Position numbers and translations under genes: made by a program
The notes under the pieces: model-generated
The model's database searches: none
What the model was told of the DNA's origin: nothing
The model's input: only the letters and a program-made list of their open reading frames with translations
Shown here: positions 1 to 64,000 of the stretch, one piece after another
Position numbering within the stretch: position 1 is the first letter of the stretch
How the letters are laid out: the number at the start of each line of letters is the position of its first letter
Assembly (NCBI RefSeq): GCF_022846255.1
Contig: NZ_AP025682.1
Origin: Escherichia coli
Lineage (GTDB): Bacteria; Pseudomonadota; Gammaproteobacteria; Enterobacterales; Enterobacteriaceae
Direction: 5' to 3' (one strand)
Length of the DNA: 64,000 nt

Positions 1-1371
1 ATTGAGCAAGGGCTGTATCGTCACGGGGAGAAATTGCCGTCGGTGCGCAGCTTAAGTCAGGAGCACGGCGTCAGTATTAGCACCGTGCAGCAGGCGTACC
101 AGACGCTGGAGACGATGAAGCTCATCACTCCGCAGCCGCGTTCGGGTTATTTTGTCGCACAACGTAAAGCCCAGCCGCCAGTACCGCCGATGACGCGTCC
201 GGTGCAGCGCCCGGTGGAAATTACCCAGTGGGATCAAGTGCTGGATATGCTGGAGGCGCATAGCGACAGTTCCATTGTTCCGTTAAGTAAAAGCACGCCG
301 GATGTCGAAACGCCCAGCCTGAAACCGCTGTGGCGGGAGCTAAGCCGGGTGGTGCAGCATAATCTGCAAACCGTTCTCGGTTATGACTTGTTAGCCGGTC
401 AGCGAGTGTTGCGAGAGCAGATTGCCCGCCTGATGCTCGACAGCGGCTCGGTGGTCACCGCCGATGACATCATTATCACCAGCGGCTGCCATAACTCGAT
501 GTCGCTGGCGTTAATGGCGGTATGTAAACCGGGCGATATTGTCGCAGTCGAATCCCCCTGTTATTACGGTTCAATGCAGATGCTGCGCGGTATGGGCGTG
601 AAAGTGATTGAAATCCCAACCGATCCAGAAACTGGCATCAGCGTTGAAGCGCTGGAACTGGCGCTGGAACAGTGGCCGATTAAAGGCATCATTCTGGTGC
701 CAAACTGTAATAATCCGCTGGGATTTATTATGCCGGACGCACGCAAACGGGCCGTTCTCTCTCTCGCTCAGCGTCATGATATTGTGATTTTTGAAGATGA
801 TGTCTACGGCGAACTGGCGACGGAGTATCCGCGCCCGCGGACCATTCATTCCTGGGATATCGACGGGCGAGTGCTGCTGTGCAGCTCGTTCAGTAAAAGT
901 ATTGCACCTGGCCTGCGCGTGGGTTGGGTCGCACCGGGGCGTTATCACGATAAACTGATGCATATGAAATACGCCATCAGCAGCTTTAATGTGCCGTCCA
1001 CGCAAATGGCGGCGGCAACGTTTGTGCTGGAAGGTCACTATCATCGCCATATCCGGCGGATGCGGCAGATCTATCAGCGCAATCTGGCACTTTATACCTG
1101 CTGGATACGGGAATATTTTCCCTGCGAAATCTGTATTACGCGCCCGAAAGGCGGATTTTTACTGTGGATAGAATTGCCTGAACAGGTCGATATGGTCTGC
1201 GTCGCGCGGCAGCTGTGCCGCATGAAAATCCAGGTGGCAGCAGGCTCGATTTTCTCAGCTTCCGGCAAATACCGTAATTGTCTGCGCATCAACTGCGCTT
1301 TGCCGCTCAGCGAAACCTATCGCGAAGCACTGAAGCAAATTGGCGAAGCCGTGTATCGGGCAATGGAATGA
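1..1371 (+). CDS. yjiR: MocR/GabR-family PLP-dependent transcriptional regulator (HTH plus aminotransferase-like domain); 5' end lies beyond the window start
   Basis: Reading frame is open from nt 1 (in frame with the track ORF 34..1371). The product has aminotransferase class I/II-like sequence after an N-terminal HTH segment. Position next to rpnD and mdtM matches the K-12 map. Confidence 0.85.
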   Translation: MEQGLYRHGEKLPSVRSLSQEHGVSISTVQQAYQTLETMKLITPQPRSGYFVAQRKAQPPVPPMTRPVQRPVEITQWDQVLDMLEAHSDSSIVPLSKSTPDVETPSLKPLWRELSRVVQHNLQTVLGYDLLAGQRVLREQIARLMLDSGSVVTADDIIITSGCHNSMSLALMAVCKPGDIVAVESPCYYGSMQMLRGMGVKVIEIPTDPETGISVEALELALEQWPIKGIILVPNCNNPLGFIMPDARKRAVLSLAQRHDIVIFEDDVYGELATEYPRPRTIHSWDIDGRVLLCSSFSKSIAPGLRVGWVAPGRYHDKLMHMKYAISSFNVPSTQMAAATFVLEGHYHRHIRRMRQIYQRNLALYTCWIREYFPCEICITRPKGGFLLWIELPEQVDMVCVARQLCRMKIQVAAGSIFSASGKYRNCLRINCALPLSETYREALKQIGEAVYRAME

Positions 1372-1477
1372 ATTCAAAATAGTGGCGAGCCCCCTGATTT
1401 CCTCTCACGAATAGCGTGTGACTCGTTTTATCTTTGCAGGGTCATCTCCACGTTCCAGCATGGCTTAGGCAAAATGC

Positions 1478-1596
1478 GCTTCGTTCATGCCGGATGCCAT
1501 GTGAACGCCTTACCAGGTCTACAAAATTTTTAAAGTTCAATATATTAAATGGGTTATGTAGACCTGATAAGCGTAGCGCATCAGGGTGCTTTGCGT
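1478..1596. repeat. REP/BIME-type extragenic palindromic repeats
   Basis: Inverted REP-like units (gccggatgc...gtgaacgcc...ggtctacaaa / tgtagacctgataagcg...gcatcagg) in the yjiR-rpnD intergenic gap. Confidence 0.6.
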
Positions 1597-1613
1597 TTGT
1601 CATCAGTCTCTGA

Positions 1614-2570
1614 TTAGTACTCGATCCATGGATCGCGCTTGCTTTCAGGCAAGGGCTGATCTAATGCCTGCATTTGCTCTGCCGAAAGTCCGGTATATCG
1701 TTGTATCCATTCAGGATCCGCCCCATTCTGCAACAACAATCGGAGGAGGCTCTTTTCCCCTTCTTCTTTCCCTTCTTTCCTCCCCCTCTCCCTTCCCAAT
1801 AGCCATCCATCATTATGAATTCGCTCTGCAATCGTCATTATTCGCTCCCTGTGTTGTGGCATTCGACTGGTTAGTTCGCTGATAAACTCTTTAAAACTCG
1901 CTTCATCGCCAGCCAGTAAAATGTAATTTAACAGCGCAGTTATCTGGCTGTCATTAGCACACTCTGTAACCAGTAATACTACCAGTTGGTCAATAAGCCC
2001 CATCAGATCGCGCTGGCGAATATGCTTTTGGATCAACTCCAACAGGGCGACTCTGCGATGCTGCACAATCTCGTCGTCTGGCACGACAGTGATATCCACC
2101 AGCGGGAACGCGGCGGTATAAAGCTTCCGTGCGGTAGTTGGGTCGGCAAATTCGTCCAGCCAGCACAAAGACCAGGGATAAGGGCTACGGCTACCGTGAT
2201 AAAACAGCATCGGGATGACCAGCGGTAGCTGCCGGCGTTTATCATGTTCGATATGGCGCTGCATCACCGCCATGGAATATCGCATCAGACGAAAGGCCAT
2301 ATGAATATCCTCACGGCTCTGATGTTCAATCACTACATAAATATAGCCATCGCCTTCACGGGTCTTTACCGACCACAGAATATCGGAATGTAGCGCCCGC
2401 AATTTTTCATCGACAAAGCTGGCGGATTCCAGTTTTAAGCTATCGAGATCGCACAGTTCACGTAAATCTTTGGGTAAGTGGATCTCCATAAAATCCCGCG
2501 CGGTGTCAGAGTGTGTGAGAAAGGATTTAAATAATGCGTCATGCGGCGTGCTGGTCGTAAAGTTTGTCAT
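1614..2570 (-). CDS. rpnD: Rpn-family recombination-promoting nuclease (PD-(D/E)xK, YhgA-like), intact 318 aa
   Basis: Uninterrupted 318-codon ORF with a stop at 1614-1616 on the reverse strand. Product has the Rpn/YhgA-like N-terminal nuclease region. Position between yjiR and mdtM corresponds to K-12 yjiP/yjiQ. Confidence 0.8.
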
Positions 2571-3036
2571 GGCGATCCGTCACCTGTAGATAAGATGGCC
2601 CAACTTTAGCGACTAACAAAGCCATTCACACCTGGCTATTTCCTATTCCCCGAGGCGGTTTCCAGGCTATTTTTATTCTTCTGCAAACGATACATTTTTC
2701 CGGAAACAGGCTCGCATTTTACATTTCCTGTACCCGGCAGATATTCCCCTTTCCACCGCACTCTTTTGATTAACCGCAAATTTTAATTACACTTAAGGTG
2801 TATATTTTCTATGCAACCCATCAATTCAAGAGGTGTAATGTGCTGATGACTATTTGTAATCGTTATACATTCTGACCCGAAGTCAGAAGGTATTTCTCTG
2901 TCTGTGTGTTCACAGGCAGTGTGGTTGATTACATGAAATTCAGTACATTTGTCCTTCTCGCCTGCCTTTCGTCATTACCGACGGTATTGAATTTCGTTTT
3001 CCCCATTGGGGTTCTCCGGACAAGGAGTAGTTTGTT

Positions 3037-4269
3037 ATGCCACGTTTTTTTGCCCGCCATGCCGCCACGCTGTTTTTCCCGATGGCGTTGATTTTGTATG
3101 ACTTTGCTGCGTATCTGTCGACGGACCTGATCCAGCCAGGGATCATTAATGTGGTCCGTGATTTTAATGCCGATGTCAGTCTGGCCCCGGCTGCCGTCAG
3201 TCTCTATCTCGCTGGAGGCATGGCATTGCAGTGGCTGCTGGGGCCGCTTTCCGACAGGATTGGCCGCAGGCCGGTGCTGATTAACGGGGCGTTAATTTTT
3301 ACCCTTGCCTGCGCCGCGACAATGTTCACCACGTCAATGACACAATTTCTTATCGCGCGTGCAATTCAGGGCACCAGTATCTGTTTTATTGCCACCGTTG
3401 GTTATGTCACGGTGCAGGAGGCGTTCGGACAGACAAAAGGGATCAAGTTGATGGCGATTATCACCTCCATCGTACTGATTGCGCCGATTATCGGCCCGCT
3501 TTCCGGCGCAGCTCTGATGCACTTTATGCACTGGAAAGTCCTTTTTGCCATCATTGCGGTTATGGGTTTTATCTCATTTGTCGGCTTGCTGCTGGCGATG
3601 CCAGAGACGGTGAAGCGCGGCGCGGTTCCGTTTAGCGCCAAAAGCGTCTTGCGCGATTTTCGTAATGTCTTTTGCAATCGGCTGTTCCTCTTTGGCGCAG
3701 CAACCATCTCTTTAAGCTATATCCCGATGATGAGCTGGGTGGCTGTCTCGCCGGTGATCCTTATCGATGCAGGCGGCTTAACAACTTCGCAGTTCGCCTG
3801 GACACAGGTTCCGGTGTTCGGCGCGGTGATTGTCGCGAATGCCATCGTGGCGCGTTTCGTTAAAGATCCGACCGAACCGCGGTTTATCTGGCGTGCCGTA
3901 CCCCTTCAACTGGTCGGCCTCTCGCTGTTGATTATCGGCAATCTGCTGTCGCCGCACGTCTGGCTGTGGTCGGTGCTGGGCACCAGTCTGTATGCTTTCG
4001 GGATTGGTTTGATTTTCCCGACCTTATTCCGCTTTACGCTGTTTTCCAATAACTTACCGAAAGGGACCGTCTCCGCATCGCTAAATATGGTGATCCTGAT
4101 GGTGATGTCTGTCTCGGTCGAAATCGGCCGCTGGCTGTGGTTTAACGGCGGTCGCTTGCCGTTTCATCTGTTAGCCGTTTTAGCGGGCGTTATCGTCGTT
4201 TTCACCCTGGCGGGATTGCTCAATCGCGTGCGCCAGCATCAGGCAGCCGAGCTAGTGGAGGAGCAGTGA
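3037..4269 (+). CDS. mdtM: MFS multidrug efflux transporter
   Basis: 410-aa polytopic membrane protein with MFS features; synteny with yjiN. Confidence 0.9.
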
Positions 4270-4309
4270 TTTTTGCGCGATCCTGCCGTCAGGCTCTATT
4301 CTTAACGTT

Positions 4310-5590
4310 ATGAATAAACTCATTGAACTCAGACGCGCCAAAATGTTGGCGCTCTCTTTACTGCTTATCGCCGCTGCTACCTTTGTCGTTACGCTGTTTT
4401 TGCCGCCCAATTTTTGGGTGAGCGGCGTGAAGGCGATTGCTGAAGCGGCGATGGTCGGCGCGCTGGCGGACTGGTTTGCGGTGGTGGCGCTGTTTCGCCG
4501 CGTGCCGATTCCGATCATTTCTCGTCATACGGCGATTATCCCGCGTAATAAAGACCGGATTGGCGAAAATCTCGGTCAGTTCGTGCAGGAAAAATTTCTC
4601 GATACCCAATCGCTGGTGGCATTGATTCGACGTCACGAACCGGCGTTGTTGATTGGCAACTGGTTTAGTCAGCCGGAAAACGCCTGCCGCGTTGGTCAGC
4701 ATCTGTTGCAGATCATGAGCGGTTTTCTTGAACTGACCGATGATGCGCGTATTCAGCGCCTGCTTAAGCGCGCAGTCCATCGGGCGATTGATAAGGTCGA
4801 TCTCTCCGGCACCAGTGCGTTGATGCTGGAGAGTATGACCAAAAACGATCGTCATCAGGTGCTGCTCGATACGCTGATCGCACAGTTGATCGCCCTTCTC
4901 CAGCGCGATAAATCGCGCAAGTTTATTGCCCAGCAGATTGTTCGCTGGCTGGAGAGCGAGCATCCGCTAAAAGCCAAAATTTTGCCCACTGAATGGCTGG
5001 GCGAACATAGCGCGGAGTTAGTTTCTGACGCGGTGAATTCTTTGCTTGATGATATTAGTCGCGATCGTGCGCATCAGATCCGCCATGCGTTTGATCGCGC
5101 CACCTTTGCCCTGATCGACAAGCTGAAAAACGATCCTGAAATGGCAGCGCGAGCCGATGCCGTAAAAAGCTATCTGAAAGAAGATGAAGCTTTTAACCGC
5201 TATCTCAGTGAATTGTGGGGGGATTTACGGGAATGGCTGAAAGCGGATATCAACAGTGAAGATTCTCGTGTGAAAGAACGTATCGCACGAGCGGGTCAAT
5301 GGTTTGGCGAAACGTTAATTGCCGATGATGCCTTGCGGGCGTCGTTAAATGGTCATCTGGAACAAGCCGCGCACCGCGTTGCGCCTGAGTTTTCCGCATT
5401 CCTGACGCGCCACATCAGCGATACGGTAAAAAGCTGGGATGCGCAGGATATGTCGCGGCAAATCGAGTTAAATATCGGCAAAGATCTGCAGTTTATCCGT
5501 GTCAACGGTACGCTGGTTGGCGGTTGTATTGGGCTAATTTTGTATTTGCTTTCGCAGCTCCCGGCCTTGTTCCCCCTCGGCAATTTTTAG
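4310..5590 (+). CDS. yjiN: DUF445-family inner membrane protein
   Basis: 426-aa ORF with N-terminal TM segments; conserved position downstream of mdtM. Confidence 0.85.
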
Positions 5591-5705
5591 AAATCCATGA
5601 AAAACTAAGTGGCTAACCGCGAGAGAGATCAAATAAACCACACTAAAAGAATGGTAATAATGTGGCCTCTTTTCATTATCTCCCGTGGTACGGGGAAGGA
5701 AAATC

Positions 5706-6857
5706 ATGTCACTTGTCACCGATCTACCCGCCATTTTCGATCAGTTCTCTGAAGCTCGCCAGAAAGGCTTTCTCACCGTCATGGATCTCAAGGAGCGCGG
5801 CATTCCGCTGGTTGGCACTTACTGCACCTTTATGCCGCAAGAGATCCCGATGGCAGCCGGTGCGGTTGTGGTTTCGCTCTGTTCCACCTCTGATGAAACC
5901 ATTGAAGAAGCCGAGAAAGATCTGCCGCGCAACCTCTGCCCGCTGATTAAAAGCAGCTACGGCTTTGGCAAAACCGATAAATGCCCCTACTTCTACTTTT
6001 CGGATCTGGTGGTCGGTGAAACCACCTGCGACGGCAAAAAGAAAATGTATGAATACATGGCGGAGTTTAAGCCTGTTCATGTGATGCAGCTGCCGAACAG
6101 CGTTAAGGACGATGCCTCGCGTGCATTGTGGAAAGCCGAGATGCTGCGCTTGCAAAAAACGGTAGAAGAACGTTTTGGGCACGAGATTAGCGAAGATGCT
6201 CTGCGCGATGCCATTGTGCTGAAAAACCGCGAACGTCGCGCACTGGCCAACTTTTATCATTTGGGGCAGTTAAATCCTCCAGCGCTTAGCGGCAGCGACA
6301 TTCTGAAAGTGGTCTACGGCGCAACCTTCCGGTTCGATAAAGAGGCGTTGGTTGACGAACTGGATGCAATGACCGCCCGCGTTCGTCAGCAGTGGGAAGA
6401 AGGCCAGCGACTGGACCCGCGTCCACGCATTTTAATCACCGGCTGCCCAATTGGCGGCGCAGCAGAGAAAGTGGTGCGCGCGATTGAAGAGAATGGCGGC
6501 TGGGTTGTCGGTTATGAAAACTGCACCGGGGCGAAAGCGACCGAGCAATGCGTGGCAGAAACGGGCGATGTCTACGACGCGCTGGCGGATAAATATCTGG
6601 CGATTGGCTGCTCCTGTGTTTCGCCGAACGATCAGCGCCTGCAAATGCTCAGCCAGATGGTTGAAGAATATCAGGTCGATGGCGTAGTTGATGTGATTTT
6701 GCAGGCGTGCCATACCTACGCGGTGGAATCGCTGGCGATTAAACGTCATGTGCGTCAGCAGCACAACATTCCTTATATCGCTATTGAAACAGACTACTCC
6801 ACCTCAGATGTCGGGCAGCTCAGCACCCGTGTCGCGGCCTTTATTGAGATGCTGTAA
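5706..6857 (+). CDS. yjiM: 2-hydroxyacyl-CoA dehydratase component D-like protein
   Basis: ATG at 5706 preceded by ggaagga; HgdB/D-component-like sequence; paired with the activator-like yjiL immediately downstream. Confidence 0.85.
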   Translation: MSLVTDLPAIFDQFSEARQKGFLTVMDLKERGIPLVGTYCTFMPQEIPMAAGAVVVSLCSTSDETIEEAEKDLPRNLCPLIKSSYGFGKTDKCPYFYFSDLVVGETTCDGKKKMYEYMAEFKPVHVMQLPNSVKDDASRALWKAEMLRLQKTVEERFGHEISEDALRDAIVLKNRERRALANFYHLGQLNPPALSGSDILKVVYGATFRFDKEALVDELDAMTARVRQQWEEGQRLDPRPRILITGCPIGGAAEKVVRAIEENGGWVVGYENCTGAKATEQCVAETGDVYDALADKYLAIGCSCVSPNDQRLQMLSQMVEEYQVDGVVDVILQACHTYAVESLAIKRHVRQQHNIPYIAIETDYSTSDVGQLSTRVAAFIEML

Positions 6858-6860
6858 GGA

Positions 6861-8813
<1,953 letters not shown>

Positions 8814-8880
8814 CAGGCTGGCATGTTTCACCTTTTTGTTATTAACTTGTTAACAGCAAAAATGACAAACAAGGTTAAAC

Positions 8881-10059
8881 ATGCCTTCGCCCTCGCATCC
8901 CGTAGAACGCTTTTCTTTCAGCACCGCGCTTTTCGGGATGCTGGTTCTGACCTTAGGTATGGGTTTAGGCCGCTTCCTTTATACACCTATGTTGCCCGTC
9001 ATGATGGCGGAAGGATCGTTCTCATTTAGCCAGCTCTCGTGGATTGCCAGCGGCAACTATGCGGGGTATCTGGCTGGCAGTCTGCTATTTTCTTTTGGCG
9101 CATTTCACCAGCCATCGCGCCTGCGCCCATTTCTGTTGGCTTCTGCCCTGGCGAGCGGGTTGTTGATCCTCGCAATGGCATGGTTGCCGCCATTTATTCT
9201 GGTGTTATTGATTCGCGTCCTGGCGGGTGTCGCCAGCGCCGGAATGCTGATTTTTGGTTCGACGCTGATTATGCAGCACACGCGCCATCCTTTTGTGCTG
9301 GCAGCTTTGTTTTCTGGCGTTGGCATTGGCATCGCACTGGGCAATGAATATGTTCTGGCAGGCCTGCATTTTGACCTCTCCTCGCAAACGTTATGGCAAG
9401 GCGCCGGGGCGCTTTCTGGCATGATGCTGATTGCACTTACGCTTTTAATGCCCTCGAAAAAACACGCCATCACACCAATGCCATTGGCAAAAACGGAGCA
9501 ACAGATAATGAGCTGGTGGTTACTGGCTATTCTGTACGGCCTGGCGGGATTTGGTTATATCATCGTCGCAACTTACCTGCCGCTCATGGCGAAAGATGCA
9601 GGCTCACCATTGTTAACCGCCCATCTCTGGACGTTAGTCGGCTTATCAATTGTGCCTGGTTGCTTTGGCTGGCTATGGGCAGCAAAACGTTGGGGGGCTT
9701 TGCCCTGCCTGACGGCGAATTTGCTGGTGCAGGCTATTAGTGTGTTGCTTACTCTCGCCAGCGACTCGCCTCTCTTGCTTATCATCAGCAGTCTTGGTTT
9801 TGGCGGTACCTTTATGGGCACGACATCTCTGGTGATGACTATCGCCCGCCAACTGAGCGTACCGGGAAATCTCAATCTTTTAGGCTTTGTGACGCTCATT
9901 TACGGCATTGGGCAAATTCTTGGCCCGGCGCTGACCAGTATGCTTGGCAATGGAACATCGGCGCTTGCCTGCGCCACTCTCTGCGGCGCGGCGGCGTTGT
10001 TTATTGCTGCGCTTATCAGCACAGCGCAATTATTTAAGCTGCAAGTGGTCACTTCATGA
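8881..10059 (+). CDS. yjiJ: MFS-type membrane protein (DUF1228 family)
   Basis: 392-aa polytopic membrane protein in the conserved position. Confidence 0.85.
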
Positions 10060-10071
10060 GGGAAGTTTCCC

Positions 10072-10626
10072 TTACCACTCAAGAAACTCAACCGCAACCG
10101 TTGATGTCAGCCAGACCCCGTTTTCCGCTTGCCAAAAAGGGATGCCTCGTTTCGCCATTTCCTGTGCTTTGACGGTTAAAATAACTGGCGATCCGTGTCT
10201 TGCTCCCACTTTGCGTGCCGTTGCTTCATCAGCAGAGAGATGCACGTAATGGCGCTCCCCTGCAATCAGCCCTTGTTTTTTTATCTCGTCAAGAAAACGG
10301 CTTGCCGTACCATGGTAGAGAAATTGTGGCGGTGTTTTTTCGATGAAGCCAATGGCGACCTGCGAAGTCGAATGCCCCTGAACGGCGCGAATACACGTAC
10401 CATCACTGGAATAACTAAAGCGCTTTTTATCGCTGGTAGCGACAACGATATCCAGTAATGCGCGGGTTAACCGCTTGCCCGCTTTTTGGGCACAGAGTAT
10501 GAGCTTATCGATATCCGCCCATCCTTCACGGTCCAGCACGATACCAATCGCCTCTGGTTTATGTCGGAGGACAAAACTTAAAAACTTGCTCGTCTCTGCC
10601 AGCTCTTTGTCGTTGTATTTTGCCAT
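10072..10626 (-). CDS. kptA: RNA 2'-phosphotransferase (Tpt1 homologue)
   Basis: 184-aa product beginning [26 protein letters not shown]...; the track ORF extends 34 codons upstream (to 10728), in frame. Confidence 0.9.
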
Positions 10627-10875
10627 CGCGTTTTCGTCCCTGGATTTTCTGTTTTTATTTACTGATGTCATTGTCACTGGGTTTATGAATTTTCTGCAAC
10701 TCAATCCTGCGCAGAACCTTTGCCACACAGCGTCATTTTTCCGCTATGCAAAAAACGCATAGCAAGAAACATACTTGCATTTTCCCCATACCCACATGAC
10801 TGATAAGGTTTTTCAGCTCCAGGAATTTTCCTGGCTCAAGCAACACACATACACAAAAAAACAATGGGGATTGTT

Positions 10876-11559
10876 ATGACACAACAAGGGGATGCTGTAG
10901 CTGGGGAGCTGGCGACAGAAAAAGTGGGTGTTAAAGGGTATCTGGCCTTTTTTCTCACGATTATCTTTTTTTCCGGAGTTTTTTCCGGGACAGACAGTTG
11001 GTGGCGCGTTTTTGACTTTTCCGTTCTGAACGGATCGTTTGGGCAACTGCCTGGTGCGAATGGCGCTACCACCTCGTTTCGCGGCGCAGGTGGCACAGGA
11101 GCTAAAGATGGCTTTCTCTTCGCACTGGAACTGGCTCCGTCAGTGATTCTCTCTCTGGGAATTATCTCGATTACCGATGGTCTTGGCGGATTGCGCGCCG
11201 CGCAGCAGTTAATGACGCCCGTGCTAAAACCGTTGTTGGGCATTCCAGGCATCTGTTCACTGGCGCTGATTGCTAACCTGCAAAACACCGATGCCGCCGC
11301 AGGTATGACCAAAGAACTGGCGCAGGAAGGGGAAATTACCGAACGTGATAAAGTGATATTCGCCGCCTATCAAACCAGCGGTAGCGCCATCATCACCAAC
11401 TACTTCTCTTCCGGCGTCGCGGTGTTTGCCTTTCTGGGCACGTCCGTAATCGTACCTTTAGCCGTCATCCTGGTGTTTAAATTTGTCGGAGCCAACATTT
11501 TGCGCGTCTGGCTTAACTTCGAAGAACGTCGCAACCCAACGCAAGGAGCGCAAGCATGA
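10876..11559 (+). CDS. yjiH: Nucleoside-recognition-domain membrane protein
   Basis: Membrane protein; its stop overlaps the yjiG start (ATGA at 11556). Confidence 0.85.
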   Translation: MTQQGDAVAGELATEKVGVKGYLAFFLTIIFFSGVFSGTDSWWRVFDFSVLNGSFGQLPGANGATTSFRGAGGTGAKDGFLFALELAPSVILSLGIISITDGLGGLRAAQQLMTPVLKPLLGIPGICSLALIANLQNTDAAAGMTKELAQEGEITERDKVIFAAYQTSGSAIITNYFSSGVAVFAFLGTSVIVPLAVILVFKFVGANILRVWLNFEERRNPTQGAQA

Positions 11560-12017
11560 CAACTCAGGTCCGCAAAAACGTCATGGATATGTTTATTGAT
11601 GGCGCGCGCCGTGGCTTTACTATCGCTACCACCAACCTGCTGCCAAACGTGGTGATGGCCTTTGTCATCATCCAGGCGCTGAAAATTACTGGCCTGCTCG
11701 ACTGGGTGGGACATATCTGTGAACCCGTAATGGCGCTGTGGGGATTGCCCGGTGAAGCGGCAACCGTCCTTTTAGCCGCATTGATGAGCATGGGCGGCGC
11801 AGTCGGTGTTGCCGCCAGTCTGGCAACCGCTGGCGCATTAACCGGCCACGATGTCACCGTTTTACTGCCCGCGATGTATTTAATGGGCAACCCGGTGCAA
11901 AATGTCGGTCGCTGCCTGGGAACAGCCGAAGTGAATGCCAAATATTACCCGCATATCATTACGGTCTGCGTGATTAACGCATTGCTGTCGATCTGGGTTA
12001 TGCAGCTTATTGTTTAA
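11556..12017 (+). CDS. yjiG: SpmB-like inner membrane protein
   Basis: 153-aa membrane protein coupled to yjiH. Confidence 0.85.
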   Translation: MTTQVRKNVMDMFIDGARRGFTIATTNLLPNVVMAFVIIQALKITGLLDWVGHICEPVMALWGLPGEAATVLLAALMSMGGAVGVAASLATAGALTGHDVTVLLPAMYLMGNPVQNVGRCLGTAEVNAKYYPHIITVCVINALLSIWVMQLIV

Positions 12018-12029
12018 CAAGGAGTTACC

Positions 12030-13202
12030 ATGATTGATTATTCCGCAGCCGGTTTTACCCTGCTGCAGGGAGCGCATTTGTATGCGCCGGAAGATCGGGG
12101 AATTTGCGATGTCCTCATCGCTAACGGCAAAATTATTGCCGTTGCCAGCAACATCCCTTCTGACATCGTACCGGACTGCACGGTTGTCGATCTCAGCGGG
12201 CAGATCCTCTGCCCAGGTTTTATTGATCAACACGTCCATTTGATTGGTGGTGGCGGCGAAGCAGGTCCCACGACACGCACGCCAGAAGTGGCGTTAAGTC
12301 GTCTGACGGAAGCGGGCGTCACGTCAGTGGTTGGTCTGCTGGGCACCGACTCTATCTCTCGCCACCCGGAATCCCTGCTCGCCAAGACCCGTGCGCTCAA
12401 TGAAGAAGGCATCAGCGCCTGGATGCTGACCGGCGCTTATCATGTCCCTTCCCGCACTATTACGGGTTCCGTGGAAAAAGACGTGGCGATTATCGATCGC
12501 GTGATTGGTGTGAAATGCGCCATCTCTGATCACCGTTCTGCCGCACCGGACGTTTATCACCTGGCTAATATGGCGGCGGAATCCCGCGTTGGCGGTTTGC
12601 TTGGCGGTAAACCTGGCGTCACCGTGTTCCACATGGGCGACAGTAAAAAGGCGTTACAGCCTGTCTATGACCTGCTGGAAAACTGCGATGTGCCGATCAG
12701 CAAGCTGCTGCCGACCCACGTTAACCGCAACGTACCGTTGTTTGAGCAGGCGCTGGAGTTCGCGCGCAAAGGCGGCACTATCGACATCACCAGCAGCATT
12801 GACGAACCGGTCGCCCCTGCCGAAGGTATTGCCCGCGCCGTTCAGGCGGGTATTCCGCTGGCACGCGTCACCCTCAGCTCTGACGGCAACGGTAGCCAGC
12901 CGTTCTTCGATGACGAAGGGAATTTAACCCATATCGGTGTTGCAGGTTTTGAAACGTTGCTGGAAACCGTGCAGGTGCTGGTCAAAGACTATGATTTCAG
13001 TATCAGCGATGCCCTGCGCCCGCTCACCAGTAGCGTAGCCGGTTTCCTTAACCTGAGCGGGAAAGGCGAAATTCTGCCAGGCAATGACGCAGACTTACTG
13101 GTCATGACGCCAGAATTGCGCATTGAGCAGGTATACGCTCGCGGCAAACTGATGGTCAAAGACGGCAAAGCCTGCGTGAAAGGAACGTTTGAAACGGCTT
13201 AA
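12030..13202 (+). CDS. iadA: Isoaspartyl dipeptidase
   Basis: 390-aa amidohydrolase-fold protein with an N-terminal metal-binding HxH motif (FIDQHVHLIGGG). Confidence 0.9.
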   Translation: MIDYSAAGFTLLQGAHLYAPEDRGICDVLIANGKIIAVASNIPSDIVPDCTVVDLSGQILCPGFIDQHVHLIGGGGEAGPTTRTPEVALSRLTEAGVTSVVGLLGTDSISRHPESLLAKTRALNEEGISAWMLTGAYHVPSRTITGSVEKDVAIIDRVIGVKCAISDHRSAAPDVYHLANMAAESRVGGLLGGKPGVTVFHMGDSKKALQPVYDLLENCDVPISKLLPTHVNRNVPLFEQALEFARKGGTIDITSSIDEPVAPAEGIARAVQAGIPLARVTLSSDGNGSQPFFDDEGNLTHIGVAGFETLLETVQVLVKDYDFSISDALRPLTSSVAGFLNLSGKGEILPGNDADLLVMTPELRIEQVYARGKLMVKDGKACVKGTFETA

Positions 13203-13266
13203 ACGGTTGTCAGCCGCCCGAATGGACGTAGAATGCCCGCAAGGGCGGCTGACAGAGTAAAACGTA

Positions 13267-14178
13267 ATGGATGACTGTGGTGCGGTTTTGCATAATATTG
13301 AAACAAAATGGCTTTATGATTTTCTGACCCTGGAAAAATGCCGCAACTTTTCCCAGGCGGCAGTCAGTCGCAACGTCTCGCAACCAGCATTCAGCCGCCG
13401 CATCCGTGCGCTGGAACAGGCGATTGGTGTTGAATTGTTTAACCGCCAGGTAACGCCGCTGCAACTCTCAGAACAAGGGAAAATCTTCCATTCGCAGATC
13501 CGCCATCTGTTGCAACAGTTAGAGAGCAATCTGGCAGAGCTGCGTGGCGGCAGCGATTACGCGCAACGTAAAATCAAGATAGCCGCTGCACACTCTCTTT
13601 CCCTCGGTCTGTTACCGTCCATTATCAGCCAGATGCCGCCGCTCTTTACCTGGGCAATTGAAGCCATTGATGTCGATGAAGCGGTCGATAAACTGCGTGA
13701 AGGGCAAAGTGACTGTATTTTTTCCTTTCACGACGAAGATTTGCTGGAAGCGCCGTTTGACCACATCCGCTTATTTGAATCTCAATTGTTCCCCGTCTGC
13801 GCCAGTGACGAACACGGAGAAGCACTTTTTAACCTCGCTCAGCCACACTTTCCGTTACTGAATTACAGCCGCAACTCCTACATGGGGCGATTGATTAATC
13901 GCACCCTGACGCGCCACAGCGAGTTAAGTTTCAGCACCTTTTTTGTCTCTTCGATGAGCGAGCTATTAAAGCAGGTTGCCCTCGACGGCTGTGGGATTGC
14001 CTGGCTGCCGGAGTATGCCATCCAACAAGAAATTCGCAGCGGGCAGCTCGTTGTACTGAATCGGGACGAACTGGTGATCACGATTCAGGCCTATGCATAC
14101 CGGATGAATACCCGCATGAATCCAGTTGCCGAACGCTTCTGGCGTGAACTGCGCGAGCTGGAGATTGTGCTTAGCTGA
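13267..14178 (+). CDS. hypT: LysR-type transcriptional regulator (hypochlorite-responsive HypT)
   Basis: 303-aa LysR-family protein with an N-terminal HTH (FSQAAVSRNVSQPAFSRRIRALE). Confidence 0.9.
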   Translation: MDDCGAVLHNIETKWLYDFLTLEKCRNFSQAAVSRNVSQPAFSRRIRALEQAIGVELFNRQVTPLQLSEQGKIFHSQIRHLLQQLESNLAELRGGSDYAQRKIKIAAAHSLSLGLLPSIISQMPPLFTWAIEAIDVDEAVDKLREGQSDCIFSFHDEDLLEAPFDHIRLFESQLFPVCASDEHGEALFNLAQPHFPLLNYSRNSYMGRLINRTLTRHSELSFSTFFVSSMSELLKQVALDGCGIAWLPEYAIQQEIRSGQLVVLNRDELVITIQAYAYRMNTRMNPVAERFWRELRELEIVLS

Positions 14179-14213
14179 CATTATTCTGCAAAACATGGAA
14201 TTTTGACATTAAC

Positions 14214-14239
14214 GCCGGATGGAGATTAATCCATCCGGC
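14214..14239. terminator. 10-bp perfect inverted repeat (gccggatgga / tccatccggc) between convergent genes
   Basis: Hairpin read directly from the sequence between the hypT stop and the NhaC-like gene stop; no strong U-tract, so terminator function is uncertain. Confidence 0.35.
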
Positions 14240-14264
14240 AAACGCATTTATTATCTTGAATAAC

Positions 14265-15668
14265 TCAGGCCTTTGCTTCGTTGAAGCGCAGTAAACGGAA
14301 ACCTGTAGAAGCATAGATCAACGCAAATATCATCGAGCAGAAACAGAATACACAGTACGGCAAGTAACTAAACGTCGGCACGCCTAGTGTTGTCGCCATA
14401 TACAATCCGGCAGCTGACCACGGAATAATTGGCGCGCTCATGGTGCCAAAATCTTCCAGCGTTCGGGCTAAGACTAACGGTGATAAATTAAGATCTTCGA
14501 ATTTCTTCATCATCAATTCAGATATAACAATCTTATTCAAACCATCAGAACCGGTAAGTAAGTTAATGATGATCGCTAAAACACCGCTTGCCAGAATAGC
14601 GCCAAAGGCACTTTTTATTTTGTTTGCCGCACTTTGTAATGTGACATCCATCATTCCTGTTCCCGTCAGGATGCCAGCAAACATCATGGCGCAGATAATA
14701 AATGACAGGAATCCGCCCTGATTATTCAGGCCGCCTTGTTCAAGCAGTTCTTTCACAGAAGGTAACAGCGTCGTTGAATCAGTGATCATCGTCAGACGGA
14801 AACCACTCATTGTGGCCTTAATACCTTCGGCCAGCGGGAAACCTTGATACAGCCATCCAACCAATACGGCCACGAACGCACTGCTTAATAATGCCGGTAC
14901 TGTAGGCAAACGCAAAAAGGTAAAGCACAGAACAATAAGCATAGGCAGTAGCGGTAACAGACCAAACTTATATAACTCTTTGAGCTGTACCAGCATCTGC
15001 ATGCTTTCTGGTGAAATAGAGCCCGTAGAAGTATGAATCATTCCCAGCCAGGTAAAAAACAGCAGGCTAATAATCGTTGATGGGATGGTCGTCCAGAGTA
15101 GATATTTAATCAGATCATAAAGTTTAGTTTTGGTTACCGCTGAAGTCAGGTTAGTGGTATCACTTAACGGTGAAAGTTTGTCGCCAAAATAAGCCCCGGT
15201 AACAATGGCTGCCGCCAGAATTGGAAGATCGGCATGTAAGCCGGAACCGATGCCCATTAATGCAACACCAATAGAAGCGACAGATCCCCATGATGCCCCG
15301 GAAACATAGGACAATACTGCGTTCAGAAAAAACGCTATGGCATAAAGCCATGCGGGCGCAACCAGTAACATACCGTAATAAACCAGCATCGGCAGTGTAC
15401 CTGCATAGCTCCATGTCGCGACCATAAAGCCAACGAAAATAACGATAAGTACTGGTGCCATCACCGCCGAAATCTTATCGATAATAAACCCCTGGATTTC
15501 ATCCCAGGTATATTTCAGCTTAGCCATTGCAATAATGCAGGAAAACGCCGCTGAAATTAATAAACAGACGCTGGCAGGCCAGCCCATAACACCGATGCCA
15601 ACAACCAACACGATCATCATAAAAATGATCGGTGTAAGCGCGACATAAAAACTGGGTTTTTCTCTCAT
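14265..15668 (-). CDS. NhaC-family transporter (Na+/H+ antiporter or organic-acid antiporter superfamily)
   Basis: 467-aa polytopic membrane protein; 14-nt gap after the FAD oxidoreductase gene upstream on the same strand. Confidence 0.7.
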   Translation of the reverse strand: MREKPSFYVALTPIIFMMIVLVVGIGVMGWPASVCLLISAAFSCIIAMAKLKYTWDEIQGFIIDKISAVMAPVLIVIFVGFMVATWSYAGTLPMLVYYGMLLVAPAWLYAIAFFLNAVLSYVSGASWGSVASIGVALMGIGSGLHADLPILAAAIVTGAYFGDKLSPLSDTTNLTSAVTKTKLYDLIKYLLWTTIPSTIISLLFFTWLGMIHTSTGSISPESMQMLVQLKELYKFGLLPLLPMLIVLCFTFLRLPTVPALLSSAFVAVLVGWLYQGFPLAEGIKATMSGFRLTMITDSTTLLPSVKELLEQGGLNNQGGFLSFIICAMMFAGILTGTGMMDVTLQSAANKIKSAFGAILASGVLAIIINLLTGSDGLNKIVISELMMKKFEDLNLSPLVLARTLEDFGTMSAPIIPWSAAGLYMATTLGVPTFSYLPYCVFCFCSMIFALIYASTGFRLLRFNEAKA

Positions 15669-15682
15669 AACTTTATTCCCTG

Positions 15683-17053
15683 TTAAAAGACTTTTACGCC
15701 ATTTTGCTGTAAGCGTTCCTGTACCGTCTGAATATCTACCTGTGAAACGGTAGTGTTATTTTTAATGGCAATAGCAGCGGCAGTCCCTGCACCTTCTCCA
15801 GTGACAATACAACACCCCATATTACGGATTGTCGCGTAGGCGAAATTATCTGCATCGATTGCCCGTCCGCAAACCAACAGGTTTTCAACTTGCTGCGGAA
15901 TCATTACGCCATAAGGGATTTGAAAATAGTTCGCTTCAAGAGGTAATTTAAGATGACCATTTCCATCTATAAACTCAGGGAATACCCCTATTGAATCCGC
16001 ATGACGTCCCTCATTACAAATATCATTTTCAGTTAATTGTGTTCGCCCGAGAATATGTCTTGATTCCCTTGTTCCCACCGTCATACCGAAGTTTTTTAAT
16101 TGTGCCTGTTCAAATCCTGGCTGGAATTGACGCAACGCTTCTATCGCCTGCATGGCTTGTTTGCGGCCCTCTATTTCGGCACGCGTCAGGTCAAAAACAT
16201 CTGTACAATCAACGGCAGGGATGCTGACAACGTTCAAGTAATTCGCATCACCATACTCGGTGACCGTACTCCAGGAACCGCCTAATGTCACATCTTCAGG
16301 AATAATTCCTGCCGCCTTTCCTTTCGCAAAGACTTTACCCAGATAAGGGCTAAACATATCGCGACAAGATTCATGAACATCATAAGACCAGTTTTTATTT
16401 TCTTCATCCGCCCCCCAGTCTCCATATTTAGGTTCCGTGCTCTTAATATTTTGCATGAACGCGTTTTTATTTATATTTGCGCAACTAAAAACGGTTGTCA
16501 TACACATTAGCTCTTCGCGTTCACGCTTAATAAATGGTGCTCCGGCAAACCATGCAATATCAGCATCGCCAGTACAGTCAATAATGACATTTGCCAAAAT
16601 AGCCTGACGACCAGATTTACTCTCTGTTATTACGCCGAGTAAATTATTGCCCTGCTTGATAACATCAACGGCGGTAATGTGTAGTACGCGGCGCACACCT
16701 GCCTGTTCAAGCATTGCATCCGCAACCAGTTTGAAACGCTCGGCGTTAATAGCCTGACTATTCGATTGCGGCTCAGGGCTGGACGCCCCCATTGATTTTG
16801 CCGTTTCTTCTATTTCGCGTGCCAGTCCACCTGACTCTACCGTATTTTCATGACGCCACCAGGCAATTGACTCGACGCCAGCCGTTGTCATCATTCCGCC
16901 AAAACAACCGAAACGTTCAATCAGCATAGTAGCTGCGCCTTCACGAGCGGCACTCATTGCTGCGGCAATACCCGATGGACCACCACCAACAACTAACACT
17001 TCCGTGGTTGCCAGCACAGGTATATTACGAGCGGGTTCCAGATAAAATTCCAT
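15683..17053 (-). CDS. FAD-dependent oxidoreductase, paralogue A
   Basis: N-terminal dinucleotide-binding motif VLVVGGGPSGIAAA; ATG at 17051-17053 with a ggaga SD; paralogous to the ORF at 26207..27601 (shared motifs GGxLTxxGVESxAWxRH, CTGDADIA, FQIPYG). Confidence 0.8.
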   Translation of the reverse strand: MEFYLEPARNIPVLATTEVLVVGGGPSGIAAAMSAAREGAATMLIERFGCFGGMMTTAGVESIAWWRHENTVESGGLAREIEETAKSMGASSPEPQSNSQAINAERFKLVADAMLEQAGVRRVLHITAVDVIKQGNNLLGVITESKSGRQAILANVIIDCTGDADIAWFAGAPFIKREREELMCMTTVFSCANINKNAFMQNIKSTEPKYGDWGADEENKNWSYDVHESCRDMFSPYLGKVFAKGKAAGIIPEDVTLGGSWSTVTEYGDANYLNVVSIPAVDCTDVFDLTRAEIEGRKQAMQAIEALRQFQPGFEQAQLKNFGMTVGTRESRHILGRTQLTENDICNEGRHADSIGVFPEFIDGNGHLKLPLEANYFQIPYGVMIPQQVENLLVCGRAIDADNFAYATIRNMGCCIVTGEGAGTAAAIAIKNNTTVSQVDIQTVQERLQQNGVKVF

Positions 17054-17339
17054 ACTTTATCTCCGTATTCAATAATTGAGTAAAACAATCCCCCGCGCTT
17101 ATATAAGCGCGTTGATATTTTTAATTATTAACAAGCAACATCATGCTAATACAGACATACAAGGAGATCATCTCTCTTTGCCTGTTTTTTATTATTTCAG
17201 GAGTGTAAACACATTTTCCGCCTCCCTGGCTAATAACCACATTGGCATTTATGGAGCACATCACAATATTTCAATACCATTAAAGCACTGCACCAAAGTG
17301 AAACACTGCGACATTAAAATTATTTCAATTTGAAAAGCA

Positions 17340-19289
17340 TCAATCTGCATGCTCAACATTTGGATAGAGATTATAGATTTTAAGTTTGCGCCATAATGTT
17401 GTACGACCAATTTTTAATACTTCAGCTGCTTTAGTTAGATTCCATTCGCAGACACGACATGTATGCTCAATAGCTTGCATCTCCAATTCTGCCAGTGAAG
17501 TAAGATGAGGGATATCATCGTCGCCACTACTGTTATTTTGTCGGATATCCAGAGGAATATTCTCTAACCCGAGGACAAGTCGATTGCAGTTAATAAATAC
17601 CTTCTCCATTCGATTTTTGAACTCGGAGATGTTCCCAGGCCAACGGTACTCAAGCAGAACTGAATTTGCGTCAGGCGTGATTGTCATTTTTTTTCGAGTG
17701 CGCTCCTGATACTTATCAATAATATCGTCAATCATTTGCTTGAGATCTTCACGACGTTTGCGCAATGGCGGAATTTCAATTTCATTCATGGAGATCTCAT
17801 AATATAGCTGTCGGCTAAAAGCCCCTTGTTGCACGTACTCACGTAAAGAACTACTGGTACATGTAATCAGGCGAAAGCGTACGGGGATCAAACGATGGCT
17901 GTCTGAGCGAGTAACAAGCCCCGTTTTCAATACTTTCAATAAAACACTCTGAACTTCCCCTGATAGATATTCGACTTTATCCAGATATAAGGTGCCATTA
18001 TGAGCCAGTTCAAATTTCGATGGCGAAGGGCCAACATCAGAGCCAAGAAGTTCGTGTAAGATATTTTCTGGTGATAGCATCTGACAATCTACAGAAATAA
18101 ATGGCCCATCACGTTGCTCGCTCTCATTATGTATTGCCATCGCCAAACTCAATTTTCCCACACCTTCTTCGCCATTGATCAAAATCGGAGAGATGGATTT
18201 AATTGCCCGGCGAGCGATAAGTAATACCTGCTTCATACCACCTGAAGCCGCATGTAAACTGTCAAAGGTAAAATTTGCATTAGTGCTTATTTGCTGTTGG
18301 GCTATTTTCCTGATTTTGTCTAATGGATGAAGAAAAAGCAAAAACGAACCATCGCTTAACGGGCGAAGGGTAACCATAAGTTCAATAAATTCGCCACGGC
18401 ATTCGAGGACAATTTGCTTTTGCGATAGTTTGTTTCGTTGTGTAATTGCCTCATTCAAAATCGGCGGAAATACGAATCCTTTTCGGATGTTCTGACCAAT
18501 TAAACTTTCTTTATCAATATTCAGTAATGTTTGTGCTTGAGAATTAACCATCGTAATTAAAGAATGACTATTCCAACAAATAAAACCGTCATCCATACAT
18601 TCAATCACAGCATTATGCTGGCAAAGTACTTTGTTTATTAACTTTTGTTCATTCTCAATATAGATATAATTAGCGATTTCTGTTGCACATGAATATGATG
18701 TTTTTAATTTAACAAGCTCGGCGGTGGTTTCAATTATACATACAATGTATCCATGTATATTACCATAATAATCAATGACCGGAGCTGCGCTCATCGCATA
18801 ACAATGTAGCTGTTCACTAAAATGTTCTGCTCCTTCCAGTTGTGTATATAAATTTGTTTCCCGACAAAGACTATATACATTGGTTCCAATGCCATCTTCG
18901 GCCCATGACATACCAGATTCAATTCCTAACTCTCGCAATTGACTGGAATAATCGCCTGCTGCATTCAACGATAGAACCCAGCCGTGTGGGTCAATGATCA
19001 AAAATGCCAACCGGTCGTCACCAGCCAGGGTGAAATGGTCTTCAACAACTCTTTGTGAAATTCTAATAAACTCTTCGTTACGAGAAAAAATCGTCTGCAA
19101 TGTTTGCCCGGAAGCTTTGACAGGCGTGTTCCAGTGGCGAGGGTCACAATGCTTGAGACATTTTTGCCATGACCTCAGCATCACATGATTAGTCGAATTT
19201 GTCGCGACCCAACCATGCTTAACAAACATTTTCCATTTATTTTTTAGATCATTATGATACGACTCTTTATTCATTATAATAATATCCAT
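17340..19289 (-). CDS. DhaR-type transcriptional activator (sensory N-terminal region + AAA+ domain + C-terminal HTH) lacking the GAFTGA sigma-54 contact motif
   Basis: AAA+ Walker A GEEGVGK, ...HNESEQRDGPFISVDC..., C-terminal Fis-type HTH (IGRTTLWRKLK). The usual GAFTGA position reads GSDVGPSPSKFE, as in DhaR-like regulators that act with sigma-70. Confidence 0.8.
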   Translation of the reverse strand: MDIIIMNKESYHNDLKNKWKMFVKHGWVATNSTNHVMLRSWQKCLKHCDPRHWNTPVKASGQTLQTIFSRNEEFIRISQRVVEDHFTLAGDDRLAFLIIDPHGWVLSLNAAGDYSSQLRELGIESGMSWAEDGIGTNVYSLCRETNLYTQLEGAEHFSEQLHCYAMSAAPVIDYYGNIHGYIVCIIETTAELVKLKTSYSCATEIANYIYIENEQKLINKVLCQHNAVIECMDDGFICWNSHSLITMVNSQAQTLLNIDKESLIGQNIRKGFVFPPILNEAITQRNKLSQKQIVLECRGEFIELMVTLRPLSDGSFLLFLHPLDKIRKIAQQQISTNANFTFDSLHAASGGMKQVLLIARRAIKSISPILINGEEGVGKLSLAMAIHNESEQRDGPFISVDCQMLSPENILHELLGSDVGPSPSKFELAHNGTLYLDKVEYLSGEVQSVLLKVLKTGLVTRSDSHRLIPVRFRLITCTSSSLREYVQQGAFSRQLYYEISMNEIEIPPLRKRREDLKQMIDDIIDKYQERTRKKMTITPDANSVLLEYRWPGNISEFKNRMEKVFINCNRLVLGLENIPLDIRQNNSSGDDDIPHLTSLAELEMQAIEHTCRVCEWNLTKAAEVLKIGRTTLWRKLKIYNLYPNVEHAD

Positions 19290-19667
19290 TCAAGTCATTT
19301 TCAGAACTTGTATCAGAATGCTATGCCAGTAAGCTTGATCAAACGCAATAATATCTAGCCTGGATCATTACAAAAACAGACCTTATCAACAATGTAATCA
19401 CACATACATTAGAAATAATAACCGTTAAAGCAATAAAAAACGAATGATACATTAGATAAATTTTAAAACTGCCAACAACATCTGAAATCTTTGCGTTTGA
19501 TATTTATAATTATTCAAACTGAAACAACACAGGCATACGAGTTGTTTCACTGTGAAACAGTGCAGCGAAATTTGTTCTGCCCTTTTATTTCCTCAAAGAT
19601 ATTTCATCGTTAAATTCCAAAATTGACTGACTATTCAACTCAGCGTAAATATCAGGAGAAATAATGT

Positions 19668-21407
19668 ATGGCGAGGATGCGTGCAATCGAAGCTGCAGTA
19701 GAAATACTGAAAAAAGAAGGCATTAGCGTTGCTTTTGGTGTACCCGGCGCAGCAATAAACCCACTCTATGCCGCGATGAAAAAATCAGGCGGTATTGATC
19801 ATATTCTGGCCCGTCATGTTGAGGGCGCCTCGCATATGGCTGAAGGTTACACCCGCAGTCAGAATGGCAATATTGGCGTGTGTATTGGCACATCAGGCCC
19901 TGCGGGCACTGATATGATTACCGGGCTGTATTCTGCCTCTGCGGATTCCATTCCTATTCTCTGCATTACTGGTCAAGCTCCCGTAGGAAAACTTCATAAA
20001 GAAGATTTCCAGGCCGTCGATATTGAGGCTATCGCCACGCCAGTAACCAAAATGGCTCGCACAATTCTCGAAGCGGGTCAGTTGCCGGGGATATTCCAGA
20101 AAGCCTTCTGGGAAATGCGTTCAGGCCGCCCTGGCCCGGTTCTTTTAGATCTCCCTTTTGATGTTCAGATGACCGAAATTGAGTTTGATATCGATCTCTA
20201 TCAGCCACTCACTCCCTGGAAACCCCAGGCGACGCTGGCCCAGGCCGTACGCGCATTAGAAATGCTAAATGACGCCGAAAAGCCCGTCATCATCGCTGGC
20301 GGTGGCATTATTAACGCCGAAGCGAGTGAATTGTTGCGTGAGTTTGTCGAGTTAACTGGCGTTCCCGTCATTCAAACCTTACGCGGTTGGGGCGCTTTAT
20401 CAGACGATCACCCCCTAATGATTGGTCGCATGGGATGTCAGGCGGGTCATCGCTATGGTAACGCCAGTTATCTGGCCTCAGATTTTGTTTTTGGTATCGG
20501 TAACCGTTGGGCAAACCGCCATACCGGAGCCATTGAGACCTACACCGAAGGCCGCAAATTCATTCATGTTGATATCGAACCTGCACAAATTGGCCGGATA
20601 TTTGCGCCGGATCTGGGCATTGTTTCTGATGCTGAAAGCGCCTTAACGCTATTTATTCAGGTCGCCCGTGATATGAAGTCACGTGGAGAACTGAAAGACC
20701 GCAGTCGCTGGATTGCCGAATGTGCCGAGCGTAAACGCACAATGCTTCGTCGTTCAGACTTTGACTGCAATCCAATTAAACCGCAGCGCGTGTATCACGA
20801 AATGAATAAGGTTTTCGGACCGGAGACACGCTATATTTCGACAATTGGTCTGGCGCAAATCGCCGCAAACCAATTTTTACATGTTTACCGCCCACGCCAC
20901 TGGATTAATGCCTGTCAGGCTGGGCCGCTAGGCTGGACAATGCCCGCAGCACTGGGCGCGGTAAAAGCTGATCCATCTGTTCCCGTTGTGGCAATATCCG
21001 GTGATTACGATTTTCAGTTCTTGATTGAAGAATTAGCCGTCGGCGCACAATTTAATCTTCCGTATATCCATATTTTACTTAACAACGCTTATCTTGGTTT
21101 GATTCGTCAATCACAACGTGCATTTGATATTGATTATTGCGTTCAACTGTCATTTGAAAATATTAATGCTCCAGAAATTAATGGTTATGGCGTTGATCAT
21201 AAAGCTGTGGTTGAAGGATTAGGATGTAAAGCGATTCGCGTATTCGCATCACAGGATATTGCGCCTGCACTGCAAGAAGCCCAGCGTTTGCGTGACGAAT
21301 TTCACGTACCTGTTGTTGTGGAAATTATTACTGAACGCGTGACTAATATCGCTATGGGACCTGACATTAATAAAGTCACAGAATTTGAAGAAATTCTCGA
21401 TTTATAA
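19668..21407 (+). CDS. gcl: Glyoxylate carboligase-like thiamine-diphosphate enzyme
   Basis: 579-aa TPP enzyme whose N-terminal region (GVPGAAINP...[19 protein letters not shown]...[32 protein letters not shown]) closely resembles Gcl as I recall it; followed by hyi-, glxR- and glxK-like genes. The symbol denotes a paralogue, not necessarily the allantoin-regulon gcl. Confidence 0.75.
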
Positions 21408-21419
21408 GGAAACAGGATT

Positions 21420-22202
21420 ATGGCAAAGTTTGCAGCAAATTTATCTATGCTCTTTACCGAGTATCCATTTATTGAACGTTTTGCACAAGCAAGTCACGCA
21501 GGATTCCACGGCGTTGAGTATCTTTTCCCCTATGACTTTTCCGCAGATGAGTTGGTTTCGCAACTGCATCAACATAATCTGACGCAGGTTCTGTTTAATC
21601 TTCCTGCGGGTAACTGGCAAGAGGGTGAACGGGGTATTGCATGTCATCCTGGTCGGGCAAAAGAATTTCAGGAGGGCGTTTCCAGGGCAATAGAGTATGC
21701 ATTGGCCCTTAATTGTTCACAAGTTAATTGCCTTGCAGGAAAACATCCAGGTGGTTATTCGCATGAACAATGTCATGAAACACTGGTCGAAAATTTGCGC
21801 TATGCAGTAGATAAATTGGCTTCTCATGGCATAAAGTTAGTTCTGGAAGCCATTAATACAAAAGATATTCCCGGTTTTTTTGTTAACAACACCAGACAAG
21901 CTCTCAATATTATTCATGATGTAAATCATCCTGATTTTCGCTATCAATACGATATTTATCATATGCAAATCATGGAAGGGAATATTGCTACAACAATCAA
22001 AAACAACCTGAATAACATTGGACATATTCAATTAGCCGATAACCCTGGGCGTCATGAACCAGGGACGGGAGAAATTAATTACCCGTGGTTGTTAAATTAT
22101 ATAGACCAGATTGGTTATCAGGGATGGATTGGTTGCGAATATGTTCCATCTACGACAACGACTGAAAGTCTACGCTGGCTAAAAAACGAGACTCAATTTT
22201 AA
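21420..22202 (+). CDS. hyi: Hydroxypyruvate isomerase-like TIM-barrel protein
   Basis: 260 aa with N-terminal FAANLSMLFTEYPF and Hyi-like motifs (GEINYP, GWIGCEY); 12-nt gap after the gcl-like gene. Confidence 0.75.
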   Translation: MAKFAANLSMLFTEYPFIERFAQASHAGFHGVEYLFPYDFSADELVSQLHQHNLTQVLFNLPAGNWQEGERGIACHPGRAKEFQEGVSRAIEYALALNCSQVNCLAGKHPGGYSHEQCHETLVENLRYAVDKLASHGIKLVLEAINTKDIPGFFVNNTRQALNIIHDVNHPDFRYQYDIYHMQIMEGNIATTIKNNLNNIGHIQLADNPGRHEPGTGEINYPWLLNYIDQIGYQGWIGCEYVPSTTTTESLRWLKNETQF

Positions 22203-22219
22203 TCCCTGAGGTATTTATC

Positions 22220-23107
22220 ATGAATATTGGATTTATCGGCACCGGCATAATGGGTAAGCCGATGGCTTATAATTTACAACAAGCCGGACATACTCTTTAT
22301 TTTTCAGCGCATTTTGAACCTGCACCGCAAGAGCTTATTGGTGAACGTGGCATTGTTTGCTCTACACCGCGTGAAGTCGCGCAGGAGTGTGAGGTCATCA
22401 TCACCATGCTCCCTGATACCCCACATGTTGAGGATGTTCTTTTTCATCCCAACTATGGCGTAATACACGGTTTAAGCCACGGGAAAATTGTGATTGATAT
22501 GAGTTCAATTTCCCCGGTTGCCACCAAAGCATTTGCACAACGTATTATCGCGGGAGGCGCGGAATATATCGATGCGCCCGTCTCTGGCGGTGAAGTTGGC
22601 GCGAAAGCCGGGACGCTTTCCATTATGGTTGGCGGATGTGAAGAGGTTTATTTGCAGATCAAACCGATTCTGGAATTGATGGGTAAAAATATCACTCTGG
22701 TCGGTAACGTCGGTGATGGTCAAACGTGCAAAGTCGCTAACCAAATTATTGTTGCACTGAATATTGAAGCGGTGGCTGAAGCCCTGCTCTTTGCCAGTAA
22801 ATCAGGTGCCGATCCCGCCCGCGTACGTGAAGCGCTGATGGGAGGGTTTGCCTCCTCTCGCGTGCTGGAAGTTCATGGCGAACGGATGATTAAAGGAACA
22901 TTCGAACCCGGTTTTCGTATTAGTCTGCATCAAAAAGATCTGAATCTGGCGCTGGAGAATGCCCGCCTGTTGAATACCCCGCTTCCTAACACGGCGACGA
23001 CACAGCAGTTATTTAGCGCCTGCGCCGCGCTCGGTGGTAAAGAGTGGGATCATTCTGCGTTAATTCGGGCGCTTGAAACACAAGCCAATTTCACTATCCG
23101 TAAATAA
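22220..23107 (+). CDS. glxR: Tartronate semialdehyde reductase / 3-hydroxyisobutyrate dehydrogenase-family NAD(P) oxidoreductase
   Basis: N-terminal Rossmann motif GFIGTGIMG and conserved GDGQTCKVANQIIVALNIEAV...MGGFASSRVLEVHGERMIK block. Confidence 0.75.
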   Translation: MNIGFIGTGIMGKPMAYNLQQAGHTLYFSAHFEPAPQELIGERGIVCSTPREVAQECEVIITMLPDTPHVEDVLFHPNYGVIHGLSHGKIVIDMSSISPVATKAFAQRIIAGGAEYIDAPVSGGEVGAKAGTLSIMVGGCEEVYLQIKPILELMGKNITLVGNVGDGQTCKVANQIIVALNIEAVAEALLFASKSGADPARVREALMGGFASSRVLEVHGERMIKGTFEPGFRISLHQKDLNLALENARLLNTPLPNTATTQQLFSACAALGGKEWDHSALIRALETQANFTIRK

Positions 23108-23181
23108 TGAATTAAGGGAACCACCGGTTCCCTTCGTTCACTCATTGCCCTGCCCCATTCCCCTATTTTGAGAGACCTGCT

Positions 23182-24324
23182 ATGAAGATAGTTATCTCCC
23201 CCGACTCCTTTAAAGAATGCCTTCCTGCATGGAAAGTCGCCGAAGCGCTGGCAACCGGCTGGCGCAAGGTCCTGCCTGGCAGCCAACTGGTGTGTTTGCC
23301 CGTGGCTGATGGCGGCGAAGGCACGCTCGAAACACTCATTCATGCGACTGACGGTACGTTTTACACTAAAAAAGTCACCGGACCGCTTGGCGAATCAATA
23401 CATGCGCAATACGGTATTTTAGGCAACCAAACCACCGCAGTGATAGAACTGGCACAAGCTTCAGGGCTGGAACTGGTTTCTCCTGTCCAGCGTTCTCCCC
23501 TTTATACGACGTCGTTTGGCACTGGCGAACTTATTCTCGCCGCCCTGGAACACAATATTGATACCGTTATTCTATGCCTGGGTGGCAGTGCTACAAATGA
23601 TGGCGGTATTGGGTTGATGTCGGCACTTGGCGCATCGTTTACAGACGCCGAAGGGCTATCAGTCTCTGTTAATGGGATGGGGCTGGCGGCAATTCACCAC
23701 ATTGACTTACAGCACCTCGATCCACGATTGAAAAATGTGAAATTTATTGCGGCCTGTGATGTCACCAACCCACTAACCGGCGATAACGGCGCGACCCGGG
23801 TTTTTGCTCAACAAAAAGGGGCCAGTGCTAACGACCTTGAGCAACTGGAACAGGGAATGAAAAACTATGCCCGTTGCATCTACCGTTGTTGTGGTAAAGA
23901 CGTCGATACGATACCCGGTTCTGGGGCGGCTGGCGGCGTTGGCGCGGCCTTGATGGCTTTTCTCGATGCTCGCTTACAACCGGGTATTTCGCTCGTGCTG
24001 GAAGCGATTCAATATACCCAACATTTAAAATACGCAGCATTGGCCATTGTCGGTGAAGGGAAATTAGATAGTCAGAGCCTGAATGGCAAAGCGCCCGTAG
24101 GCGCAGCCAAAGTTGCCCAGATGATGGGCGTTCCGGTTATCGCAATTGCCGGGTATATCGATGATCAACTTGATCTGAATGAGTTACGCCAGTGTGGAAT
24201 AGAAGCCTGTTTTTCCGTCGTCAATGGTCCTTGTGATTTCCCCACCGCGCTGAGTCAGGGAGAAAATAATTTAATTCGTCTTGGGGAAAATCTGGCGGGA
24301 TATTTTCGTGCGATCCTGAGTTAA
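23182..24324 (+). CDS. glxK: Glycerate kinase
   Basis: 380-aa glycerate kinase-family protein (MKIVISPDSFKE...LPVADGGEGT...); last gene of the gcl-hyi-glxR-glxK operon. Confidence 0.75.
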   Translation: MKIVISPDSFKECLPAWKVAEALATGWRKVLPGSQLVCLPVADGGEGTLETLIHATDGTFYTKKVTGPLGESIHAQYGILGNQTTAVIELAQASGLELVSPVQRSPLYTTSFGTGELILAALEHNIDTVILCLGGSATNDGGIGLMSALGASFTDAEGLSVSVNGMGLAAIHHIDLQHLDPRLKNVKFIAACDVTNPLTGDNGATRVFAQQKGASANDLEQLEQGMKNYARCIYRCCGKDVDTIPGSGAAGGVGAALMAFLDARLQPGISLVLEAIQYTQHLKYAALAIVGEGKLDSQSLNGKAPVGAAKVAQMMGVPVIAIAGYIDDQLDLNELRQCGIEACFSVVNGPCDFPTALSQGENNLIRLGENLAGYFRAILS

Positions 24325-24379
24325 TTCCCGTTCGTTAAAATGCCCGATAATGCAAATTACCGGGCATTCCTGAATATCA

Positions 24380-25906
24380 TTATTCATCTCTCGCGGTTTT
24401 CTCTTCAGCCGCAAGCTGTGTCAAAAAACTCTTCAATAAAATAAACACTACGCCGCAAAGCGGTAGTCCGGCCAGGATAGAGACCGTTTGTAGCGGCTGC
24501 AAACTCTGCGCATCAAGAAGATAGAGTGTGATGGCGACGATTCCAGTCATAATCAACCAAAATGCCACGTTCCAGAATGCCGGTTCACTCTCACTATCTG
24601 CCCGTTTTTGCGTCGCAAAACCGAGGGCATAACCCACAGTACAGTGTCCGGTAATATATGAAATTAATGCTATAGCCCCAAAAGCAACCAAAAACACCTG
24701 ACTTGCGGGTAGCTGCTCCAGTAAACGAGAAACGACAACGCCTCGCCCTTGTTCGTTAAGTATGGGAACAAAATCGATGACATGAGTTGTCTGCAACGAT
24801 AAGCCGAAATTAGCCAGTACCATGTAAAAAAACATGCATCCCAATGAACCTGCCAGAGCTCCACATACAATCAATTGCCGGATCGTCCTTCCTTTTGAAA
24901 TACGGGCGATAAATAAACCGAATGGGATGGCATACACGACCCACCATGAAAAATAAAATACGGTCCACATCTGTGGAAATCCGCTACGACCAATAGCATC
25001 GGTACTTAAACTCATCGCTACAAAATTTTGCAGCATCAGGCCGAGACCATCAATTGATTGATTAAGTATAAATGCCGTTGGTCCACAAATCAGTATTGCA
25101 AGTAGCATCAAAATGTCAGCACGAATATTCCAGTTACTGGCCCATGCCACACCTTTTTTAAGTCCAAAAAAGAGAATGAATAATGGCACTAGCGTCCAGA
25201 TAAAAATAACCATGACATTGATAAACTGCCCGGCAGGATCCAGATGAAACACATGGCAAAATACGGCAGAAATCATCGGCGTTCCCAGCGCCAGAGACGT
25301 TACCGCGCCGCCGAGCAAACCAAACATGTAGAAAAAATTCACACAATGCCCGCAAAAACCATCCGCACGCGCTCCCAAACATCCACGACATAAATCACTG
25401 ACCTTTAATGAGTTTGTTTTCTTAACATGCATAAACCAACCAATAGGAACGGCACAAATCAGATACCACGCCCATGCGGACGGCCCCCAATGGAACATGC
25501 CATAAGCAGAGGCCCAACGAGCAGCCTGAGCGCTTCCTGCTGTTGCGCCAAAAGGCGGTTGCTGAATGATCCAAATCCACTCTACAGAGGCCAGATATAA
25601 CAAGCTGCCCCCCGTTCCAGAAGTAAAAATAAGTCCAAGCCAGGTTAACAAGCTGAAGTCAGGTTTTTCTCCCGACTGACCTAACAAGATATCGCCATAA
25701 CGTGAGAAGGCCAGCCACAGACAACAAAGTACAACCAGAAAAATCCCGCCCATTTCCCAGGTTAAAAAATGATGTATTTTATTTATATACCGGCTGGTAT
25801 CTTGTGGATATATCGTCAAACACAGAATGATTACCGCAATAAATAATATTGCTGGGATAAACACATTCAGTTCAATCAAAGAAAAGCGTTTTTTTAAATA
25901 TTGCAT
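24380..25906 (-). CDS. BCCT-family transporter (betaine/carnitine/choline type)
   Basis: Polytopic protein with a BCCT-like signature (WTVFYFSWWVVYAIPFGLFIARISKGRTIRQ). The start is placed at the internal ATG 25904-25906, which has an aggag SD; the track ORF extends to 26032. Confidence 0.7.
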   Translation of the reverse strand: MQYLKKRFSLIELNVFIPAILFIAVIILCLTIYPQDTSRYINKIHHFLTWEMGGIFLVVLCCLWLAFSRYGDILLGQSGEKPDFSLLTWLGLIFTSGTGGSLLYLASVEWIWIIQQPPFGATAGSAQAARWASAYGMFHWGPSAWAWYLICAVPIGWFMHVKKTNSLKVSDLCRGCLGARADGFCGHCVNFFYMFGLLGGAVTSLALGTPMISAVFCHVFHLDPAGQFINVMVIFIWTLVPLFILFFGLKKGVAWASNWNIRADILMLLAILICGPTAFILNQSIDGLGLMLQNFVAMSLSTDAIGRSGFPQMWTVFYFSWWVVYAIPFGLFIARISKGRTIRQLIVCGALAGSLGCMFFYMVLANFGLSLQTTHVIDFVPILNEQGRGVVVSRLLEQLPASQVFLVAFGAIALISYITGHCTVGYALGFATQKRADSESEPAFWNVAFWLIMTGIVAITLYLLDAQSLQPLQTVSILAGLPLCGVVFILLKSFLTQLAAEEKTARDE

Positions 25907-25929
25907 TTCAGTCTCCTGAATGTTTTCAT

Positions 25930-26154
25930 TCAATGAGGACGAATATTTCGCCGTTCCTTTTTCATGTGTTGCAATTGTCGGGAAAGGCGTAAAGAAAAAA
26001 AGGCGCAAATAAGTGAAAGAGCCGCAATACAATACAGAGCTAAACCACGCTGATGCTGTTGCAGCATGAACAGGAATATCCCCAAAAAGAGGCCGCAGAG
26101 AACTGTGGTTATCCAGTAATTGGCACTTAAGTGCTCCAGGTCATCATCCCTCAT
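25930..26154 (-). CDS. Small 2-TM membrane protein (74 aa) immediately upstream of the BCCT transporter gene
   Basis: ATG at 26152-26154 (reverse strand) preceded by aggaga; stop 23 nt before the BCCT start; two hydrophobic helices. Codon-by-codon reading places this ORF on the minus strand although the supplied track labels it +. Confidence 0.5.
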   Translation of the reverse strand: MRDDDLEHLSANYWITTVLCGLFLGIFLFMLQQHQRGLALYCIAALSLICAFFSLRLSRQLQHMKKERRNIRPH

Positions 26155-26206
26155 GGTCTTTCTCCTGCAAGGCGCAGACAGGCTTTCAGCTCTCTGCGCC
26201 TTGTTG

Positions 26207-27601
26207 TTATGCCAGACGTACGCCCTGCTGTTGCAGCGTGTTTTGCAAATCAGGGATAGCAACCTGACGCACGGTGCAATTTTGCTGTAGCGAAACCACG
26301 GCGGCAGTACCTGCGGCCTCACCGGTAACGGCACAACACATCATGTTACGCATAGAAGTATGTGCAACTACGCCTGCGGAAATACAGCGACCGGCGACCA
26401 AAAGGTTCTCCACTTTTTGCGGCACCAGACAACCATAAGGGATCTGAAAGAAACGCCCGGTCGTTGGCAAAATGAGATAACCGGAACCATCAATAAATTC
26501 CGGGAAAATCCCTACACTGTCCGAACAACGCCCCTGATTAAGGACGTAATCATCAGCAATACGTATTTCCCCCTCAATAAGCCGTGATTCACGCGTCCCC
26601 AGCGTGGCACCAAAATTGCGTAACCGTACATTTTCAAAGCCCGGAACATAATGGCGTAGAGCGTCAATTGCCCATAATGCTTGCTGCCTTCCGGCAATCT
26701 CAGCTTTGGTTAAATCGAAGACATCGGTACAGTCAAAACCAAAGGCGTACACCATATTCATCTGGAAAGCCTCACCGCTTTCAGAAAAGGTCGACCAGGT
26801 TCCGGCAATCGCCTGGGCGTCACCTGGAATCACACCATCCTGTTGCGCGCGGGTAAAAATATCCTCCATATACGGGCTAAACATCGGGTCTTCTTTACCC
26901 GTGGTTTGAATCGTCCAGTTTTTGCCCCAATCCGCGTAGGTCGGCTTAAGTTCTTCCGCAACAAAACGGTTAAAGCGTGCCACATCAACACCTGCGCAAC
27001 TGAACATCACGGTGACGCCCATCAGTTGGTCCTTGCTCCGTTTCGTCCAGGGCGCGCCTGCACGAGCGGCAATATCAGCATCCCCCGTGCAATCGACGAT
27101 TCTTTTCGCCAGAATTGCCCCTCGACCTGATTTATTCTCGACGATAACACCGCATAACGTATTCCCGTCCTTGATCACGTCCACAACCCAGGAGTGATAT
27201 AACGGCTCAACGCCAGATTCCGTAATCATCTGATCGGCGACAACTTTAAATCCTTCAGTATCTATAACTTCGCTAATTGACTGAGGTTCTGGTCGTGTGA
27301 AGCCCAATGCTCGCGCGCGGCCTTCATATTCACGACAAATCCCTTCACAATCTTCCGTCCCCGGATGGCGATACCAGGCAAAACTTTCCACACCAACCTG
27401 CGTCAATACGCCGCCTAGTGAGCCGTAACGCTCAACAATCATGGTTCTGGCACCTAGCCGCCCCGCCGCTATCGCCGCCGTTAATCCTGCCGGACCGCCC
27501 CCGATAACCAGAACGTCCGTTTGTGCAATGACTGGCGTTTGCCGTGCACTTTCATTAATCATGTCCACCATTGGTTCCCCCGTCAGATTCAGGATGCGCA
27601 A
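26207..27601 (-). CDS. FAD-dependent oxidoreductase, paralogue B
   Basis: N-terminal VLVIGGGPAGLTAA FAD-binding motif; paralogue of 15683..17053. The start may be one of the downstream in-frame ATGs, because 27589..27601 overlaps the MFS gene. Confidence 0.8.
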   Translation of the reverse strand: MRILNLTGEPMVDMINESARQTPVIAQTDVLVIGGGPAGLTAAIAAGRLGARTMIVERYGSLGGVLTQVGVESFAWYRHPGTEDCEGICREYEGRARALGFTRPEPQSISEVIDTEGFKVVADQMITESGVEPLYHSWVVDVIKDGNTLCGVIVENKSGRGAILAKRIVDCTGDADIAARAGAPWTKRSKDQLMGVTVMFSCAGVDVARFNRFVAEELKPTYADWGKNWTIQTTGKEDPMFSPYMEDIFTRAQQDGVIPGDAQAIAGTWSTFSESGEAFQMNMVYAFGFDCTDVFDLTKAEIAGRQQALWAIDALRHYVPGFENVRLRNFGATLGTRESRLIEGEIRIADDYVLNQGRCSDSVGIFPEFIDGSGYLILPTTGRFFQIPYGCLVPQKVENLLVAGRCISAGVVAHTSMRNMMCCAVTGEAAGTAAVVSLQQNCTVRQVAIPDLQNTLQQQGVRLA

Positions 27602-28857
27602 TCCGCATTGTTTTGAGTGATTTCATTGACTTGATTTTTACTTTTACGATTCACACGCTGGAGGACCAGTGCGGCGATAAGGCCGATGAATGCGCAAACC
27701 AACATGAACAGGAAAACATCCTGATAACCGGCAATACCCGGTTTGCGGTCGACCATATTGCCCACCATCGTGTAGCAGTAGATTTCCGGGAAATAGGTCA
27801 GTAAAGAGATCAGACCCGCAGCAGTCCCTGTGACTTTTGCCGGGATCCGAACCTCATCAATAATTGAGAAGAACACGGCATTCGCAGAGTAAATAAACAC
27901 GCCCAACGCAACCATATTCGCCAGCGCAATAGTGACGTAGCGCGACTCACCGGGCAGGAAGAAATAAACGGTAGTAAAGACAATCATGCCGATAAAGGCG
28001 TAAATCATAAAACGCGTGCGTGACGCACAGCGGTCGGCCAGTTGTCCGCCAATTAATCCCCCCATCGCAAATAACACATAGGCGCGAAGAATACTGGCAA
28101 CTGCCACTTCCGATTCGCCCATATGCAGGATCTGCGTGAGATACGGCGTGACCATGCCAAAGCCGATATAAATTGACCACATACAAAAGGTCACAACACC
28201 TGCCAGCCAAACCGTCGGCATTTTCAGCACGAATGCCATATCTGCCAGACGGAAATTCGCTTTATCTTCGCTGTGCGTTTCATCCTGACAAACAAACCAG
28301 GCTAAAACACCGGCCAGAATAGTCACTACGGAATAAAAAATAATTGTCGCCCGTAAACCATCAACACCTTCGCCAAATTTGGCAAATACCGGCACGGAAA
28401 GAAATCCCAGTACAATGGAGGTTAATCCCTTACCCAGAAACCAGTAACCGTATAAGCGACCTTGTTCTTCGCTGGTTCCCAGGGTACGAATAATTCGCAC
28501 ACACACGGCCCAAAACGTAAATACGGTTGTAACAGCCCAAAGTGCATGTAACAAACAGATCATGGTATACGAGGGGAAGGTCGCATAATAAAAACCACTT
28601 ATCCCGGTGGAAATTAATGAAAAGGTCATTAATTTACGTGCAGAAAATCTATCGGCAGCCCAACCGCCAGGTAGATATAATAAAAAGTTCACCAGACCAT
28701 AGGCTGTCATTAGAAAACCAAGTTCAGCATTAGTCGCTCCTGTAGCCTGCTGCATCGCGTCGTAATAGGTTTCCCGTAAATAAGGCAATTTATATATTGC
28801 ACTTCCGGCAATACCACATAACGCCAGCGTGATCCAACGTTTCCAGTTACTGGTCAT
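27589..28857 (-). CDS. MFS transporter
   Basis: 422-aa 12-TM-type protein; first transporter of the gldA-like / MFS / FAD-oxidoreductase / BCCT minus-strand gene string. Confidence 0.75.
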   Translation of the reverse strand: MTSNWKRWITLALCGIAGSAIYKLPYLRETYYDAMQQATGATNAELGFLMTAYGLVNFLLYLPGGWAADRFSARKLMTFSLISTGISGFYYATFPSYTMICLLHALWAVTTVFTFWAVCVRIIRTLGTSEEQGRLYGYWFLGKGLTSIVLGFLSVPVFAKFGEGVDGLRATIIFYSVVTILAGVLAWFVCQDETHSEDKANFRLADMAFVLKMPTVWLAGVVTFCMWSIYIGFGMVTPYLTQILHMGESEVAVASILRAYVLFAMGGLIGGQLADRCASRTRFMIYAFIGMIVFTTVYFFLPGESRYVTIALANMVALGVFIYSANAVFFSIIDEVRIPAKVTGTAAGLISLLTYFPEIYCYTMVGNMVDRKPGIAGYQDVFLFMLVCAFIGLIAALVLQRVNRKSKNQVNEITQNNADCAS

Positions 28858-28922
28858 ATTTATTCCCGAATGAAGTATTTAAAATGACACCAACGGCCTG
28901 CTTTGCACAGGCCGTATTATTT

Positions 28923-30005
28923 TTAAAGTCCCAAATGATGTGCAGTTAAAATTGCACAAAGAACGTCCTGCGCTGTTACTACGAATGGCATATTATGGAT
29001 AGTTTCCCCTTCAGCAGTCGCGGCTTTAGCCACTGCCCGTAATTTATCTTTATTAATTTCCTTCACGCCTAACATATGAAGATTTGTCGGCAAGCCAACG
29101 CTATGGCAGAAATTGAGTACGGTTTCAATTTCCTCCTGTGGTGCGTTTTCCAGTACGAGCTGTACCAGGACGCCAAATGCCACTTTTTCACCGTGGTAGC
29201 AATGATGGCATTCCTCCAGTTGCGTCATGCCGTTATGAATGGCATGAGCTGCCGCCAGGCCGCTACTTTCAAATCCAATGCCGCTAAGATAGGTATTAGC
29301 TTCGATAATATTCTCTACCGCTTTGGTGCTAACACCTTGTTCAACCGCGACTTTTGCCTTATAGCCATCTTCCAGTAGCGTGGTATAACAGAGTCGGGCA
29401 ATAGCCAGTGCCGCCAGTGTCGACGCCCCACCTGCCATTGTGGCTTTTCCTGACGCCTGATTGGCTCTCGCCTCAAACCAGGTTGACAATGCATCTCCCA
29501 TACCGGCCACCAGCAGACGCACTGGCGCGGCTGAAATGACGCCAGTATCCATAATCACCATATCCGGGTTTTTCGGGAAAAACAGATATTCGCTAAACTG
29601 ACCTTCCGGGGTGTAAATTACCGCCAGAGAACTGGTTGGCGCATCTGTGGAAGCAATTGTCGGCACCACCACCACCGGAATTTTTTGGTAATACGCTACG
29701 GCTTTTGCCGTATCCAACGTTTTACCGCCGCCAATACCAATAACGACATTATATTTACGCTGATTAAATTTCTCACGAATTCGAGAAATTTCATTTTGCG
29801 AGCATTCACCACAAAAGATATCAAAATCTGCAGTAATATTTTCTTTTGCAAAGCTCTGGCTTACTCTGTCACCCACCAGACCGGTCACAAATTCATCTGC
29901 AATAATTAATGGTTCTGTTCCCAAACTCGCCGCATATGTAGCAATATTATCCAGAGAACCATTTCCCTGGATATATTTAGCCGGACTTATAATAATCTTA
30001 TCCAT
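28923..30005 (-). CDS. gldA: Glycerol dehydrogenase-like iron-containing/group III polyol dehydrogenase
   Basis: 360 aa with GldA/DhaD-family motifs (GGGKTLDTAKA, metal-binding His cluster); divergent from dhaKLM. Symbol denotes a paralogue. Confidence 0.75.
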   Translation of the reverse strand: MDKIIISPAKYIQGNGSLDNIATYAASLGTEPLIIADEFVTGLVGDRVSQSFAKENITADFDIFCGECSQNEISRIREKFNQRKYNVVIGIGGGKTLDTAKAVAYYQKIPVVVVPTIASTDAPTSSLAVIYTPEGQFSEYLFFPKNPDMVIMDTGVISAAPVRLLVAGMGDALSTWFEARANQASGKATMAGGASTLAALAIARLCYTTLLEDGYKAKVAVEQGVSTKAVENIIEANTYLSGIGFESSGLAAAHAIHNGMTQLEECHHCYHGEKVAFGVLVQLVLENAPQEEIETVLNFCHSVGLPTNLHMLGVKEINKDKLRAVAKAATAEGETIHNMPFVVTAQDVLCAILTAHHLGL

Positions 30006-30324
30006 ATCATTCCTCGCGTAACTTGTTTTGCTTCACTGTTAACCTACTCGTTGCATCCAGTAGCGGCAAACATTTCATTCGCGAAAAATTATGTTTTATG
30101 ATCGCGCTGTAAAAAACATCATCTGCAGATGATAATAAAAAACACTTTTCATGCCTTAATCACAATATATCAATATCCACGCTGGTCCCATTTCATTTTG
30201 GAACAACACAATGAATTAACTGTTTCATTATGAATCTTATTATCGTGCGATTTGTTTTATTGCGGCTGGAGAATTAATCTCGCAAGCATATTTAGCGCGA
30301 TTTACGTAATTTATCAGAACAGGA

Positions 30325-31395
30325 ATGACTATGAAGAAATTAATTAACCAGATTGATTCTGTTGTCACAGAACAAATGGAAGGACTCATCGCCACCTGGC
30401 CACACCTGCAGGCAAATTACGCGCCCCGATATGTGTGGTGCAAACAAACCGATAATGCAGTGGCGCTGATTTCAGGCGGCGGCTCAGGCCATGAACCACT
30501 GCATGCAGGTTTTGTCGGTATGGGAATGTTAACCGGTGCATGTCCTGGTGAAATCTTCACATCGCCCACACCAGATCAAATGATCGAATGTGCCAAAGCG
30601 GTTGATAATGGTTCTGGCGTTCTGTTTTTCATCAAAAATTACACTGGCGATATTCTGAATTTCGAAACGGCAGTCGAGATGTTACACGAAGAAGGCATCG
30701 CCGTTGGGACCGTCATTATTGATGATGATGTAGCGGTAAAAGATAGCCTGTATACAGCCGGACGTCGCGGTGTTGCGGGTACAGTTTTTGTTGAAAAGAT
30801 TGTCGGTGCGGCTGCACTTCAGGGATATAACCTGGGGCAGTGCGAGCAACTTGGCAAAGATGTTAACAATGCCACCCGTTCTTTTGGCATCGCACTGTCA
30901 GCCTGTACGGTTCCCGCCGCGGGAAAACCCTCATTTGAACTGGCTGATAATGAAATCGAATTTGGTGTCGGGATCCACGGTGAACCCGGCATTGAACGCC
31001 GCACTTTGCAAGATCTGAACACTTTAATCGACAGCGTGATAGCGCAATTACTGGATAATACCCCCTGGCGACGCACATTACGCCATTGGGATCGCCATGC
31101 GGGGGGATGGATTGACGCATCATCAATGAATGAGTCATTCGATCAAAATGCCGAATATATTGTGTTAATTAACGGACTTGGCAGCACGCCTGAATCAGAG
31201 TTATATGGTGTAGCCAGGGTATTTATGTGCGCCGCACAGCGCCAGGGAATTAAAATTAGCCGCCAGTTGGTCGGTAATTATTGTACATCATTAGATATGG
31301 CCGGATTTTCCATTAGCCTGCTGAAATGTACCCCAGAGTTTTTGCAACTTTGGGATGCCCCGGTCAATACGCCAGCGCTTCGTTGGGGATGTTAA
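30325..31395 (+). CDS. dhaK: Dihydroxyacetone kinase, substrate-binding subunit DhaK
   Basis: 356-aa DhaK-family protein (GGGSGHEP motif). Confidence 0.8.
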   Translation: MTMKKLINQIDSVVTEQMEGLIATWPHLQANYAPRYVWCKQTDNAVALISGGGSGHEPLHAGFVGMGMLTGACPGEIFTSPTPDQMIECAKAVDNGSGVLFFIKNYTGDILNFETAVEMLHEEGIAVGTVIIDDDVAVKDSLYTAGRRGVAGTVFVEKIVGAAALQGYNLGQCEQLGKDVNNATRSFGIALSACTVPAAGKPSFELADNEIEFGVGIHGEPGIERRTLQDLNTLIDSVIAQLLDNTPWRRTLRHWDRHAGGWIDASSMNESFDQNAEYIVLINGLGSTPESELYGVARVFMCAAQRQGIKISRQLVGNYCTSLDMAGFSISLLKCTPEFLQLWDAPVNTPALRWGC

Positions 31396-31407
31396 TAAGG
31401 ACATTAT

Positions 31408-32040
31408 ATGAAAATTCAAAACAAACATGTTATTGCCTGGCTGGAGAGTTGTGCTGCACATCTTACTGAACAACAAGATTTTCTAACCGCACTTGACAGA
31501 GATATTGGTGATGCCGACCACGGCCTCAATATGAATCGTGGTTTCAGTGCCGTGAAAGCGACGTTGCCCGACATTGAACGTCAGCATATTGGCAATATCC
31601 TTAAAAATACTGGCATGAAACTACTTTCCAGCGTTGGCGGTGCCAGTGGTCCTCTTTACGGCACATTATTTATTCGCGCTTCTGCGGCAGTGGGAGCCAG
31701 AACAGAATTAAGTCTGGAAGAGTGGCTGGCGTGTCTGGAAGAAGGGATTGCAGGCGTTATCGCACGAGGAAAAGCAGAACAAGGGGATAAAACACTGTGT
31801 GATGTCTGGGTTCCAGTCCTCCACGAAGCCAAAAAGAACCTGCAAGCCGGAATGTCGCCTTCCCTTCTGCTGAATACGATGGTGCAAGATGCGGCAACAG
31901 CCGTCGATAACACCATCAATATGCAGGCGAAAAAAGGACGTGCCAGTTATCTCGGCGCTCGCAGTGTGGGCCATCAGGATCCAGGCGCGACCTCCTCCTG
32001 GCTGATGATTAAGGCTATGCAGGAAGGATTCGCGGGATAA
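31408..32040 (+). CDS. dhaL: Dihydroxyacetone kinase, ADP-binding subunit DhaL
   Basis: 210-aa DhaL-family protein (DRDIGDADHG motif). Confidence 0.8.
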   Translation: MKIQNKHVIAWLESCAAHLTEQQDFLTALDRDIGDADHGLNMNRGFSAVKATLPDIERQHIGNILKNTGMKLLSSVGGASGPLYGTLFIRASAAVGARTELSLEEWLACLEEGIAGVIARGKAEQGDKTLCDVWVPVLHEAKKNLQAGMSPSLLLNTMVQDAATAVDNTINMQAKKGRASYLGARSVGHQDPGATSSWLMIKAMQEGFAG

Positions 32041-32043
32041 ATT

Positions 32044-34425
32044 ATGGTTGCCATTGTTATTGTTTCTCATAGTCTACGTCTCGCCCAGGGGATTGAGGAA
32101 TTAGCACTACAGATGTCTGGAGGGGACGTTCCTCTGGCCATTGCTGCAGGTATTGATGATCCGCAACATCCGATTGGCACTGATGCTATTGCCATTATGT
32201 CTGCGATTGAATCGGTCTGGTCACCGGATGGCGTTCTGGTACTCATGGATATGGGCAGTGCGCTGCTTAGTACCGAGATGGCGCTGGAGCTGCTTTCTGA
32301 AGAGCAAAGAAGTGCAATTTATCTGCTCGCCGCCCCTGTAGTGGAAGGTGCCATGTCAGCGGTAACGTCTGCCGCAGCGGGGCTTTCGGTGACGGAGATT
32401 ATCGCTGAAGTGGATCTTGCGCTGTGCGCTAAACAGCAGCAGCTCATGCCATCCCCGCCTGCAGGCGAGGTTATTCCAGCAATATCACCAGTCAATCATT
32501 CCGGTGAATGGCAAACTTTTTGCTGGACGATATGTAATCCCCACGGCATTCATGCTCGTCCGGCAGCCAGCATCCTGAAAGTATCAGCACAATATTCGGC
32601 AAACATTATCGTCATCAAAGGCGATAAACGCGCCAGCACCCGCAGTCTCAACGAACTGGCAATGCTGGGCGTCCGCTGTGGCGATGAAATCATCTTCCAG
32701 GCCGAAGGCACCGATGCCAGTGACGCTCTCAAGGCAATTGAAACGTTGGCGAAAAATCATTTTGGTGAAGCTCACCTGCTCGCTTCTTCAGAGATTCCGC
32801 TAACGGAAACGCCGGTGGTCAGCGCCCCTGTCGATGGCGCAATATCAGGCTTGTCAGTACAAAATGGTATCGCTATTGGTCCTGTTAAATGGTTTACCTG
32901 CGAACGACCAGAAATTACGCAGCGCACCGTCGATTCTCCGCAAGAAGAGCTGTCGCGAATCGAGTCTGCTATCGACATTGTTGTTTGTGAACTTGCCGAT
33001 AAAGCGGCAGGCCCTGAAGGCGATATTTTTGCCGCCCATAAAATGATGCTTGAAGATCCAGAGATTAACCGGCAATTACAGCAACGTCTGGCAAAGGGCA
33101 AACAGGCGGAATTCGCATGGTTAGAAGTCATGCAGGCATTAGCAGAGCAATATTGTCAGGCGGAAACACTGTATTTACGTGAACGCGAGGCAGATATCCG
33201 TGACCTTACACGTCAGGTACTGAACCAGCTTTGCGGGGTAAGTGAACAACACTTTATCACTACCGCGCCCTGCATTTTGTTAGCCAACGATCTGTTGCCA
33301 TCACAGATAACCAGCCTGAATAAAGCACACATTCTTGGCATTTGTCTTCATAACGGCGGAACAACTTCACATACAGCGATCCTTGCCAGAGCAATGGGAA
33401 TCCCCGCTATTGTGAAAGCGGCGATTACCCCGCAAAACGTCCGCGATAACGACACGGTCATTCTTGATGGTGAAACAGGCCGTTTGTGGCTACAGCCGGA
33501 TGAGGTCACCCGCCTGGATTTACTGCAACGCGCCGAAGCATGGCGGCAACAAAGGGATCGTCAGTTAGCTGATGCCATGCTGCCCGCTGTCACGCAAGGT
33601 GGGCGTAAAATCAGCGTGCTGGCGAATATTGGTGATCTGCAAGACATTGATGCCGCACTGTCTCACGGCGCTGAGGGCGTTGGCTTGCTGCGTACCGAGT
33701 TTTTATTCCACGATTCTGCGACATTACCTGATGAGGAAGAGCAGTTCCGTGTGTATTGTTCTGTCGCCCGAGTTTTTGGCGACAAACCAGTCACGATCCG
33801 GACTCTGGACATTGGTGGTGATAAACCGCTACCTTCATACCCTTTACCCACAGAGGACAACCCCTTCCTGGGACTTCGAGGTATCCGGTTGTGTCTGGCG
33901 CATCCACAAATATTTATTCCTCAATTGCGCGCACTTATCAGGGCCGGGAAAGAATACCCAACGTTGCAAATTATGCTGCCGATGGTTTCAACGCTCGAGG
34001 AGGTCAGGGCCGTCAAAACATTGATACATGCTCAGGCAAAACTGCTGGAACTTACTGCAGAAAATCTTCCGGCGCTGGGAATTATGATTGAGGTTCCTGC
34101 CGCAGTCATGATTGCAGACAAATTAGCCAGTGAAGTCGATTTCTTTTCCATCGGCACCAACGATCTGACGCAATATATTATGGCGGCAGACAGAGGAAAT
34201 AGCACCGTCGCGAAACTGGTCGATTATTGTAATGACGCGGTGATTAACGCTATTGCTATGGTGTGTCAGGCCGGACGTAATAATGAAATTCCGGTCAGTA
34301 TGTGCGGCGAAATGGCTGGAGATATCCAGCAAACAGCACGACTGCTCACCATGGGGATTGATAAGCTCAGTGCCAGTCCATCCCGGCTTCCGGCCTTGAA
34401 AGCAGCAATCAGAATCTCCCACTAA
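32044..34425 (+). CDS. dhaM: Multiphosphoryl transfer protein: DhaM-like EIIA + HPr + full-length PTS Enzyme I fusion
   Basis: N-terminal DhaM/EIIA-Man-like segment (IVSHS...GIDDPQHPIGTDA...MDMGSALLS), HPr-like segment (GIHARPAA), and a complete EI domain. From memory, K-12 DhaM carries a truncated EI domain. Confidence 0.75.
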   Translation: MVAIVIVSHSLRLAQGIEELALQMSGGDVPLAIAAGIDDPQHPIGTDAIAIMSAIESVWSPDGVLVLMDMGSALLSTEMALELLSEEQRSAIYLLAAPVVEGAMSAVTSAAAGLSVTEIIAEVDLALCAKQQQLMPSPPAGEVIPAISPVNHSGEWQTFCWTICNPHGIHARPAASILKVSAQYSANIIVIKGDKRASTRSLNELAMLGVRCGDEIIFQAEGTDASDALKAIETLAKNHFGEAHLLASSEIPLTETPVVSAPVDGAISGLSVQNGIAIGPVKWFTCERPEITQRTVDSPQEELSRIESAIDIVVCELADKAAGPEGDIFAAHKMMLEDPEINRQLQQRLAKGKQAEFAWLEVMQALAEQYCQAETLYLREREADIRDLTRQVLNQLCGVSEQHFITTAPCILLANDLLPSQITSLNKAHILGICLHNGGTTSHTAILARAMGIPAIVKAAITPQNVRDNDTVILDGETGRLWLQPDEVTRLDLLQRAEAWRQQRDRQLADAMLPAVTQGGRKISVLANIGDLQDIDAALSHGAEGVGLLRTEFLFHDSATLPDEEEQFRVYCSVARVFGDKPVTIRTLDIGGDKPLPSYPLPTEDNPFLGLRGIRLCLAHPQIFIPQLRALIRAGKEYPTLQIMLPMVSTLEEVRAVKTLIHAQAKLLELTAENLPALGIMIEVPAAVMIADKLASEVDFFSIGTNDLTQYIMAADRGNSTVAKLVDYCNDAVINAIAMVCQAGRNNEIPVSMCGEMAGDIQQTARLLTMGIDKLSASPSRLPALKAAIRISH

Positions 34426-34434
34426 TTGTGACCT

Positions 34435-34463
34435 AACGCGATACGTCTTGCGCGTATCGCGTT
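34435..34463. terminator. 11-bp stem hairpin (aacgcgatacg / cgtatcgcgtt) between the convergent dhaM-like and iraD genes
   Basis: Perfect inverted repeat 10 nt after the dhaM-like stop, followed by ttt; plausible factor-independent terminator. Confidence 0.45.
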
Positions 34464-34472
34464 TCCCGTCAT

Positions 34473-34865
34473 TTACTGCGGCATCGTGCGATGCCAGTTC
34501 CCCTTCTGCCAGACCAGGTCAAACGTTAGCGGCTCATCATCGTGGTACAGCATCATCTCCAGACTAATGGCCAACTCGTGGCAATAGGCTTCTTTCAGAT
34601 TGACCTGCAATGCCGCAATACGTGGCTCATGAAATAAAAGCGCGGAACGTAACTGGCGGCAATACCAACTCTGGAGAAGCTTGTCGCTCTGATTATGCCC
34701 TTGCCACTCAGGCATGCCTGAAACAAGTAATATTGGTAGCGGTGAATGGGGAGAACTAAAAAGTTGAAAGAGATCCCGGCATACGGAATCACGCAGCGAT
34801 AACGTATTGTTTCCTGTACTTTCAGGTAATACCGTCTGAACTGATTGGCGCATCATTTTGCGCAC
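34473..34865 (-). CDS. iraD: Anti-adapter protein IraD (inhibits RssB-mediated RpoS degradation)
   Basis: 130-aa product (…[18 protein letters not shown]…[50 protein letters not shown]…) matching IraD as I recall it. Confidence 0.85.
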
Positions 34866-35269
34866 TCCTGACGTTTAGTGGCATCTGTATCCTGCCCTGG
34901 CTGCCGGACACCACTGGGTTGATGCTCATATTCCATAATCATTCCTTTATGCTCATTGCGTCCCTGGCACTTTCATAAAGGATTTATAAGATCCGCCAAA
35001 GATAAAACACTGTACAGAAAAGAATATCCACTGACTTTTAATTTAAAAAGGTATCATTTGACAAAAGTCATTAAACATAACGGAAATACGTTAACATATT
35101 CTGATTATTCCGAATAATTTCTCAGCGTTAAACTGATATATAATTATTCCAAAACAATATATCGTACGTAATGATTAAATTACGCATAATATATTCTGCA
35201 GAACATAATTAACTATTCAGGGAACATACATAGTGCAAAGCGGTTAAACTTTGCACCAGAAATGAGGGA

Positions 35270-36043
35270 TCAGGCGTCGACTTTATCCAGCGGCCATGAA
35301 TCAAACAGATAGCCATCGAAATAGATGTCATCAACATTAGAGAACTCCAGCAAGCGCTGCTTCACATTCTCCAGATGCTGCCACATTGCCAGCTTCGCCG
35401 CTCGGGCATCTTTTTTGATTAACGCGGCGAGGATCTGTTTGTGATCGCCCAACCACTCTTTGCGATACAGGCTGTCATCCAGGTGGCTGTGCAACTGGAT
35501 CCACATTGGATTGTTTTCCCGCCACTGCCAGGACTGACGGAATAACTCCACCAGCATGCTGTTATGCGTTGCTTCGGCAATAGCGAGATGGAACTGCATG
35601 TCACCGCTTTCGCTGCTGCCCGGCGCGCTGGAAGCCAGTTCACGCTCTTCCAGTTGCAATGCCTGGCGCATTTTGACGATATCTTCGCGGGTAGCCTGCA
35701 GGGCGGCAAACTCGGCGATGTTACTTTCCAGTAACTGCCGCGCCTGTAACAGCTCAAAAGGACCGGCATCGTTGCAGACGTTGGCATCCGGACTGTCTGC
35801 GTTGTGGCTGCCTGAGCTATCAAGAACATAGATACCTGCACCCCGACGCACTTCCACCAGCCCTTTGATCTCCAGCATGATCAGCGCTTCACGTACCACC
35901 GTCCGCGTGACATCAAGCATTTCTGCAATTTCACGCTCCGGTGGCAGCCGTTCGCCAGGATTGTACGGCGTCTTTATGATCAGATCGCGGATCATCGCCC
36001 CGACTTCCTGGTAAGGTCTTTGCGCAGAGGTGGCAGATTTCAT
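35270..36043 (-). CDS. uxuR: GntR/FadR-family repressor of the uxu regulon
   Basis: 257-aa GntR-family HTH protein with FCD domain. Confidence 0.9.
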   Translation of the reverse strand: MKSATSAQRPYQEVGAMIRDLIIKTPYNPGERLPPEREIAEMLDVTRTVVREALIMLEIKGLVEVRRGAGIYVLDSSGSHNADSPDANVCNDAGPFELLQARQLLESNIAEFAALQATREDIVKMRQALQLEERELASSAPGSSESGDMQFHLAIAEATHNSMLVELFRQSWQWRENNPMWIQLHSHLDDSLYRKEWLGDHKQILAALIKKDARAAKLAMWQHLENVKQRLLEFSNVDDIYFDGYLFDSWPLDKVDA

Positions 36044-36082
36044 GGTGTTGTGTCCGTTAGGTGCGGTTAATCAAATTTTTTC

Positions 36083-36114
<32 letters not shown>

Positions 36115-36257
36115 AACGGGCAATTTTACGGCACCCGTTAAGCTCAAACTATACCATTAGCACTGGATGTTGGCACGTACAGGTGGGCAAAAAAACGAAA
36201 ACTGGTCAACCAAATATTAGTTTGATTGACCAGTAAGTCTGTAGGGTAATCAGTTAG

Positions 36258-37718
36258 TTACAGCGCAGCCACACACTCGCGCGCACCGCGCTCACACAGC
36301 TGCTGATATGCCGCCGTCACCGCGCCGACAAAGTCGGCGTTCTGCGGCAGATCATCGGCAAAGATACCGCTCAGGCCCAGCAGTGCTTTCACGCGGTCTG
36401 CACCCTGATACTGCGCGTTGATCTTCTGGAACTCCGCCAGCATCGGGTCAACCACGTCAATGGCATTACCCTGCTCATCCACGCCCTGGGTGTAGCGCAT
36501 CCAGCCCGCCACGCCCAGCGCCAGGTGACGCCAGCTGCCGCCGTTTTGCAGGTGCAGACGCACAGGGTCCAGCAGACGCTGCGGTAACTTCTGGCTGCCG
36601 TCCATCGCAATCTGCCAGGTGCGGTGACGCAGAGACGGGTTGCTGAAACGCTCGATCAGCAGCGTCGCATAGGCGTTCAGGTCCGTACCTTCCGGCATCG
36701 ACAGCGTTGGCGCTTGTTCCTGCATCATCAGGGCAAAGGCCGCTTTGCGATAATCCGGATTAGTCATGGTGTCGGCAATAGTTTCATAGCCACCGAGGTA
36801 ACCGAGGTACGCCAGGAAAGAGTGGCTACCGTTCAGCATACGCAGCTTCATCATTTCGAACGGTACAACATCCGCAACAAACTGCGCGCCGACTTTATCC
36901 CAGTCCGGGCGACCATTAACGAAGTTATCTTCAATCACCCACTGACGGAACGGTTCGCAGGCAATGGCGCACGGGTCGTAAACACCCAGCTGGTCAGCAA
37001 TTTCCTGTAAGGTTTCTGGCGTCGCCGCCGGAACGATGCGGTCAACCATGGTGCACGGGAAGGTGACGTTTTCTTCAATCCATGCCGCCAGCTGTGGATC
37101 ACGCGCCTGAGCCAGCCCAAGAACGGCAACCTTCGCCACATGACCGTTTTCACGCACGTTGTCGCAGGACATCACCGTAAATGCTTTCAGCCCTTTTTCA
37201 CGACGCAGACGCAGGGCTTCTACGATGTAACCAATCGCGGACTTCGGCGCAGTCGGGTTTTCCAGATCGTGCTTAATCAGCGGATTATTGAGATCCAGCT
37301 GACCGCTTGCCGCATCGGCGCAATAACCTTTCTCTGTGACCGTCAGGGAGACAATCGCCGTCTGCGGACGCGCCATCGCGTTGAGAATACCTTCACAACC
37401 GTCGATTTCCGGATGCAGGGCTTCTTTCATTGAACCGATAATTTTCAGCTCGGTGCTTTCCGCGCCTTTTTCCGCCACGGTGTACAGCAGTTGCTGTTTT
37501 TTCAGGTTTTCGATCAGCACGCGGTCGTTGCCTGGCATCAGGTTAACTTCGCAGATACCCCAGTCGCTGTCGGTGCTTTCCAGCAGATGATGGGTGTACA
37601 GCGCCTGGTGCGCGCGGTGAAACGCCCCGCAACCGAGATGCACAATGCGTGATTCCAGACGAGAATGATCCCATGACGGGCGGGCAACCGGCAGATTGCT
37701 GTCAACAATAGTAGTCAT
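36258..37718 (-). CDS. uxuB: D-mannonate oxidoreductase
   Basis: 486-aa mannitol dehydrogenase-family protein. Confidence 0.9.
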   Translation of the reverse strand: MTTIVDSNLPVARPSWDHSRLESRIVHLGCGAFHRAHQALYTHHLLESTDSDWGICEVNLMPGNDRVLIENLKKQQLLYTVAEKGAESTELKIIGSMKEALHPEIDGCEGILNAMARPQTAIVSLTVTEKGYCADAASGQLDLNNPLIKHDLENPTAPKSAIGYIVEALRLRREKGLKAFTVMSCDNVRENGHVAKVAVLGLAQARDPQLAAWIEENVTFPCTMVDRIVPAATPETLQEIADQLGVYDPCAIACEPFRQWVIEDNFVNGRPDWDKVGAQFVADVVPFEMMKLRMLNGSHSFLAYLGYLGGYETIADTMTNPDYRKAAFALMMQEQAPTLSMPEGTDLNAYATLLIERFSNPSLRHRTWQIAMDGSQKLPQRLLDPVRLHLQNGGSWRHLALGVAGWMRYTQGVDEQGNAIDVVDPMLAEFQKINAQYQGADRVKALLGLSGIFADDLPQNADFVGAVTAAYQQLCERGARECVAAL

Positions 37719-37798
37719 CGTAAACTCCAGAATCCGTCTTCAGAGAGTGACGGCAAGGAAGAAGGAACCGGCACGGCGCGCAGCCATGCCGGTGGATA

Positions 37799-38983
37799 TT
37801 AACGGCTAAAGAAAGCGCGCTGGATCGCCAGTTCGACACCGCGAACTTCGGCCAGGCCTTTCAGACGACCAATTGCGGAGTAACCTGGGTTGGTTTTCTT
37901 CTTCAGGTCGTCCAGCATCTGATGACCGTGGTCCGGACGCATCGGGATCAGGTCTTCTTTGCCTTCCGCTTTACGACGGTGTTCTTCTTCAACAATCGCT
38001 TTCACCACTTCGTACATATCAACGTCACCGTTCAGGTGCGCCGCTTCGTGGAAGGTTTTCGGGTTATCTTCACGCATGGTGGAGCGCAGATGGGTGAAGT
38101 AAATACGCGGACCGAACTGCTTGATCATATCAACCAGATCGTTGTCAGCACGCACGCCGTAGGAACCGGTGCACATGGTGAAACCGTTCGCCATGCTGTT
38201 TACGGTATCAACCATCCACTGCATATCTTCAATGGTGGAAACAATGCGCGGCAGGCCGAGGATCGGGCGCGGCGGATCGTCCGGGTGAACCGCCATACGC
38301 ACGCCAACTTCTTCAGCAACCGGAATAATCGCTTTCAGGAAGACAGCGAAGTTTTCGCGCAGTTTGGCTTTGTCGATATCTTTGTACAGCTCCAGGTGCT
38401 TACGGAACTGGTCGAGGGTATACCCTTCTTCCGCACCTGGCAGACCGGCAATGATGTTACGGGTCAGACGCGCTTTGTCTTCGTCGCTCATGGTGGCGAA
38501 GCGTTCAGCTGCCTGAGCAATTTCTTCTTCGGTGTAATCCGCTTCCGCGCCTGGACGCTTCAGGATATGCATTTCGAATGCAGCGAATTCGATCTGGTCG
38601 AAGCGCAGAGCTTTGGAGCCGTCTGGCAGCACGTATTCGAGGTCAGTACGGGTCCAGTCGAGCACCGGCATGAAGTTGTAGCACACGGTGCGAATGCCGC
38701 ACTGCGCCAGGTTGCGCAGAGTCTGCTGATAGTTAGCGATCCACTGCTCATAGTTGCCAGTGTGGGTTTTGATATCTTCGTGAATTGGCACGCTTTCTAC
38801 GACAGACCACACCAGGCCTGCGTCTTCAACGATCGCCTTGCGTTTGAGGATCTCTTCTACGGACCATACTTCGCCGTTCGGGATATGGTGCAGCGCGGTA
38901 ACCACGCCAGTTGCGCCCGCCTGACGGACATCAGCTAAAGAAACCGGATCGTTTGGGCCGTACCAGCGCCAGGTCTGTTCCAT
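37799..38983 (-). CDS. uxuA: Mannonate dehydratase
   Basis: Start placed at ATG 38981-38983 ([10 protein letters not shown]...) with an agagga SD; the track ORF extends 10 codons further upstream. Confidence 0.9.
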
Positions 38984-39145
38984 GATTTTTCCTCTTTCAC
39001 ATAGTGGGTTCAACAGCGAAGAGACGCGGAACCCCGGAGTTGTTTAGGTATCCGGATGAACAACCCGGCCACAGCCGTAGCGTCGCATCGGATGAGATGG
39101 CGTATAAGTTCTACCTTTTGGTAAGACATGTCAACCCGAATTCTG

Positions 39146-39160
39146 AAATTGGTTAACCAC
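39146..39160. promoter_or_regulatory. Candidate UxuR/ExuR operator (AAATTGGTTAACCAC) upstream of uxuA
   Basis: Palindromic TGGT-N-ACCA core typical of FadR-subfamily GntR operators, about 165 bp upstream of the uxuA ATG. Confidence 0.45.
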
Positions 39161-39252
39161 ATCACAAGAATTTTACTCTCACGGTTGTTGCTGCAAATTG
39201 CAGCAAAGGGTAATCGATGGTTATTGATCAGAGGATGTGACATTCATCGCAA

Positions 39253-39267
39253 TAATGGTTGACCAAT
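39253..39267. promoter_or_regulatory. Candidate UxuR/ExuR operator (AATGGTTGACCAATT) upstream of the gntP remnant
   Basis: Second TGGT-N-ACCA palindrome about 60 bp upstream of the gntP start codon. Confidence 0.4.
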
Positions 39268-39322
39268 TTGCATAACATGTCGCCCAAAATAACAACGGTT
39301 CAACCAGGTAAGGTAAAACGTT

Positions 39323-39539
39323 ATGCATGTGCTTAACATTCTCTGGGTGGTATTCGGCATTGGCCTGATGCTGGTACTGACAATGACCGCAGGTTCAGAC
39401 ACATTCCCTACATTAGCAATGCCTCTTAGATTACTTTGACCTGTCAGTAAAAGACACGTTGAAAACCTGGGGTCTGCTGGAGCTGGTCAACTCCGTGGTT
39501 GGGCTGATTATTGTGCTGATTATTAGCATGGTAGCGTAA
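39323..39539 (+). pseudogene. gntP: gntP (gluconate/fructuronate permease) deletion remnant
   Basis: ATG at 39323 encodes a permease-like N-terminus (MHVLNILWVVFGIGLMLVL...) that stops after 38 codons. From about 39432 a different frame encodes a GntP-family C-terminus ([35 protein letters not shown], stop at 39537-39539). About 1.1 kb of the expected ~1.3-kb gene is absent. Confidence 0.75.
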
Positions 39540-39559
39540 AAGAGCACCTGAGCCTGCCA

Positions 39560-39650
39560 TTGGCAGGCTCTGTTCGGATTGTCGGTAAAGTGCGCTTTGT
39601 TTATGCCAGATGCGACGCTGACGCGTCTTATCTGGCCTACAAAGGGCTAA
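39560..39650. repeat. REP element between the gntP remnant and fimH
   Basis: gcctgccattggcaggctc hairpin followed by ...tgccagatgcgacgctgacgcgtcttatctggcctacaaa, a REP-type palindromic unit. Confidence 0.6.
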
Positions 39651-39711
39651 CGTGCAGGTTTTAGCTTCAGGTAATATTGCGTACCTGCATTAGCAATGCC
39701 CTGTGATTTCT

Positions 39712-40614
39712 TTATTGATAAACAAAAGTCACGCCAATAATCGATTGCACATTCCCTGCAGTCACCTGCCCTCCGGTACGTGCGTAATTTGCCGTTAATC
39801 CCAGACTTACCGCCGAAGTCCCTACTGCTCCTAACGATACCGTGTTATTCGCTGGAATAATCGTACCGTTGCGCGTCAACTGTACGCCGACGCCCTGCGC
39901 GGGTGAAAACGACGCGGTATTGGTGAAAATCGAGTTGCCCGCATCTGCGGTTGTGCCGGATAGGTAATACCCCAGGTTTTGGCTTTTCGCACAATAAACG
40001 GTAAGAGGAATCGGCACTGAACCAGGGTAGTCCGGCAGAGTAACGGTGACATCACGAGCAGAAACATCACAGCCGCCAGTGGGCACCACCACATCATTAT
40101 TGGCGTAAATATTCCACACAAACTGGAAATCATCGCTGTTATAGTTGTTGGTCTGTCGCAAAATAAGCACGGCAATTAATGAGCCAGCTTTAATCGCCAC
40201 TCCCCCCGCACTGCTCACCGGCGTCAAATAAAGCGCCACCGGCCACGGCTTATCCGTTCTCGAATTATAAACAACCCGCGGCGTTTCGCTGGTAGTAGGG
40301 AAAGGATAGCTACTGCCATTATATTTTACGGTCCCGGAAAAACTAGATAACACACCGCCATAAGCCGAACCTCGTTGCAGTGTGACATAGTCTGTAATGG
40401 TTTCTGGGTAATCGTTATGGCAAAAGATTTGCGTCGAAAGATCTACGACCAGGTTTTGCCCCACATTCACGGCAGGCGCAAGGTTTACATAAACATTGGC
40501 GCTGCCACCGCCAATAGGGATTGCGGTACCATTGGCGGTTTTACAGGCGAATGACCAGGCATTTACCGACCAGCCCATCAGCAGTACAGCAAACAGGGTA
40601 ATAACTCGTTTCAT
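39712..40614 (-). CDS. fimH: Type 1 fimbrial tip adhesin (mannose-binding)
   Basis: Signal peptide MKRVITLFAVLLMGWSVNAWS followed by mature FACKTANGTAIPIGGG...; last gene of the fim operon. Confidence 0.95.
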   Translation of the reverse strand: MKRVITLFAVLLMGWSVNAWSFACKTANGTAIPIGGGSANVYVNLAPAVNVGQNLVVDLSTQIFCHNDYPETITDYVTLQRGSAYGGVLSSFSGTVKYNGSSYPFPTTSETPRVVYNSRTDKPWPVALYLTPVSSAGGVAIKAGSLIAVLILRQTNNYNSDDFQFVWNIYANNDVVVPTGGCDVSARDVTVTLPDYPGSVPIPLTVYCAKSQNLGYYLSGTTADAGNSIFTNTASFSPAQGVGVQLTRNGTIIPANNTVSLGAVGTSAVSLGLTANYARTGGQVTAGNVQSIIGVTFVYQ

Positions 40615-40633
40615 TACAATCATCTCTTTGGGT

Positions 40634-41137
40634 TCAGCTGTAGGTATAGGTGATGCTAATCACTGCCTGAATGGTTCCCTGAGTGGCTCCACCATTTACG
40701 GTCAATGCTCTGACCTGTAACGGGAAGTGCGCTGATTGTGAGGAATCATCCACCTGAACTGTTTTGGTTGCGCCAGTATTCAATGTGTTGCCACTGTCAT
40801 CCTGTAGCTCTAACTGGATGTTTTGCGCGGTCCCCTGATTTTTATAATATCCGGTACTGTCGGCTGCCCCGCTGAAGCTGGCAGTGACCCTCGACGTTCC
40901 CACCGGACAATGAGTCAACTCAAGCGCAACATCATGCCAGGCCGATGCCGCCCCGGCAGACATCAGACTGAAAGAATAAAGATCGCCGAGATCTACCGTG
41001 GCATTGGTGGTGGAAACCGTACACGGTTTGGCGACGACCTTACCGTTAACCGTGATGGTGACATCGGCTGCCTGTATCGTCGCACTTGCGAGCGCCAATA
41101 TTGCCGCCAATACATACCCACGTTTGCACCATTTCAT
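40634..41137 (-). CDS. fimG: Type 1 fimbrial minor subunit
   Basis: 167-aa pilin-like protein with signal peptide; conserved position. Confidence 0.9.
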   Translation of the reverse strand: MKWCKRGYVLAAILALASATIQAADVTITVNGKVVAKPCTVSTTNATVDLGDLYSFSLMSAGAASAWHDVALELTHCPVGTSRVTASFSGAADSTGYYKNQGTAQNIQLELQDDSGNTLNTGATKTVQVDDSSQSAHFPLQVRALTVNGGATQGTIQAVISITYTYS

Positions 41138-41149
41138 GAGCATCTCCAG

Positions 41150-41680
41150 TTACTGATATTCAAGAGTGAAGGTAGCCGTGGCATTGATATGCCCCGCAGT
41201 GACAGGCACCTGTGTCGCCATTAGCCGGGCGTAAAAATTCAACGTATTTGGTTTACCCGGCGTCAGGGTCGTCCACGAAATCGCGGACGATGGGGCATTA
41301 AGGGGTATCTCATTTTGCTGCTCATTCAGAAGCTGTATTCCCAGTCCCGCAGCCGCTGACACCGTATTTTCAAGTGCAAGCAGGTTGGCATTGTGGCTAT
41401 CTGCAACGCCAGTAAACCCAACCTTTACGGCAGAAACAGCGTTACCACAGGGTGACAGCAAAATACGAAATGGAACGACAGGAGTCGTCGCACCAATGTT
41501 GTTAAATTGCTTCGCCGCGTTTTCCATCAGATCAACAGTAAAATTGGTTGATTCAGCGGCCACACTACAGCCATTATCTCTGACATAGCCGCGGATAGTA
41601 ATCGTGCTATCCGCAGCCAAAGCGTGACTTACCGCCAGCCACAAAAAAGCGCAAAGAAGATAAAAAGGTTTGTTTCTCAT
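41150..41680 (-). CDS. fimF: Type 1 fimbrial minor subunit (adaptor)
   Basis: 176-aa pilin-like protein with signal peptide. Confidence 0.9.
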
Positions 41681-41689
41681 CACGCCCCC

Positions 41690-44326
41690 TTAACGACATT
41701 CAGCTGATAGCTGGGTTAATAACTGCTGCTGACTCTCTGGTGGCAGTTGATAATTGGCGACACAGTGAGCATTTTCCTCTTCTCCCCATTTCACCTGCAC
41801 TTTTCCCGCTAAAGGCATTCCGCTGAGGTAAACCTGACCATTATCCGCAACAATGCCGCTACTCTGGCTACTCTCTGATGTCACCATCGCCCCAAACGGC
41901 AGCGGCTTATTATTGTGGGTTAGCGTCATGAGCAGTTTTATCCCAACGCGCGCTTTAAACTCTGCTCGCACGATCGCCCCACGGGTGGGAACAACGTTAG
42001 CGACCGCGTTATCTAAATCGACGTTATCAGCCAGGGTATTGGTATCCAGCGCTACTCTGTTTTCCCGATATTCAGTGGCATAAGGCAGCACGGCATAACC
42101 GCGCCAGTCGGTACGCACCCCCGTCTGGTTTTCGACTTTTGCATCTTTTGCGCCAGGCGCTTTAACAAGCACCACCGTATCGTTTAACGGCTGCCCCAGC
42201 GTTACGCCATTGGCATGAGCCAGTACCCCACCGCTGACTCCGTAATAGAGCTGCTTAATATCATCGCTATGGCTGTAACCGATATTGGCATTGCCGTAAC
42301 CACCGCGATAATTCAGCGTGGCGTAGCCTGTACTTCCGCTATTACCATCGCCTCCCCCGGCATAGCCGGTTTGCACGCTATAGCTGAGGTTGTTGTCTTC
42401 CAGCAACGTACCGTATACACCAGCCAGATTGGTCATCCGACCGTTGAGATCGTGTGACATGCTGTAGCTGGCACTGGCATGTCGCCACTGAGATTTACTG
42501 TCAGAACGCAGCCAGTGGCTGAAAGGAATATTGACGTTAAGCGCTAACATCTGATCACGTCCTTTTTGCCAGGCGTTTTTCGTCAGGCTATAGCTGAGCG
42601 TCCAGTTAATATCTTCGAACGCAGTATTTAATCCAGCCTGGAATTGCTCATCGACATTACTCGTTCCCCAATAAGTTTGATGGCTACCACTCAAATACAG
42701 TGTTGATGTGCGCCCGAGTTGCTGAGTAACGGTGAGTTGTAATTTCCCGCGTTTGTTATAAGCGAGATTGTAATAGTCGGTGAATTTCGGCTTAACCTGA
42801 ATAACACCATCCTGTGTTTCGATGTTGTAGCCATTCATTCGACTGTATGTTGTATCAGCGAAATTAAAATACCCACTGGTCGAATAACGGTAACCCACTA
42901 ACTGAATATTCGTGCCTGACTCATTGAGCGATTTGTTATAGAGAAAACGCACCGATTGTCCGTCATGCTGACTGTCATCGGGAAGTGTGGAATTAGCCTG
43001 CGTCATATCCACAGACAGAGCGCCCAGTGCCCCCATGTTTTTCCCGATACCGAAATTAAAAGCACGATAACGATCCGCCAGTTGCGTTCCACCATATATT
43101 GTCCAGCCAGCCGGAAGGCCGTGGAGTAATGTACTCTGGAAAAAGCGGGGTTTTTCCTGTTGCGCATTTCCACTACGGTATTCTCCTGCCGTAATGGAAT
43201 AACGTGTATGCCCTTCACGCTGCAAAAGCGGGACTGACGAATAGGGTACGGTAAAAATCTGCGTACTGCCGTCAGCCTCTTTAATCGTTACCTGCAAGTC
43301 ACCACTATTACCTGCGGCATAGATATCGTTGATGGTAAAAGGCCCCGGTGGCACCGTACTATTATAAATGTCATACCCATTTTGTTTAATAGTGACCTGT
43401 GCAGTACCACGAGCAATACCGTGGATCACCGGGGCAAATCCTCTTTGGCTATCGGGTAACATATTGTCATCTGAGGCCAATTGTGCGCCGCGAAAGTTAA
43501 TACCATCGAAAATATCGCCCTGAGTATAACCATCACCCAGCGTCAGCCGGGAACGTAACGGAATTATGTCTCGCTCAAGCCAGGTATTGATATGCTGCCA
43601 TTTATTTTTGCTACCTGATGAACTGTCGCTACTGTTATAACTCCAGGTGGTATTGTCGCGTAAACGCCACGCACCAATATTTAACCCACTCTGTAGGTTT
43701 AAATATGCATAATGGCTGTTACCCCCAATTCGATTCTGTACACTATTTCCGCTGAAATTATAATTGAGCAATCCGGCATTAATACCGGGATCCCATAACT
43801 CAGGAGGAATATAACCACGCGCGCGATTACTCATAAATGCCTGAGGGATCGTCAGGTTGAGTCGCTGCTGACCCACATCCAGTTGCGCAGTAGCGTCATG
43901 GATCATTGAGGTTAATGGCACGCAGGCATCATCCGCCAGCAGATTCATACCGGAGACAGAAGCCGTATTCAGCCCCATACTGGCAAGTTGCGCGCGTGTC
44001 AGGCAGGGAACAATCCCTTGTTCGCTGTCGCCCGTATTAAATGTGACATCACGCGTTGCCATATAACCATTATTCAAATAGATATCAACACGATACGTCC
44101 CTGGCGGTAATTCTTGCCCATTTTCAAAACGCGATAAATCAGCCACAGCCTGGGGATCATCCGCTAAAAAACGCGGGTTAAAATAGAGTTCGGCAGATGA
44201 CAAAGGTGCCTGTGCGGCAAAAGCACAGGCAACAAAGAGTCGGACAAAAAAACCAGCCAAACGATGCTTACGAATATGCAAGCATTGTGTGTTTCGCTGG
44301 TAAAGTCTTAAATTCAGATATGACAT
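41690..44326 (-). CDS. fimD: Type 1 fimbrial outer membrane usher
   Basis: 878-aa usher-family protein. Confidence 0.95.
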   Translation of the reverse strand: MSYLNLRLYQRNTQCLHIRKHRLAGFFVRLFVACAFAAQAPLSSAELYFNPRFLADDPQAVADLSRFENGQELPPGTYRVDIYLNNGYMATRDVTFNTGDSEQGIVPCLTRAQLASMGLNTASVSGMNLLADDACVPLTSMIHDATAQLDVGQQRLNLTIPQAFMSNRARGYIPPELWDPGINAGLLNYNFSGNSVQNRIGGNSHYAYLNLQSGLNIGAWRLRDNTTWSYNSSDSSSGSKNKWQHINTWLERDIIPLRSRLTLGDGYTQGDIFDGINFRGAQLASDDNMLPDSQRGFAPVIHGIARGTAQVTIKQNGYDIYNSTVPPGPFTINDIYAAGNSGDLQVTIKEADGSTQIFTVPYSSVPLLQREGHTRYSITAGEYRSGNAQQEKPRFFQSTLLHGLPAGWTIYGGTQLADRYRAFNFGIGKNMGALGALSVDMTQANSTLPDDSQHDGQSVRFLYNKSLNESGTNIQLVGYRYSTSGYFNFADTTYSRMNGYNIETQDGVIQVKPKFTDYYNLAYNKRGKLQLTVTQQLGRTSTLYLSGSHQTYWGTSNVDEQFQAGLNTAFEDINWTLSYSLTKNAWQKGRDQMLALNVNIPFSHWLRSDSKSQWRHASASYSMSHDLNGRMTNLAGVYGTLLEDNNLSYSVQTGYAGGGDGNSGSTGYATLNYRGGYGNANIGYSHSDDIKQLYYGVSGGVLAHANGVTLGQPLNDTVVLVKAPGAKDAKVENQTGVRTDWRGYAVLPYATEYRENRVALDTNTLADNVDLDNAVANVVPTRGAIVRAEFKARVGIKLLMTLTHNNKPLPFGAMVTSESSQSSGIVADNGQVYLSGMPLAGKVQVKWGEEENAHCVANYQLPPESQQQLLTQLSAECR

Positions 44327-44391
44327 TATTCCTCCGGTTTAAATCACCCGGCAGTCAATTCTTTTTATTCAGGCGAAAAAATCCCCCTGCG

Positions 44392-45117
44392 TTATTCCAT
44401 TACGCCCGTCATTTTGGGGGTAAGTGCGCCATAATCATTTATTGTTCGGTAAGTAATATTGCTTCCTGCATCAGAAGGCAATTTAACCGCGCTTTCGCCC
44501 ATTGGAGGCACCAATGCATTTTCAAGAACCCGAGTTCCGGCATTCAACTCTGTTACCGTCAGGTAATAGGGTGTCGGGTTGATCAGCGTCAGAGAATTCG
44601 CGCTACGACGAAATCTTAATTTTTCTGCGGCCTGATCGGGTGGCAACGCTAATTTAGCCGGACGATAGTACAGTTTAATGCGGCTGATAATTGCGAGCTG
44701 TAGCGTATTCTCAGTCAATTTTGATTTATCCATTGACGGAATCGCTTTAACATTCATCCAGAATAAACTTTCCCGATCCTGTGGCAATTGGTTATTTGTT
44801 GCATCAAGAATACGCAAGGTATTCTCTTTTTTTCCCTTCATCGCAAACAGAGGTGGCGTCACGATAAAACGGCCATCCTTTACACCATCGGCATTTTCTA
44901 CCCATGATTGAATTAAATAGGTGCTATTTTCATCATTATTTGTCACGGCAAGTTGCACTTGTTTTTGCCCTGCCGGATAAATTACGCGAGTCGCACCTAA
45001 GGCCACTCCCGCTTCAGCGCGTCCGGCAACCATCATTGCCATGAACATCAGGATACCTGCCAGCAAGCAGAATGTTATTTCCTGCGATTTCCTTACATTG
45101 ACGTTTTTATTACTCAC
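44392..45117 (-). CDS. fimC: Type 1 fimbrial periplasmic chaperone
   Basis: 241-aa PapD-like chaperone. Confidence 0.95.
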   Translation of the reverse strand: MSNKNVNVRKSQEITFCLLAGILMFMAMMVAGRAEAGVALGATRVIYPAGQKQVQLAVTNNDENSTYLIQSWVENADGVKDGRFIVTPPLFAMKGKKENTLRILDATNNQLPQDRESLFWMNVKAIPSMDKSKLTENTLQLAIISRIKLYYRPAKLALPPDQAAEKLRFRRSANSLTLINPTPYYLTVTELNAGTRVLENALVPPMGESAVKLPSDAGSNITYRTINDYGALTPKMTGVME

Positions 45118-45153
45118 TGTCCTGTTCCTGTTATCACATTATCTGCTGAACAA

Positions 45154-45693
45154 TTACTGATAGGTTAAAGAGAACCAGGCCTGGGCATTGGCGATGCCGC
45201 CAGTAACCCGACGCCCGGTAGCACGATATTTGGCGATGAAATGTAGCGAAGTAGAGCCTGAGTAAAGCCGTTTCCAGTTTACTGGAGGACGATTAATCGG
45301 TACGAGGTTTCCTTCATCATCAAACAACGCTACGCCAATATTGGTGGCTATCCCTGGCCCCTCTCCCACGGAAAGCACATCCGGATTTTTACCATCCGCG
45401 ACACCGTGAAACGCCACACCCACACGTTCACTCACCACCGTGCTACATTCCCGTAAATGAATAACAAAAGGCACCGGTGAGCTATCTTCCCCTACCGCAT
45501 GAAACCGGTTACTGCTGATTTGCCCCATATTGACCGTCATTTGTTTATCACCGGCTTCAATCCGGCAAGCTTCCGCAATAATGACGCCCTGAAATTGCAT
45601 ATTTCCGCCGGGCAGCGTGGTATTCCATTTATTTCCGGCCAGAGCAAACATTGGCAGCAACGACGCTAACAGAAATAATCTCTTCCTTTTCAT
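45154..45693 (-). CDS. fimI: Fimbrin-like protein FimI
   Basis: Start placed at [19 protein letters not shown] (signal peptide); the track ORF extends upstream to 45825. Confidence 0.85.
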
Positions 45694-45757
45694 CGTTATT
45701 TTTATCGCACAAGGGTGGGCATCCCTGCCCGTAATGACGTCCCTGAACCTGGGTAGG

Positions 45758-46312
45758 TTATTGATACTGAACCTTGAAGGTCGCATCCGCATTAGCAGCA
45801 CCTGGGGTTGCAGCACCGGTTGCAAAATAACGCGCCTGGAACGGAATGGTGTTAGTACCGTTATTCAGGGTTGTTTCTGCACTAAATGTCGCACCGTCCA
45901 GCGTCAGCTCATTACCTGTTCTGTCCAGAATCTGCACGCCAACGTTTGTTGCGCTACCCGCAGCTGAACTCTGTAGAGCCAGGACTTTAGGATGAGTACT
46001 GTCAATCGCCGTCCCCAAGAAGGCAACAGCGGCTTTTGTGGCAACAGTGGTATCGCAATCATTCAGCTGAATGTTAAAACCGACAGCAGAGCTGGTTGCT
46101 CCAGCCTGCTTCAAAGTGGCGGTACGAACCTGGCCCAACTGAACGGTTTGATCAACAGAGCCTGCATCAACTGCGCAAGCGGCGTTAACAACTTCCCCTT
46201 TAAAGTGAACGGTCCCACCATTTACCGTCGTGGGTGTAGTATCAGCCAGAGCCGCTGTAGAACTCAGGGACAGAGCCGACAGAACAACAATTGCCAGAGT
46301 TTTAATTTTCAT
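45758..46312 (-). CDS. fimA: Type 1 fimbrial major subunit
   Basis: [23 protein letters not shown] signal peptide and conserved C-terminal ...[15 protein letters not shown]; the internal region is allelic relative to the K-12 sequence as I recall it. Confidence 0.95.
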
Positions 46313-46431
46313 ACTGCTTTCCTTTCAAAAAACTATTTCTAAATCGACATGGGCAGTCGTTCTGTACACTTTGTTTTGTCAACGAGTTTGACTGCCAACA
46401 CTGCACAGTTTTCCCCCAAAAGATGAAACAT

Positions 46432-46745
46432 TTGGGGCCATTTTGACTCATAGAGGAAAGCATCGCGCACAAACTTTTTCAGTTTATTTGTTGGCTTAAT
46501 GTTCTATGGTTATCTTTATTTGCAGTTTTTTATATTGCATGAGGTGGTTTTTGGAGAGAAGAATGAGGAAGTTGCGTCGAGCTACAGAAACGTTAGCTTT
46601 ACATATAGCGGAGGTGATGTGAAATTAATTTACAAGAGAAATAATTTACATATCAAACAGTTAGATGATTTTTGTCGTTTTTTAATATTTTTATGCTTGA
46701 GAAAAAATACGTAACTTATTTATGATATAGACAGTTTGGCCCCAA
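46432..46745. promoter_or_regulatory. fimS: fimS invertible element (314 bp) flanked by 9-bp inverted repeats TTGGGGCCA, carrying the fimA promoter; orientation as assembled appears phase-OFF
   Basis: IRs ttggggcca at 46432-46440 and tggccccaa at 46737-46745. The best sigma-70 promoter inside (TTGAGA 46697-46702, 18-bp spacer, TATGAT 46721-46726) is on the + strand and reads toward fimE, away from fimA. Confidence 0.8.
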
Positions 46746-46792
46746 TTGTCTTGTATTTATTTATTTTTTAAGTTTATTATCAATAAGTTAAA

Positions 46793-47389
46793 TCAAACTT
46801 CTTCTCTTTTTAATTTTTCGTTTATGAGATTATTTCTTTCCCATAATCCGGCAAAACGAGCAGCATTACTGGCGGTATAACGCACAGTATGGCGAATATT
46901 TCGATGCCCGAGATAATCCTGAATTAAACGGGTATCTGCACCACGCTCCGCCAGTTCATAACCGCAAGCATGCCTTAACATATGAGGATGAGTCTGCGTT
47001 ACGGTTCCAGCTTCAATACCGGCATCGCGAATAATGCGATAGGCCTGCTGGCGAGAAAGCCGACTCCCGCGGCGAGAAATAAATATAGCGTCGGTCCGGT
47101 CAGCACCTTTCCAGTTAGCACGTTCCTGGGTCCAGCGTTCCACAGCTTCACGCTCATCAAAACGTAACGGGTGAACGGTAGAAAATCCGTTCTTCAGTCG
47201 GCGAATATTTATTCGACCTTCATTAAGGTCAAGATCCTGATAATGCAGATCAAGCAGTTCACTAATACGCATCCCATGCCGATATGCCAACAGAATAAGA
47301 CAATAATCTCTGGCTCCCGTTGCCCCGTAACACACCGCCTGCATCATGGCCTGAACTTCTTTACCGGTAAGATAACGACGTTTACTCAC
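46793..47389 (-). CDS. fimE: Tyrosine site-specific recombinase (ON-to-OFF inversion of fimS)
   Basis: 198-aa lambda-integrase-family recombinase adjacent to fimS. Confidence 0.95.
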   Translation of the reverse strand: MSKRRYLTGKEVQAMMQAVCYGATGARDYCLILLAYRHGMRISELLDLHYQDLDLNEGRINIRRLKNGFSTVHPLRFDEREAVERWTQERANWKGADRTDAIFISRRGSRLSRQQAYRIIRDAGIEAGTVTQTHPHMLRHACGYELAERGADTRLIQDYLGHRNIRHTVRYTASNAARFAGLWERNNLINEKLKREEV

Positions 47390-47866
47390 AATAGTAGTAC
47401 TCCTGACTGAGATATATTTGAATGAATACCTATAGGAAACCTCAATCGGTCAAAATTAGCCCAATAGATAAAAAGATAACCACACACGAAGTGATGTGGC
47501 TATCAGTCAATTACATTAAATATCATACAAAAATAAAATATCACTGATGTGACAACATCTATTTTCATTGATTTGATTCAATATAACAATAGATTGCAGT
47601 GGATTAACTTCCAGTTGCTTAAAAAATAAAGAAAAAAGTATGAAAACAGGCGAATTTAAGTGATGTGTAAATTTATGAATGATTTTGTTTATTTATTTTG
47701 AAGAACATAAACCATTGTATTTTGTATGGATATGGTTAACTTAATGTTTATTATGATAATTAAGAATCATACTTACAATAACATCAATTAATAAATGGTT
47801 AATCATTTTTGATATATCGTAAGAATAATGTAGTTTTTAACACCATCCCTGGTATCTCAACTATCT

Positions 47867-48469
47867 CTATAAAACAGCGTGACGCTGTCGTCCTCTGGCT
47901 CTATCCCAGATGCCGTAAAAACGCCCTGCATTGCTGGCGGTATACCAGACAGTATGACGAATATTGCGATGTCCAAGATAATCCTGGATAAGTCGCGTAT
48001 CTATTCCCATATTCGCCAAAGCAAAACCACACGAATGGCGTAACATGTGCGGATGAATCTCCAGTGACAACCCGGCATTACCACCGGAAGTCGAGATAAT
48101 ATGGTAAAACTGTTGCCGAGAAAGTGGATTCCCCTTACGTGATAAAAATACCCACTCGCTCTCAGCATGCGGATAAGAAGTACGGATACTCAACCAGTTT
48201 TTTAAAGCCTGAATTTCTTTGTTCAATAGCGGGTGCGTTGTTGAAAAGCCTTTTTTTAATCGATGGATATATATACACTTTGCCTTAAGATCAATATCCG
48301 AAATCCTCAATCGGCAAATTTCACTCGCCCGGAAACCATGAATAAAACAAAGTAATGTCAGACAATAATTACGTGCAGCATGAGGCCCGGTATTTGCTGC
48401 TTTAAGGAGTGATTCGATTTCACTATGGGTCAGGAAGTTCCTTTTTTTGTTATCAGCCTTATTCTTCAT
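47867..48469 (-). CDS. fimB: Tyrosine site-specific recombinase (bidirectional fimS inversion)
   Basis: 200-aa paralogue of FimE. Confidence 0.95.
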   Translation of the reverse strand: MKNKADNKKRNFLTHSEIESLLKAANTGPHAARNYCLTLLCFIHGFRASEICRLRISDIDLKAKCIYIHRLKKGFSTTHPLLNKEIQALKNWLSIRTSYPHAESEWVFLSRKGNPLSRQQFYHIISTSGGNAGLSLEIHPHMLRHSCGFALANMGIDTRLIQDYLGHRNIRHTVWYTASNAGRFYGIWDRARGRQRHAVL

Positions 48470-49494
48470 CGTTTTCCCTTATAATTACAGACGCGCACTA
48501 GCTGTGCTGGGTTAGCAATAATCCAACATTTTAATCCTGATTATGTTTATAAAAGCGAACGTTTGCTTAATAACTAACGTAAGTGGACCAGTTCTTCTGA
48601 GTGAACTTAAATGGAGTAGCGATAGTTACTTATAATAACTTTGCCATACAAACGCCATGCTCTTGCATGCTATGTATCTTTATATATTTATCAATCTGAT
48701 ACGAATCGAATAATAACCCTCATCATTAATGCAACTAATCTTATCTATATATCATGTGATATGTTCTGTAACAAGTAAAATCAACATAAAAAATTCAGCA
48801 AAATTTAATATTTGTTCAACTAGCCGTCTCACATATGACATTATTAGTCAACTGCATTTGCCACAAAATGGCTATTTCATGGAACACAGTAATTTCTTAG
48901 TGGCTATTATCATGCTAATGCTTAGGTCCCTAGCGATTATTCCTGCCTGGTTCGTCAGCTTACGCCATGAGATTGTTACATTCCTTTTTCAGACTGTGTA
49001 TTTCCTGGAGATATGGGGGAACGCAGGAGACGCTTTTTCATCTACATTCGTTGGTAAATATGGCTTTGGTCACTGCGACTTAAACCTTCCTCAATCACAG
49101 CTATTCGCCGGGCGATACGGCAAACAAACTATCTGAAACATCATCCTGAAAACACCAACATCTACAAGCCTTTCCAGATCGACTTCAGGGATGACCACTT
49201 ACAAGCCAAAAACCAGGAAACATATTTCATGATGAGAATTATGATCAGCCTGATGGCGGGTAAACACTTATTTTCACCACGCTCACTGAGTTAGCTTGCA
49301 AAGCTTCCCTTGTTTAGACCCTAAATAAATCATTTATAAAACAAATAGTTAAAAGAATGCCTTTAGTTTTTGAAGACCACCTCAAGTGTTCGTCTGGCTT
49401 CACATGGCATCTTCCTCTTAGAAAAAGATCGACATATTTTGTGACACGAATTGCAAATCTCGTTTTGTTGTATGGATTGCGTGATTTTTGATCT

Positions 49495-49509
49495 GGTATA
49501 ACAGGTATA
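49495..49509. promoter_or_regulatory. NanR-type operator: tandem GGTATA repeats (GGTATAACAGGTATA) in the fimB-nanC intergenic region
   Basis: Two exact GGTATA hexamers spaced by 3 nt, followed by a degenerate third (GGTGCA); NanR is known to bind GGTATA repeats controlling nanC and fimB. Confidence 0.55.
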
Positions 49510-49933
49510 AAGGTGCACCGCGATAGTCAATGAGACAGGGCATCTCGCAATCTATGGCAAACATCACTTCAGTTCTTTCTCATCGGGTGATGAAAACGCA
49601 CTTCAGTCTGAAAGGAATATGAAAATGAGATCAACAGACACTCTATTTTATGACTCTGGGTAAAATGGATTGAGTAAGTGATATAGCTTACAAACATTCA
49701 AATCAATTAAACATCAGAAGAGATTTTATACTCAGGTATTTAATCTGGTTCTCTGTTTATTTAAATAATGTGGAAAGAGAATTTTCACAGGAGACCTTAT
49801 ACAAAAAATATAAAATACAGCTACTCGTTGCCAAAGACACTATAAGCCTGGCAAAAAATATTACACAACATAAATGCTAATTGTTTATGCGGGCTTTGTA
49901 TTGCTTTCTGTATCCTACAAATGAGTGAAATAT

Positions 49934-50650
49934 ATGAAAAAGGCTAAAATACTTTCTGGCGCATTATTACTGTGCTTTTCGTCACCACTGATTTCTCAGG
50001 CTGCGACACTGGACGTACGTGGTGGATATCGTAGTGGAAGCCACGCCTATGAGACTCGACTCAAAGTCAGTGAGGGATGGCAAAATGGATGGTGGGCAAG
50101 TATGGAAAGTAATACCTGGAATACCATTCATGATAATAAAAAGGAAAATGCCGCACTCAATGATGTTCAGGTGGAAGTTAATTACGCGATTAAACTTGAT
50201 GATCAATGGACGGTGCGCCCGGGAATGTTAACGCATTTTAGCAGCAACGGCACACGCTACGGACCCTACGTAAAACTGTCCTGGGACGCGACAAAAGATC
50301 TTAATTTTGGCATTCGCTATCGTTACGACTGGAAAGCTTACCGACAACAAGACTTATCCGGTGATATGTCTCGTGATAACGTTCATCGTTGGGATGGATA
50401 TGTCACTTACCATATTAATAGTGATTTCACCTTCGCATGGCAAACGACGCTATACAGCAAACAGAACGATTATCGCTATGCAAACCATAAGAAATGGGCG
50501 ACGGAAAATGCATTTGTTCTACAATACCATATGACGCCCGATATTACGCCATACATAGAATATGACTACCTTGACCGTCAGGGTGTTTACAACGGCAGAG
50601 ATAATTTATCGGAAAACAGTTATCGCATTGGTGTGTCATTTAAACTGTAG
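49934..50650 (+). CDS. nanC: N-acetylneuraminic acid outer-membrane channel (KdgM-family porin)
   Basis: Signal peptide MKKAKILSGALLLCFSSPLISQA and beta-barrel-like sequence; an alternative GTG start at 49925. Confidence 0.9.
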   Translation: MKKAKILSGALLLCFSSPLISQAATLDVRGGYRSGSHAYETRLKVSEGWQNGWWASMESNTWNTIHDNKKENAALNDVQVEVNYAIKLDDQWTVRPGMLTHFSSNGTRYGPYVKLSWDATKDLNFGIRYRYDWKAYRQQDLSGDMSRDNVHRWDGYVTYHINSDFTFAWQTTLYSKQNDYRYANHKKWATENAFVLQYHMTPDITPYIEYDYLDRQGVYNGRDNLSENSYRIGVSFKL

Positions 50651-50669
50651 TAGACAGGAGACAGTCACA

Positions 50670-51776
50670 ATGAATAAAACAATAACAGCGCTTGCTATCC
50701 TAATGGCTTCATTTGCCGCAAACGCGTCTGTATTACCGGAAACTCCTGTGCCATTTAAAAGTGGTACCGGAGTAATTGATAACGACACTGTCTACATTGG
50801 TTTAGGTAGCGCTGGTACGGCATGGTACAAGCTGGATACACAGGCCAAAGATAAAAAATGGACAGCGTTAGCTGCATTCCCTGGCGGACCGAGAGATCAA
50901 GCAACCTCTGCATTTATTGATGGCAATCTGTATGTGTTTGGCGGCATTGGCAAAAACAGCGAGGGCTTGACTCAGGTATTTAATGACGTACACAAATACA
51001 ACCCCAAAACCAATAGCTGGGTTAAATTGATGTCGCACGCGCCGATGGGCATGGCGGGCCATGTGACTTTTGTACACAACGGCAAGGCTTATGTTACTGG
51101 CGGTGTTAACCAGAATATCTTCAATGGCTATTTTGAAGATCTCAACGAAGCTGGAAAAGATTCAACCACTATAGATAAAATCAACGCCCACTATTTTGAC
51201 AAAAAAGCAGAAGATTATTTCTTCAATAAGTTTCTGTTGTCTTTTGATCCCTCTACACAGCAATGGAGTTACGCTGGCGAATCTCCCTGGTACGGAACGG
51301 CTGGTGCGGCGGTTGTGAATAAAGGTGATAAAACCTGGCTTATTAATGGCGAAGCCAAACCAGGATTGCGAACGGATGCCGTATTTGAACTTGATTTCAC
51401 CGGTAATAATTTAAAATGGAATAAGCTTGCTCCCGTCGCATCACCAGATGGCGTCGCTGGCGGTTTTGCAGGCATGAGCAATGACTCACTTATATTTGCC
51501 GGAGGGGCCGGATTCAAAGGTTCACGAGAAAATTACCAGAACGGTAAGAACTATGCGCATGAAGGCCTGAAAAAATCATATAGCGCTGATATTCATCTTT
51601 GGCATAACGGGAAATGGGATAAATCAGGCGAATTATCGCAAGGTCGGGCCTACGGAGTATCATTGCCCTGGAATAATAGTTTATTAATTATTGGCGGTGA
51701 AACTGCAGGCGGCAAAGCGGTGACGGATTCAGTTTTGATTTCTGTGAAGGATAATAAAGTCACAGTACAAAACTAA
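50670..51776 (+). CDS. nanM: N-acetylneuraminate mutarotase (Kelch-repeat beta-propeller)
   Basis: ATG at 50670 with an aggaga SD; signal peptide MNKTITALAILMASFAANA; the track ORF extends upstream to 50562. Confidence 0.9.
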   Translation: MNKTITALAILMASFAANASVLPETPVPFKSGTGVIDNDTVYIGLGSAGTAWYKLDTQAKDKKWTALAAFPGGPRDQATSAFIDGNLYVFGGIGKNSEGLTQVFNDVHKYNPKTNSWVKLMSHAPMGMAGHVTFVHNGKAYVTGGVNQNIFNGYFEDLNEAGKDSTTIDKINAHYFDKKAEDYFFNKFLLSFDPSTQQWSYAGESPWYGTAGAAVVNKGDKTWLINGEAKPGLRTDAVFELDFTGNNLKWNKLAPVASPDGVAGGFAGMSNDSLIFAGGAGFKGSRENYQNGKNYAHEGLKKSYSADIHLWHNGKWDKSGELSQGRAYGVSLPWNNSLLIIGGETAGGKAVTDSVLISVKDNKVTVQN

Positions 51777-51840
51777 CGCTTCAGGGCCCCGGTAAAGGGG
51801 CCCTGCTATCAATTTGTCATTTGTATTACGCGAAAATTAT

Positions 51841-52821
51841 ATGAACGCAATAATATCGCCCGATTATTACTATGTTCTTACCGTTGCTGGTCAGTCTAAT
51901 GCCATGGCGTATGGCGAAGGACTACCATTACCGGACAAGGAAGATGCGCCTCATCCCAGAATTAAACAATTAGCGAGATTTGCGCATACACATCCCGGAG
52001 GCCCGTCATGTCACTTTAACGACATTATTCCACTGACTCACTGCCCACACGATGTTCAGGATATGCAGGGTTATCACCATCCTCTGGCAACGAATCATCA
52101 AACACAGTACGGCACCGTTGGCCAGGCACTGCATATAGCACGGAAATTACTGCCCTTTATTCCTGATAATGCAGGGGTTCTCATCGTTCCGTGTTGCCGT
52201 GGCGGATCGGCTTTTACCGCGGGCAGCGAAGGGACATATTCAGAACGGCACGGAGCCAGCCATGATGCTTGTCGTTGGGGAACGGATACTCCGCTGTACC
52301 AAGATTTAGTCAGCAGAACGCGAGTCGCACTGGCAAAAAATCCGCAGAACAAATTCCTCGGCGTATGCTGGATGCAAGGCGAATTTGACTTAATGACCAG
52401 TGACTACGCGTCACACCCTCAACACTTTAATCATATGGTTGACGCCTTTCGTAGGGATCTAAAACAATACCATTCTCAGCTTAATAAAATTACTGACGCG
52501 CCGTGGTTTTGCGGCGATACCACCTGGTACTGGAAAGAAAATTTCCCTCATGCGTATGAAGCTATTTATGGCAATTATCAAAATAATGTTTTAGCCAATA
52601 TTATTTTCGTCGACTTCCAGCAACAAGGTGCAAGAGGACTGACGAACGCGCCTGATGAAGATCCAGACGATTTAAGCACGGGATATTACGGTTCAGCGTA
52701 CCGGTCACCGGAGAACTGGACGACGGCACTGCGAAGCAGTCATTTCAGCGCGGCAGCCCGTCGGGGGATTATTTCTGACAGGTTTGTAGAAGCAATTTTG
52801 CAGTTTTGGCGCGAAAGGTGA
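51841..52821 (+). CDS. nanS: 9-O-acetyl-N-acetylneuraminate esterase
   Basis: Product begins MNAIISPDYYYVLTVAGQSNAMAYGEG... (SGNH-like esterase motif). Confidence 0.9.
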   Translation: MNAIISPDYYYVLTVAGQSNAMAYGEGLPLPDKEDAPHPRIKQLARFAHTHPGGPSCHFNDIIPLTHCPHDVQDMQGYHHPLATNHQTQYGTVGQALHIARKLLPFIPDNAGVLIVPCCRGGSAFTAGSEGTYSERHGASHDACRWGTDTPLYQDLVSRTRVALAKNPQNKFLGVCWMQGEFDLMTSDYASHPQHFNHMVDAFRRDLKQYHSQLNKITDAPWFCGDTTWYWKENFPHAYEAIYGNYQNNVLANIIFVDFQQQGARGLTNAPDEDPDDLSTGYYGSAYRSPENWTTALRSSHFSAAARRGIISDRFVEAILQFWRER

Positions 52822-52874
52822 GCGTTCATTAATTTGATTTATTCGCATCCATCAACGCTTTTAACTGCTCCGGC

Positions 52875-53626
52875 GTGCGGCACTATAATGGTTTTCACAA
52901 CAAGGAGCCATTTTCTTATACCACTTTCAGAGACCATCCGCTTATGCCACCGCCCTCTACGCAACTGTTTGCAGAGCACCTTCCCACCGAGTGGATACAG
53001 CACCTCCTGACGCTTTCTGCTCATGCGACCATTTGTCGTCTTAACCTGAGCGCGGATGGCGAAGCGGGGATTAGCCTGCTGGCCCGCAGCGCTGTCACCC
53101 AGGAGCGCCAGCGCGTGGGGGCCCCCTGGTGGAATGGCTCTTCCGCCAGACCGCACAGACATGGGGCGCGGAACGTTACCTGAAGGATGACTGGCACGGC
53201 CTGCAACTTTTTGCCATTGATGGCGCACAGTTCAGGACACCTATGAACCTGAGTTGCGCGAATATTATGGCTCTGCCAACACATCCACTGAGCGGCAGAG
53301 CGCCTACCCGGTCATGCGTCTGGTGGCGTTAATGAATCTGGGAATCACATTCTGCTGAATGCCATGACCTCGGCCTACCGGCGGAGCGATACAGCGTGAG
53401 GCAACTAAAGCGGCGTCAGAAATCAGCTTTAAGTTCGCATTCCAGTTTATCGTGACAGAAATGATAGTGCAGGGAAATACGGCGTCACCAGGAACCATCC
53501 CGAAACGGCTGGAGCATCTGCGGGGTGCTCTGGAAGCGGTGTTCCCACGACTATCAAGGCCGAGGGCTGTTAAGGTATCAAAAACCCGTTATCCGGTGAA
53601 ACACAGTGCCGCCCCGCTTAAGTGAC
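52875..53626 (+). mobile_element. Degenerate IS4-family transposase remnant (frameshifted, internally deleted; no intact DDE core)
   Basis: Three frames carry stretches resembling the IS4 transposase N- and C-terminal regions (SAVTQERQRVG; TAQTWG...LQLFAIDGAQFRTP; AYPVMRLVALMNL; AVFPRLSRPRAVKVSKTRYPVK), interrupted by stops. The comparison is from memory of IS4 InsG. Confidence 0.55.
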
Positions 53627-53794
53627 GGCATTGTGTTTCTGACTGGCCTTAACTTTCCCTGAATCTCTGACGATCCTCACCATTGATATTTTCTTCATTC
53701 CTCACCAGAGAAATAAAAAATCACTATACTCATCAAAATATGAGATTACATTTATTCAGGCGATCACCTTACTATTTTATACGGAAAATAAATC

Positions 53795-54445
53795 ATGAAT
53801 ATCCGTCAATCATTACATGACCGAATCTATGCAGAATACCCTCAACAGGCTAAAGATATATTACTGTATTTCCCCACTTATGAAATTATGCCATCGACCA
53901 TAAAAATGGTTATGATTAATGAGGTGGTAGCTATAACACCGCAAGAAGATTTTTATACACCAGAGTCTGGTTATTTTACGACTGTCGCCCGACAGTTAGC
54001 GCTGGCTGGATTATCGGCAAGTAGTGGCGAAGTCTTACTCAACCATGGTATCTACCTGACCTCCGCACTGAAACTACCTAAAACACAGATCACAGCCACA
54101 CCCGCGGAGATCATTCTCTGGTCACCTATTGTAGAATGGGAGCTCGAACTCTTTGCCAATATAAAAGTTATTTTCGTTGGCGGCGATATCGCGCGAAAAT
54201 GCCTTAACATCATCGCGAAAAAGCAAACACGTAAACATGCCATCCCTTCAACTCCGACGTACAAACTGATGAATAGCGAATTAGTCTGGAAAGGAATAAG
54301 CATACTTCCTGGATATATTCTTACCGGAAAAAACCTGCTCATTGAAAAGTCAAAAATCGAAATGAATGTCGAACAATTAAGAAAAGGAATTGCGATTTAT
54401 CGCAATAGTAACAGTAACCATACGAATAATTCAGTTCATGAATAA
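53795..54445 (+). CDS. Hypothetical protein (216 aa) in an AT-rich islet; possible distant uracil-DNA-glycosylase-like fold
   Basis: ATG at 53795; clean 216-codon ORF in a markedly AT-rich segment between the IS4 remnant and the helicase operon. The order of conserved-looking blocks is reminiscent of UDG-superfamily topology but without a canonical GEGPG motif. Confidence 0.5.
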   Translation: MNIRQSLHDRIYAEYPQQAKDILLYFPTYEIMPSTIKMVMINEVVAITPQEDFYTPESGYFTTVARQLALAGLSASSGEVLLNHGIYLTSALKLPKTQITATPAEIILWSPIVEWELELFANIKVIFVGGDIARKCLNIIAKKQTRKHAIPSTPTYKLMNSELVWKGISILPGYILTGKNLLIEKSKIEMNVEQLRKGIAIYRNSNSNHTNNSVHE

Positions 54446-54958
54446 GAGATGAATCATTAATAACAAGAAATCACTGACAAACCACCTGTAAAAGGTCAAT
54501 CATTTTAGTTCAATTTCCTTTGTCATGATTATATTTTTATCGTCCTGACGATACTATTAACAATTACAATATTTATACCCTCCCCTGAACAAACAGAAAA
54601 GAACTCATACATTCGTTTATAATTCTGGTAATCCTGGCATCATACGTTTAAAATTTAAGGTGTTTGTTTTATAATCATGATTCCAAAGACTATTGGTCAC
54701 CAGAAAATGCCAGCCTTTTCGTGCCAGCTATATTTGTCCAGTGTGTTACCCCATCCAAAAATCATCCACATCCTGATGTTACGTTAGATATAGAGAAAAC
54801 AGGTTGTACTGTGCAATATGCTAACCGCATAAGCGAATATAATTTCTAAGCTGATATTGTCTGGCTGTTGGGAGCTAAACAATATAAATATCGCCAGTTG
54901 CCAGAACGGTTATATAGACCAGGAGCGTTTCGGCTCCTGGTCTGTTTCGGACATATTA

Positions 54959-57073
54959 TCAATCAGCCACTAATAGCGGACTAGGGATACCAGATGATGA
55001 AACAAACAGCCCTTTTACGGCACGGGTTGCAGCCACATGCAGTAACGCGCGCTCATTAAATAATGCATCACGCTGTTCAACGGGATCATCGGATGCTAAT
55101 GCTTTTATTTCCGGCACAACGCCTTCGTTAATCCCCACCAGGAACACATACTGGAACTCAAGCCCTTTAATACGGTGCATCGTTGCAACTCGCACGCCTG
55201 GGCGTTCATCGCTGTCACCGCTATCATTGCCTAAATTAAATGTCTCAATTCCGGCGTCATTGAGTGCTGATGCGTAGCGGTCGCAAGCATGTTTAGTACG
55301 CGCAGTAATGCAGATATCCTGAGAACGAACCTGACTCGCCAGCAATGCCTGAATTTGCTTGACGAGTGTTGCAGCCTCTTCTTTGAAATCTGCCGCATGC
55401 GTAATCATGGGCTTTTCCCCGTGCAGTAATGACAAATAATCATTACTGGTATCCGCTTCGCCATCGAGGTTATCAACCTTCACACCAGTTAACAGCCCAA
55501 CAGCAAATTGACGCGTCTCTTCTGTGGTCCGATAGTTAATCTTCAATTTTTTACTGCGACGACCACGGACGTTAATACCACACTGACCAAGAACGACCTT
55601 ATTGCGATAAATACGCTGATGCCCATCCCCGACAATAAACAGATCGTTGGGCGACTCGGGAACCAGGCTGCGAATAAGAGTAAATGCCGGGGCACCGATA
55701 TCTTGAGCTTCATCGACGACAATACTGCTATAAGGTAGTTGGACCTGCTTTTCTTTAAACAGAACAATAGCCTCATGCATGGCATCGCCCATTTCGCGCA
55801 GTTTGGCACGCGCCATTTGTGCTCTGAATTCTTCGAAAACTGGCCAGATTTTCGCCCGTTGAATACGGGATAACGCTGTACCACGTCCAACCCGGCTGAC
55901 TTTGAGGTATTCCTCCCGGGTGTAAACCGCATTTGGCTGGACAACGCGTTGCCACTCTTCAGCATAGAAATTGTCAGGTAGCCCCAGTTCGGCAGGTGCC
56001 TGCTGCAAGGCATAGTTCCAGCATTTACGTCGCCCTTCATCGCTGTCGTATACCACGCGGAAATCATAACCGTGGCGTTTTAGTTGGTCGCTCATCCAGG
56101 CATCAATGTTAACGACGTCAATACGCGCCATCTCTTCTCGCGTACACAACCGCTGGAGATTAGCGCGAATATCTGCCGCCAGGTTACGCGTAAAGGTCGT
56201 GAAAAGTACCTTCTTACCGGGTTTATCTGCCAGACGCTGAGATAACCACCGCGCACGGTGCATTGCAACAACCGTTTTCCCTGTACCTGCACCGCCCAGT
56301 ACTCGTACCGGACCATTAGCGGGCGACTCCACCAGTTTTCGCTGGCTCGGATGCAGAAATACACGCCATTTTTCTAAAGGCGCATTAAGCATCTGCAACA
56401 GCTCCTGTTCATTTTCAACGACATGGAAGCGACGTTTACTTCGTTCAATCGCCTCCATAAAGTCGTTGGTATCAACAGGCTCGTCACGATGATCGTTAAA
56501 CTCTTCCAGCACTTCCTGGTAATCCAGCCCTTCTGCCAGCCAATGCAGGGGTTCCCAGGCTTCTGCTGGCATTATGCTTTCAAGTTGATTAAGCCCGGCT
56601 TCATCGGTAAGCGCCATCACCTGATCAATAAAGACAGGCGGCACACCCAGGGCCAGAATCTGTTCCGCGCTGTAAGCTGCGAAGAGTTTCGGTTTATCTA
56701 GCACCGTTTCCGCCGCCGGTTTGATATAGCTAATATCAATAACCTGAATTGCGCCGGTAACCGGGTGAATTGAACAATCATGCCGCCGCGCCCAGTCGTA
56801 TGCTTCGTCGTGTTTATCCACCCACATCAGCATATACAGGGCACCCTGTTCAGGTTTCAGAACAATGCCGCGATAAGTTTGATCGATTCGCACCGAATGG
56901 ACATTTTTACTGCGCGCATCGTGGATCTTTTCATAGTTAAGTCCATTACTGGTCGGGTCCTGACGGAATTTGGAGATGAATTCCTGCACCTTTTTTTGCT
57001 GTGCTTTTGGGATCCGCGCGAATGCGCCCAGAAAACCATCAGAAAGTGCCACCTTGGGCGTTTGCACCGTCAT
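54959..57073 (-). CDS. UvrD/Rep-family (SF1) helicase, 704 aa, with an uncharacterised ~230-aa N-terminal domain
   Basis: Walker A GGAGTGKT (aa 260-267), motif II IVVDEAQDIG, motif III-like VGDGHQRIYR, C-terminal TMHRIKGLEFQYVFLVG. Its start ATG overlaps the stop of the 2113-aa gene by 4 nt (57070-57073). Confidence 0.8.
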   Translation of the reverse strand: MTVQTPKVALSDGFLGAFARIPKAQQKKVQEFISKFRQDPTSNGLNYEKIHDARSKNVHSVRIDQTYRGIVLKPEQGALYMLMWVDKHDEAYDWARRHDCSIHPVTGAIQVIDISYIKPAAETVLDKPKLFAAYSAEQILALGVPPVFIDQVMALTDEAGLNQLESIMPAEAWEPLHWLAEGLDYQEVLEEFNDHRDEPVDTNDFMEAIERSKRRFHVVENEQELLQMLNAPLEKWRVFLHPSQRKLVESPANGPVRVLGGAGTGKTVVAMHRARWLSQRLADKPGKKVLFTTFTRNLAADIRANLQRLCTREEMARIDVVNIDAWMSDQLKRHGYDFRVVYDSDEGRRKCWNYALQQAPAELGLPDNFYAEEWQRVVQPNAVYTREEYLKVSRVGRGTALSRIQRAKIWPVFEEFRAQMARAKLREMGDAMHEAIVLFKEKQVQLPYSSIVVDEAQDIGAPAFTLIRSLVPESPNDLFIVGDGHQRIYRNKVVLGQCGINVRGRRSKKLKINYRTTEETRQFAVGLLTGVKVDNLDGEADTSNDYLSLLHGEKPMITHAADFKEEAATLVKQIQALLASQVRSQDICITARTKHACDRYASALNDAGIETFNLGNDSGDSDERPGVRVATMHRIKGLEFQYVFLVGINEGVVPEIKALASDDPVEQRDALFNERALLHVAATRAVKGLFVSSSGIPSPLLVAD

Positions 57074-60000
57074 TTGTCACCTCCGGACAGATGTTGCAAT
57101 GTATTTTCGTCAATTGGCCCGAATGCTACGTGCCAACCCCTGGTTGTGAATAATGGAATAAATTCTTGATTATCAATAATCAATGCCCATTTTTGTGATG
57201 GCCAGGCGAGATCGGCTTCCGCAATAATTTCCCCCTCATCATTTTGCAATTCGTAGCCGAGAGTCGGCGCAGAGAGAGAATGAGACTGAAGCAACGCGAT
57301 CTCTTCAGCGCTTAATAAGCCAAACTCAATAATCTCAGCCCAACTCTCATCAGTCTCTGGTACTGCCTCTGGCGTTGCCGAAACTTTAGTGTCAACGCTT
57401 TCCTGCGGTAAATGCACGGCTTTACGGCTGGTAAAGGTTATATCCGGCAGGAACTGTAACAGGTTTACCAGTCGCCAGAAGCCATTGAGTCCCGCTTCAT
57501 AACCGTCATCCTGCGTATAGCGATCGTCAAAACAGATATGCAAACGCAGCCAGCTGCGCATTTGTGCGACACTGGTCGTCGGTTTAATGGCTTGTTGTGG
57601 CAACACCGAAGCCAGCTCAATAAATTGCTGCGATGAGTTACAGCTATCGAGTAAACCACCAAAGACAAACGGTTCGTCTGGCAAAAGCTCTGCTAGCCGC
57701 CAGGCTGGCGCGTTTTCCTGCATTTCATAGGCATACTTTTGTTTCGTTCCCGCGTCCTGTGACTTCTTCACATCCAACCACACCCAGGCATGTGCAGCAG
57801 CCATTTTCTGCCATAACTGCGTTCTTCCTCCCGGATCGGCGAGATAATCCAGCAGCAGTGCAAAACTGTTGCGTTCCCGGAACGACGCTTCAAGGGCCGC
57901 AAAGTTGGTATCGTGAAACAGGTTATAAAACTTAGGCTGTTTCATATCCGGGTTATGCCCAAGCCCCAGGACATCCTGAACATGTTTAAGCCCAGGCTCT
58001 TTGAGATCGGCCCACGTGACTGTCCACACCCAGAAATTATCGCTATCCCGAATCGCCTGGCGTTTTTGCACATCCTCTGCGACGCTATTTTTGTGAAACG
58101 CAAAGCCATCAAGGAAAATAGCTACCGGTTTAATGGCATCAGACTGCATAAGCGGATATAGCACGTAATCCGGGCGACAAGGGATCCCCACCGCCTCTTT
58201 AGCGCCTAAATCCACCTGAGCTTTAAGATGCCAGCTCATCATCGGTTCGCTGCGGGTGTTAATAATCCACCCAGCGCCCTGATGCGCGTAACTGCGACTG
58301 ACAATCAGGTTTTTATTTTCTTGCAGGCAGCTAATAAACCGTTTTTCCAGCTCACTGCCCATCATGGCTTCGAGGGAAATGTTTTTGATGGAATCAATTA
58401 CCCGTATCGAATCTCTTGCCTGCAAAATTTTCGCCAGCAAGAGACGCGCCTGATCGCGGGAGACATACTTCATGCGCCCACGGTCACGGTAAGCGTAAAC
58501 GCAACGATAACAACCATCTTTATGCGTATCATGGTTGCAACTGCATTCCACTATCGCCTGATAGGCCAGTTCAAGTAATTTCAGCAAATTGTCGGGAGTG
58601 CGCATCAGCTCTTTAAGAGAACCAGTTCCCCCCGGGACGGTATCGTAAATCACCAGATACTGCCGCCAGGATTCGCCTTCATTTTCCGGCTCGCGGTACA
58701 CAACGCCTTTCAGGTGATCGACATTCCCCTTGAAGTAATGTTTAAGACCTAGCTGGATCGCCGCCCCAAGAGAAGCCTCCACGACACGGTCATTACTGTA
58801 ACTGCTTACCGGGAGCAGAATACGCAACGCTTCTGACTCCAGCTGGCGATAGAGATAGAGATAATCTTCGAACTTCGCCTTTTCGGGTTCCGTGCGATAT
58901 TTGCAGCTCAAATCATGACGGGGTTCATGATCGCGAGGACGCTGTACCATGCCGCACCCGAGGCAAACTTTAAACCCGGTTCGCTTCTTCGCTTCTCCGG
59001 CAATCATCAACTCATTGGCATCATCCGCCATTTTGCCGAAGTTGATATCCCGCAGGGTGACTTTGCTTAAAAATTCAAAACCAAACGGAACTTCGCCTTC
59101 CTCAATCGCGTATGCCGCCGATACATCTTCTTTTTCGAAACTAACCAATAGCTGACGCTGGAAGAAAGCAGGTTCACGGCTGTCGCTCTCGTCGCTGATC
59201 TGGCTATCACGTGCGCTGGCGCGGGCATACACCTGGCGAAGTTTCAGCAGCGTGGTTTTTTGTCCGGCGTCGGCCCACCCCGGTGTGCCACATTTCGGGC
59301 AATATTTATGCTGGTCGCCCGTCTGGTCGATATTTTCGCTGTAGTTACAGTGGCTACAGATACGCCAGTTCTCCGGCTCAGAGACCTTCAGGTCTATCTG
59401 CTCAATTTCAACTTTATGCCCACCGGCATAGAAATTATTCAGCGGAGCCAGCTCAGCCAGCGCCGTTGATGCCGGGCGTTCATATTCGAAAGTGGTGTTT
59501 TGATATTCACGTGCTTCCCCGCCTTCTTTACGCCGCCAGAGCACAGAACGTAACGTAATACCGGCTTCCGGGAAGGCGTAGTTAGGCAGCAGACCTTCAT
59601 CCGTGAGGAAATTCAGCGTCTGCTTATTGTTGATTTGATTGACCAGCGCCATCAGCGCCTGCCGTTCTGAAGTTAACTCGCGCATATCGCTGTCAAAGTT
59701 TTGATCGCGCGGCGCGTTCTCCAGCTTATCGATACTGCGCTTGAGTTTATCGATGCGTGAACGCAGAGATTTGCGATCTTCCACCAGCAGTTTTAACGCC
59801 TCTTCGATACGCTGCACCAGAGAGCGTTGTCCTGGCGCGCCCTGAAGATAAGACAACAACTGTTGGCGAGTTTCTGCGGCAAGATCGGGGAAGATCGCCG
59901 TAAATTGTGCAGCAATCTCCGCATGATGCTGTTCGATATATCTCAGTAAGTTATACGGAAAACCCGATTTACGCCCGAACTCCAGCTCATCCAGCATCTG

Positions 60001-63000
60001 TTTGACGTTTTTACAGATAGCGGATTCTGGTACACCGGTTTTCACCCAGTTATCCATACAAAAAGCTGCCAGCTGGCGTTCGAGAATAGCCGTTGCATTG
60101 AGGAAGACGCCAGGAGCCTGCACCTGGCCCTGCATCATCTCCAGTGGTTCTTCAAAGAAAAACTGATCGTGCGGGTTCCCTTCTGCCACGGTAATGTTTA
60201 ACGCGTTACCATCTTTACGACCGGCGCGACCAATACGCTGCAAGTAGTTGGCCTGAGCAGGTGGGACAGAACAGAGTAAAACGGTGGAAAGATCCCCAAC
60301 GTCGATACCCATCTCCAGCGTCGGTGTTGCCGACAACAGGTTGATATTCCACGGTTGGTTGCCGCGGTAGAACGATTTTTCGGTGGCTTCGCGATCTTCA
60401 CGGCTAAGCAGCCCCGTGTGTTCTGCGCCCTGCACGCGCGCGATGTCCATGTTCTCCCAACGCCAGGTCGCCGTATTGTCGACTTCCTGGTAACGACCTT
60501 CACAACGTAAAGAGAGACAAGGCGCATTACGCCACTGCCACCCTTGATCGGCCGGAGCCCGGACAACCTCACGGCAACATGAGCAATTAAGCTGAACGAC
60601 GTCACGGCTCACCACCAGCGCCGAAGGCACCAGTCCCCAGGCTTCACGCCCTTTGGTGTCAAAATCTTTTACTACTCCGGCTATTTTCAACGCCGTAAAC
60701 AGGCGTCGTAACACCGTTTCCGCAACGCTACTGATAAACAGATTATTGCCGTTACTCAGCGTGCGATTGATCCAATGCTGATACCAACTGGGGTTAGACT
60801 TCGCGCCAATCAGGCGATGGAAACCATTAATTTTTTCAAACGACGCGTAAGCCGGTTTACGCGTTTTCGGACCGATAGAAGGCATATAGCGCGAGGTACG
60901 CTCTTTTTGCGTCATCATAAAGGTCGTGCCATCACGGCGATAACTTTCGAACGCCGGATGCATAACGGCCCCGGCCTGGCGTTGATACCAGATAACCCCC
61001 AGCGCCAGGTGCGCTACCTGCTCGACGCTCACACCGGACATCTCATCACCCAGCTCTTCACAAAGCTGTTGATGCAGGGCGGTAATTGCCGGATTAAAGC
61101 GATCTTTATCCACTCCAGCAACGGCATAACCGGTGGCTTCCAGCGTACGTCCGATACGCGCGCGCAGGGTGAATTCGCTGTACACCTCCCAGTCGAGGCG
61201 CAGGGAAACCAGCTCCGGCAGATCGGAGTTCTCCGCCAGTTTGCCTTCATTTTTCAGTGTCTGATAATCATTCAGCCACTGCATATTTGGTGCGATGAAG
61301 TTCGCTGCAAAATGAGCATCGTCCGGTGAACGTTCACGCGTTTGTTGGCAAACACGCGCCGCGAACGCATCCAGCGGTAATGTCTCTTTTTCGCCAAGAA
61401 CACTGGCGATTTGCCCACGAATCATCAGCGGCCAGGTTCGGGCAGTAAAAAAGCTGGCACGATGCGCGGCGTCTTGTACCGAGTCAGAAAACGTAATCAG
61501 CTTTTTATGTTCGTTGAACTGGCTGCCATAAAGCTGGTGAATCATCACCGCCGACAGACTGGCAGCCCGTGACCCCAGAATCGAAATCCCCTGTTTGCTG
61601 TTGCAGTACGGGCATTCATTAGCAAACTCCAGCTCGTCCTTACGCTCTTTGAGCATATCTGGGATCAGTACCTGCAACAGCTCTGTATGACCACAATGTC
61701 CACACTGGACGCTGGACTGTCGGTTCAGTTTCAGGCAGGTAGGGCACAGTTTCTGGTGTGCGCCACTGACCGCTTTTTCGTTGTTATCCGGGAAAGCAAG
61801 GACGATGGAGCGCCCTTTTTCAAAGAACTGGCGATAAATGCCGTCGAGGTCTGTTTCCAGCTGAACGCTTTGCCCATGACGCAGGCTGGCCCAGCCGGTT
61901 GCGTGGCAGTCACGGCAGTGGATAACCGGCAAATAGTGTTCGCGATCTTCCACCGCCACATCATCGGCAAACACCAGTCTCGGTGTTTTCGCCACGCTGG
62001 CGACCAGACGACGCATCTCACGAAGCCACAACTGGGAGCGCAGTTGCACAAACGGCAGCACCGGGCGCGCTTTCTTCGCCTGGAGACGTTTTTGCCGATC
62101 GTGGTCCGTTTCCGGTACTTCGAGACGTGCCTGCGCGATCAGCGCCAGAATGCTTTGCAGCACGCGTCGGGCATGGTCGGCGCTTTCTGCCAGCATGACC
62201 TGGAGATTTTCCAGACACTCTCGTTCAGAGAGGATCCCGCCTTGCAGATCATGGAGTAAGACATGCATCACGCTGTGGCGGCGTAACAGTGACCCCAGCG
62301 CAATACGCTTTTCACGCCCGTCGTCGCTCTCCAGATCGTCCGGGAGTTGCAAGTCGCTGTCGGGGAACCACAAAGGGATTTGTCCGTTGAGATACGCCAC
62401 CGGGGTAGCGTAACTCTGCGGGTCCAGGGCCGAAGCGACCTCCGGCCCCGGATACTGACTGTACGCAATGGCGTAATCCTGCAAGTACTCCGCTGCCGTG
62501 TAGCGATCTTCGCGAATAACGGCGTCATCGGTAAACGGCTGGTCAAAGATTGTTTTTGCGTAATCGAGCAGTTGCCCCAGTTCGTCGCCGACGGTCGCTG
62601 ATGTCCCGACGCAGGCGAATCGTTGGTTATCTACACCTATGTGATGCTTCAGACGTCGCACCAGACAGGCCAGATCCGACCCTTGCGCGCCATCAAACGT
62701 ATGCAATTCATCCACGACCAGGTAACGCAATGAACCGGGCTGGTTGTAACGCCAGAGCGGCTGATCGCCAGGGCGCATCAGCAGGTAGTCGAGCATTTTG
62801 TAGTTGGTCAACAGGATGTCCGGCGGGCTTTCGCGCAGCGTGTGCTTACAGGTAATGACCTTTTCTGCCGACATTTTTTTGCTGGGTTCGATTTCGCTGT
62901 CGCCGACAAACAGGCCGACGGTCACCTTGCCATGCAGTTGTGGATCGCTGGCGATGGTTTTGGCGAAACGGCTGGCCTGATCGGTTGCCAGGGCGTTCAT

Positions 63001-63411
63001 CGGGTAGATGATAATCGCTTTAACCCCGGCTTGTGACGCGCCCGCGCAGTGGTTGAGCAGCGGGAACATAAAACATTCTGTTTTACCGGAGCCGGTACCG
63101 GTAGCGACCAGTGTCGGCTGTGGCGCGTCGCTTCCCAGACGCTGAAATGCCCGGGCCTGATGCGCGTGCGGCGGGAACGGCAGCGTCAGATTAGGGAAGA
63201 AATTCAGCGGTAAGTCACTTTTACAAAACGGCAACTGGGCGGAAAGGTATGGTCCTTTCAGCAGCGTTTCAGGCTGGGCCAGAAATTGCTCCAGCATTGA
63301 GACATTATCGTTATTCTCGCCGTTAAACAGCGGGCTGTTTAGCGGGAACGCCGCCCGTAAAAAGGCGGCAACGCTGTCGGCGACCTGCCGACTGACAACG
63401 GATGGCAGCAT
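57070..63411 (-). CDS. Giant (2113 aa) DEAH-box SF2 helicase with Zn-ribbon insertions, DUF1998-like Cys cluster and a Vsr/DUF559-like endonuclease motif; DruE-like (Druantia) candidate
   Basis: Walker A VATGTGSGKT (nt 63079-63105), motif II VVDELH (62701-62718), motif VI QRIGRAGR (60217-60240), several CxxC pairs, CSCNHDTHKDGCYRC cluster (about 58501-58545), and VAIFLDGFAFHK...RQAIRD...VWTVTW (about 58090-58140). Confidence 0.8.
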   Translation of the reverse strand: MLPSVVSRQVADSVAAFLRAAFPLNSPLFNGENNDNVSMLEQFLAQPETLLKGPYLSAQLPFCKSDLPLNFFPNLTLPFPPHAHQARAFQRLGSDAPQPTLVATGTGSGKTECFMFPLLNHCAGASQAGVKAIIIYPMNALATDQASRFAKTIASDPQLHGKVTVGLFVGDSEIEPSKKMSAEKVITCKHTLRESPPDILLTNYKMLDYLLMRPGDQPLWRYNQPGSLRYLVVDELHTFDGAQGSDLACLVRRLKHHIGVDNQRFACVGTSATVGDELGQLLDYAKTIFDQPFTDDAVIREDRYTAAEYLQDYAIAYSQYPGPEVASALDPQSYATPVAYLNGQIPLWFPDSDLQLPDDLESDDGREKRIALGSLLRRHSVMHVLLHDLQGGILSERECLENLQVMLAESADHARRVLQSILALIAQARLEVPETDHDRQKRLQAKKARPVLPFVQLRSQLWLREMRRLVASVAKTPRLVFADDVAVEDREHYLPVIHCRDCHATGWASLRHGQSVQLETDLDGIYRQFFEKGRSIVLAFPDNNEKAVSGAHQKLCPTCLKLNRQSSVQCGHCGHTELLQVLIPDMLKERKDELEFANECPYCNSKQGISILGSRAASLSAVMIHQLYGSQFNEHKKLITFSDSVQDAAHRASFFTARTWPLMIRGQIASVLGEKETLPLDAFAARVCQQTRERSPDDAHFAANFIAPNMQWLNDYQTLKNEGKLAENSDLPELVSLRLDWEVYSEFTLRARIGRTLEATGYAVAGVDKDRFNPAITALHQQLCEELGDEMSGVSVEQVAHLALGVIWYQRQAGAVMHPAFESYRRDGTTFMMTQKERTSRYMPSIGPKTRKPAYASFEKINGFHRLIGAKSNPSWYQHWINRTLSNGNNLFISSVAETVLRRLFTALKIAGVVKDFDTKGREAWGLVPSALVVSRDVVQLNCSCCREVVRAPADQGWQWRNAPCLSLRCEGRYQEVDNTATWRWENMDIARVQGAEHTGLLSREDREATEKSFYRGNQPWNINLLSATPTLEMGIDVGDLSTVLLCSVPPAQANYLQRIGRAGRKDGNALNITVAEGNPHDQFFFEEPLEMMQGQVQAPGVFLNATAILERQLAAFCMDNWVKTGVPESAICKNVKQMLDELEFGRKSGFPYNLLRYIEQHHAEIAAQFTAIFPDLAAETRQQLLSYLQGAPGQRSLVQRIEEALKLLVEDRKSLRSRIDKLKRSIDKLENAPRDQNFDSDMRELTSERQALMALVNQINNKQTLNFLTDEGLLPNYAFPEAGITLRSVLWRRKEGGEAREYQNTTFEYERPASTALAELAPLNNFYAGGHKVEIEQIDLKVSEPENWRICSHCNYSENIDQTGDQHKYCPKCGTPGWADAGQKTTLLKLRQVYARASARDSQISDESDSREPAFFQRQLLVSFEKEDVSAAYAIEEGEVPFGFEFLSKVTLRDINFGKMADDANELMIAGEAKKRTGFKVCLGCGMVQRPRDHEPRHDLSCKYRTEPEKAKFEDYLYLYRQLESEALRILLPVSSYSNDRVVEASLGAAIQLGLKHYFKGNVDHLKGVVYREPENEGESWRQYLVIYDTVPGGTGSLKELMRTPDNLLKLLELAYQAIVECSCNHDTHKDGCYRCVYAYRDRGRMKYVSRDQARLLLAKILQARDSIRVIDSIKNISLEAMMGSELEKRFISCLQENKNLIVSRSYAHQGAGWIINTRSEPMMSWHLKAQVDLGAKEAVGIPCRPDYVLYPLMQSDAIKPVAIFLDGFAFHKNSVAEDVQKRQAIRDSDNFWVWTVTWADLKEPGLKHVQDVLGLGHNPDMKQPKFYNLFHDTNFAALEASFRERNSFALLLDYLADPGGRTQLWQKMAAAHAWVWLDVKKSQDAGTKQKYAYEMQENAPAWRLAELLPDEPFVFGGLLDSCNSSQQFIELASVLPQQAIKPTTSVAQMRSWLRLHICFDDRYTQDDGYEAGLNGFWRLVNLLQFLPDITFTSRKAVHLPQESVDTKVSATPEAVPETDESWAEIIEFGLLSAEEIALLQSHSLSAPTLGYELQNDEGEIIAEADLAWPSQKWALIIDNQEFIPLFTTRGWHVAFGPIDENTLQHLSGGDK

Positions 63412-64000
63412 CAGGCGCTCTCCTTATCTTGTGCAAAGAACGCCCAGGCCACTTTGTAGTCGTCCTCGCGATCTGGCTTGATAAACGGAGCCTGCCAAGT
63501 GACGGTACGGCGCTCGCCTTCGTCGCTGCGGGTATAGTCATCAAAGGTGACGCTGACGGTACCGGTTTGCAGATGTTTGACATCATCCCAACCGATGGCT
63601 TGATCGGTGCAGTCACCGCCGGTCCACTCTGGGCTATCGACGTTAAAGACAAAGCCGTTTTTCAGGTCAGCTTTACGCGCGGTGCGAGGCAAGCCAACGC
63701 CCACCAGCCCTTTGCTTGGGGTAAAGATAATGCGACCGTTTTGATCGTACCAGGTATCCGCTTCGTACTGGCGCATCACCGGGAACTGTACACGGTAAAT
63801 GGTAAGCAGTTCTTCGAGGGTTAACCCCAGCGCCTGCGCCACCAGTACGTCGATTTCCACCAGCGCCTGACGGCGACTGTAGTCAGAGCGTAAGGCGCAG
63901 TTACGCTGCCACTCTGGGGTCAGATTGGTGAAGAAATCTTGTGGGAGCTGCGGGAGATCGCGGCTCCAGCGTTGGGTATTGAAGTCTGGGGTGTAGCAGG
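63411..64000 (-). CDS. Hypothetical protein, C-terminal part only (gene continues beyond the window end); candidate partner of the giant helicase (DruH-like?)
   Basis: Reverse-strand frame is open from the window edge down to the TGA at 63411-63413 (about 196 codons visible). The stop overlaps the ATG of the 2113-aa gene by 1 nt (TGATG). No recognisable catalytic motif in the visible part. Confidence 0.6.
   Translation of the reverse strand, partial: CYTPDFNTQRWSRDLPQLPQDFFTNLTPEWQRNCALRSDYSRRQALVEIDVLVAQALGLTLEELLTIYRVQFPVMRQYEADTWYDQNGRIIFTPSKGLVGVGLPRTARKADLKNGFVFNVDSPEWTGGDCTDQAIGWDDVKHLQTGTVSVTFDDYTRSDEGERRTVTWQAPFIKPDREDDYKVAWAFFAQDKESA

Follow-up and report, generated by a model that had tools for sequence, protein, structure and literature searches.

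What is the DNA that follows nanS in this stretch of 64,000 nucleotides from Escherichia coli (the window, i.e., the whole stretch that was analysed), and what is the one intact gene in its AT-rich part doing there? The region belongs to a known phage-defence island, of which it forms the decayed end, and it probably (at roughly 0.6 by our estimate) holds two unrelated passengers, a dead ISCro3-like element and a stand-alone, horizontally acquired cargo glycosylase with a UDG fold that stands outside the neighbouring ARMADA system. The features to which we refer are the following:

51841-52821, + strand: nanS, intact, 326 aa, the last core gene before the island (ORF list and K-12 comparison)
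52740-52829, - strand: YthB-like small ORF, 29 aa, antisense to the 3' end of nanS (WP_374758120.1 in RefSeq)
52825-52875: 51-bp flank, missing in K-12 and adjoining nanS in many other E. coli
52876-53634, + strand: ISCro3-like relic of the IS4 family, both ends kept, reading frame destroyed (BLASTN, Sakai annotation, PGAP)
53635-53794, + strand: upstream region of the UDG-like gene, 33.8% GC, presumed promoter region
53788-53801: imperfect 14-bp repeat, left copy, ATAAATCATGAATA, bordering an ORF-sized presence/absence polymorphism
53795-54445, + strand: gene for a UDG-superfamily protein of 216 aa, identical to WP_001026378.1 / UniProt B1LDP1
54449-54462: right copy of the imperfect 14-bp repeat, ATGAATCATTAATA, with the junction within the common AATA
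54446-54958: spacer between two convergent stop codons, 36.1% GC, travelling with armD
54917-54942: perfect hairpin with a 10-bp stem, just 3' of the armD stop (RNAfold)
54959-57073, - strand: armD, UvrD/GajB-like helicase of ARMADA type II, 704 aa (PADLOC GajB, 2.9e-36)
57070-63411, - strand: armC, YprA/DruE-like helicase of ARMADA type II, 2113 aa (PADLOC DruE3, 4.3e-104)

An earlier note on this DNA had placed an island boundary directly after nanS, and this placement holds. BLASTN homology to K-12 MG1655 (49003-52824, 97.4%) stops at 52824, 3 bp past the nanS stop codon, and in the Sakai record the 'phage-like element SpLE6' begins at the same place, 3 bp after nanS. NanS itself is identical to K-12 NanS at 317 of 327 alignment positions (stop counted), and the YthB-like ORF, when its translation is compared with K-12 ythB, has its start codon beyond the K-12 breakpoint. 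Many E. coli genomes match the 51-bp flank region (query positions 1-52) at 96-98%, and there an HNH endonuclease gene comes next. The proposed relation to islands at leuX stands insofar as the junction is the same as that of Sakai SpLE6, which we take to be placed at leuX; neither the window nor the stretch of SMS-3-5 examined holds a tRNA gene, so that the leuX context fits only indirectly. A search for a tRNA-derived att repeat at the boundary likewise gave no tRNA-like 3' end at 52822-52876. The junction as such is ordinary and already annotated publicly, as SpLE6/OI-172, a partial ISCro3 and a 'UDG family protein'.

The first passenger aligns in four BLASTN pieces, at 87-94% identity, to an intact, plasmid-borne element of 1390 bp (L004, positions 401-1790). 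Like intact elements of this kind the relic possesses both ends, window position 52876 corresponding to element position 401 and window position 53634 to position 1790, whereas two internal deletions (element positions 575-667, 93 bp, and 1024-1549, 526 bp) have removed 619 bp of its interior and stop codons occur in every frame. PGAP labels it 'transposase, frameshifted'. The transposase of the intact relative (L004 443-1777; 445 aa) reaches 263 bits (E=3.1e-78) against the IS4 model NF033592, for which the cut-off is 115 bits, and the homologous piece in Sakai, from whose record the name ISCro3 is taken, is annotated 'ISCro3 Family: IS4 partial'. The earlier note was therefore right to see the wreck of an IS4-family transposase and, with its interior lost and its frame broken, the relic is a fossil, i.e., a dead element without function that has lost about 45% of its interior and can no longer transpose. 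A repeat search of the region found the hairpin of the IS end and otherwise short chance repeats only.

Beyond the relic, from 53635 to 54958, lies an AT-rich stretch (34-40% GC) with one intact ORF of 216 codons. The GC content is 0.338 in 53635-53794, 0.401 in the UDG-like ORF and 0.361 in 54446-54958, as compared to 0.484 in nanS, 0.559 in the IS relic, 0.500 in armD and 0.485 in the whole window, which bears out the foreign composition claimed for this DNA. The ORF is also clean and convergent with the helicase genes, as had been noted, the ORF list placing 53795-54445 (+) against the gene for the 704-aa UvrD-like protein at 54959-57073 (-), and relatives with a conserved N-terminus (MNIRQ...) support its start codon. 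A scan for promoters returned 8 promoter-like sites, as compared to 5.2 ± 2.0 in shuffled sequences, and no convincing promoter for the ORF, which would nevertheless probably have a promoter of its own.

The gene is not the orphan for which it had been taken, since RefSeq already names its product a UDG family protein and it belongs to a compact family with relatives encoded in at least 263 species genomes. We find 111 relatives at 36-48% identity, most of which carry Pfam PF03167. When clustered at 50% identity, 161 clusters reach E<=1e-3, none of them between 48% and about 90% identity, and a search among 1.84 billion representatives for relatives within this interval (48-90%) gave none. A protein of 157 aa with 90% identity (P0002) was rejected as a distinct relative, because it derives from the same locus, in which a draft assembly has a 1-bp deletion. 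Gut Clostridia, Enterococcus, and Bacteroidales commonly carry members of the clade; its genes are chromosomal or lie on Enterococcus megaplasmids, are often coupled in operons to a WYL regulator on mobile elements, and mostly have neighbours unrelated to defence (thymidine phosphorylase, RNase HII, sporulation and metabolic genes, efflux pumps). The E. coli gene is horizontally acquired and, in the explanation that we consider best, the gene pool of gut anaerobes is proposed as its source.

For the 216-aa protein, a search of PADLOC-DB v2 returned 0 families at E<=0.01 and a search of NCBIfam no match; neither a PHROG search, made with this protein and two relatives, nor a tblastn search of 50,697 phage records gave a match. 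These results bear on the earlier proposal of an anti-defence or abortive-infection factor, which would be of phage origin. The one point in favor of such a factor is the AT-rich, foreign composition, but no homolog occurs in the phage records, no PHROG family and no PADLOC Abi model is matched, and the relatives reside on chromosomes or Enterococcus megaplasmids, so that we regard this role as exceedingly improbable.

A confident AF2 model predicts for the protein an α/β UDG fold with a four-stranded parallel β-sheet, and family-4 UDGs such as 4ZBY from Sulfolobus are among its best structural matches. The predicted fold upholds the resemblance to the UDG superfamily that had been suspected. 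At the sequence level, PF03167 matches the E. coli protein alone weakly (E=0.004, 17.7 bits, residues 81-152 only), the precomputed PF03167 matches of the relatives are marked weak in both places where strength is shown, and a PDB sequence search finds only the family-5 entry 2d3y (E=0.18 with the single sequence and E=0.0014 with a profile). Conserved clusters follow each of the four strands, i.e., I-N-E-V-V-P ... D-F-Y after β1, G-x-Y-x-T-N-A-x-K-x-P-K after β2, G-D-x-A-x-K after β3, and P-S-Y-I-x-T-G-x-N-L-L-I-E-K-x-K after β4. In UDGs, the loops after β1 to β4 form the active site and the DNA-binding face (residue roles from PMC5387724).

When the motifs are mapped on the basis of one HMMER alignment to 2d3y and of secondary-structure order, the earlier statement that canonical catalytic motifs are lacking proves true in part. 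The motif-2 His, the motif-3 Asn, and the Fe-S cysteines are gone, whereas the acidic residue of motif 1 (E43) and the aromatic F53 are kept and the loss of the uracil-contacting Asn is confined to this copy. Motif 1, mapped by strand order, reads I-N-E-V-V-A (with P at the last position in relatives); its acidic residue is found clade-wide and its Gly/Pro spacing is unlike GE(A/G)PG. In place of the motif-2 His, E. coli has L at the position preceding P172, where relatives have I, M, F or L. The position of the motif-3 Asn (N89) is occupied by I99 in E. coli and by Tyr in most relatives, and the equivalent of N80, the uracil-contacting Asn after β2, is S90 in E. coli and N90 in 98% of relatives. 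Families 4, 5, and UdgX carry a 4Fe-4S cluster with four Cys ligands. The 216-aa protein has one Cys and the alignments show no conserved Cys column; because there are no conserved cysteines, the clade would have no such cluster. The role of the motif-2 His is that of H155 in TthUDGa (PMC5387724), and in family 4 the H155S exchange costs about 2,500-fold in catalytic efficiency and slows the chemical step by about 3,000-fold (PMC5387724, Table 1).

By the absence of the motif-2 His, the motif-3 Asn and the Cys ligands, and with 12-19% identity, the protein differs from families 4 (UDGa), 5 (UDGb), and UdgX. The family-4 models TIGR00758 and NF040953 do not match the E. coli protein, and relatives reach 16-17 bits where the cut-offs are 125 and 250. 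The MUG/TDG enzymes (family 2) have a G-I-N-P-G motif with a conserved catalytic Asn, whereas N42 varies across the wider clade (N, S, L, A, D, T, H or G); the hhalign probability to E. coli MUG, 0.1, is not significant. In the explanation that we prefer, the protein belongs to an uncharacterised clade next to families 4, 5, and UdgX.

Beyond the anatomy, fold, family, distribution, and independence of ARMADA found here, we infer for catalysis, substrate and biological role that the protein is most likely a stand-alone cargo glycosylase with altered specificity. By analogy of fold, it would most likely bind DNA, flip a base into its pocket and cleave the N-glycosidic bond as a monofunctional glycosylase, with F53 stacking on the base and E43 shaping the motif-1 loop. 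Since the clade has neither the motif-2 His nor the Fe-S cluster, and since Ser replaces the uracil-reading Asn in the E. coli copy, we would expect a specificity that is slow or non-uracil rather than classical and Ung-like.

The divergence of the E. coli copy raises the question whether it might be a decaying passenger or pseudo-enzyme, which would keep the fold, have lost catalysis, be inert or merely DNA-binding and be heading for deletion. The E. coli protein departs from its family at 18 of the 76 columns with at least 95% conservation among 174 relatives, whereas no other member does so at more than 12 (median 0), and its changes, which include P46A, N90S, S173G, R159M, and R169S, affect presumed pocket and DNA-contact residues; taken from the alignment, they could reflect loss of function rather than a new specificity. 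There are no close relatives outside E. coli, the gene adjoins a dead IS, and it has been lost by an ORF-sized deletion in the O157 type and truncated by IS1 in another lineage. Decay is nevertheless improbable in our view, as all 92 genomes with the whole stretch have an intact ORF, all three SNPs inside the ORF are synonymous third-position changes, and the protein is identical among strains whose flanks differ while the neighbouring IS relic varies at up to 39 sites. Moreover, the AF2 model is confident, and besides E43 and F53 the protein retains Y54, K93, K96, D131, K135, N138, T155, Y156, Y174, T177, N180, E184, K185, and K187.

What had been described as a helicase operon convergent with the gene does contain helicase genes but is more precisely a published ARMADA type II system, as the PADLOC matches of armD and armC and the neighbouring methyltransferase show; past armC follow genes for a DrmMI/type IIG-like methyltransferase and a DEAD/DEAH helicase (gene order and naming as in 10.1101/2025.09.22.677730 and PMC12458937). 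In the gene map of SMS-3-5 the island also contains zorABE and a pair of DruH/DruE-sized genes, and it is thus a Zorya-Druantia-ARMADA defence island. A four-gene ARMADA II cluster was active when cloned and in native O157 strains (10.1101/2025.09.22.677730, PMC12458937). The island of O157 Sakai shares the nanS junction, the IS relic, armD, and armC, with 97.6% identity across the spacer and the first 1.5 kb of armD (54449-56458), but its non-coding DNA is 6-8% divergent and the 661 bp with the UDG-like ORF are missing. One copy of the 14-bp repeat is left in place of these 661 bp, and the upstream region 53635-53794 is kept in spite of the loss of the ORF.

A fifth, accessory component of ARMADA type II, which might for example process DNA for the helicases, would agree with the immediate adjacency of the gene to armD and with the co-transfer of the armD-proximal DNA. 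However, the gene is convergent to armD and not co-transcribed with it, it is absent in O157 and in NCTC 12900-type islands, in which four genes are enough for defence, and a glycosylase is mentioned in neither 10.1101/2025.09.22.677730 nor PMC12458937. The intact ORF is present in 92 of the 544 genomes that carry any of 53640-54958, so that, being missing in O157 Sakai and in most of these genomes, the gene is no conserved and required companion of armABCD. We consider such a component very improbable; the UDG-like gene is accessory cargo, independent of ARMADA.

Cargo in a defence island might still defend, and the closest precedents are Brig1, Brig2, and Brig3, proven stand-alone defences that are often found in AT-rich islands; Brig1 is characterised by protection against T-even phages through excision of glucosyl-5hmC. 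Like them, the gene is single, encodes a protein of the UDG-superfamily fold and lies in a defence island in AT-rich DNA; family-4 UDGs (Sulfolobus 4ZBY) are among the best structural matches of Brig1 as well. A Brig-like glycosylase would remove a modified base from the DNA of an incoming phage, and the abasic sites would block replication. The position next to armD agrees with this, as does a second island beside a tRNA-Phe gene, in which ARMADA is accompanied by the armD-proximal spacer and by the 3' part of the gene. None of the three neighbouring systems protects against Tevenvirinae, the E. coli copy has exchanged the base-reading Asn, and the relatives are often cargo of mobile elements and paired with a regulator of the WYL class, which is known from defence systems. 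In contrast, Brig1 has a motif 1 of the G-L-N-P-G type and shows no similarity to the 216-aa protein (hhalign probability 0.05, BLASTP E=3.6, with a Brig1 query that was machine-read from a PDF supplement and may contain small errors), PADLOC gives no match, the relatives are not enriched in defence loci, and the gene is missing from most island-bearing genomes. Location on its own is weak evidence, and a Brig-type role that rests on it is speculation; we hold it to be unlikely.

The probable stand-alone cargo glycosylase remains of interest as a member of a UDG-superfamily clade that does without two features of its nearest relatives, the catalytic His and the Fe-S cluster, and of which one divergent copy occupies the tip of a defence island that is among the most potent in E. 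coli. If it is a repair enzyme, it would define a new UDG family whose catalytic solution differs. If it excises modified phage bases, the island, so far studied as three systems, would gain a glycosylase layer, and this could explain differences between strains in their sensitivity to modified phages. Only tentatively would we extend this to an Fe-S-free, His-less clade that excises non-canonical bases from DNA that is foreign or damaged, with the E. coli copy as a fourth stand-alone antiphage module; if true, this module would target base-modified phages that the three helicase/motor systems cannot stop, and the WYL-coupled relatives carried by mobile elements in gut Clostridia might perhaps be included.

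The spacer, found together with armD also in the second island beside the tRNA-Phe gene, differs from that of Sakai at 32 of 513 bp, as compared to 17 of 1500 bp in armD, and judged from these counts it seems to evolve at about the neutral rate. Since it diverges at the rate of the dead IS, no function is proposed for an ORF of 61 aa (54664-54849) and a strong promoter-like site (54647-54675) within it. An Rfam scan of 52700-55100 had as its sole match a eukaryotic snoRNA model (E=0.1, below the gathering score), i.e., a chance match. At the end of the spacer, RNAfold predicts -26.5 kcal/mol for 54906-54960, and the hairpin at 54917-54942 is likely to be a transcription terminator between the convergent genes.

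Beyond nanS lies the distal junction of a defence island that has already been well studied. It holds an ISCro3-like fossil element and, acquired horizontally, a gene of the uracil-DNA glycosylase (UDG) superfamily; junction, IS fossil and UDG-superfamily gene are real and mostly annotated already. The + strand order is nanC, nanM and nanS, and the BLASTN match to K-12 MG1655 spans 49003-52824 at 97.4% identity and ends there. The features discussed are:

51841-52821, + strand: nanS, intact, 317 of 327 alignment positions (stop counted) as in K-12
52740-52829, - strand: YthB-like small ORF, 29 aa, antisense to the 3' end of nanS
52825-52875: 51 bp from the K-12 breakpoint to the IS end, adjoining nanS in many other E. 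coli and followed there by an HNH endonuclease gene
52876-53634: IS4-family relic
53795-54445, + strand: UDG-like gene, 216 aa (WP_001026378.1; B1LDP1)
54446-54958: spacer between the convergent stop codons
54917-54942: hairpin with a perfect 10-bp stem (GACCAGGAGC/GCTCCTGGTC), 17-42 nt past the armD stop codon
54959-57073, - strand: armD
57070-63411, - strand: armC

The boundary that the earlier note had placed just past nanS is borne out by the K-12 break and by SpLE6, a "phage-like element" in the O157 Sakai record, which begins 3 bp past nanS. GC content is 0.484 in nanS and 0.559 in 52876-53634, drops to 0.338, 0.401 and then 0.361 over 53635-54958, and is back up to 0.50-0.53 within the convergent genes. 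The observation is therefore confirmed as written. SMS-3-5 and about 90 other genomes are 99.8% identical to the window across the studied stretch, and the junction of nanS with the IS relic is covered in 92/92 genomes spanning it entirely.

The relic consists of four BLASTN pieces, 87-94% identical to positions 401-1790 of a 1390-bp element that many E. coli plasmids carry intact; it lacks element positions 575-667 and 1024-1549 and has stop codons in every frame. The intact element's 445-aa protein reaches 263 bits with the NCBIfam model NF033592, "IS4 family transposase" (cut-off 115), the homologous piece in Sakai is annotated "ISCro3 Family: IS4 partial", and PGAP labels the relic "transposase, frameshifted", all in agreement with the proposed IS4-family transposase wreck. 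The relic is old. Between this strain type and Sakai, 58 of its 759 positions differ, and the non-coding DNA from nanS to armD (52876-53794 and 54446-54958) shows 6-8% differences versus 1.1% in armD; therefore, the junction architecture either predates the lineage split or has a recombination history of its own.

The 216-aa protein is named "uracil-DNA glycosylase family protein" in newer RefSeq releases and "uncharacterized" in UniProt, and the Pfam UDG match of the E. coli sequence alone is weak (E=0.004), with no match at all in NCBIfam. An AlphaFold2 model built from 24 relatives is confident (pLDDT 86.2, pTM 0.86), and its structure table gives scores of 15.6 for 2d3y (family 5), 15.5 for 1l9g (family 4), 14.7 for 6ail (UdgX), 12.5 for 1wyw (TDG) and 11.9 for 2c2q (MUG). 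The top AFDB matches are the clade's own members (TM 0.8-0.9), followed, among named groups, by Type-4 and Type-5 UDGs (E about 1e-8, TM about 0.6). The predicted structure thus upholds the suspected resemblance to the UDG superfamily and identifies the product as a UDG-fold protein of an uncharacterised clade.

Strong conservation falls in the four loops that follow strands beta1 to beta4 of the model:

Loop after beta1: I41-N42-E43-V-V-P46 ... D52-F53-Y54
Loop after beta2: G85-x-Y87-x-T89-N90-A91-x-K93-x-P95-K96
Loop after beta3: G130-D131-x-A133-x-K135
Loop after beta4: P172-S173-Y174-I-x-T177-G178-x-N180-L-L-I-E184-K185-x-K187

In the family-4 enzyme TthUDGa, the uracil pocket is formed by E41, G42, E47, F54, N80, and H155, with H155 of motif 2 and N89 of motif 3 serving in catalysis (PMC5387724). 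Motifs were mapped by HMMER alignment to family-5 2d3y and by strand order, not by residue-level superposition. Mapped in this way, the acidic residue of motif 1 is kept (E or D in 27/27 diverse clade members), as are the stacking aromatic residue and the N80 equivalent (98% of members), whereas the clade has a hydrophobic residue in place of the motif-2 His and a Tyr at the motif-3 Asn position. The alignments contain no conserved Cys, so the clade has no Fe-S cluster. The E. coli protein, moreover, has S90 where the base-reading Asn is expected; of 76 positions with at least 95% conservation among 174 relatives it differs at 18, the highest count of any member. In view of these substitutions, the statement that canonical catalytic motifs are lacking was largely right, the acidic residue and the aromatic being retained. 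From the residues, the pattern would suit an altered or weakened enzyme just as well as a dead one. That the E. coli copy is a decaying pseudo-enzyme seems unlikely: its many departures would fit decay, but the protein is identical in strains whose IS relics differ at up to 39 sites, and each of the three SNPs in the ORF is a synonymous third-position change, which may be taken as weak evidence for purifying selection.

The ORF is, as claimed, single, clean and convergent with helicase genes, and it is intact in the 92 genomes covering the whole stretch. These are the only ones with an intact ORF among 544 genomes sharing at least part of 53640-54958, and the gene is dispensable. O157 Sakai lacks exactly 661 bp, so that the ORF is gone and the AT-rich flanks are left; the gap is edged by two imperfect repeats, ATAAATCATGAATA at 53788-53801 and ATGAATCATTAATA at 54449-54462, and its junction falls within AATA. 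Since both flanks are present without the gene, this is best read as a deletion in the O157 type and not an insertion here.

The convergent genes code, according to PADLOC, for a 704-aa UvrD/GajB-like helicase and a 2113-aa DruE/YprA-like helicase, and a 1640-aa DrmMI/type IIG-like methyltransferase and a DEAD/DEAH helicase are encoded outside the window; the set corresponds to armABCD, the operon of ARMADA type II. It is preceded in SMS-3-5 (L088) by zorABE and by a 1119-aa gene with another large helicase, which the published description makes the Druantia III pair DruH/DruE. The array has been described and shown to be active in two 2025 preprints (10.1101/2025.09.22.677730, on OI-172 of EDL933; PMC12458937), neither of which mentions a glycosylase. 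Outside the window, between an HNH endonuclease gene and zorE (L088 13421-14105), lies a degenerate second copy in which the 5' part of nanM (94%) is fused to the 3' end of nanS and its 51-bp flank (77%). Repeats derived from nanM/nanS therefore bracket the whole Zorya-Druantia-ARMADA-UDG-IS block, which suggests that the block joined an older island via recombination carrying nanS-flanking DNA along. In strain Res13 (L007 2299-6000), an island beside tRNA-Phe and integrase genes holds the ARMADA operon together with the spacer and 165 bp from the 3' end of the ORF, which is cut by IS1 at 54281, two IS1 copies having removed everything upstream; the UDG-like gene has therefore moved with the island. 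A four-gene ARMADA II clone from an O157 strain is fully active (PMC12458937), and the UDG-like gene is cargo and no ARMADA component. An accessory role in ARMADA, for which this shared movement might speak, and the anti-defence or abortive-infection function envisaged earlier are, even taken jointly, very improbable; the latter is disfavoured by the absence of homologues from 50,697 phage records and of any match in PHROGs or PADLOC.

Among 1.84 billion representatives, searched exhaustively with HMMER, only 161 clusters reach E<=1e-3, a relative is encoded in 263 of about 100,000 species genomes, and plasmid matches are confined to Enterococcus megaplasmids. The nearest relatives (36-48% identity, 197-206 aa) occur in Muribaculaceae, Duncaniella, Parabacteroides, Lachnospiraceae, Oscillospiraceae and the Enterococcus avium group, and AFDB adds C. 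difficile, Akkermansia, Enterobacillus and some methanogens. The HMMER search leaves a gap from the E. coli cluster down to about 48% identity; therefore, either sampling has missed the donor lineage or divergence of the E. coli copy has been fast.

When all ORFs up to 6 kb away were clustered for 80 loci, one neighbour alone was frequent: in 23 loci of several Clostridia families (L015, L024, L033, L043, L051, L063, L067, L079, L082 and others), an HTH_11-WYL-WCX regulator of 305 aa is encoded immediately upstream in the same orientation, with a gap of -35 to +25 nt. These cassettes are nearly identical across different genera, are often followed by a Mef-like MFS pump (13 loci) and a large serine recombinase (7 loci) and are preceded by many small ORFs; they look like mobile-element cargo and may be a mobile DNA-stress or genotoxin-response unit. 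Other members adjoin genes for thymidine phosphorylase, RNase HII, dipicolinate synthase or a methyltransferase. As WYL regulators occur both in defence systems (BrxR, CapW) and in ssDNA-sensing damage responses (DriD, PafBC), the pairing points to DNA stress and does not separate repair from defence.

Brig1, Brig2 and Brig3 are UDG-fold enzymes able to act as single-gene defences against base-modified phages, and none of the three systems of the array protects against hypermodified Tevenvirinae (10.1101/2025.09.22.677730). A putative Brig-like role of the 216-aa protein, to which fold, size and location would lend themselves, is nevertheless doubtful, if less so than decay: the likeness ends there, the Brig1 sequence from the paper's supplement, the one compared, shows no similarity (hhalign probability 0.05, BLASTP E=3.6), and the relatives' loci show no recurring link to known defence genes. 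The best-supported reading, with a probability of roughly 0.6, is a stand-alone cargo gene for a putative glycosylase of non-classical catalysis and specificity. Phage restriction or a novel base-excision activity, if true for this protein, would make the finding more significant.

Several minor observations concern the same genes. For the AFDB entry A0A1E3A3W6 (Eisenbergiella tayi, 388 aa, "HTH domain protein"), 176 residues align to the UDG-like model (TM 0.78); either a fusion of regulator and glycosylase or the merging of two gene calls may account for this. In the spacer, the hairpin at 54917-54942 is likely a terminator between the convergent genes, missed by the terminator scan because a long T run is absent. 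The region's best sigma-70-like site (54647-54675, + strand; TTTAAA, 17 nt, TATAAT; 10/12) points at the 3' end of armD, with a 61-codon ORF (54664-54849, + strand) downstream; as the spacer evolves at an approximately neutral rate, no function was assigned to either. PGAP calls nanS of SMS-3-5-type strains (L001 13142-14122; L088 46654-47220) "sialate O-acetylesterase, incomplete, missing C-terminus", which looks like an annotation artefact, the ORF being full length (326 aa). The YthB-like ORF begins with MNAHL..., in place of MNKLPAHL... in K-12 YthB, because its start codon lies past the K-12 homology breakpoint; the 5' end of this small protein is contributed by whatever island abuts nanS.

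What the first reader, a model, noticed from the sequence alone, without database searches (positions are those of the whole stretch)
57070..63411. Unusual architecture of the 2113-aa protein: split SF2 core, multiple Zn-ribbons, DUF1998-like cluster and a Vsr/DUF559-like endonuclease motif
Helicase motifs I-II sit at about aa 100-240, but motif VI (QRIGRAGR) is near aa 1060, so the two RecA-like lobes are separated by roughly 800 residues containing several CxxC Zn-ribbon pairs and a motif-IV-like segment (KKLITFSDSVQDAAHRA). Downstream are a coiled-coil-like stretch, more CxxC pairs, the CSCNHDTHKDGCYRC cluster (DUF1998-like) and an AIFLDGFAFH...RQAIRD...VWTVTW block that resembles the Vsr/DUF559 endonuclease fold. 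A helicase fused to a putative nuclease would make this the likely effector.
Basis: seen in the sequence. Interest (0 to 1): 0.7.

Follow-up and report, generated by a model that had tools for sequence, protein, structure and literature searches.

The report
ArmC helicase-nuclease of ARMADA defence
The 2113-residue protein is ArmC, the large helicase with a Vsr-like nuclease domain from the ARMADA type II anti-phage system of E. coli; its unusual architecture is real but was described, and partly tested, in 2025 preprints.

Summary
The ORF is real: window 57070-63411, minus strand, 2113 aa. The protein is 2103/2113 identical to ECs_5263 of E. coli O157:H7 Sakai. It sits in the order armB-armC-armD next to Druantia III and Zorya II. 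That makes it ArmC of ARMADA type II, an anti-phage system published in 2025. In that work, loss of armC, or ArmC K110A or D234N, abolished defence.

I confirmed these features:
- A DEAD RecA1 lobe (aa 84-278).
- Only the C-terminal part of RecA2 at aa 993-1066, with an invariant motif-IV-like strand at 636-652. RecA2 is therefore interrupted.
- Nine CxxC motifs (0.76 expected by chance), whose cysteines are nearly all invariant in 88 homologues.
- An MZB/DUF1998 domain (aa 1549-1638).

Nuclease activity itself remains untested.

One side observation may be new. The last ~95 residues form a module shared with the unassigned C-terminal extension of ZorE.

The parts
57070..63411 (-). armC coding sequence (2113 aa plus stop): YprA-family helicase-nuclease of ARMADA type II
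   Evidence: ORF. 2103/2113 identical to E. coli O157:H7 Sakai ECs_5263. 120 full-length homologues listed, 7611 proteins with E<=1e-10.
62578..63162 (-). RecA1 lobe (aa 84-278), with Walker A GTGSGKT (aa 105-111, window 63079-63099) and DELH (aa 234-237, window 62701-62712)
   Evidence: Pfam DEAD E 4e-22. K110, D234, E235 and H237 are invariant in 88 homologues. K110A and D234N abolish defence (PMC12458937).
61942..62514 (-). First inserted region (aa ~300-490). Bell et al. call it a BrxA-like helical domain.
   Evidence: No Pfam match. The domain identity comes from PMC12458937 and was not tested here.
61603..61917 (-). Zn-ribbon cluster (C499/C502, C556/C559, C570/C573, C600/C603)
   Evidence: CxxC positions. 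C499, C502, C600 and C603 are invariant; the other four are present in 84-85 of 88 homologues.
61456..61506 (-). Motif-IV-like strand KKLITFSDSVQDAAHRA (aa 636-652), the probable first strand of RecA2
   Evidence: L638, F641, D643, V645, Q646, D647 and A648 are invariant. The same motif, KGIVFSDSRQDAA, lies at 830-850 of the solved DruE-type helicase 9wae, about 365 residues before its motif V/VI block.
60442..61434 (-). Second inserted region inside RecA2 (aa ~660-990), including the Cys cluster C943/C946/C965/C970 (window 60502-60585)
   Evidence: No Pfam match. The cysteines are invariant or nearly so. Solved DruE has 'INS' and 'Stalk' domains embedded in RecA2 (10.64898/2026.05.13.724313).
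60112..60435 (-). C-terminal part of RecA2 (aa 993-1100), with motif V LSATPTLEMGIDVG and motif VI QRIGRAGR (aa 1058-1065, window 60217-60240)
   Evidence: Pfam Helicase_C, model positions 40-109 only. PDB sequence matches to DruE 9tu7, 9wae and YprA 6znp.
59617..59859 (-). Helical hairpin / coiled-coil-like stretch (aa ~1185-1265)
   Evidence: The heptad scan marks only aa 1196-1233 in the whole protein. Weak coiled-coil-type Pfam hits. Bell et al. describe a finger-like coiled-coil extension after RecA2.
58903..59358 (-). OB/connector region with two more Zn sites (C1352/C1355/C1371/C1374 and C1483/C1486/H1499/C1503)
   Evidence: All these residues are invariant. The region aligns to DruE over aa 997-1662 at 23% identity.
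58498..58767 (-). MZB / DUF1998 Zn-binding domain (aa 1549-1638), with C1623, C1625, C1634 and C1637
   Evidence: Pfam PF09369 E 8.5e-13. The four Cys are invariant. Aligns to the MZB domain of DruE 9tu7.
57988..58374 (-). Vsr/DUF559-like PD-(D/E)xK nuclease domain (aa 1680-1808), predicted active: D1748, D1768, H1773, D1780, R1784
57412..57969 (-). Middle C-terminal alpha/beta domain (aa ~1815-2000), identity unresolved
57073..57360 (-). Terminal ~95-residue module (aa 2018-2113), a degenerate Vsr-like domain homologous to the C-terminal extension of ZorE
   Evidence: PADLOC ZorE2 HMM E 5.8e-9. BLASTP to ZorE of the same island E 4e-9. Full-length alignment A4. 1560 representatives carry it, always at the C-terminus.
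54959..57073 (-). armD (704 aa): GajB-like UvrD-family helicase. Its ATG overlaps the armC stop by 4 nt (ATGA).
   Evidence: PADLOC GajB E 2.9e-36. Pfam UvrD-helicase and UvrD_C. Junction sequence.
63411..64000 (-). 3' end of armB (PglX-like DNA methyltransferase), cut by the window edge. Its TGA overlaps the armC ATG by 1 nt.
   Evidence: The frame is open to the window end. The DNA is 99% identical to E. coli genomes that annotate a 1644-aa class I SAM-dependent DNA methyltransferase there. Junction sequence.

Best explanation
The gene is armC, the YprA-family helicase of an ARMADA type II anti-phage system (armA-armB-armC-armD). It lies in the E. coli defence island that also carries Druantia III and Zorya II. 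ArmC has an SF2 motor whose second RecA lobe is interrupted by accessory and Zn-binding domains. A coiled-coil finger follows, then an OB/connector/MZB (DUF1998) 'canopy', a Vsr-like PD-(D/E)xK nuclease domain, an unassigned alpha/beta domain and a degenerate Vsr-like terminal module. Most likely mechanism (inferred): like its relatives MrfA and DruE, ArmC loads on single-stranded DNA or duplex/ssDNA junctions of replicating phage DNA. It translocates 3'-to-5' using ATP, and the Vsr-like domain cuts the DNA it threads. ArmB methylation and the ArmA and ArmD helicases would supply self/non-self discrimination and loading. Shown: identity, domain architecture, conservation of motor and nuclease residues, and (published) the requirement for armC, K110 and D234 in defence. 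Inferred: substrate, polarity and nuclease activity. I put identity at about 0.95 and the helicase-coupled Vsr nuclease mechanism at about 0.5.
Confidence: 0.85

Rival explanations
1. ArmC acts in defence as a motor only. The helicase displaces or remodels phage replication intermediates. The Vsr-like domain would be structural or regulatory, or needed only for cross-talk with neighbouring systems, and is not the DNA-cutting effector.
For: For the paralogue DruE, a truncation lacking both PLD domains still protected, and no reproducible nuclease activity was seen (10.64898/2026.05.13.724758). DISARM DrmC is dispensable against some phages (same paper). No ArmC nuclease mutant has been reported. 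ARMADA is non-abortive and resembles BREX/DISARM, where cleavage has not been established (PMC12458937).
Against: The putative catalytic residues D1748, D1768, H1773, D1780 and R1784 are invariant across 88 homologues down to 39% identity, which argues for a selected chemical function. In contrast, the terminal Vsr-like module has lost them. Another group found DruE nuclease mutants (D1740A) lose both DNA degradation and defence (10.64898/2026.05.13.724313).
Confidence: 0.3
2. The protein is DruE, the signature helicase of a Druantia system, as the best PADLOC match suggests.
For: The top PADLOC families are DruE3 (E 4e-104) and DruE1 (E 9e-97). The best PDB sequence match is DruE 9tu7.
Against: The matches cover only RecA1, the end of RecA2 and the OB-MZB region. 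Identity to the genuine DruE encoded about 8 kb upstream in the same island is 34% over 211 aa and 23% over 719 aa, with no alignment of the C-terminus. There is no PLD HxK motif. The flanking genes are a methyltransferase and a UvrD helicase, not DruH. PADLOC-DB 2.0.0 (2023) predates ARMADA and, as far as my searches show, has no model for it (none appeared).
Confidence: 0.03
3. It is a housekeeping DNA-repair helicase of the MrfA/YprA or Lhr type that merely lies in a variable region.
For: Sequence matches to YprA 6znp (E 3e-20) and Lhr 5v9x. Vsr itself is a repair nuclease.
Against: It is present in only about 10% of complete E. coli genomes, inside the phage-like element SpLE6 in Sakai, and in an operon with a methyltransferase and two other helicases. 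Deletion sensitises cells to many phages (PMC12458937; 10.1101/2025.09.22.677730).
Confidence: 0.02

Closest known systems
[not shown]
   Same: Same length (2113 aa) and 99.5% identity to the O157:H7 Sakai copy. Same neighbours and gene order. Same Walker A/B numbering (K110, D234). Same described architecture: YprA core, inserted Zn-binding modules, coiled-coil finger, OB-CON-DUF1998, then a predicted active Vsr nuclease followed by inactivated nuclease-like domains.
   Different: Ten amino-acid substitutions relative to Sakai. I could not confirm the published 'inactivated EEP' label for the middle C-terminal domain.
DruE of type III Druantia (E. coli EDL933, PDB 9TU7; Pseudomonas DruE)
   Same: Same YprA branch. 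RecA2 interrupted by inserted domains, several Zn sites, an MZB domain required for unwinding, and a C-terminal nuclease-type region. Encoded in the same island.
   Different: Only 23-34% identity in the conserved blocks. DruE ends in two PLD domains and pairs with DruH. ArmC ends in Vsr-like domains and pairs with a methyltransferase, an SNF2 helicase and a UvrD helicase.
DISARM DrmA + DrmB (+ DrmC)
   Same: The helicase core plus DUF1998 canopy resembles a DrmA-DrmB fusion. The system also has an SNF2 helicase (DrmD/ArmA) and an adenine methyltransferase (DrmMI/ArmB).
   Different: PADLOC DrmA matches are weak (E 1e-13 to 1e-14, RecA2 only). In DISARM the canopy is a separate protein and the nuclease is a separate PLD protein. 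ARMADA II adds a UvrD-type helicase.
MrfA/YprA of Bacillus subtilis (PDB 6ZNP)
   Same: Founding member of the family: SF2 core, OB, connector and the four-Cys MZB domain. 3'-to-5' DNA translocase.
   Different: 751 aa, with a contiguous RecA2, no fused nuclease and a repair rather than defence role.
Vsr endonuclease / DUF559 / I-Bth0305I / RAP domains (Vsr-like branch of PD-(D/E)xK)
   Different: No Pfam Vsr or DUF559 match at any threshold. The residue equivalent to Vsr H64 is Asp (D1768). The domain is fused to a helicase rather than free-standing. T:G mismatch specificity is not expected.

Membership tests
ARMADA type II ArmC | YprA-family SF2 helicase core with an MZB/DUF1998 four-Cys domain | tested here: met
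   Pfam DEAD, Helicase_C and MZB. YprA 6znp E 3e-20, or 6e-32 with the family profile.
ARMADA type II ArmC | Operon order ArmA (BrxHII/SNF2-like) - ArmB (PglX-like methyltransferase) - ArmC - ArmD (GajB-like UvrD helicase) | tested here: met
   ArmD and the 3' end of ArmB are in the window, with overlapping stop/start codons. ArmA and the rest of ArmB lie beyond the window edge but are seen in genomes with 99% identical DNA. Related loci in four other taxa show the same arrangement in whole or in part.
ARMADA type II ArmC | C-terminal Vsr-type (PD-(D/E)xK) nuclease domain instead of PLD | tested here: met
   [not shown]
ARMADA type II ArmC | BrxA-like domain after RecA1, and a beta-barrel Zn module and MarR-like domain inserted in RecA2 | not tested
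   The insertions and their conserved Cys pairs are present. Their folds were not modelled because both structure-prediction jobs went on the C-terminus. Domain names are from PMC12458937.
ARMADA type II ArmC | Near-identity to an experimentally validated ArmC | tested here: met
   2103/2113 identical to O157:H7 Sakai ECs_5263. Equating Sakai with the tested O157:H7 strains NCTC 12900 and EDL933 is an inference; K110/D234 numbering agrees.
ARMADA type II ArmC | Required for anti-phage defence | not testable with these tools
   Published for the O157:H7 and ATCC 8739 alleles (PMC12458937; 10.1101/2025.09.22.677730). Not tested for this exact allele.
Druantia DruE | Adjacent Druantia partner (DruH for type III) and, for type III-A, tandem C-terminal PLD domains | tested here: not met
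   The neighbours are a methyltransferase and a UvrD helicase. There is no HxK motif. The C-terminus does not align to DruE.
DISARM DrmA/DrmB | Helicase and DUF1998 canopy on separate polypeptides, with strong DrmA profile match | tested here: not met
   A single polypeptide. DrmA matches only at E 1e-13 to 1e-14 over about 90 residues.
Vsr / DUF559 (Pfam PF03852 / PF04480) | Significant match to the family profile | tested here: not met
   No Pfam match even at E<=10 for the C-terminal half of the window protein or for a C-terminal fragment of a homologue.
Vsr / DUF559 (Pfam PF03852 / PF04480) | Vsr-like fold with the catalytic Asp and His in place | tested here: met
   [not shown]
Vsr / DUF559 (Pfam PF03852 / PF04480) | Mg-dependent endonuclease activity | not testable with these tools
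   No assay was found in the papers read.

The most novel reading that the evidence does not exclude
The last ~95 residues of ArmC are the same module as the C-terminal 'nuclease-like extension' of ZorE. Wu et al. 2026 could not assign that extension to a family and linked it to Zorya-Druantia synergy. The module is a degenerate Vsr-like domain. It also ends a ZorD-type SNF2 effector and NERD-SF1 helicases encoded next to DrmA/MZB genes. The most novel reading not excluded is that it is a shared docking or DNA-lesion-recognition module. Through it, effectors of different systems in the island (ARMADA II ArmC and Zorya II ZorE) would converge on the same partner or DNA intermediate. That would give a physical basis for the reported synergy.
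Probability: 0.15. Interest if true: 0.55.

Novelty: already known. Interest (0 to 1): 0.25.

Why it matters
ARMADA II gave the broadest protection of the systems tested in this island in EHEC and in strain ATCC 8739. About one in ten complete E. coli genomes carries it. ArmC is its largest component and the presumed effector. The finding adds no new kind of system. It does mark exactly where the open question lies: whether the invariant Vsr-like site (D1748, D1768, H1773, D1780, R1784) cuts DNA. That question matters because two groups disagree on whether the equivalent nuclease domains of the paralogue DruE are needed at all. The finding also shows an annotation hazard: defence-finder models from 2023 label this protein DruE.

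Tried and rejected

2. hhalign of the whole C-terminal alignment against E. coli Vsr gave only a 25-column, 2.6%-probability match to the terminal module. The domain-only alignment gave the informative but still weak match (20.6% probability, E 0.0011).

3. An 'excision' test joined aa 610-668 to aa 985-1110, to see whether a contiguous RecA2 match to YprA, Lhr or DEAD-box structures would be restored. It was inconclusive: only the C-terminal part aligned. The split of RecA2 therefore rests on four things: the partial Pfam match, the invariant motif at 636-652, the same arrangement in 9wae, and published DruE structures.

4. NCBIfam found nothing for the ArmB fragment or for the small ORFs at 52842-53228 and 53795-54442.

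5. I tried to separate whether the ZorE extension travels with DruE or with ArmC by counting E. coli genomes. The counts are 582, 533 and 525 of 5426. The three are almost co-extensive, so the test cannot discriminate.

6. One Pfam job went on P0124, which turned out to be an ArmC C-terminal fragment. It did confirm that Pfam has no model for any of the three C-terminal domains.

7. The DruE, DISARM and repair-helicase readings were considered and rejected (see the rival explanations).
Full report
**Observation.** Window 57070-63411 holds one uninterrupted ORF of 2113 codons on the minus strand.
- Walker A GTGSGKT at 105-111 (K110)
- DELH at 234-237 and SAT at 271-273
- KKLITFSDSVQDAAHRA at 636-652
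- QRIGRAGR at 1058-1065
- CSCNHDTHKDGCYRC at 1623-1637
- PDYV at 1747-1750, AIFLDGFAFH at 1764-1773, RQAIRD at 1784-1789, VWTVTW at 1795-1800

Pfam places a DEAD domain at 84-278. It finds only positions 40-109 of the 110-position Helicase_C model, at 993-1066, and the MZB (formerly DUF1998) domain at about 1549-1638. The protein has nine CxxC motifs where 0.76 are expected from composition, and none of 5000 shuffles reached nine. A crude heptad scan marks a single stretch in the whole protein, aa 1196-1233.

**What it is.** PADLOC (2023 models) gives DruE as the best family, but with partial coverage. NCBIfam gives only sub-threshold helicase matches. [quoted passage not shown] Its ATG overlaps the stop of the large gene by 4 nt. 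Upstream, a reading frame open to the window edge ends 1 nt into the large gene's ATG.

The 9.1-kb stretch is 99% identical to 533 of 5426 complete E. coli genomes. In strain LR-28 the annotated order is as follows:
- a truncated sialate O-acetylesterase (nanS-type) gene and hypothetical genes
- ATP-dependent helicase (704 aa)
- DEAD/DEAH helicase (2113 aa)
- class I SAM-dependent DNA methyltransferase (1644 aa)
- DEAD/DEAH helicase (952 aa)
- DEAD/DEAH helicase (2104 aa)
- STY4851/ECs_5259 family protein
- zorA2, zorB2, zorE

The same block lies at the edge of the phage-like element SpLE6 in O157:H7 Sakai. The window protein is 2103/2113 identical to Sakai ECs_5263.

This is the Zorya II - Druantia III - ARMADA II island described by Bell et al. 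2025 (PMC12458937) and by the EDL933 OI-172 study (10.1101/2025.09.22.677730). The 2113-aa protein is ArmC, the 704-aa protein is ArmD, and the truncated upstream frame is ArmB. In those papers, deleting any arm gene abolished defence, and so did ArmC K110A and D234N. Those are exactly the Walker residues found here.

**Family and conservation.** A protein search returned full-length homologues of 39-99% identity, all about 2100-2180 aa, in Gamma- and other Proteobacteria, Desulfobacterales and Calditrichota. In an alignment of 88 of them, the following are invariant:
- the motor motifs
- the motif-IV-like strand (L638, F641, D643, V645, Q646, D647, A648)
- 19 cysteines plus H1499, forming six putative Zn sites
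- D1748, D1768, G1769, H1773, D1780, R1784 and W1800

I examined four distant loci. An Aeromonas and a Desulfobacterales locus show SNF2 helicase - Eco57I-type methyltransferase ... ArmC - UvrD helicase. A Shewanella locus shows methyltransferase ... ArmC - UvrD, with the locus start cutting off anything further upstream. An Ectothiorhodospiraceae locus shows SNF2 ... ArmC - UvrD with no methyltransferase called. All four carry extra genes inserted within the operon.

**Split helicase core.** Sequence matches to solved structures cover RecA1, the last two-thirds of RecA2 and the MZB region. The structures are DruE of EDL933 (9TU7), a second DruE-type helicase (9WAE) and MrfA/YprA (6ZNP).
- In 9WAE the motif KGIVFSDSRQDAA lies about 365 residues before motif V/VI. 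In ArmC the spacing is about 385 residues.
- Cryo-EM papers on DruE report 'INS' and 'Stalk' domains embedded in RecA2 and several Zn motifs (10.64898/2026.05.13.724313; 10.64898/2026.05.13.724758).
- Bell et al. describe a BrxA-like domain, a beta-barrel Zn module and a MarR-like domain at these positions in ARMADA.

This is the standard plan of the ARMADA/Druantia branch, with known homologues. My own excision test was inconclusive, and I did not model the N-terminal half.

**C-terminal nuclease region.** An AlphaFold2 model of aa 1655-2113, built from 23 homologues, has mean pLDDT 85 and three domains.
- The output does not say which domain matched, so I modelled aa 1680-1808 alone (pLDDT 84.8).
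- hhalign aligns RPDYV...AIFLDGFAFH with Vsr residues 42-71 (D1748 = D51, D1768 = H64, H1773 = H69), with E 0.0011 and low probability.
- There is no PLD HxK motif and no Pfam match to this region.

**Mechanism.** By homology with MrfA and DruE, ArmC most likely loads on ssDNA or junctions and translocates 3'-to-5' using ATP. The invariant Vsr-like site most likely cuts the threaded DNA. ArmB methylation, ArmA and ArmD would provide discrimination and loading. The requirement for K110 and D234 is published; substrate, polarity and cleavage are inferred.

The main rival is that the nuclease-like domain is not the killing activity. One DruE study found the PLD domains dispensable and saw no nuclease activity. 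Another found nuclease mutants defective. The strict invariance of the ArmC site, set against the degenerate terminal module, favours a catalytic role.

**Side observation.** The last ~95 residues match the C-terminal part of the ZorE profiles: PADLOC E 5.8e-9, NCBIfam E 3e-4, and ZorE of the same island by BLASTP at 40% identity over 57 aa, E 4e-9. The two align end to end.
- Wu et al. 2026 (PMC13192584) report this ZorE extension in 90% of Druantia-associated ZorE proteins. They could not assign it to a nuclease family.
- A profile of the module finds 1560 cluster representatives, always at the C-terminus. Most are ArmC or ArmC fragments.
- Other carriers are a ZorD-type SNF2 protein and NERD-SF1 helicases. 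One of these helicases lies next to DrmA-like and MZB genes.
- In E. coli genomes the ZorE extension, DruE and ArmC are nearly co-extensive (582, 533 and 525 of 5426), so the primary association cannot be told from counts.

**Verdict.** It is of low interest as a discovery. It is useful as a pointer to the untested nuclease site and to the module shared with ZorE.

Noticed in passing
window 57073-57360 (minus strand; ArmC aa 2018-2113); L008:960-1250 (ZorE C-terminus): ArmC's terminal ~95-residue module is homologous to the C-terminal 'nuclease-like extension' of type II Zorya ZorE, which Wu et al. 2026 left unassigned. It looks like a degenerate Vsr-like domain. It also ends a ZorD-type SNF2 protein (P0256) and NERD-SF1 helicases (P0139, P0211).
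   Followed up: partly
L002:6955-10001, L003:5001-9989, L004:2510-9864, L005:7352-9997 and 16358-18240: In ARMADA II loci of other bacteria, extra genes sit inside the operon, between armB and armC or between armC and armD. They include a second UvrD-like helicase, a 1662-aa SACS/NOV_C protein, GmrSD plus IS elements, and AAA_15/AAA_21 ATPase pairs. Bell et al. describe the gene order as strict.
   Followed up: no
[not shown]
   Followed up: partly
window 57070-63411: PADLOC-DB 2.0.0 (2023) scores this ArmC best as DruE3/DruE1 (E 4e-104 and 9e-97). RefSeq calls it only 'DEAD/DEAH box helicase', or 'RNA helicase' in Sakai. Automated defence annotation would therefore miscall ARMADA II as a Druantia fragment.
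   Followed up: yes
L010:297-9845: A metagenomic operon encodes a 1047-aa Helicase_C protein, a 630-aa MZB protein, two proteins without clear family matches (392 and 504 aa) and a NERD-SF1 helicase carrying the ArmC/ZorE terminal module. It looks like a DISARM-like YprA system in which the module sits on a different subunit.
   Followed up: no
window 53795-54445 (+) and 54000-54999: A 216-aa ORF with no NCBIfam match lies between the nan genes and armD, and the 1-kb bin 54000-54999 that covers its 3' part and the spacer before armD drops to 38.8% G+C. It is annotated hypothetical in strain LR-28. Sakai has a partial ISCro3 remnant at the corresponding place. This is probably the decayed edge of the mobile element that brought the island.
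   Followed up: no
window 39712-52821: The rest of this part of the window is ordinary E. coli core: the fim operon (fimB to fimH) and nanC/nanM/nanS. This identifies the source as an E. coli chromosome, with the defence island inserted next to the nan genes.
   Followed up: partly

Follow-up and report, generated by a model that had tools for sequence, protein, structure and literature searches.

Two preprints from 2025, by Bell et al. (10.1101/2025.09.15.676423; PMC12458937) and by Li et al. (10.1101/2025.09.22.677730), have named and tested ARMADA, which was cloned from Escherichia coli NCTC 12900 and deleted in ATCC 8739 (NC_010468.1) in the former study and likewise shown for the OI-172 island of EDL933 in the latter. 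ARMADA type II protects against many phages without cell death, metabolic shutdown or membrane permeabilisation, and the loss of any one of its four arm genes abolishes protection (PMC12458937). The deletion of armD or the substitution K266A in ArmD removed the protection against HK022, and D454N caused a partial loss of defence (PMC12458937). In EDL933, the deletion of armD resulted in lysis on infection with Bas18, an effect that was milder than those of the armA, armB and armC deletions (10.1101/2025.09.22.677730). The residues K110 and D234 of ArmC have also been mutated, and the C-terminal nuclease of that protein is Vsr-like according to Bell et al. (PMC12458937). Both preprints term ArmD GajB-like (PMC12458937; 10.1101/2025.09.22.677730).

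Here, we examined a helicase gene in a 64,000-nucleotide stretch of E. coli DNA (the window) that carries fimH-fimB, nanC-nanM-nanS and then the gene in question. The gene occupies 54959..57073 (minus strand) and, judged by its sequence, is armD, which comes fourth in ARMADA type II (armABCD). The open reading frame list and the translation give an ATG start and 704 codons plus a stop, with no interruption, and the gene has matches in ATCC 8739 and LR-28. Since the encoded protein is identical to ATCC 8739 ArmD (WP_000218176.1) at 701 of 704 residues (99.6%; the substitutions are L125V, S580N and E623A) and the published mutated residues are found at exactly the same numbers (K266 and D454 in ArmD, K110 and D234 in ArmC), we identify it as armD; nothing substantive differs between the protein in the window and the ArmD of ARMADA type II. 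On the DNA level the match to E. coli LR-28 is 100%, and the identity to the O157:H7 copies is 98.6%. The best explanation of the gene, taken together with the working model described below, is that it is the terminal, translationally coupled armD of the anti-phage operon armA-armB-armC-armD, a reading to which we assign a probability of about 95%. The gene is thus already named and experimentally validated: what looked like an odd helicase is resolved as a component of a known defence system and is not to be counted as a discovery. Even the experiment that the first-pass annotation had proposed, namely to see whether deleting the gene abolishes the phenotype of the operon, is already in the literature, with the outcomes given above.

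The start codon of armD (57071-57073) and the TGA stop that ends the 2113-amino-acid armC reading frame (57070..63411, minus strand) overlap as ATGA at 57070-57073, and a GGAGGT ribosome-binding site lies inside the armC coding sequence at 57079..57084 on the same strand, both read directly from the sequence. The overlap and this site confirm the earlier claim that the helicase gene is coupled to a giant gene. One junction further upstream, also read in the sequence, the TGA of armB and the ATG of armC have one base in common. On the other side, a GC-rich hairpin with an 11-bp stem and a 6-nt loop (54916..54943, minus strand; -22.3 kcal/mol in ViennaRNA with a 59-nt context) begins 16 nt past the armD stop codon. 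The hairpin has no T-run and was not called in a scan for consensus terminators, but it probably marks the 3' end of the operon. It is followed by non-coding DNA and a convergent open reading frame of 216 amino acids that matched no NCBIfam or PADLOC family. A search of 5426 complete E. coli genomes found armD DNA in 532, among them ATCC 8739, SMS-3-5 and numerous O157:H7 strains; in 525 of the 532, a single match spans at least 80% of the gene. The reading frame is not a chance one, because it is carried by 525 of the 5426 genomes at 95 to 100% DNA identity.

Inside the window lie armD, armC and the 3' end of armB, and the order of the full operon was taken from LR-28. The LR-28 annotation, PADLOC and the gene overlaps give the co-directional order that defines ARMADA type II: a BrxHII/DrmD-like, a PglX/DrmMI-like, a YprA-like and a GajB-like gene. 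ArmA (952 amino acids in LR-28) is DrmD/BrxHII-like, with a DrmD match at 1.4e-99 (PADLOC). The armB gene, which encodes a PglX/DrmMI-like, type IIG-like DNA methyltransferase of 1644 amino acids in full, runs off the window (63411..64000, minus strand); the fragment matched PADLOC REase_MTase_IIG at 1.3e-39, and the full LR-28 gene matched it at 1.2e-282 and DrmMI at 1.1e-56. ArmC is a YprA/DruE-like DEAH helicase with an MZB (DUF1998) domain, as expected for ARMADA type II, and a C-terminal nuclease region. A paralogue of DruE, it gave partial matches to DruE3 in PADLOC (4.3e-104), carries the motifs GSGKT with K110 and DELH with D234, and its last ~90 residues match the C-terminal part of ZorE (PADLOC). 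Pfam found Helicase_C and MZB (8.5e-13) only and hence no Vsr domain in ArmC. ArmD, in turn, has the combination expected of the type II protein, a UvrD-family helicase with a RelE-like domain fused to its N terminus.

Several described systems resemble this operon in part. DISARM class 1, which consists of DrmD, DrmMI, DrmA, DrmB and DrmC, shares its operon logic, with a Snf2 helicase, a large adenine methyltransferase and a DUF1998/MZB helicase, but its last gene encodes the PLD nuclease DrmC and that of ARMADA a RelE-UvrD helicase. Moreover, DrmA and DrmB are split in DISARM, whereas the helicase and MZB parts are fused in ArmC, which is nearer to DruE than to DrmA. With no DrmC/PLD gene, with the A and B parts fused and with a UvrD-type last gene, an assignment to DISARM class 1 was rejected. 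So was an assignment to Druantia based on the ArmC-DruE3 match (4e-104), since the true DruE next door matches end to end with 2178 bits and the partner genes differ. GajB is, like ArmD, an SF1A UvrD-type ATPase that forms part of an anti-phage system of several proteins, but it works with the OLD-family ATPase-nuclease GajA, while the partner of ArmD is a YprA-type helicase-nuclease, and it is without the ~235 extra N-terminal residues of ArmD (the RelE-like and helical domains). Gabija itself was rejected on the grounds that no GajA-like gene is present in the operon or the island (LR-28) and that the GajB profile matches are partial.

In this E. coli, the operon shares a defence island between leuX and nanS with Druantia III and Zorya II. 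In LR-28, the island runs from the tRNA-Leu gene leuX towards nanS with zorA2-zorB2-zorE, then a STY4851/ECs_5259 protein and a 2104-amino-acid helicase, and next a 952-amino-acid helicase, a 1644-amino-acid methyltransferase, the 2113-amino-acid giant and the 704-amino-acid armD product. The STY4851/ECs_5259 protein and the 2104-amino-acid helicase are DruH and DruE of Druantia III, matched end to end with 2536 and 2178 bits, respectively (PADLOC). The ARMADA island of ATCC 8739 has a different flank, while that of the window adjoins nanS in the vicinity of leuX, which is also its position in LR-28.

The SF1A UvrD/GajB-like ATPase-helicase core comprises ArmD residues 236-704 (54962..56368, minus strand). 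Pfam places UvrD-helicase at 241-490 (4.8e-23) and UvrD_C at 509-693 (4.6e-13), which agrees with the UvrD-like character given to the gene in the first-pass annotation. Besides UvrD_C, the recognizable motifs are a Q motif, WRVFLHPSQR, from residue 236; Walker A, GGAGTGKT, at residues 260-267 (56273..56296, minus strand), with K266 invariant in 82 of 82 homologues; and Walker B, VDEAQD, at residues 453-458 (55700..55717, minus strand), with D454 and E455, a motif that is invariant in the same 82 of 82. About 230-240 residues therefore precede the ATPase core, in line with the ~230 residues that had been noted before Walker A. The best defence-family matches of ArmD are GajB profiles (2.9e-36; PADLOC).

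Two other identities for the gene can be weighed against armD. The generic UvrD, Rep, PcrA and HelD profiles do match ArmD, as would be the case if it were a housekeeping or repair paralogue that lies beside defence genes by chance. However, the equivalog cutoffs of NCBIfam are missed by far (99.7 bits versus 911 for PcrA, 92 versus 951 for Rep, 82 versus 1144 for UvrD and 45 versus 419 for HelD), just ~10% of complete E. coli genomes carry the gene, which is coupled in translation to armC and inherited along with it across different phyla, and the phenotype of its deletion is a loss of phage defence (PMC12458937; 10.1101/2025.09.22.677730); we give a housekeeping role hardly any credence. The other identity is that of the first-pass annotation, which took the gene for the intact counterpart of the K-12 pseudogene yjhR and yjhR for a relic of a system like this operon. 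Both genes are found on the side of nanS that faces the island and are oriented towards nanS, and both are SF1-type helicase-related. Against this, a BLASTP comparison of YjhR (b4308) with ArmD gave E = 0.49, over an 18-mer resembling helicase motif V alone, a tblastn search with YjhR against the whole window gave no match, and K-12 and the window, which align at 97.6% through nanS, diverge directly beyond the stop codon of nanS, at window position 52824. YjhR instead matches MkoC of Mokosh type II (PADLOC PDLC03924) at E = 3.8e-139 over profile positions 812-1135 of 1136 and contains a PLD-type HxK motif, whereas ArmD has no PLD domain; MkoC is absent from the best 25 of the 36 PADLOC matches of ArmD, which are of GajB-type and other UvrD-type families. 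The claim of an intact counterpart thus fails for lack of similarity, and the chance that armD is a full-length yjhR is vanishingly small. By its profile match, yjhR is what remains of a helicase-PLD gene of the Mokosh type II MkoC type, namely its C-terminal part (the last ~325 residues), so that the idea of a relic stands as far as a defence gene is concerned but the system was a different one. The genes yjhR and armD have in common that they are defence-related SF1 helicase genes adjoining nanS, but YjhR is an N-terminally truncated relic of the MkoC architecture, an Upf1-like helicase with a PLD domain, and has no detectable homology to ArmD. An intact yjhR/MkoC was not found beside nanS in the other E. 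coli sampled, where the copies were the same N-terminally truncated fragment or disrupted by insertion sequences. As yjhR and armD show, the defence cargo at the nanS-leuX junction has varied between E. coli lineages.

The region in front of the helicase core had been described as an uncharacterized domain with a segment loosely reminiscent of RelE/ParE-fold toxins. The latter impression was right and the former is out of date, as Bell et al. already call the domain RelE-like (PMC12458937). The segment is the peptide SVRIDQTYRGIVL...LYMLMWVDKHDEAYDWA, which corresponds to ArmD residues 60-95, within a domain of RelE/YoeB/YafQ fold at residues 1-115 (56729..57073, minus strand). Sequence searches were of little help: Pfam found nothing significant in residues 1-240 of the window protein itself, RelE/ParE families included, phmmer against PDB chains gave nothing significant for the N-terminal region (the best match was a rubredoxin at E = 2), and a profile of the region reached the archaeal RelE 1wmi at E = 1.3, which is not significant. 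Among 30 relatives of the N terminus, four matched Pfam ParE_like at E <= 0.001 and one a HigB-like toxin. An AlphaFold2 model of residues 1-249 from the single sequence was unusable (pLDDT 43), but repeated with a 30-sequence alignment, it reached a pLDDT of 92 and a pTM of 0.86, and Foldseek comparison with RelE-type toxins gave TM-scores of 0.7-0.78, relative to the toxins. The RelE/ParE fold of the N terminus is confirmed in this predicted model, with the fold comparison alone being decisive; the Pfam matches of the relatives also bear it out. The domain is followed by a conserved all-helical domain at about residues 131-232 (56378..56683, minus strand), which contains an LGVP motif around residue 143 and has no fold or family match, including by fold comparison of the AlphaFold2 model.

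The N-terminal 249 residues have 2197 relatives at E <= 0.001, counted as representatives of 50%-identity clusters, and among the best 150 of these, the complete members are mostly ~700 amino acids long and matched over the whole N-terminal region. Some JGI records name fragments of this family 'RelE'. Over 82 full-length homologues, identity to the query averages 45% for the RelE-like domain and 40-46% for the helicase core, and four residues are near-invariant (96-99%): E48 in 79, R62 in 80, R68 in 80 and H88 in 81. Going by these alignments, conservation is no lower in the RelE-like domain than in the motor, and the domain is under strong selection. A profile alignment puts E48, R62 and R68 on E46, R59 and R65 of YoeB, but it is weak (8.7 bits), so this mapping is only a lead. 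H88 we take to correspond to YoeB H83 from our own reading of the sequences, while in the RelE profile alignment it falls close to R81. With these correspondences, the domain apparently, and plausibly, retains a YoeB-type catalytic set. Compared with the RelE/ParE toxins, whose fold it shares, and in particular with RelE, YoeB and YafQ, the similarity in sequence is marginal and the RNase activity is putative; unlike in those toxins, the domain is not free, and unlike in Cami1, it is fused to a helicase, in a 704-amino-acid protein. The RelE branch of the toxins cleaves mRNA in a ribosome-dependent way, and the ParE branch poisons gyrase. No cognate antitoxin gene adjoins armD, with armC upstream and the hairpin, the non-coding DNA and the convergent 216-amino-acid open reading frame downstream.

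Our working model of the operon has four steps. Methylation by ArmB would mark the host DNA. Phage DNA lacking the mark would be engaged and then nicked or cut by ArmA, a translocase of the Snf2 type, and ArmC, a YprA-type helicase that has a Vsr-like nuclease. By analogy with its relatives, ArmD would then load with ATP at the nick or at a junction of single- and double-stranded DNA and unwind in the 3'->5' direction, which would enlarge the lesion and supply single-stranded DNA to ArmC and to host nucleases. In mismatch repair, UvrD acts after a nick, and a Vsr nick followed by UvrD may be the analogy for ArmC and ArmD. Finally, from its sequence features, the RelE-like domain would most likely add RNA cleavage or ribosome or RNA binding, and this activity would be restrained in cis, perhaps by the neighboring helical domain. 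ATP binding or a function as a scaffold may be more important than ATP hydrolysis or unwinding, because D454N gives only a partial loss and the deletion of armD in EDL933 is milder than the others.

There are two other accounts of how ArmD may act. Rather than a processive helicase, it could be a GajB-like sensor of DNA ends or junctions that, by binding and hydrolyzing nucleotides, turns on the ArmC nuclease allosterically or depletes nucleotides. The GajB profiles are its best defence-family matches (2.9e-36), and both preprints use the same term; that K266A (nucleotide binding) abolishes and D454N (hydrolysis) weakens the defence also fits a switch better than a motor (PMC12458937). On the other hand, the operon is without a GajA/OLD-family nuclease, the GajB profiles match only in part and more weakly than would be expected of a family member, and the RelE-like and helical N-terminal domains are missing from GajB, so we regard such a switch as possible but rather doubtful. 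The N-terminal domain suggests a different account, in which ArmD is a helicase-gated, ribosome-dependent mRNA endonuclease like Cami1 (a CARF-RelE fusion) whose RNase is released when the helicase core detects phage DNA and arrests translation transiently. The apparent YoeB-type residues were mapped from weak profile alignments (8.7 bits), and an H-D/R-x-x-Y following the final strand is typical of the RelE/ParE family in general, so that the conservation could be structural. The RelE-like domain would also have to reach the ribosomal A site from within a 704-amino-acid protein, and ARMADA type II is reported to act directly, in a non-abortive manner and with no metabolic shutdown (PMC12458937). 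This kind of protection, as described by Bell et al., is awkward for a freely acting RelE-type translation toxin, and on balance the Cami1-like account is tentative and somewhat unlikely. A further reading, that the RelE-like domain is an active RNase silenced in cis and released only when the helicase core engages phage DNA, with the helical domain possibly as a built-in antitoxin, is a speculation that we would back less readily than either of these accounts. If it were true, the cis-silenced RNase would constitute a second, RNA-directed arm of ARMADA type II, and the RelE-helical-UvrD cassette would be a portable module of sensor and effector that is also used outside ARMADA, for example in the two loci with an AAA-ATPase/methyltransferase partner (L005 and L010) described below.

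What interest remains in the gene lies in the roles of its RelE-like and helical domains and in the presence of this cassette outside ARMADA. We sampled the neighborhoods of 11 metagenomic or genomic loci with ArmD homologues of 35-52% N-terminal identity. An ArmC homologue is found directly upstream of the ArmD homologue in 7 of the 11 (L004, L006, L007, L012/L013, L014, L016 and L017), often with overlapping stop and start codons, and the ArmD-like gene is without ArmC in the other four (L005, L010, L011 and L015). In L005 and L010, which are low-GC contigs, the ArmD-like gene is followed downstream by a gene for an ~800-860-amino-acid ATPase_2/methyltransferase protein, with 51% identity between the two partner proteins. 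In L011, which has an adjoining IS1595 transposase, a 221-amino-acid open reading frame that resembles ArmC residues 1993-2095 precedes the ArmD-like gene, a hint that ArmD may dock on the last ~100 residues of ArmC. In L015, the DNA upstream of the ArmD-like gene is non-coding over the available stretch of 115 bp. The architecture of the protein also varies at its other end, with one ArmD-like variant of 1595 amino acids carrying a C-terminal RNA_pol_A_CTD and Sigma70_r4 and another of 802 amino acids carrying C-terminal LRR repeats.

The yjhR pseudogene (b4308) of Escherichia coli K-12, found at 11016-12032 of the sampled K-12 locus L003, gave a PADLOC match to the MkoC profile of Mokosh type II with an E value of 3.8e-139, covering positions 812-1135 of the 1136 in the profile. 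By this match, K-12 yjhR is what remains of a helicase-PLD defense protein of the MkoC type (Mokosh type II), corresponding to its C-terminal ~30%. In the sampled E. coli genomes, yjhR/MkoC is present solely as this same truncated fragment, which in some of them is additionally interrupted by IS1 or IS66 elements.

A likeness to another defense system was found in ArmC, the large helicase encoded directly upstream of armD. Residues 2021-2096 at the extreme C-terminus of ArmC (window 57121-57348) matched the C-terminal portion of the Zorya II ZorE profile, with E values of 5.8e-9 in PADLOC and 3e-4 for the NCBIfam ZorE profile, while no Pfam domain was found in these residues. Since the end of ArmC matches ZorE and Zorya II is encoded in the same island as ARMADA II, the two neighboring systems share a domain. 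ArmD itself carries C-terminal extensions in two sampled loci (L007 10001-14788 and L016 8001-10409) whose operons are otherwise typical of ARMADA II. In one extended variant, 1595 aa long, the addition comprises an RNA polymerase alpha-CTD domain together with a sigma-70 region 4 domain. In another, of 802 aa, it consists of leucine-rich repeats, and a gene for a separate LRR protein comes next.

ArmD-like genes also occur outside the standard ARMADA II setting. In two metagenomic contigs of low GC content (22-25%; L005 247-5301 and L010 3669-8290), ArmC is absent upstream of the RelE-helical-UvrD gene, which is followed by a gene for an ATPase_2 plus methyltransferase protein of ~800-860 aa. 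The partner proteins of the two contigs are 51% identical to each other, and the ArmD-like gene and its partner may form a separate two-gene module built on the RelE-helical-UvrD cassette. In L011 (685-3615), a 221-aa ORF lies upstream of the ArmD-like gene, beside an IS1595 transposase; its similarity to ArmC is confined to the last ~100 residues of that protein (residues 1993-2095, E = 7.5e-8). The ORF is a decayed armC or, alternatively, hints at a pairing of ArmD with this C-terminal domain of ArmC.

On the 3' side of armD, a GC-rich hairpin (window 54916-54943, minus strand) begins 16 nt past the stop codon; it has a perfect 11-bp stem and a 6-nt loop, and its folding energy within 59 nt of sequence is -22 kcal/mol. 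The hairpin has no T-run and was not called by the consensus terminator scan; it is probably the 3' end of the ARMADA operon or an RNA-stabilizing element. Between the operon and nanS, convergent with armD, is a 216-aa ORF (window 53795-54445, plus strand), annotated as a hypothetical protein in strain LR-28. It had no match in NCBIfam or PADLOC, and its sole family match was a weak one to the uracil-DNA-glycosylase superfamily (E = 0.004). The flank annotation of ATCC 8739 lists no counterpart, having instead an IS1 element downstream of armD.

Further away, between fimE and fimA, the 322-bp segment that is the site of the fimS phase switch (window 46428-46749) is 96.9% identical to that of LR-28 but in reversed orientation. 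The sequence on either side of it is collinear between the window and LR-28, so the two show opposite states of the type 1 fimbriae switch.
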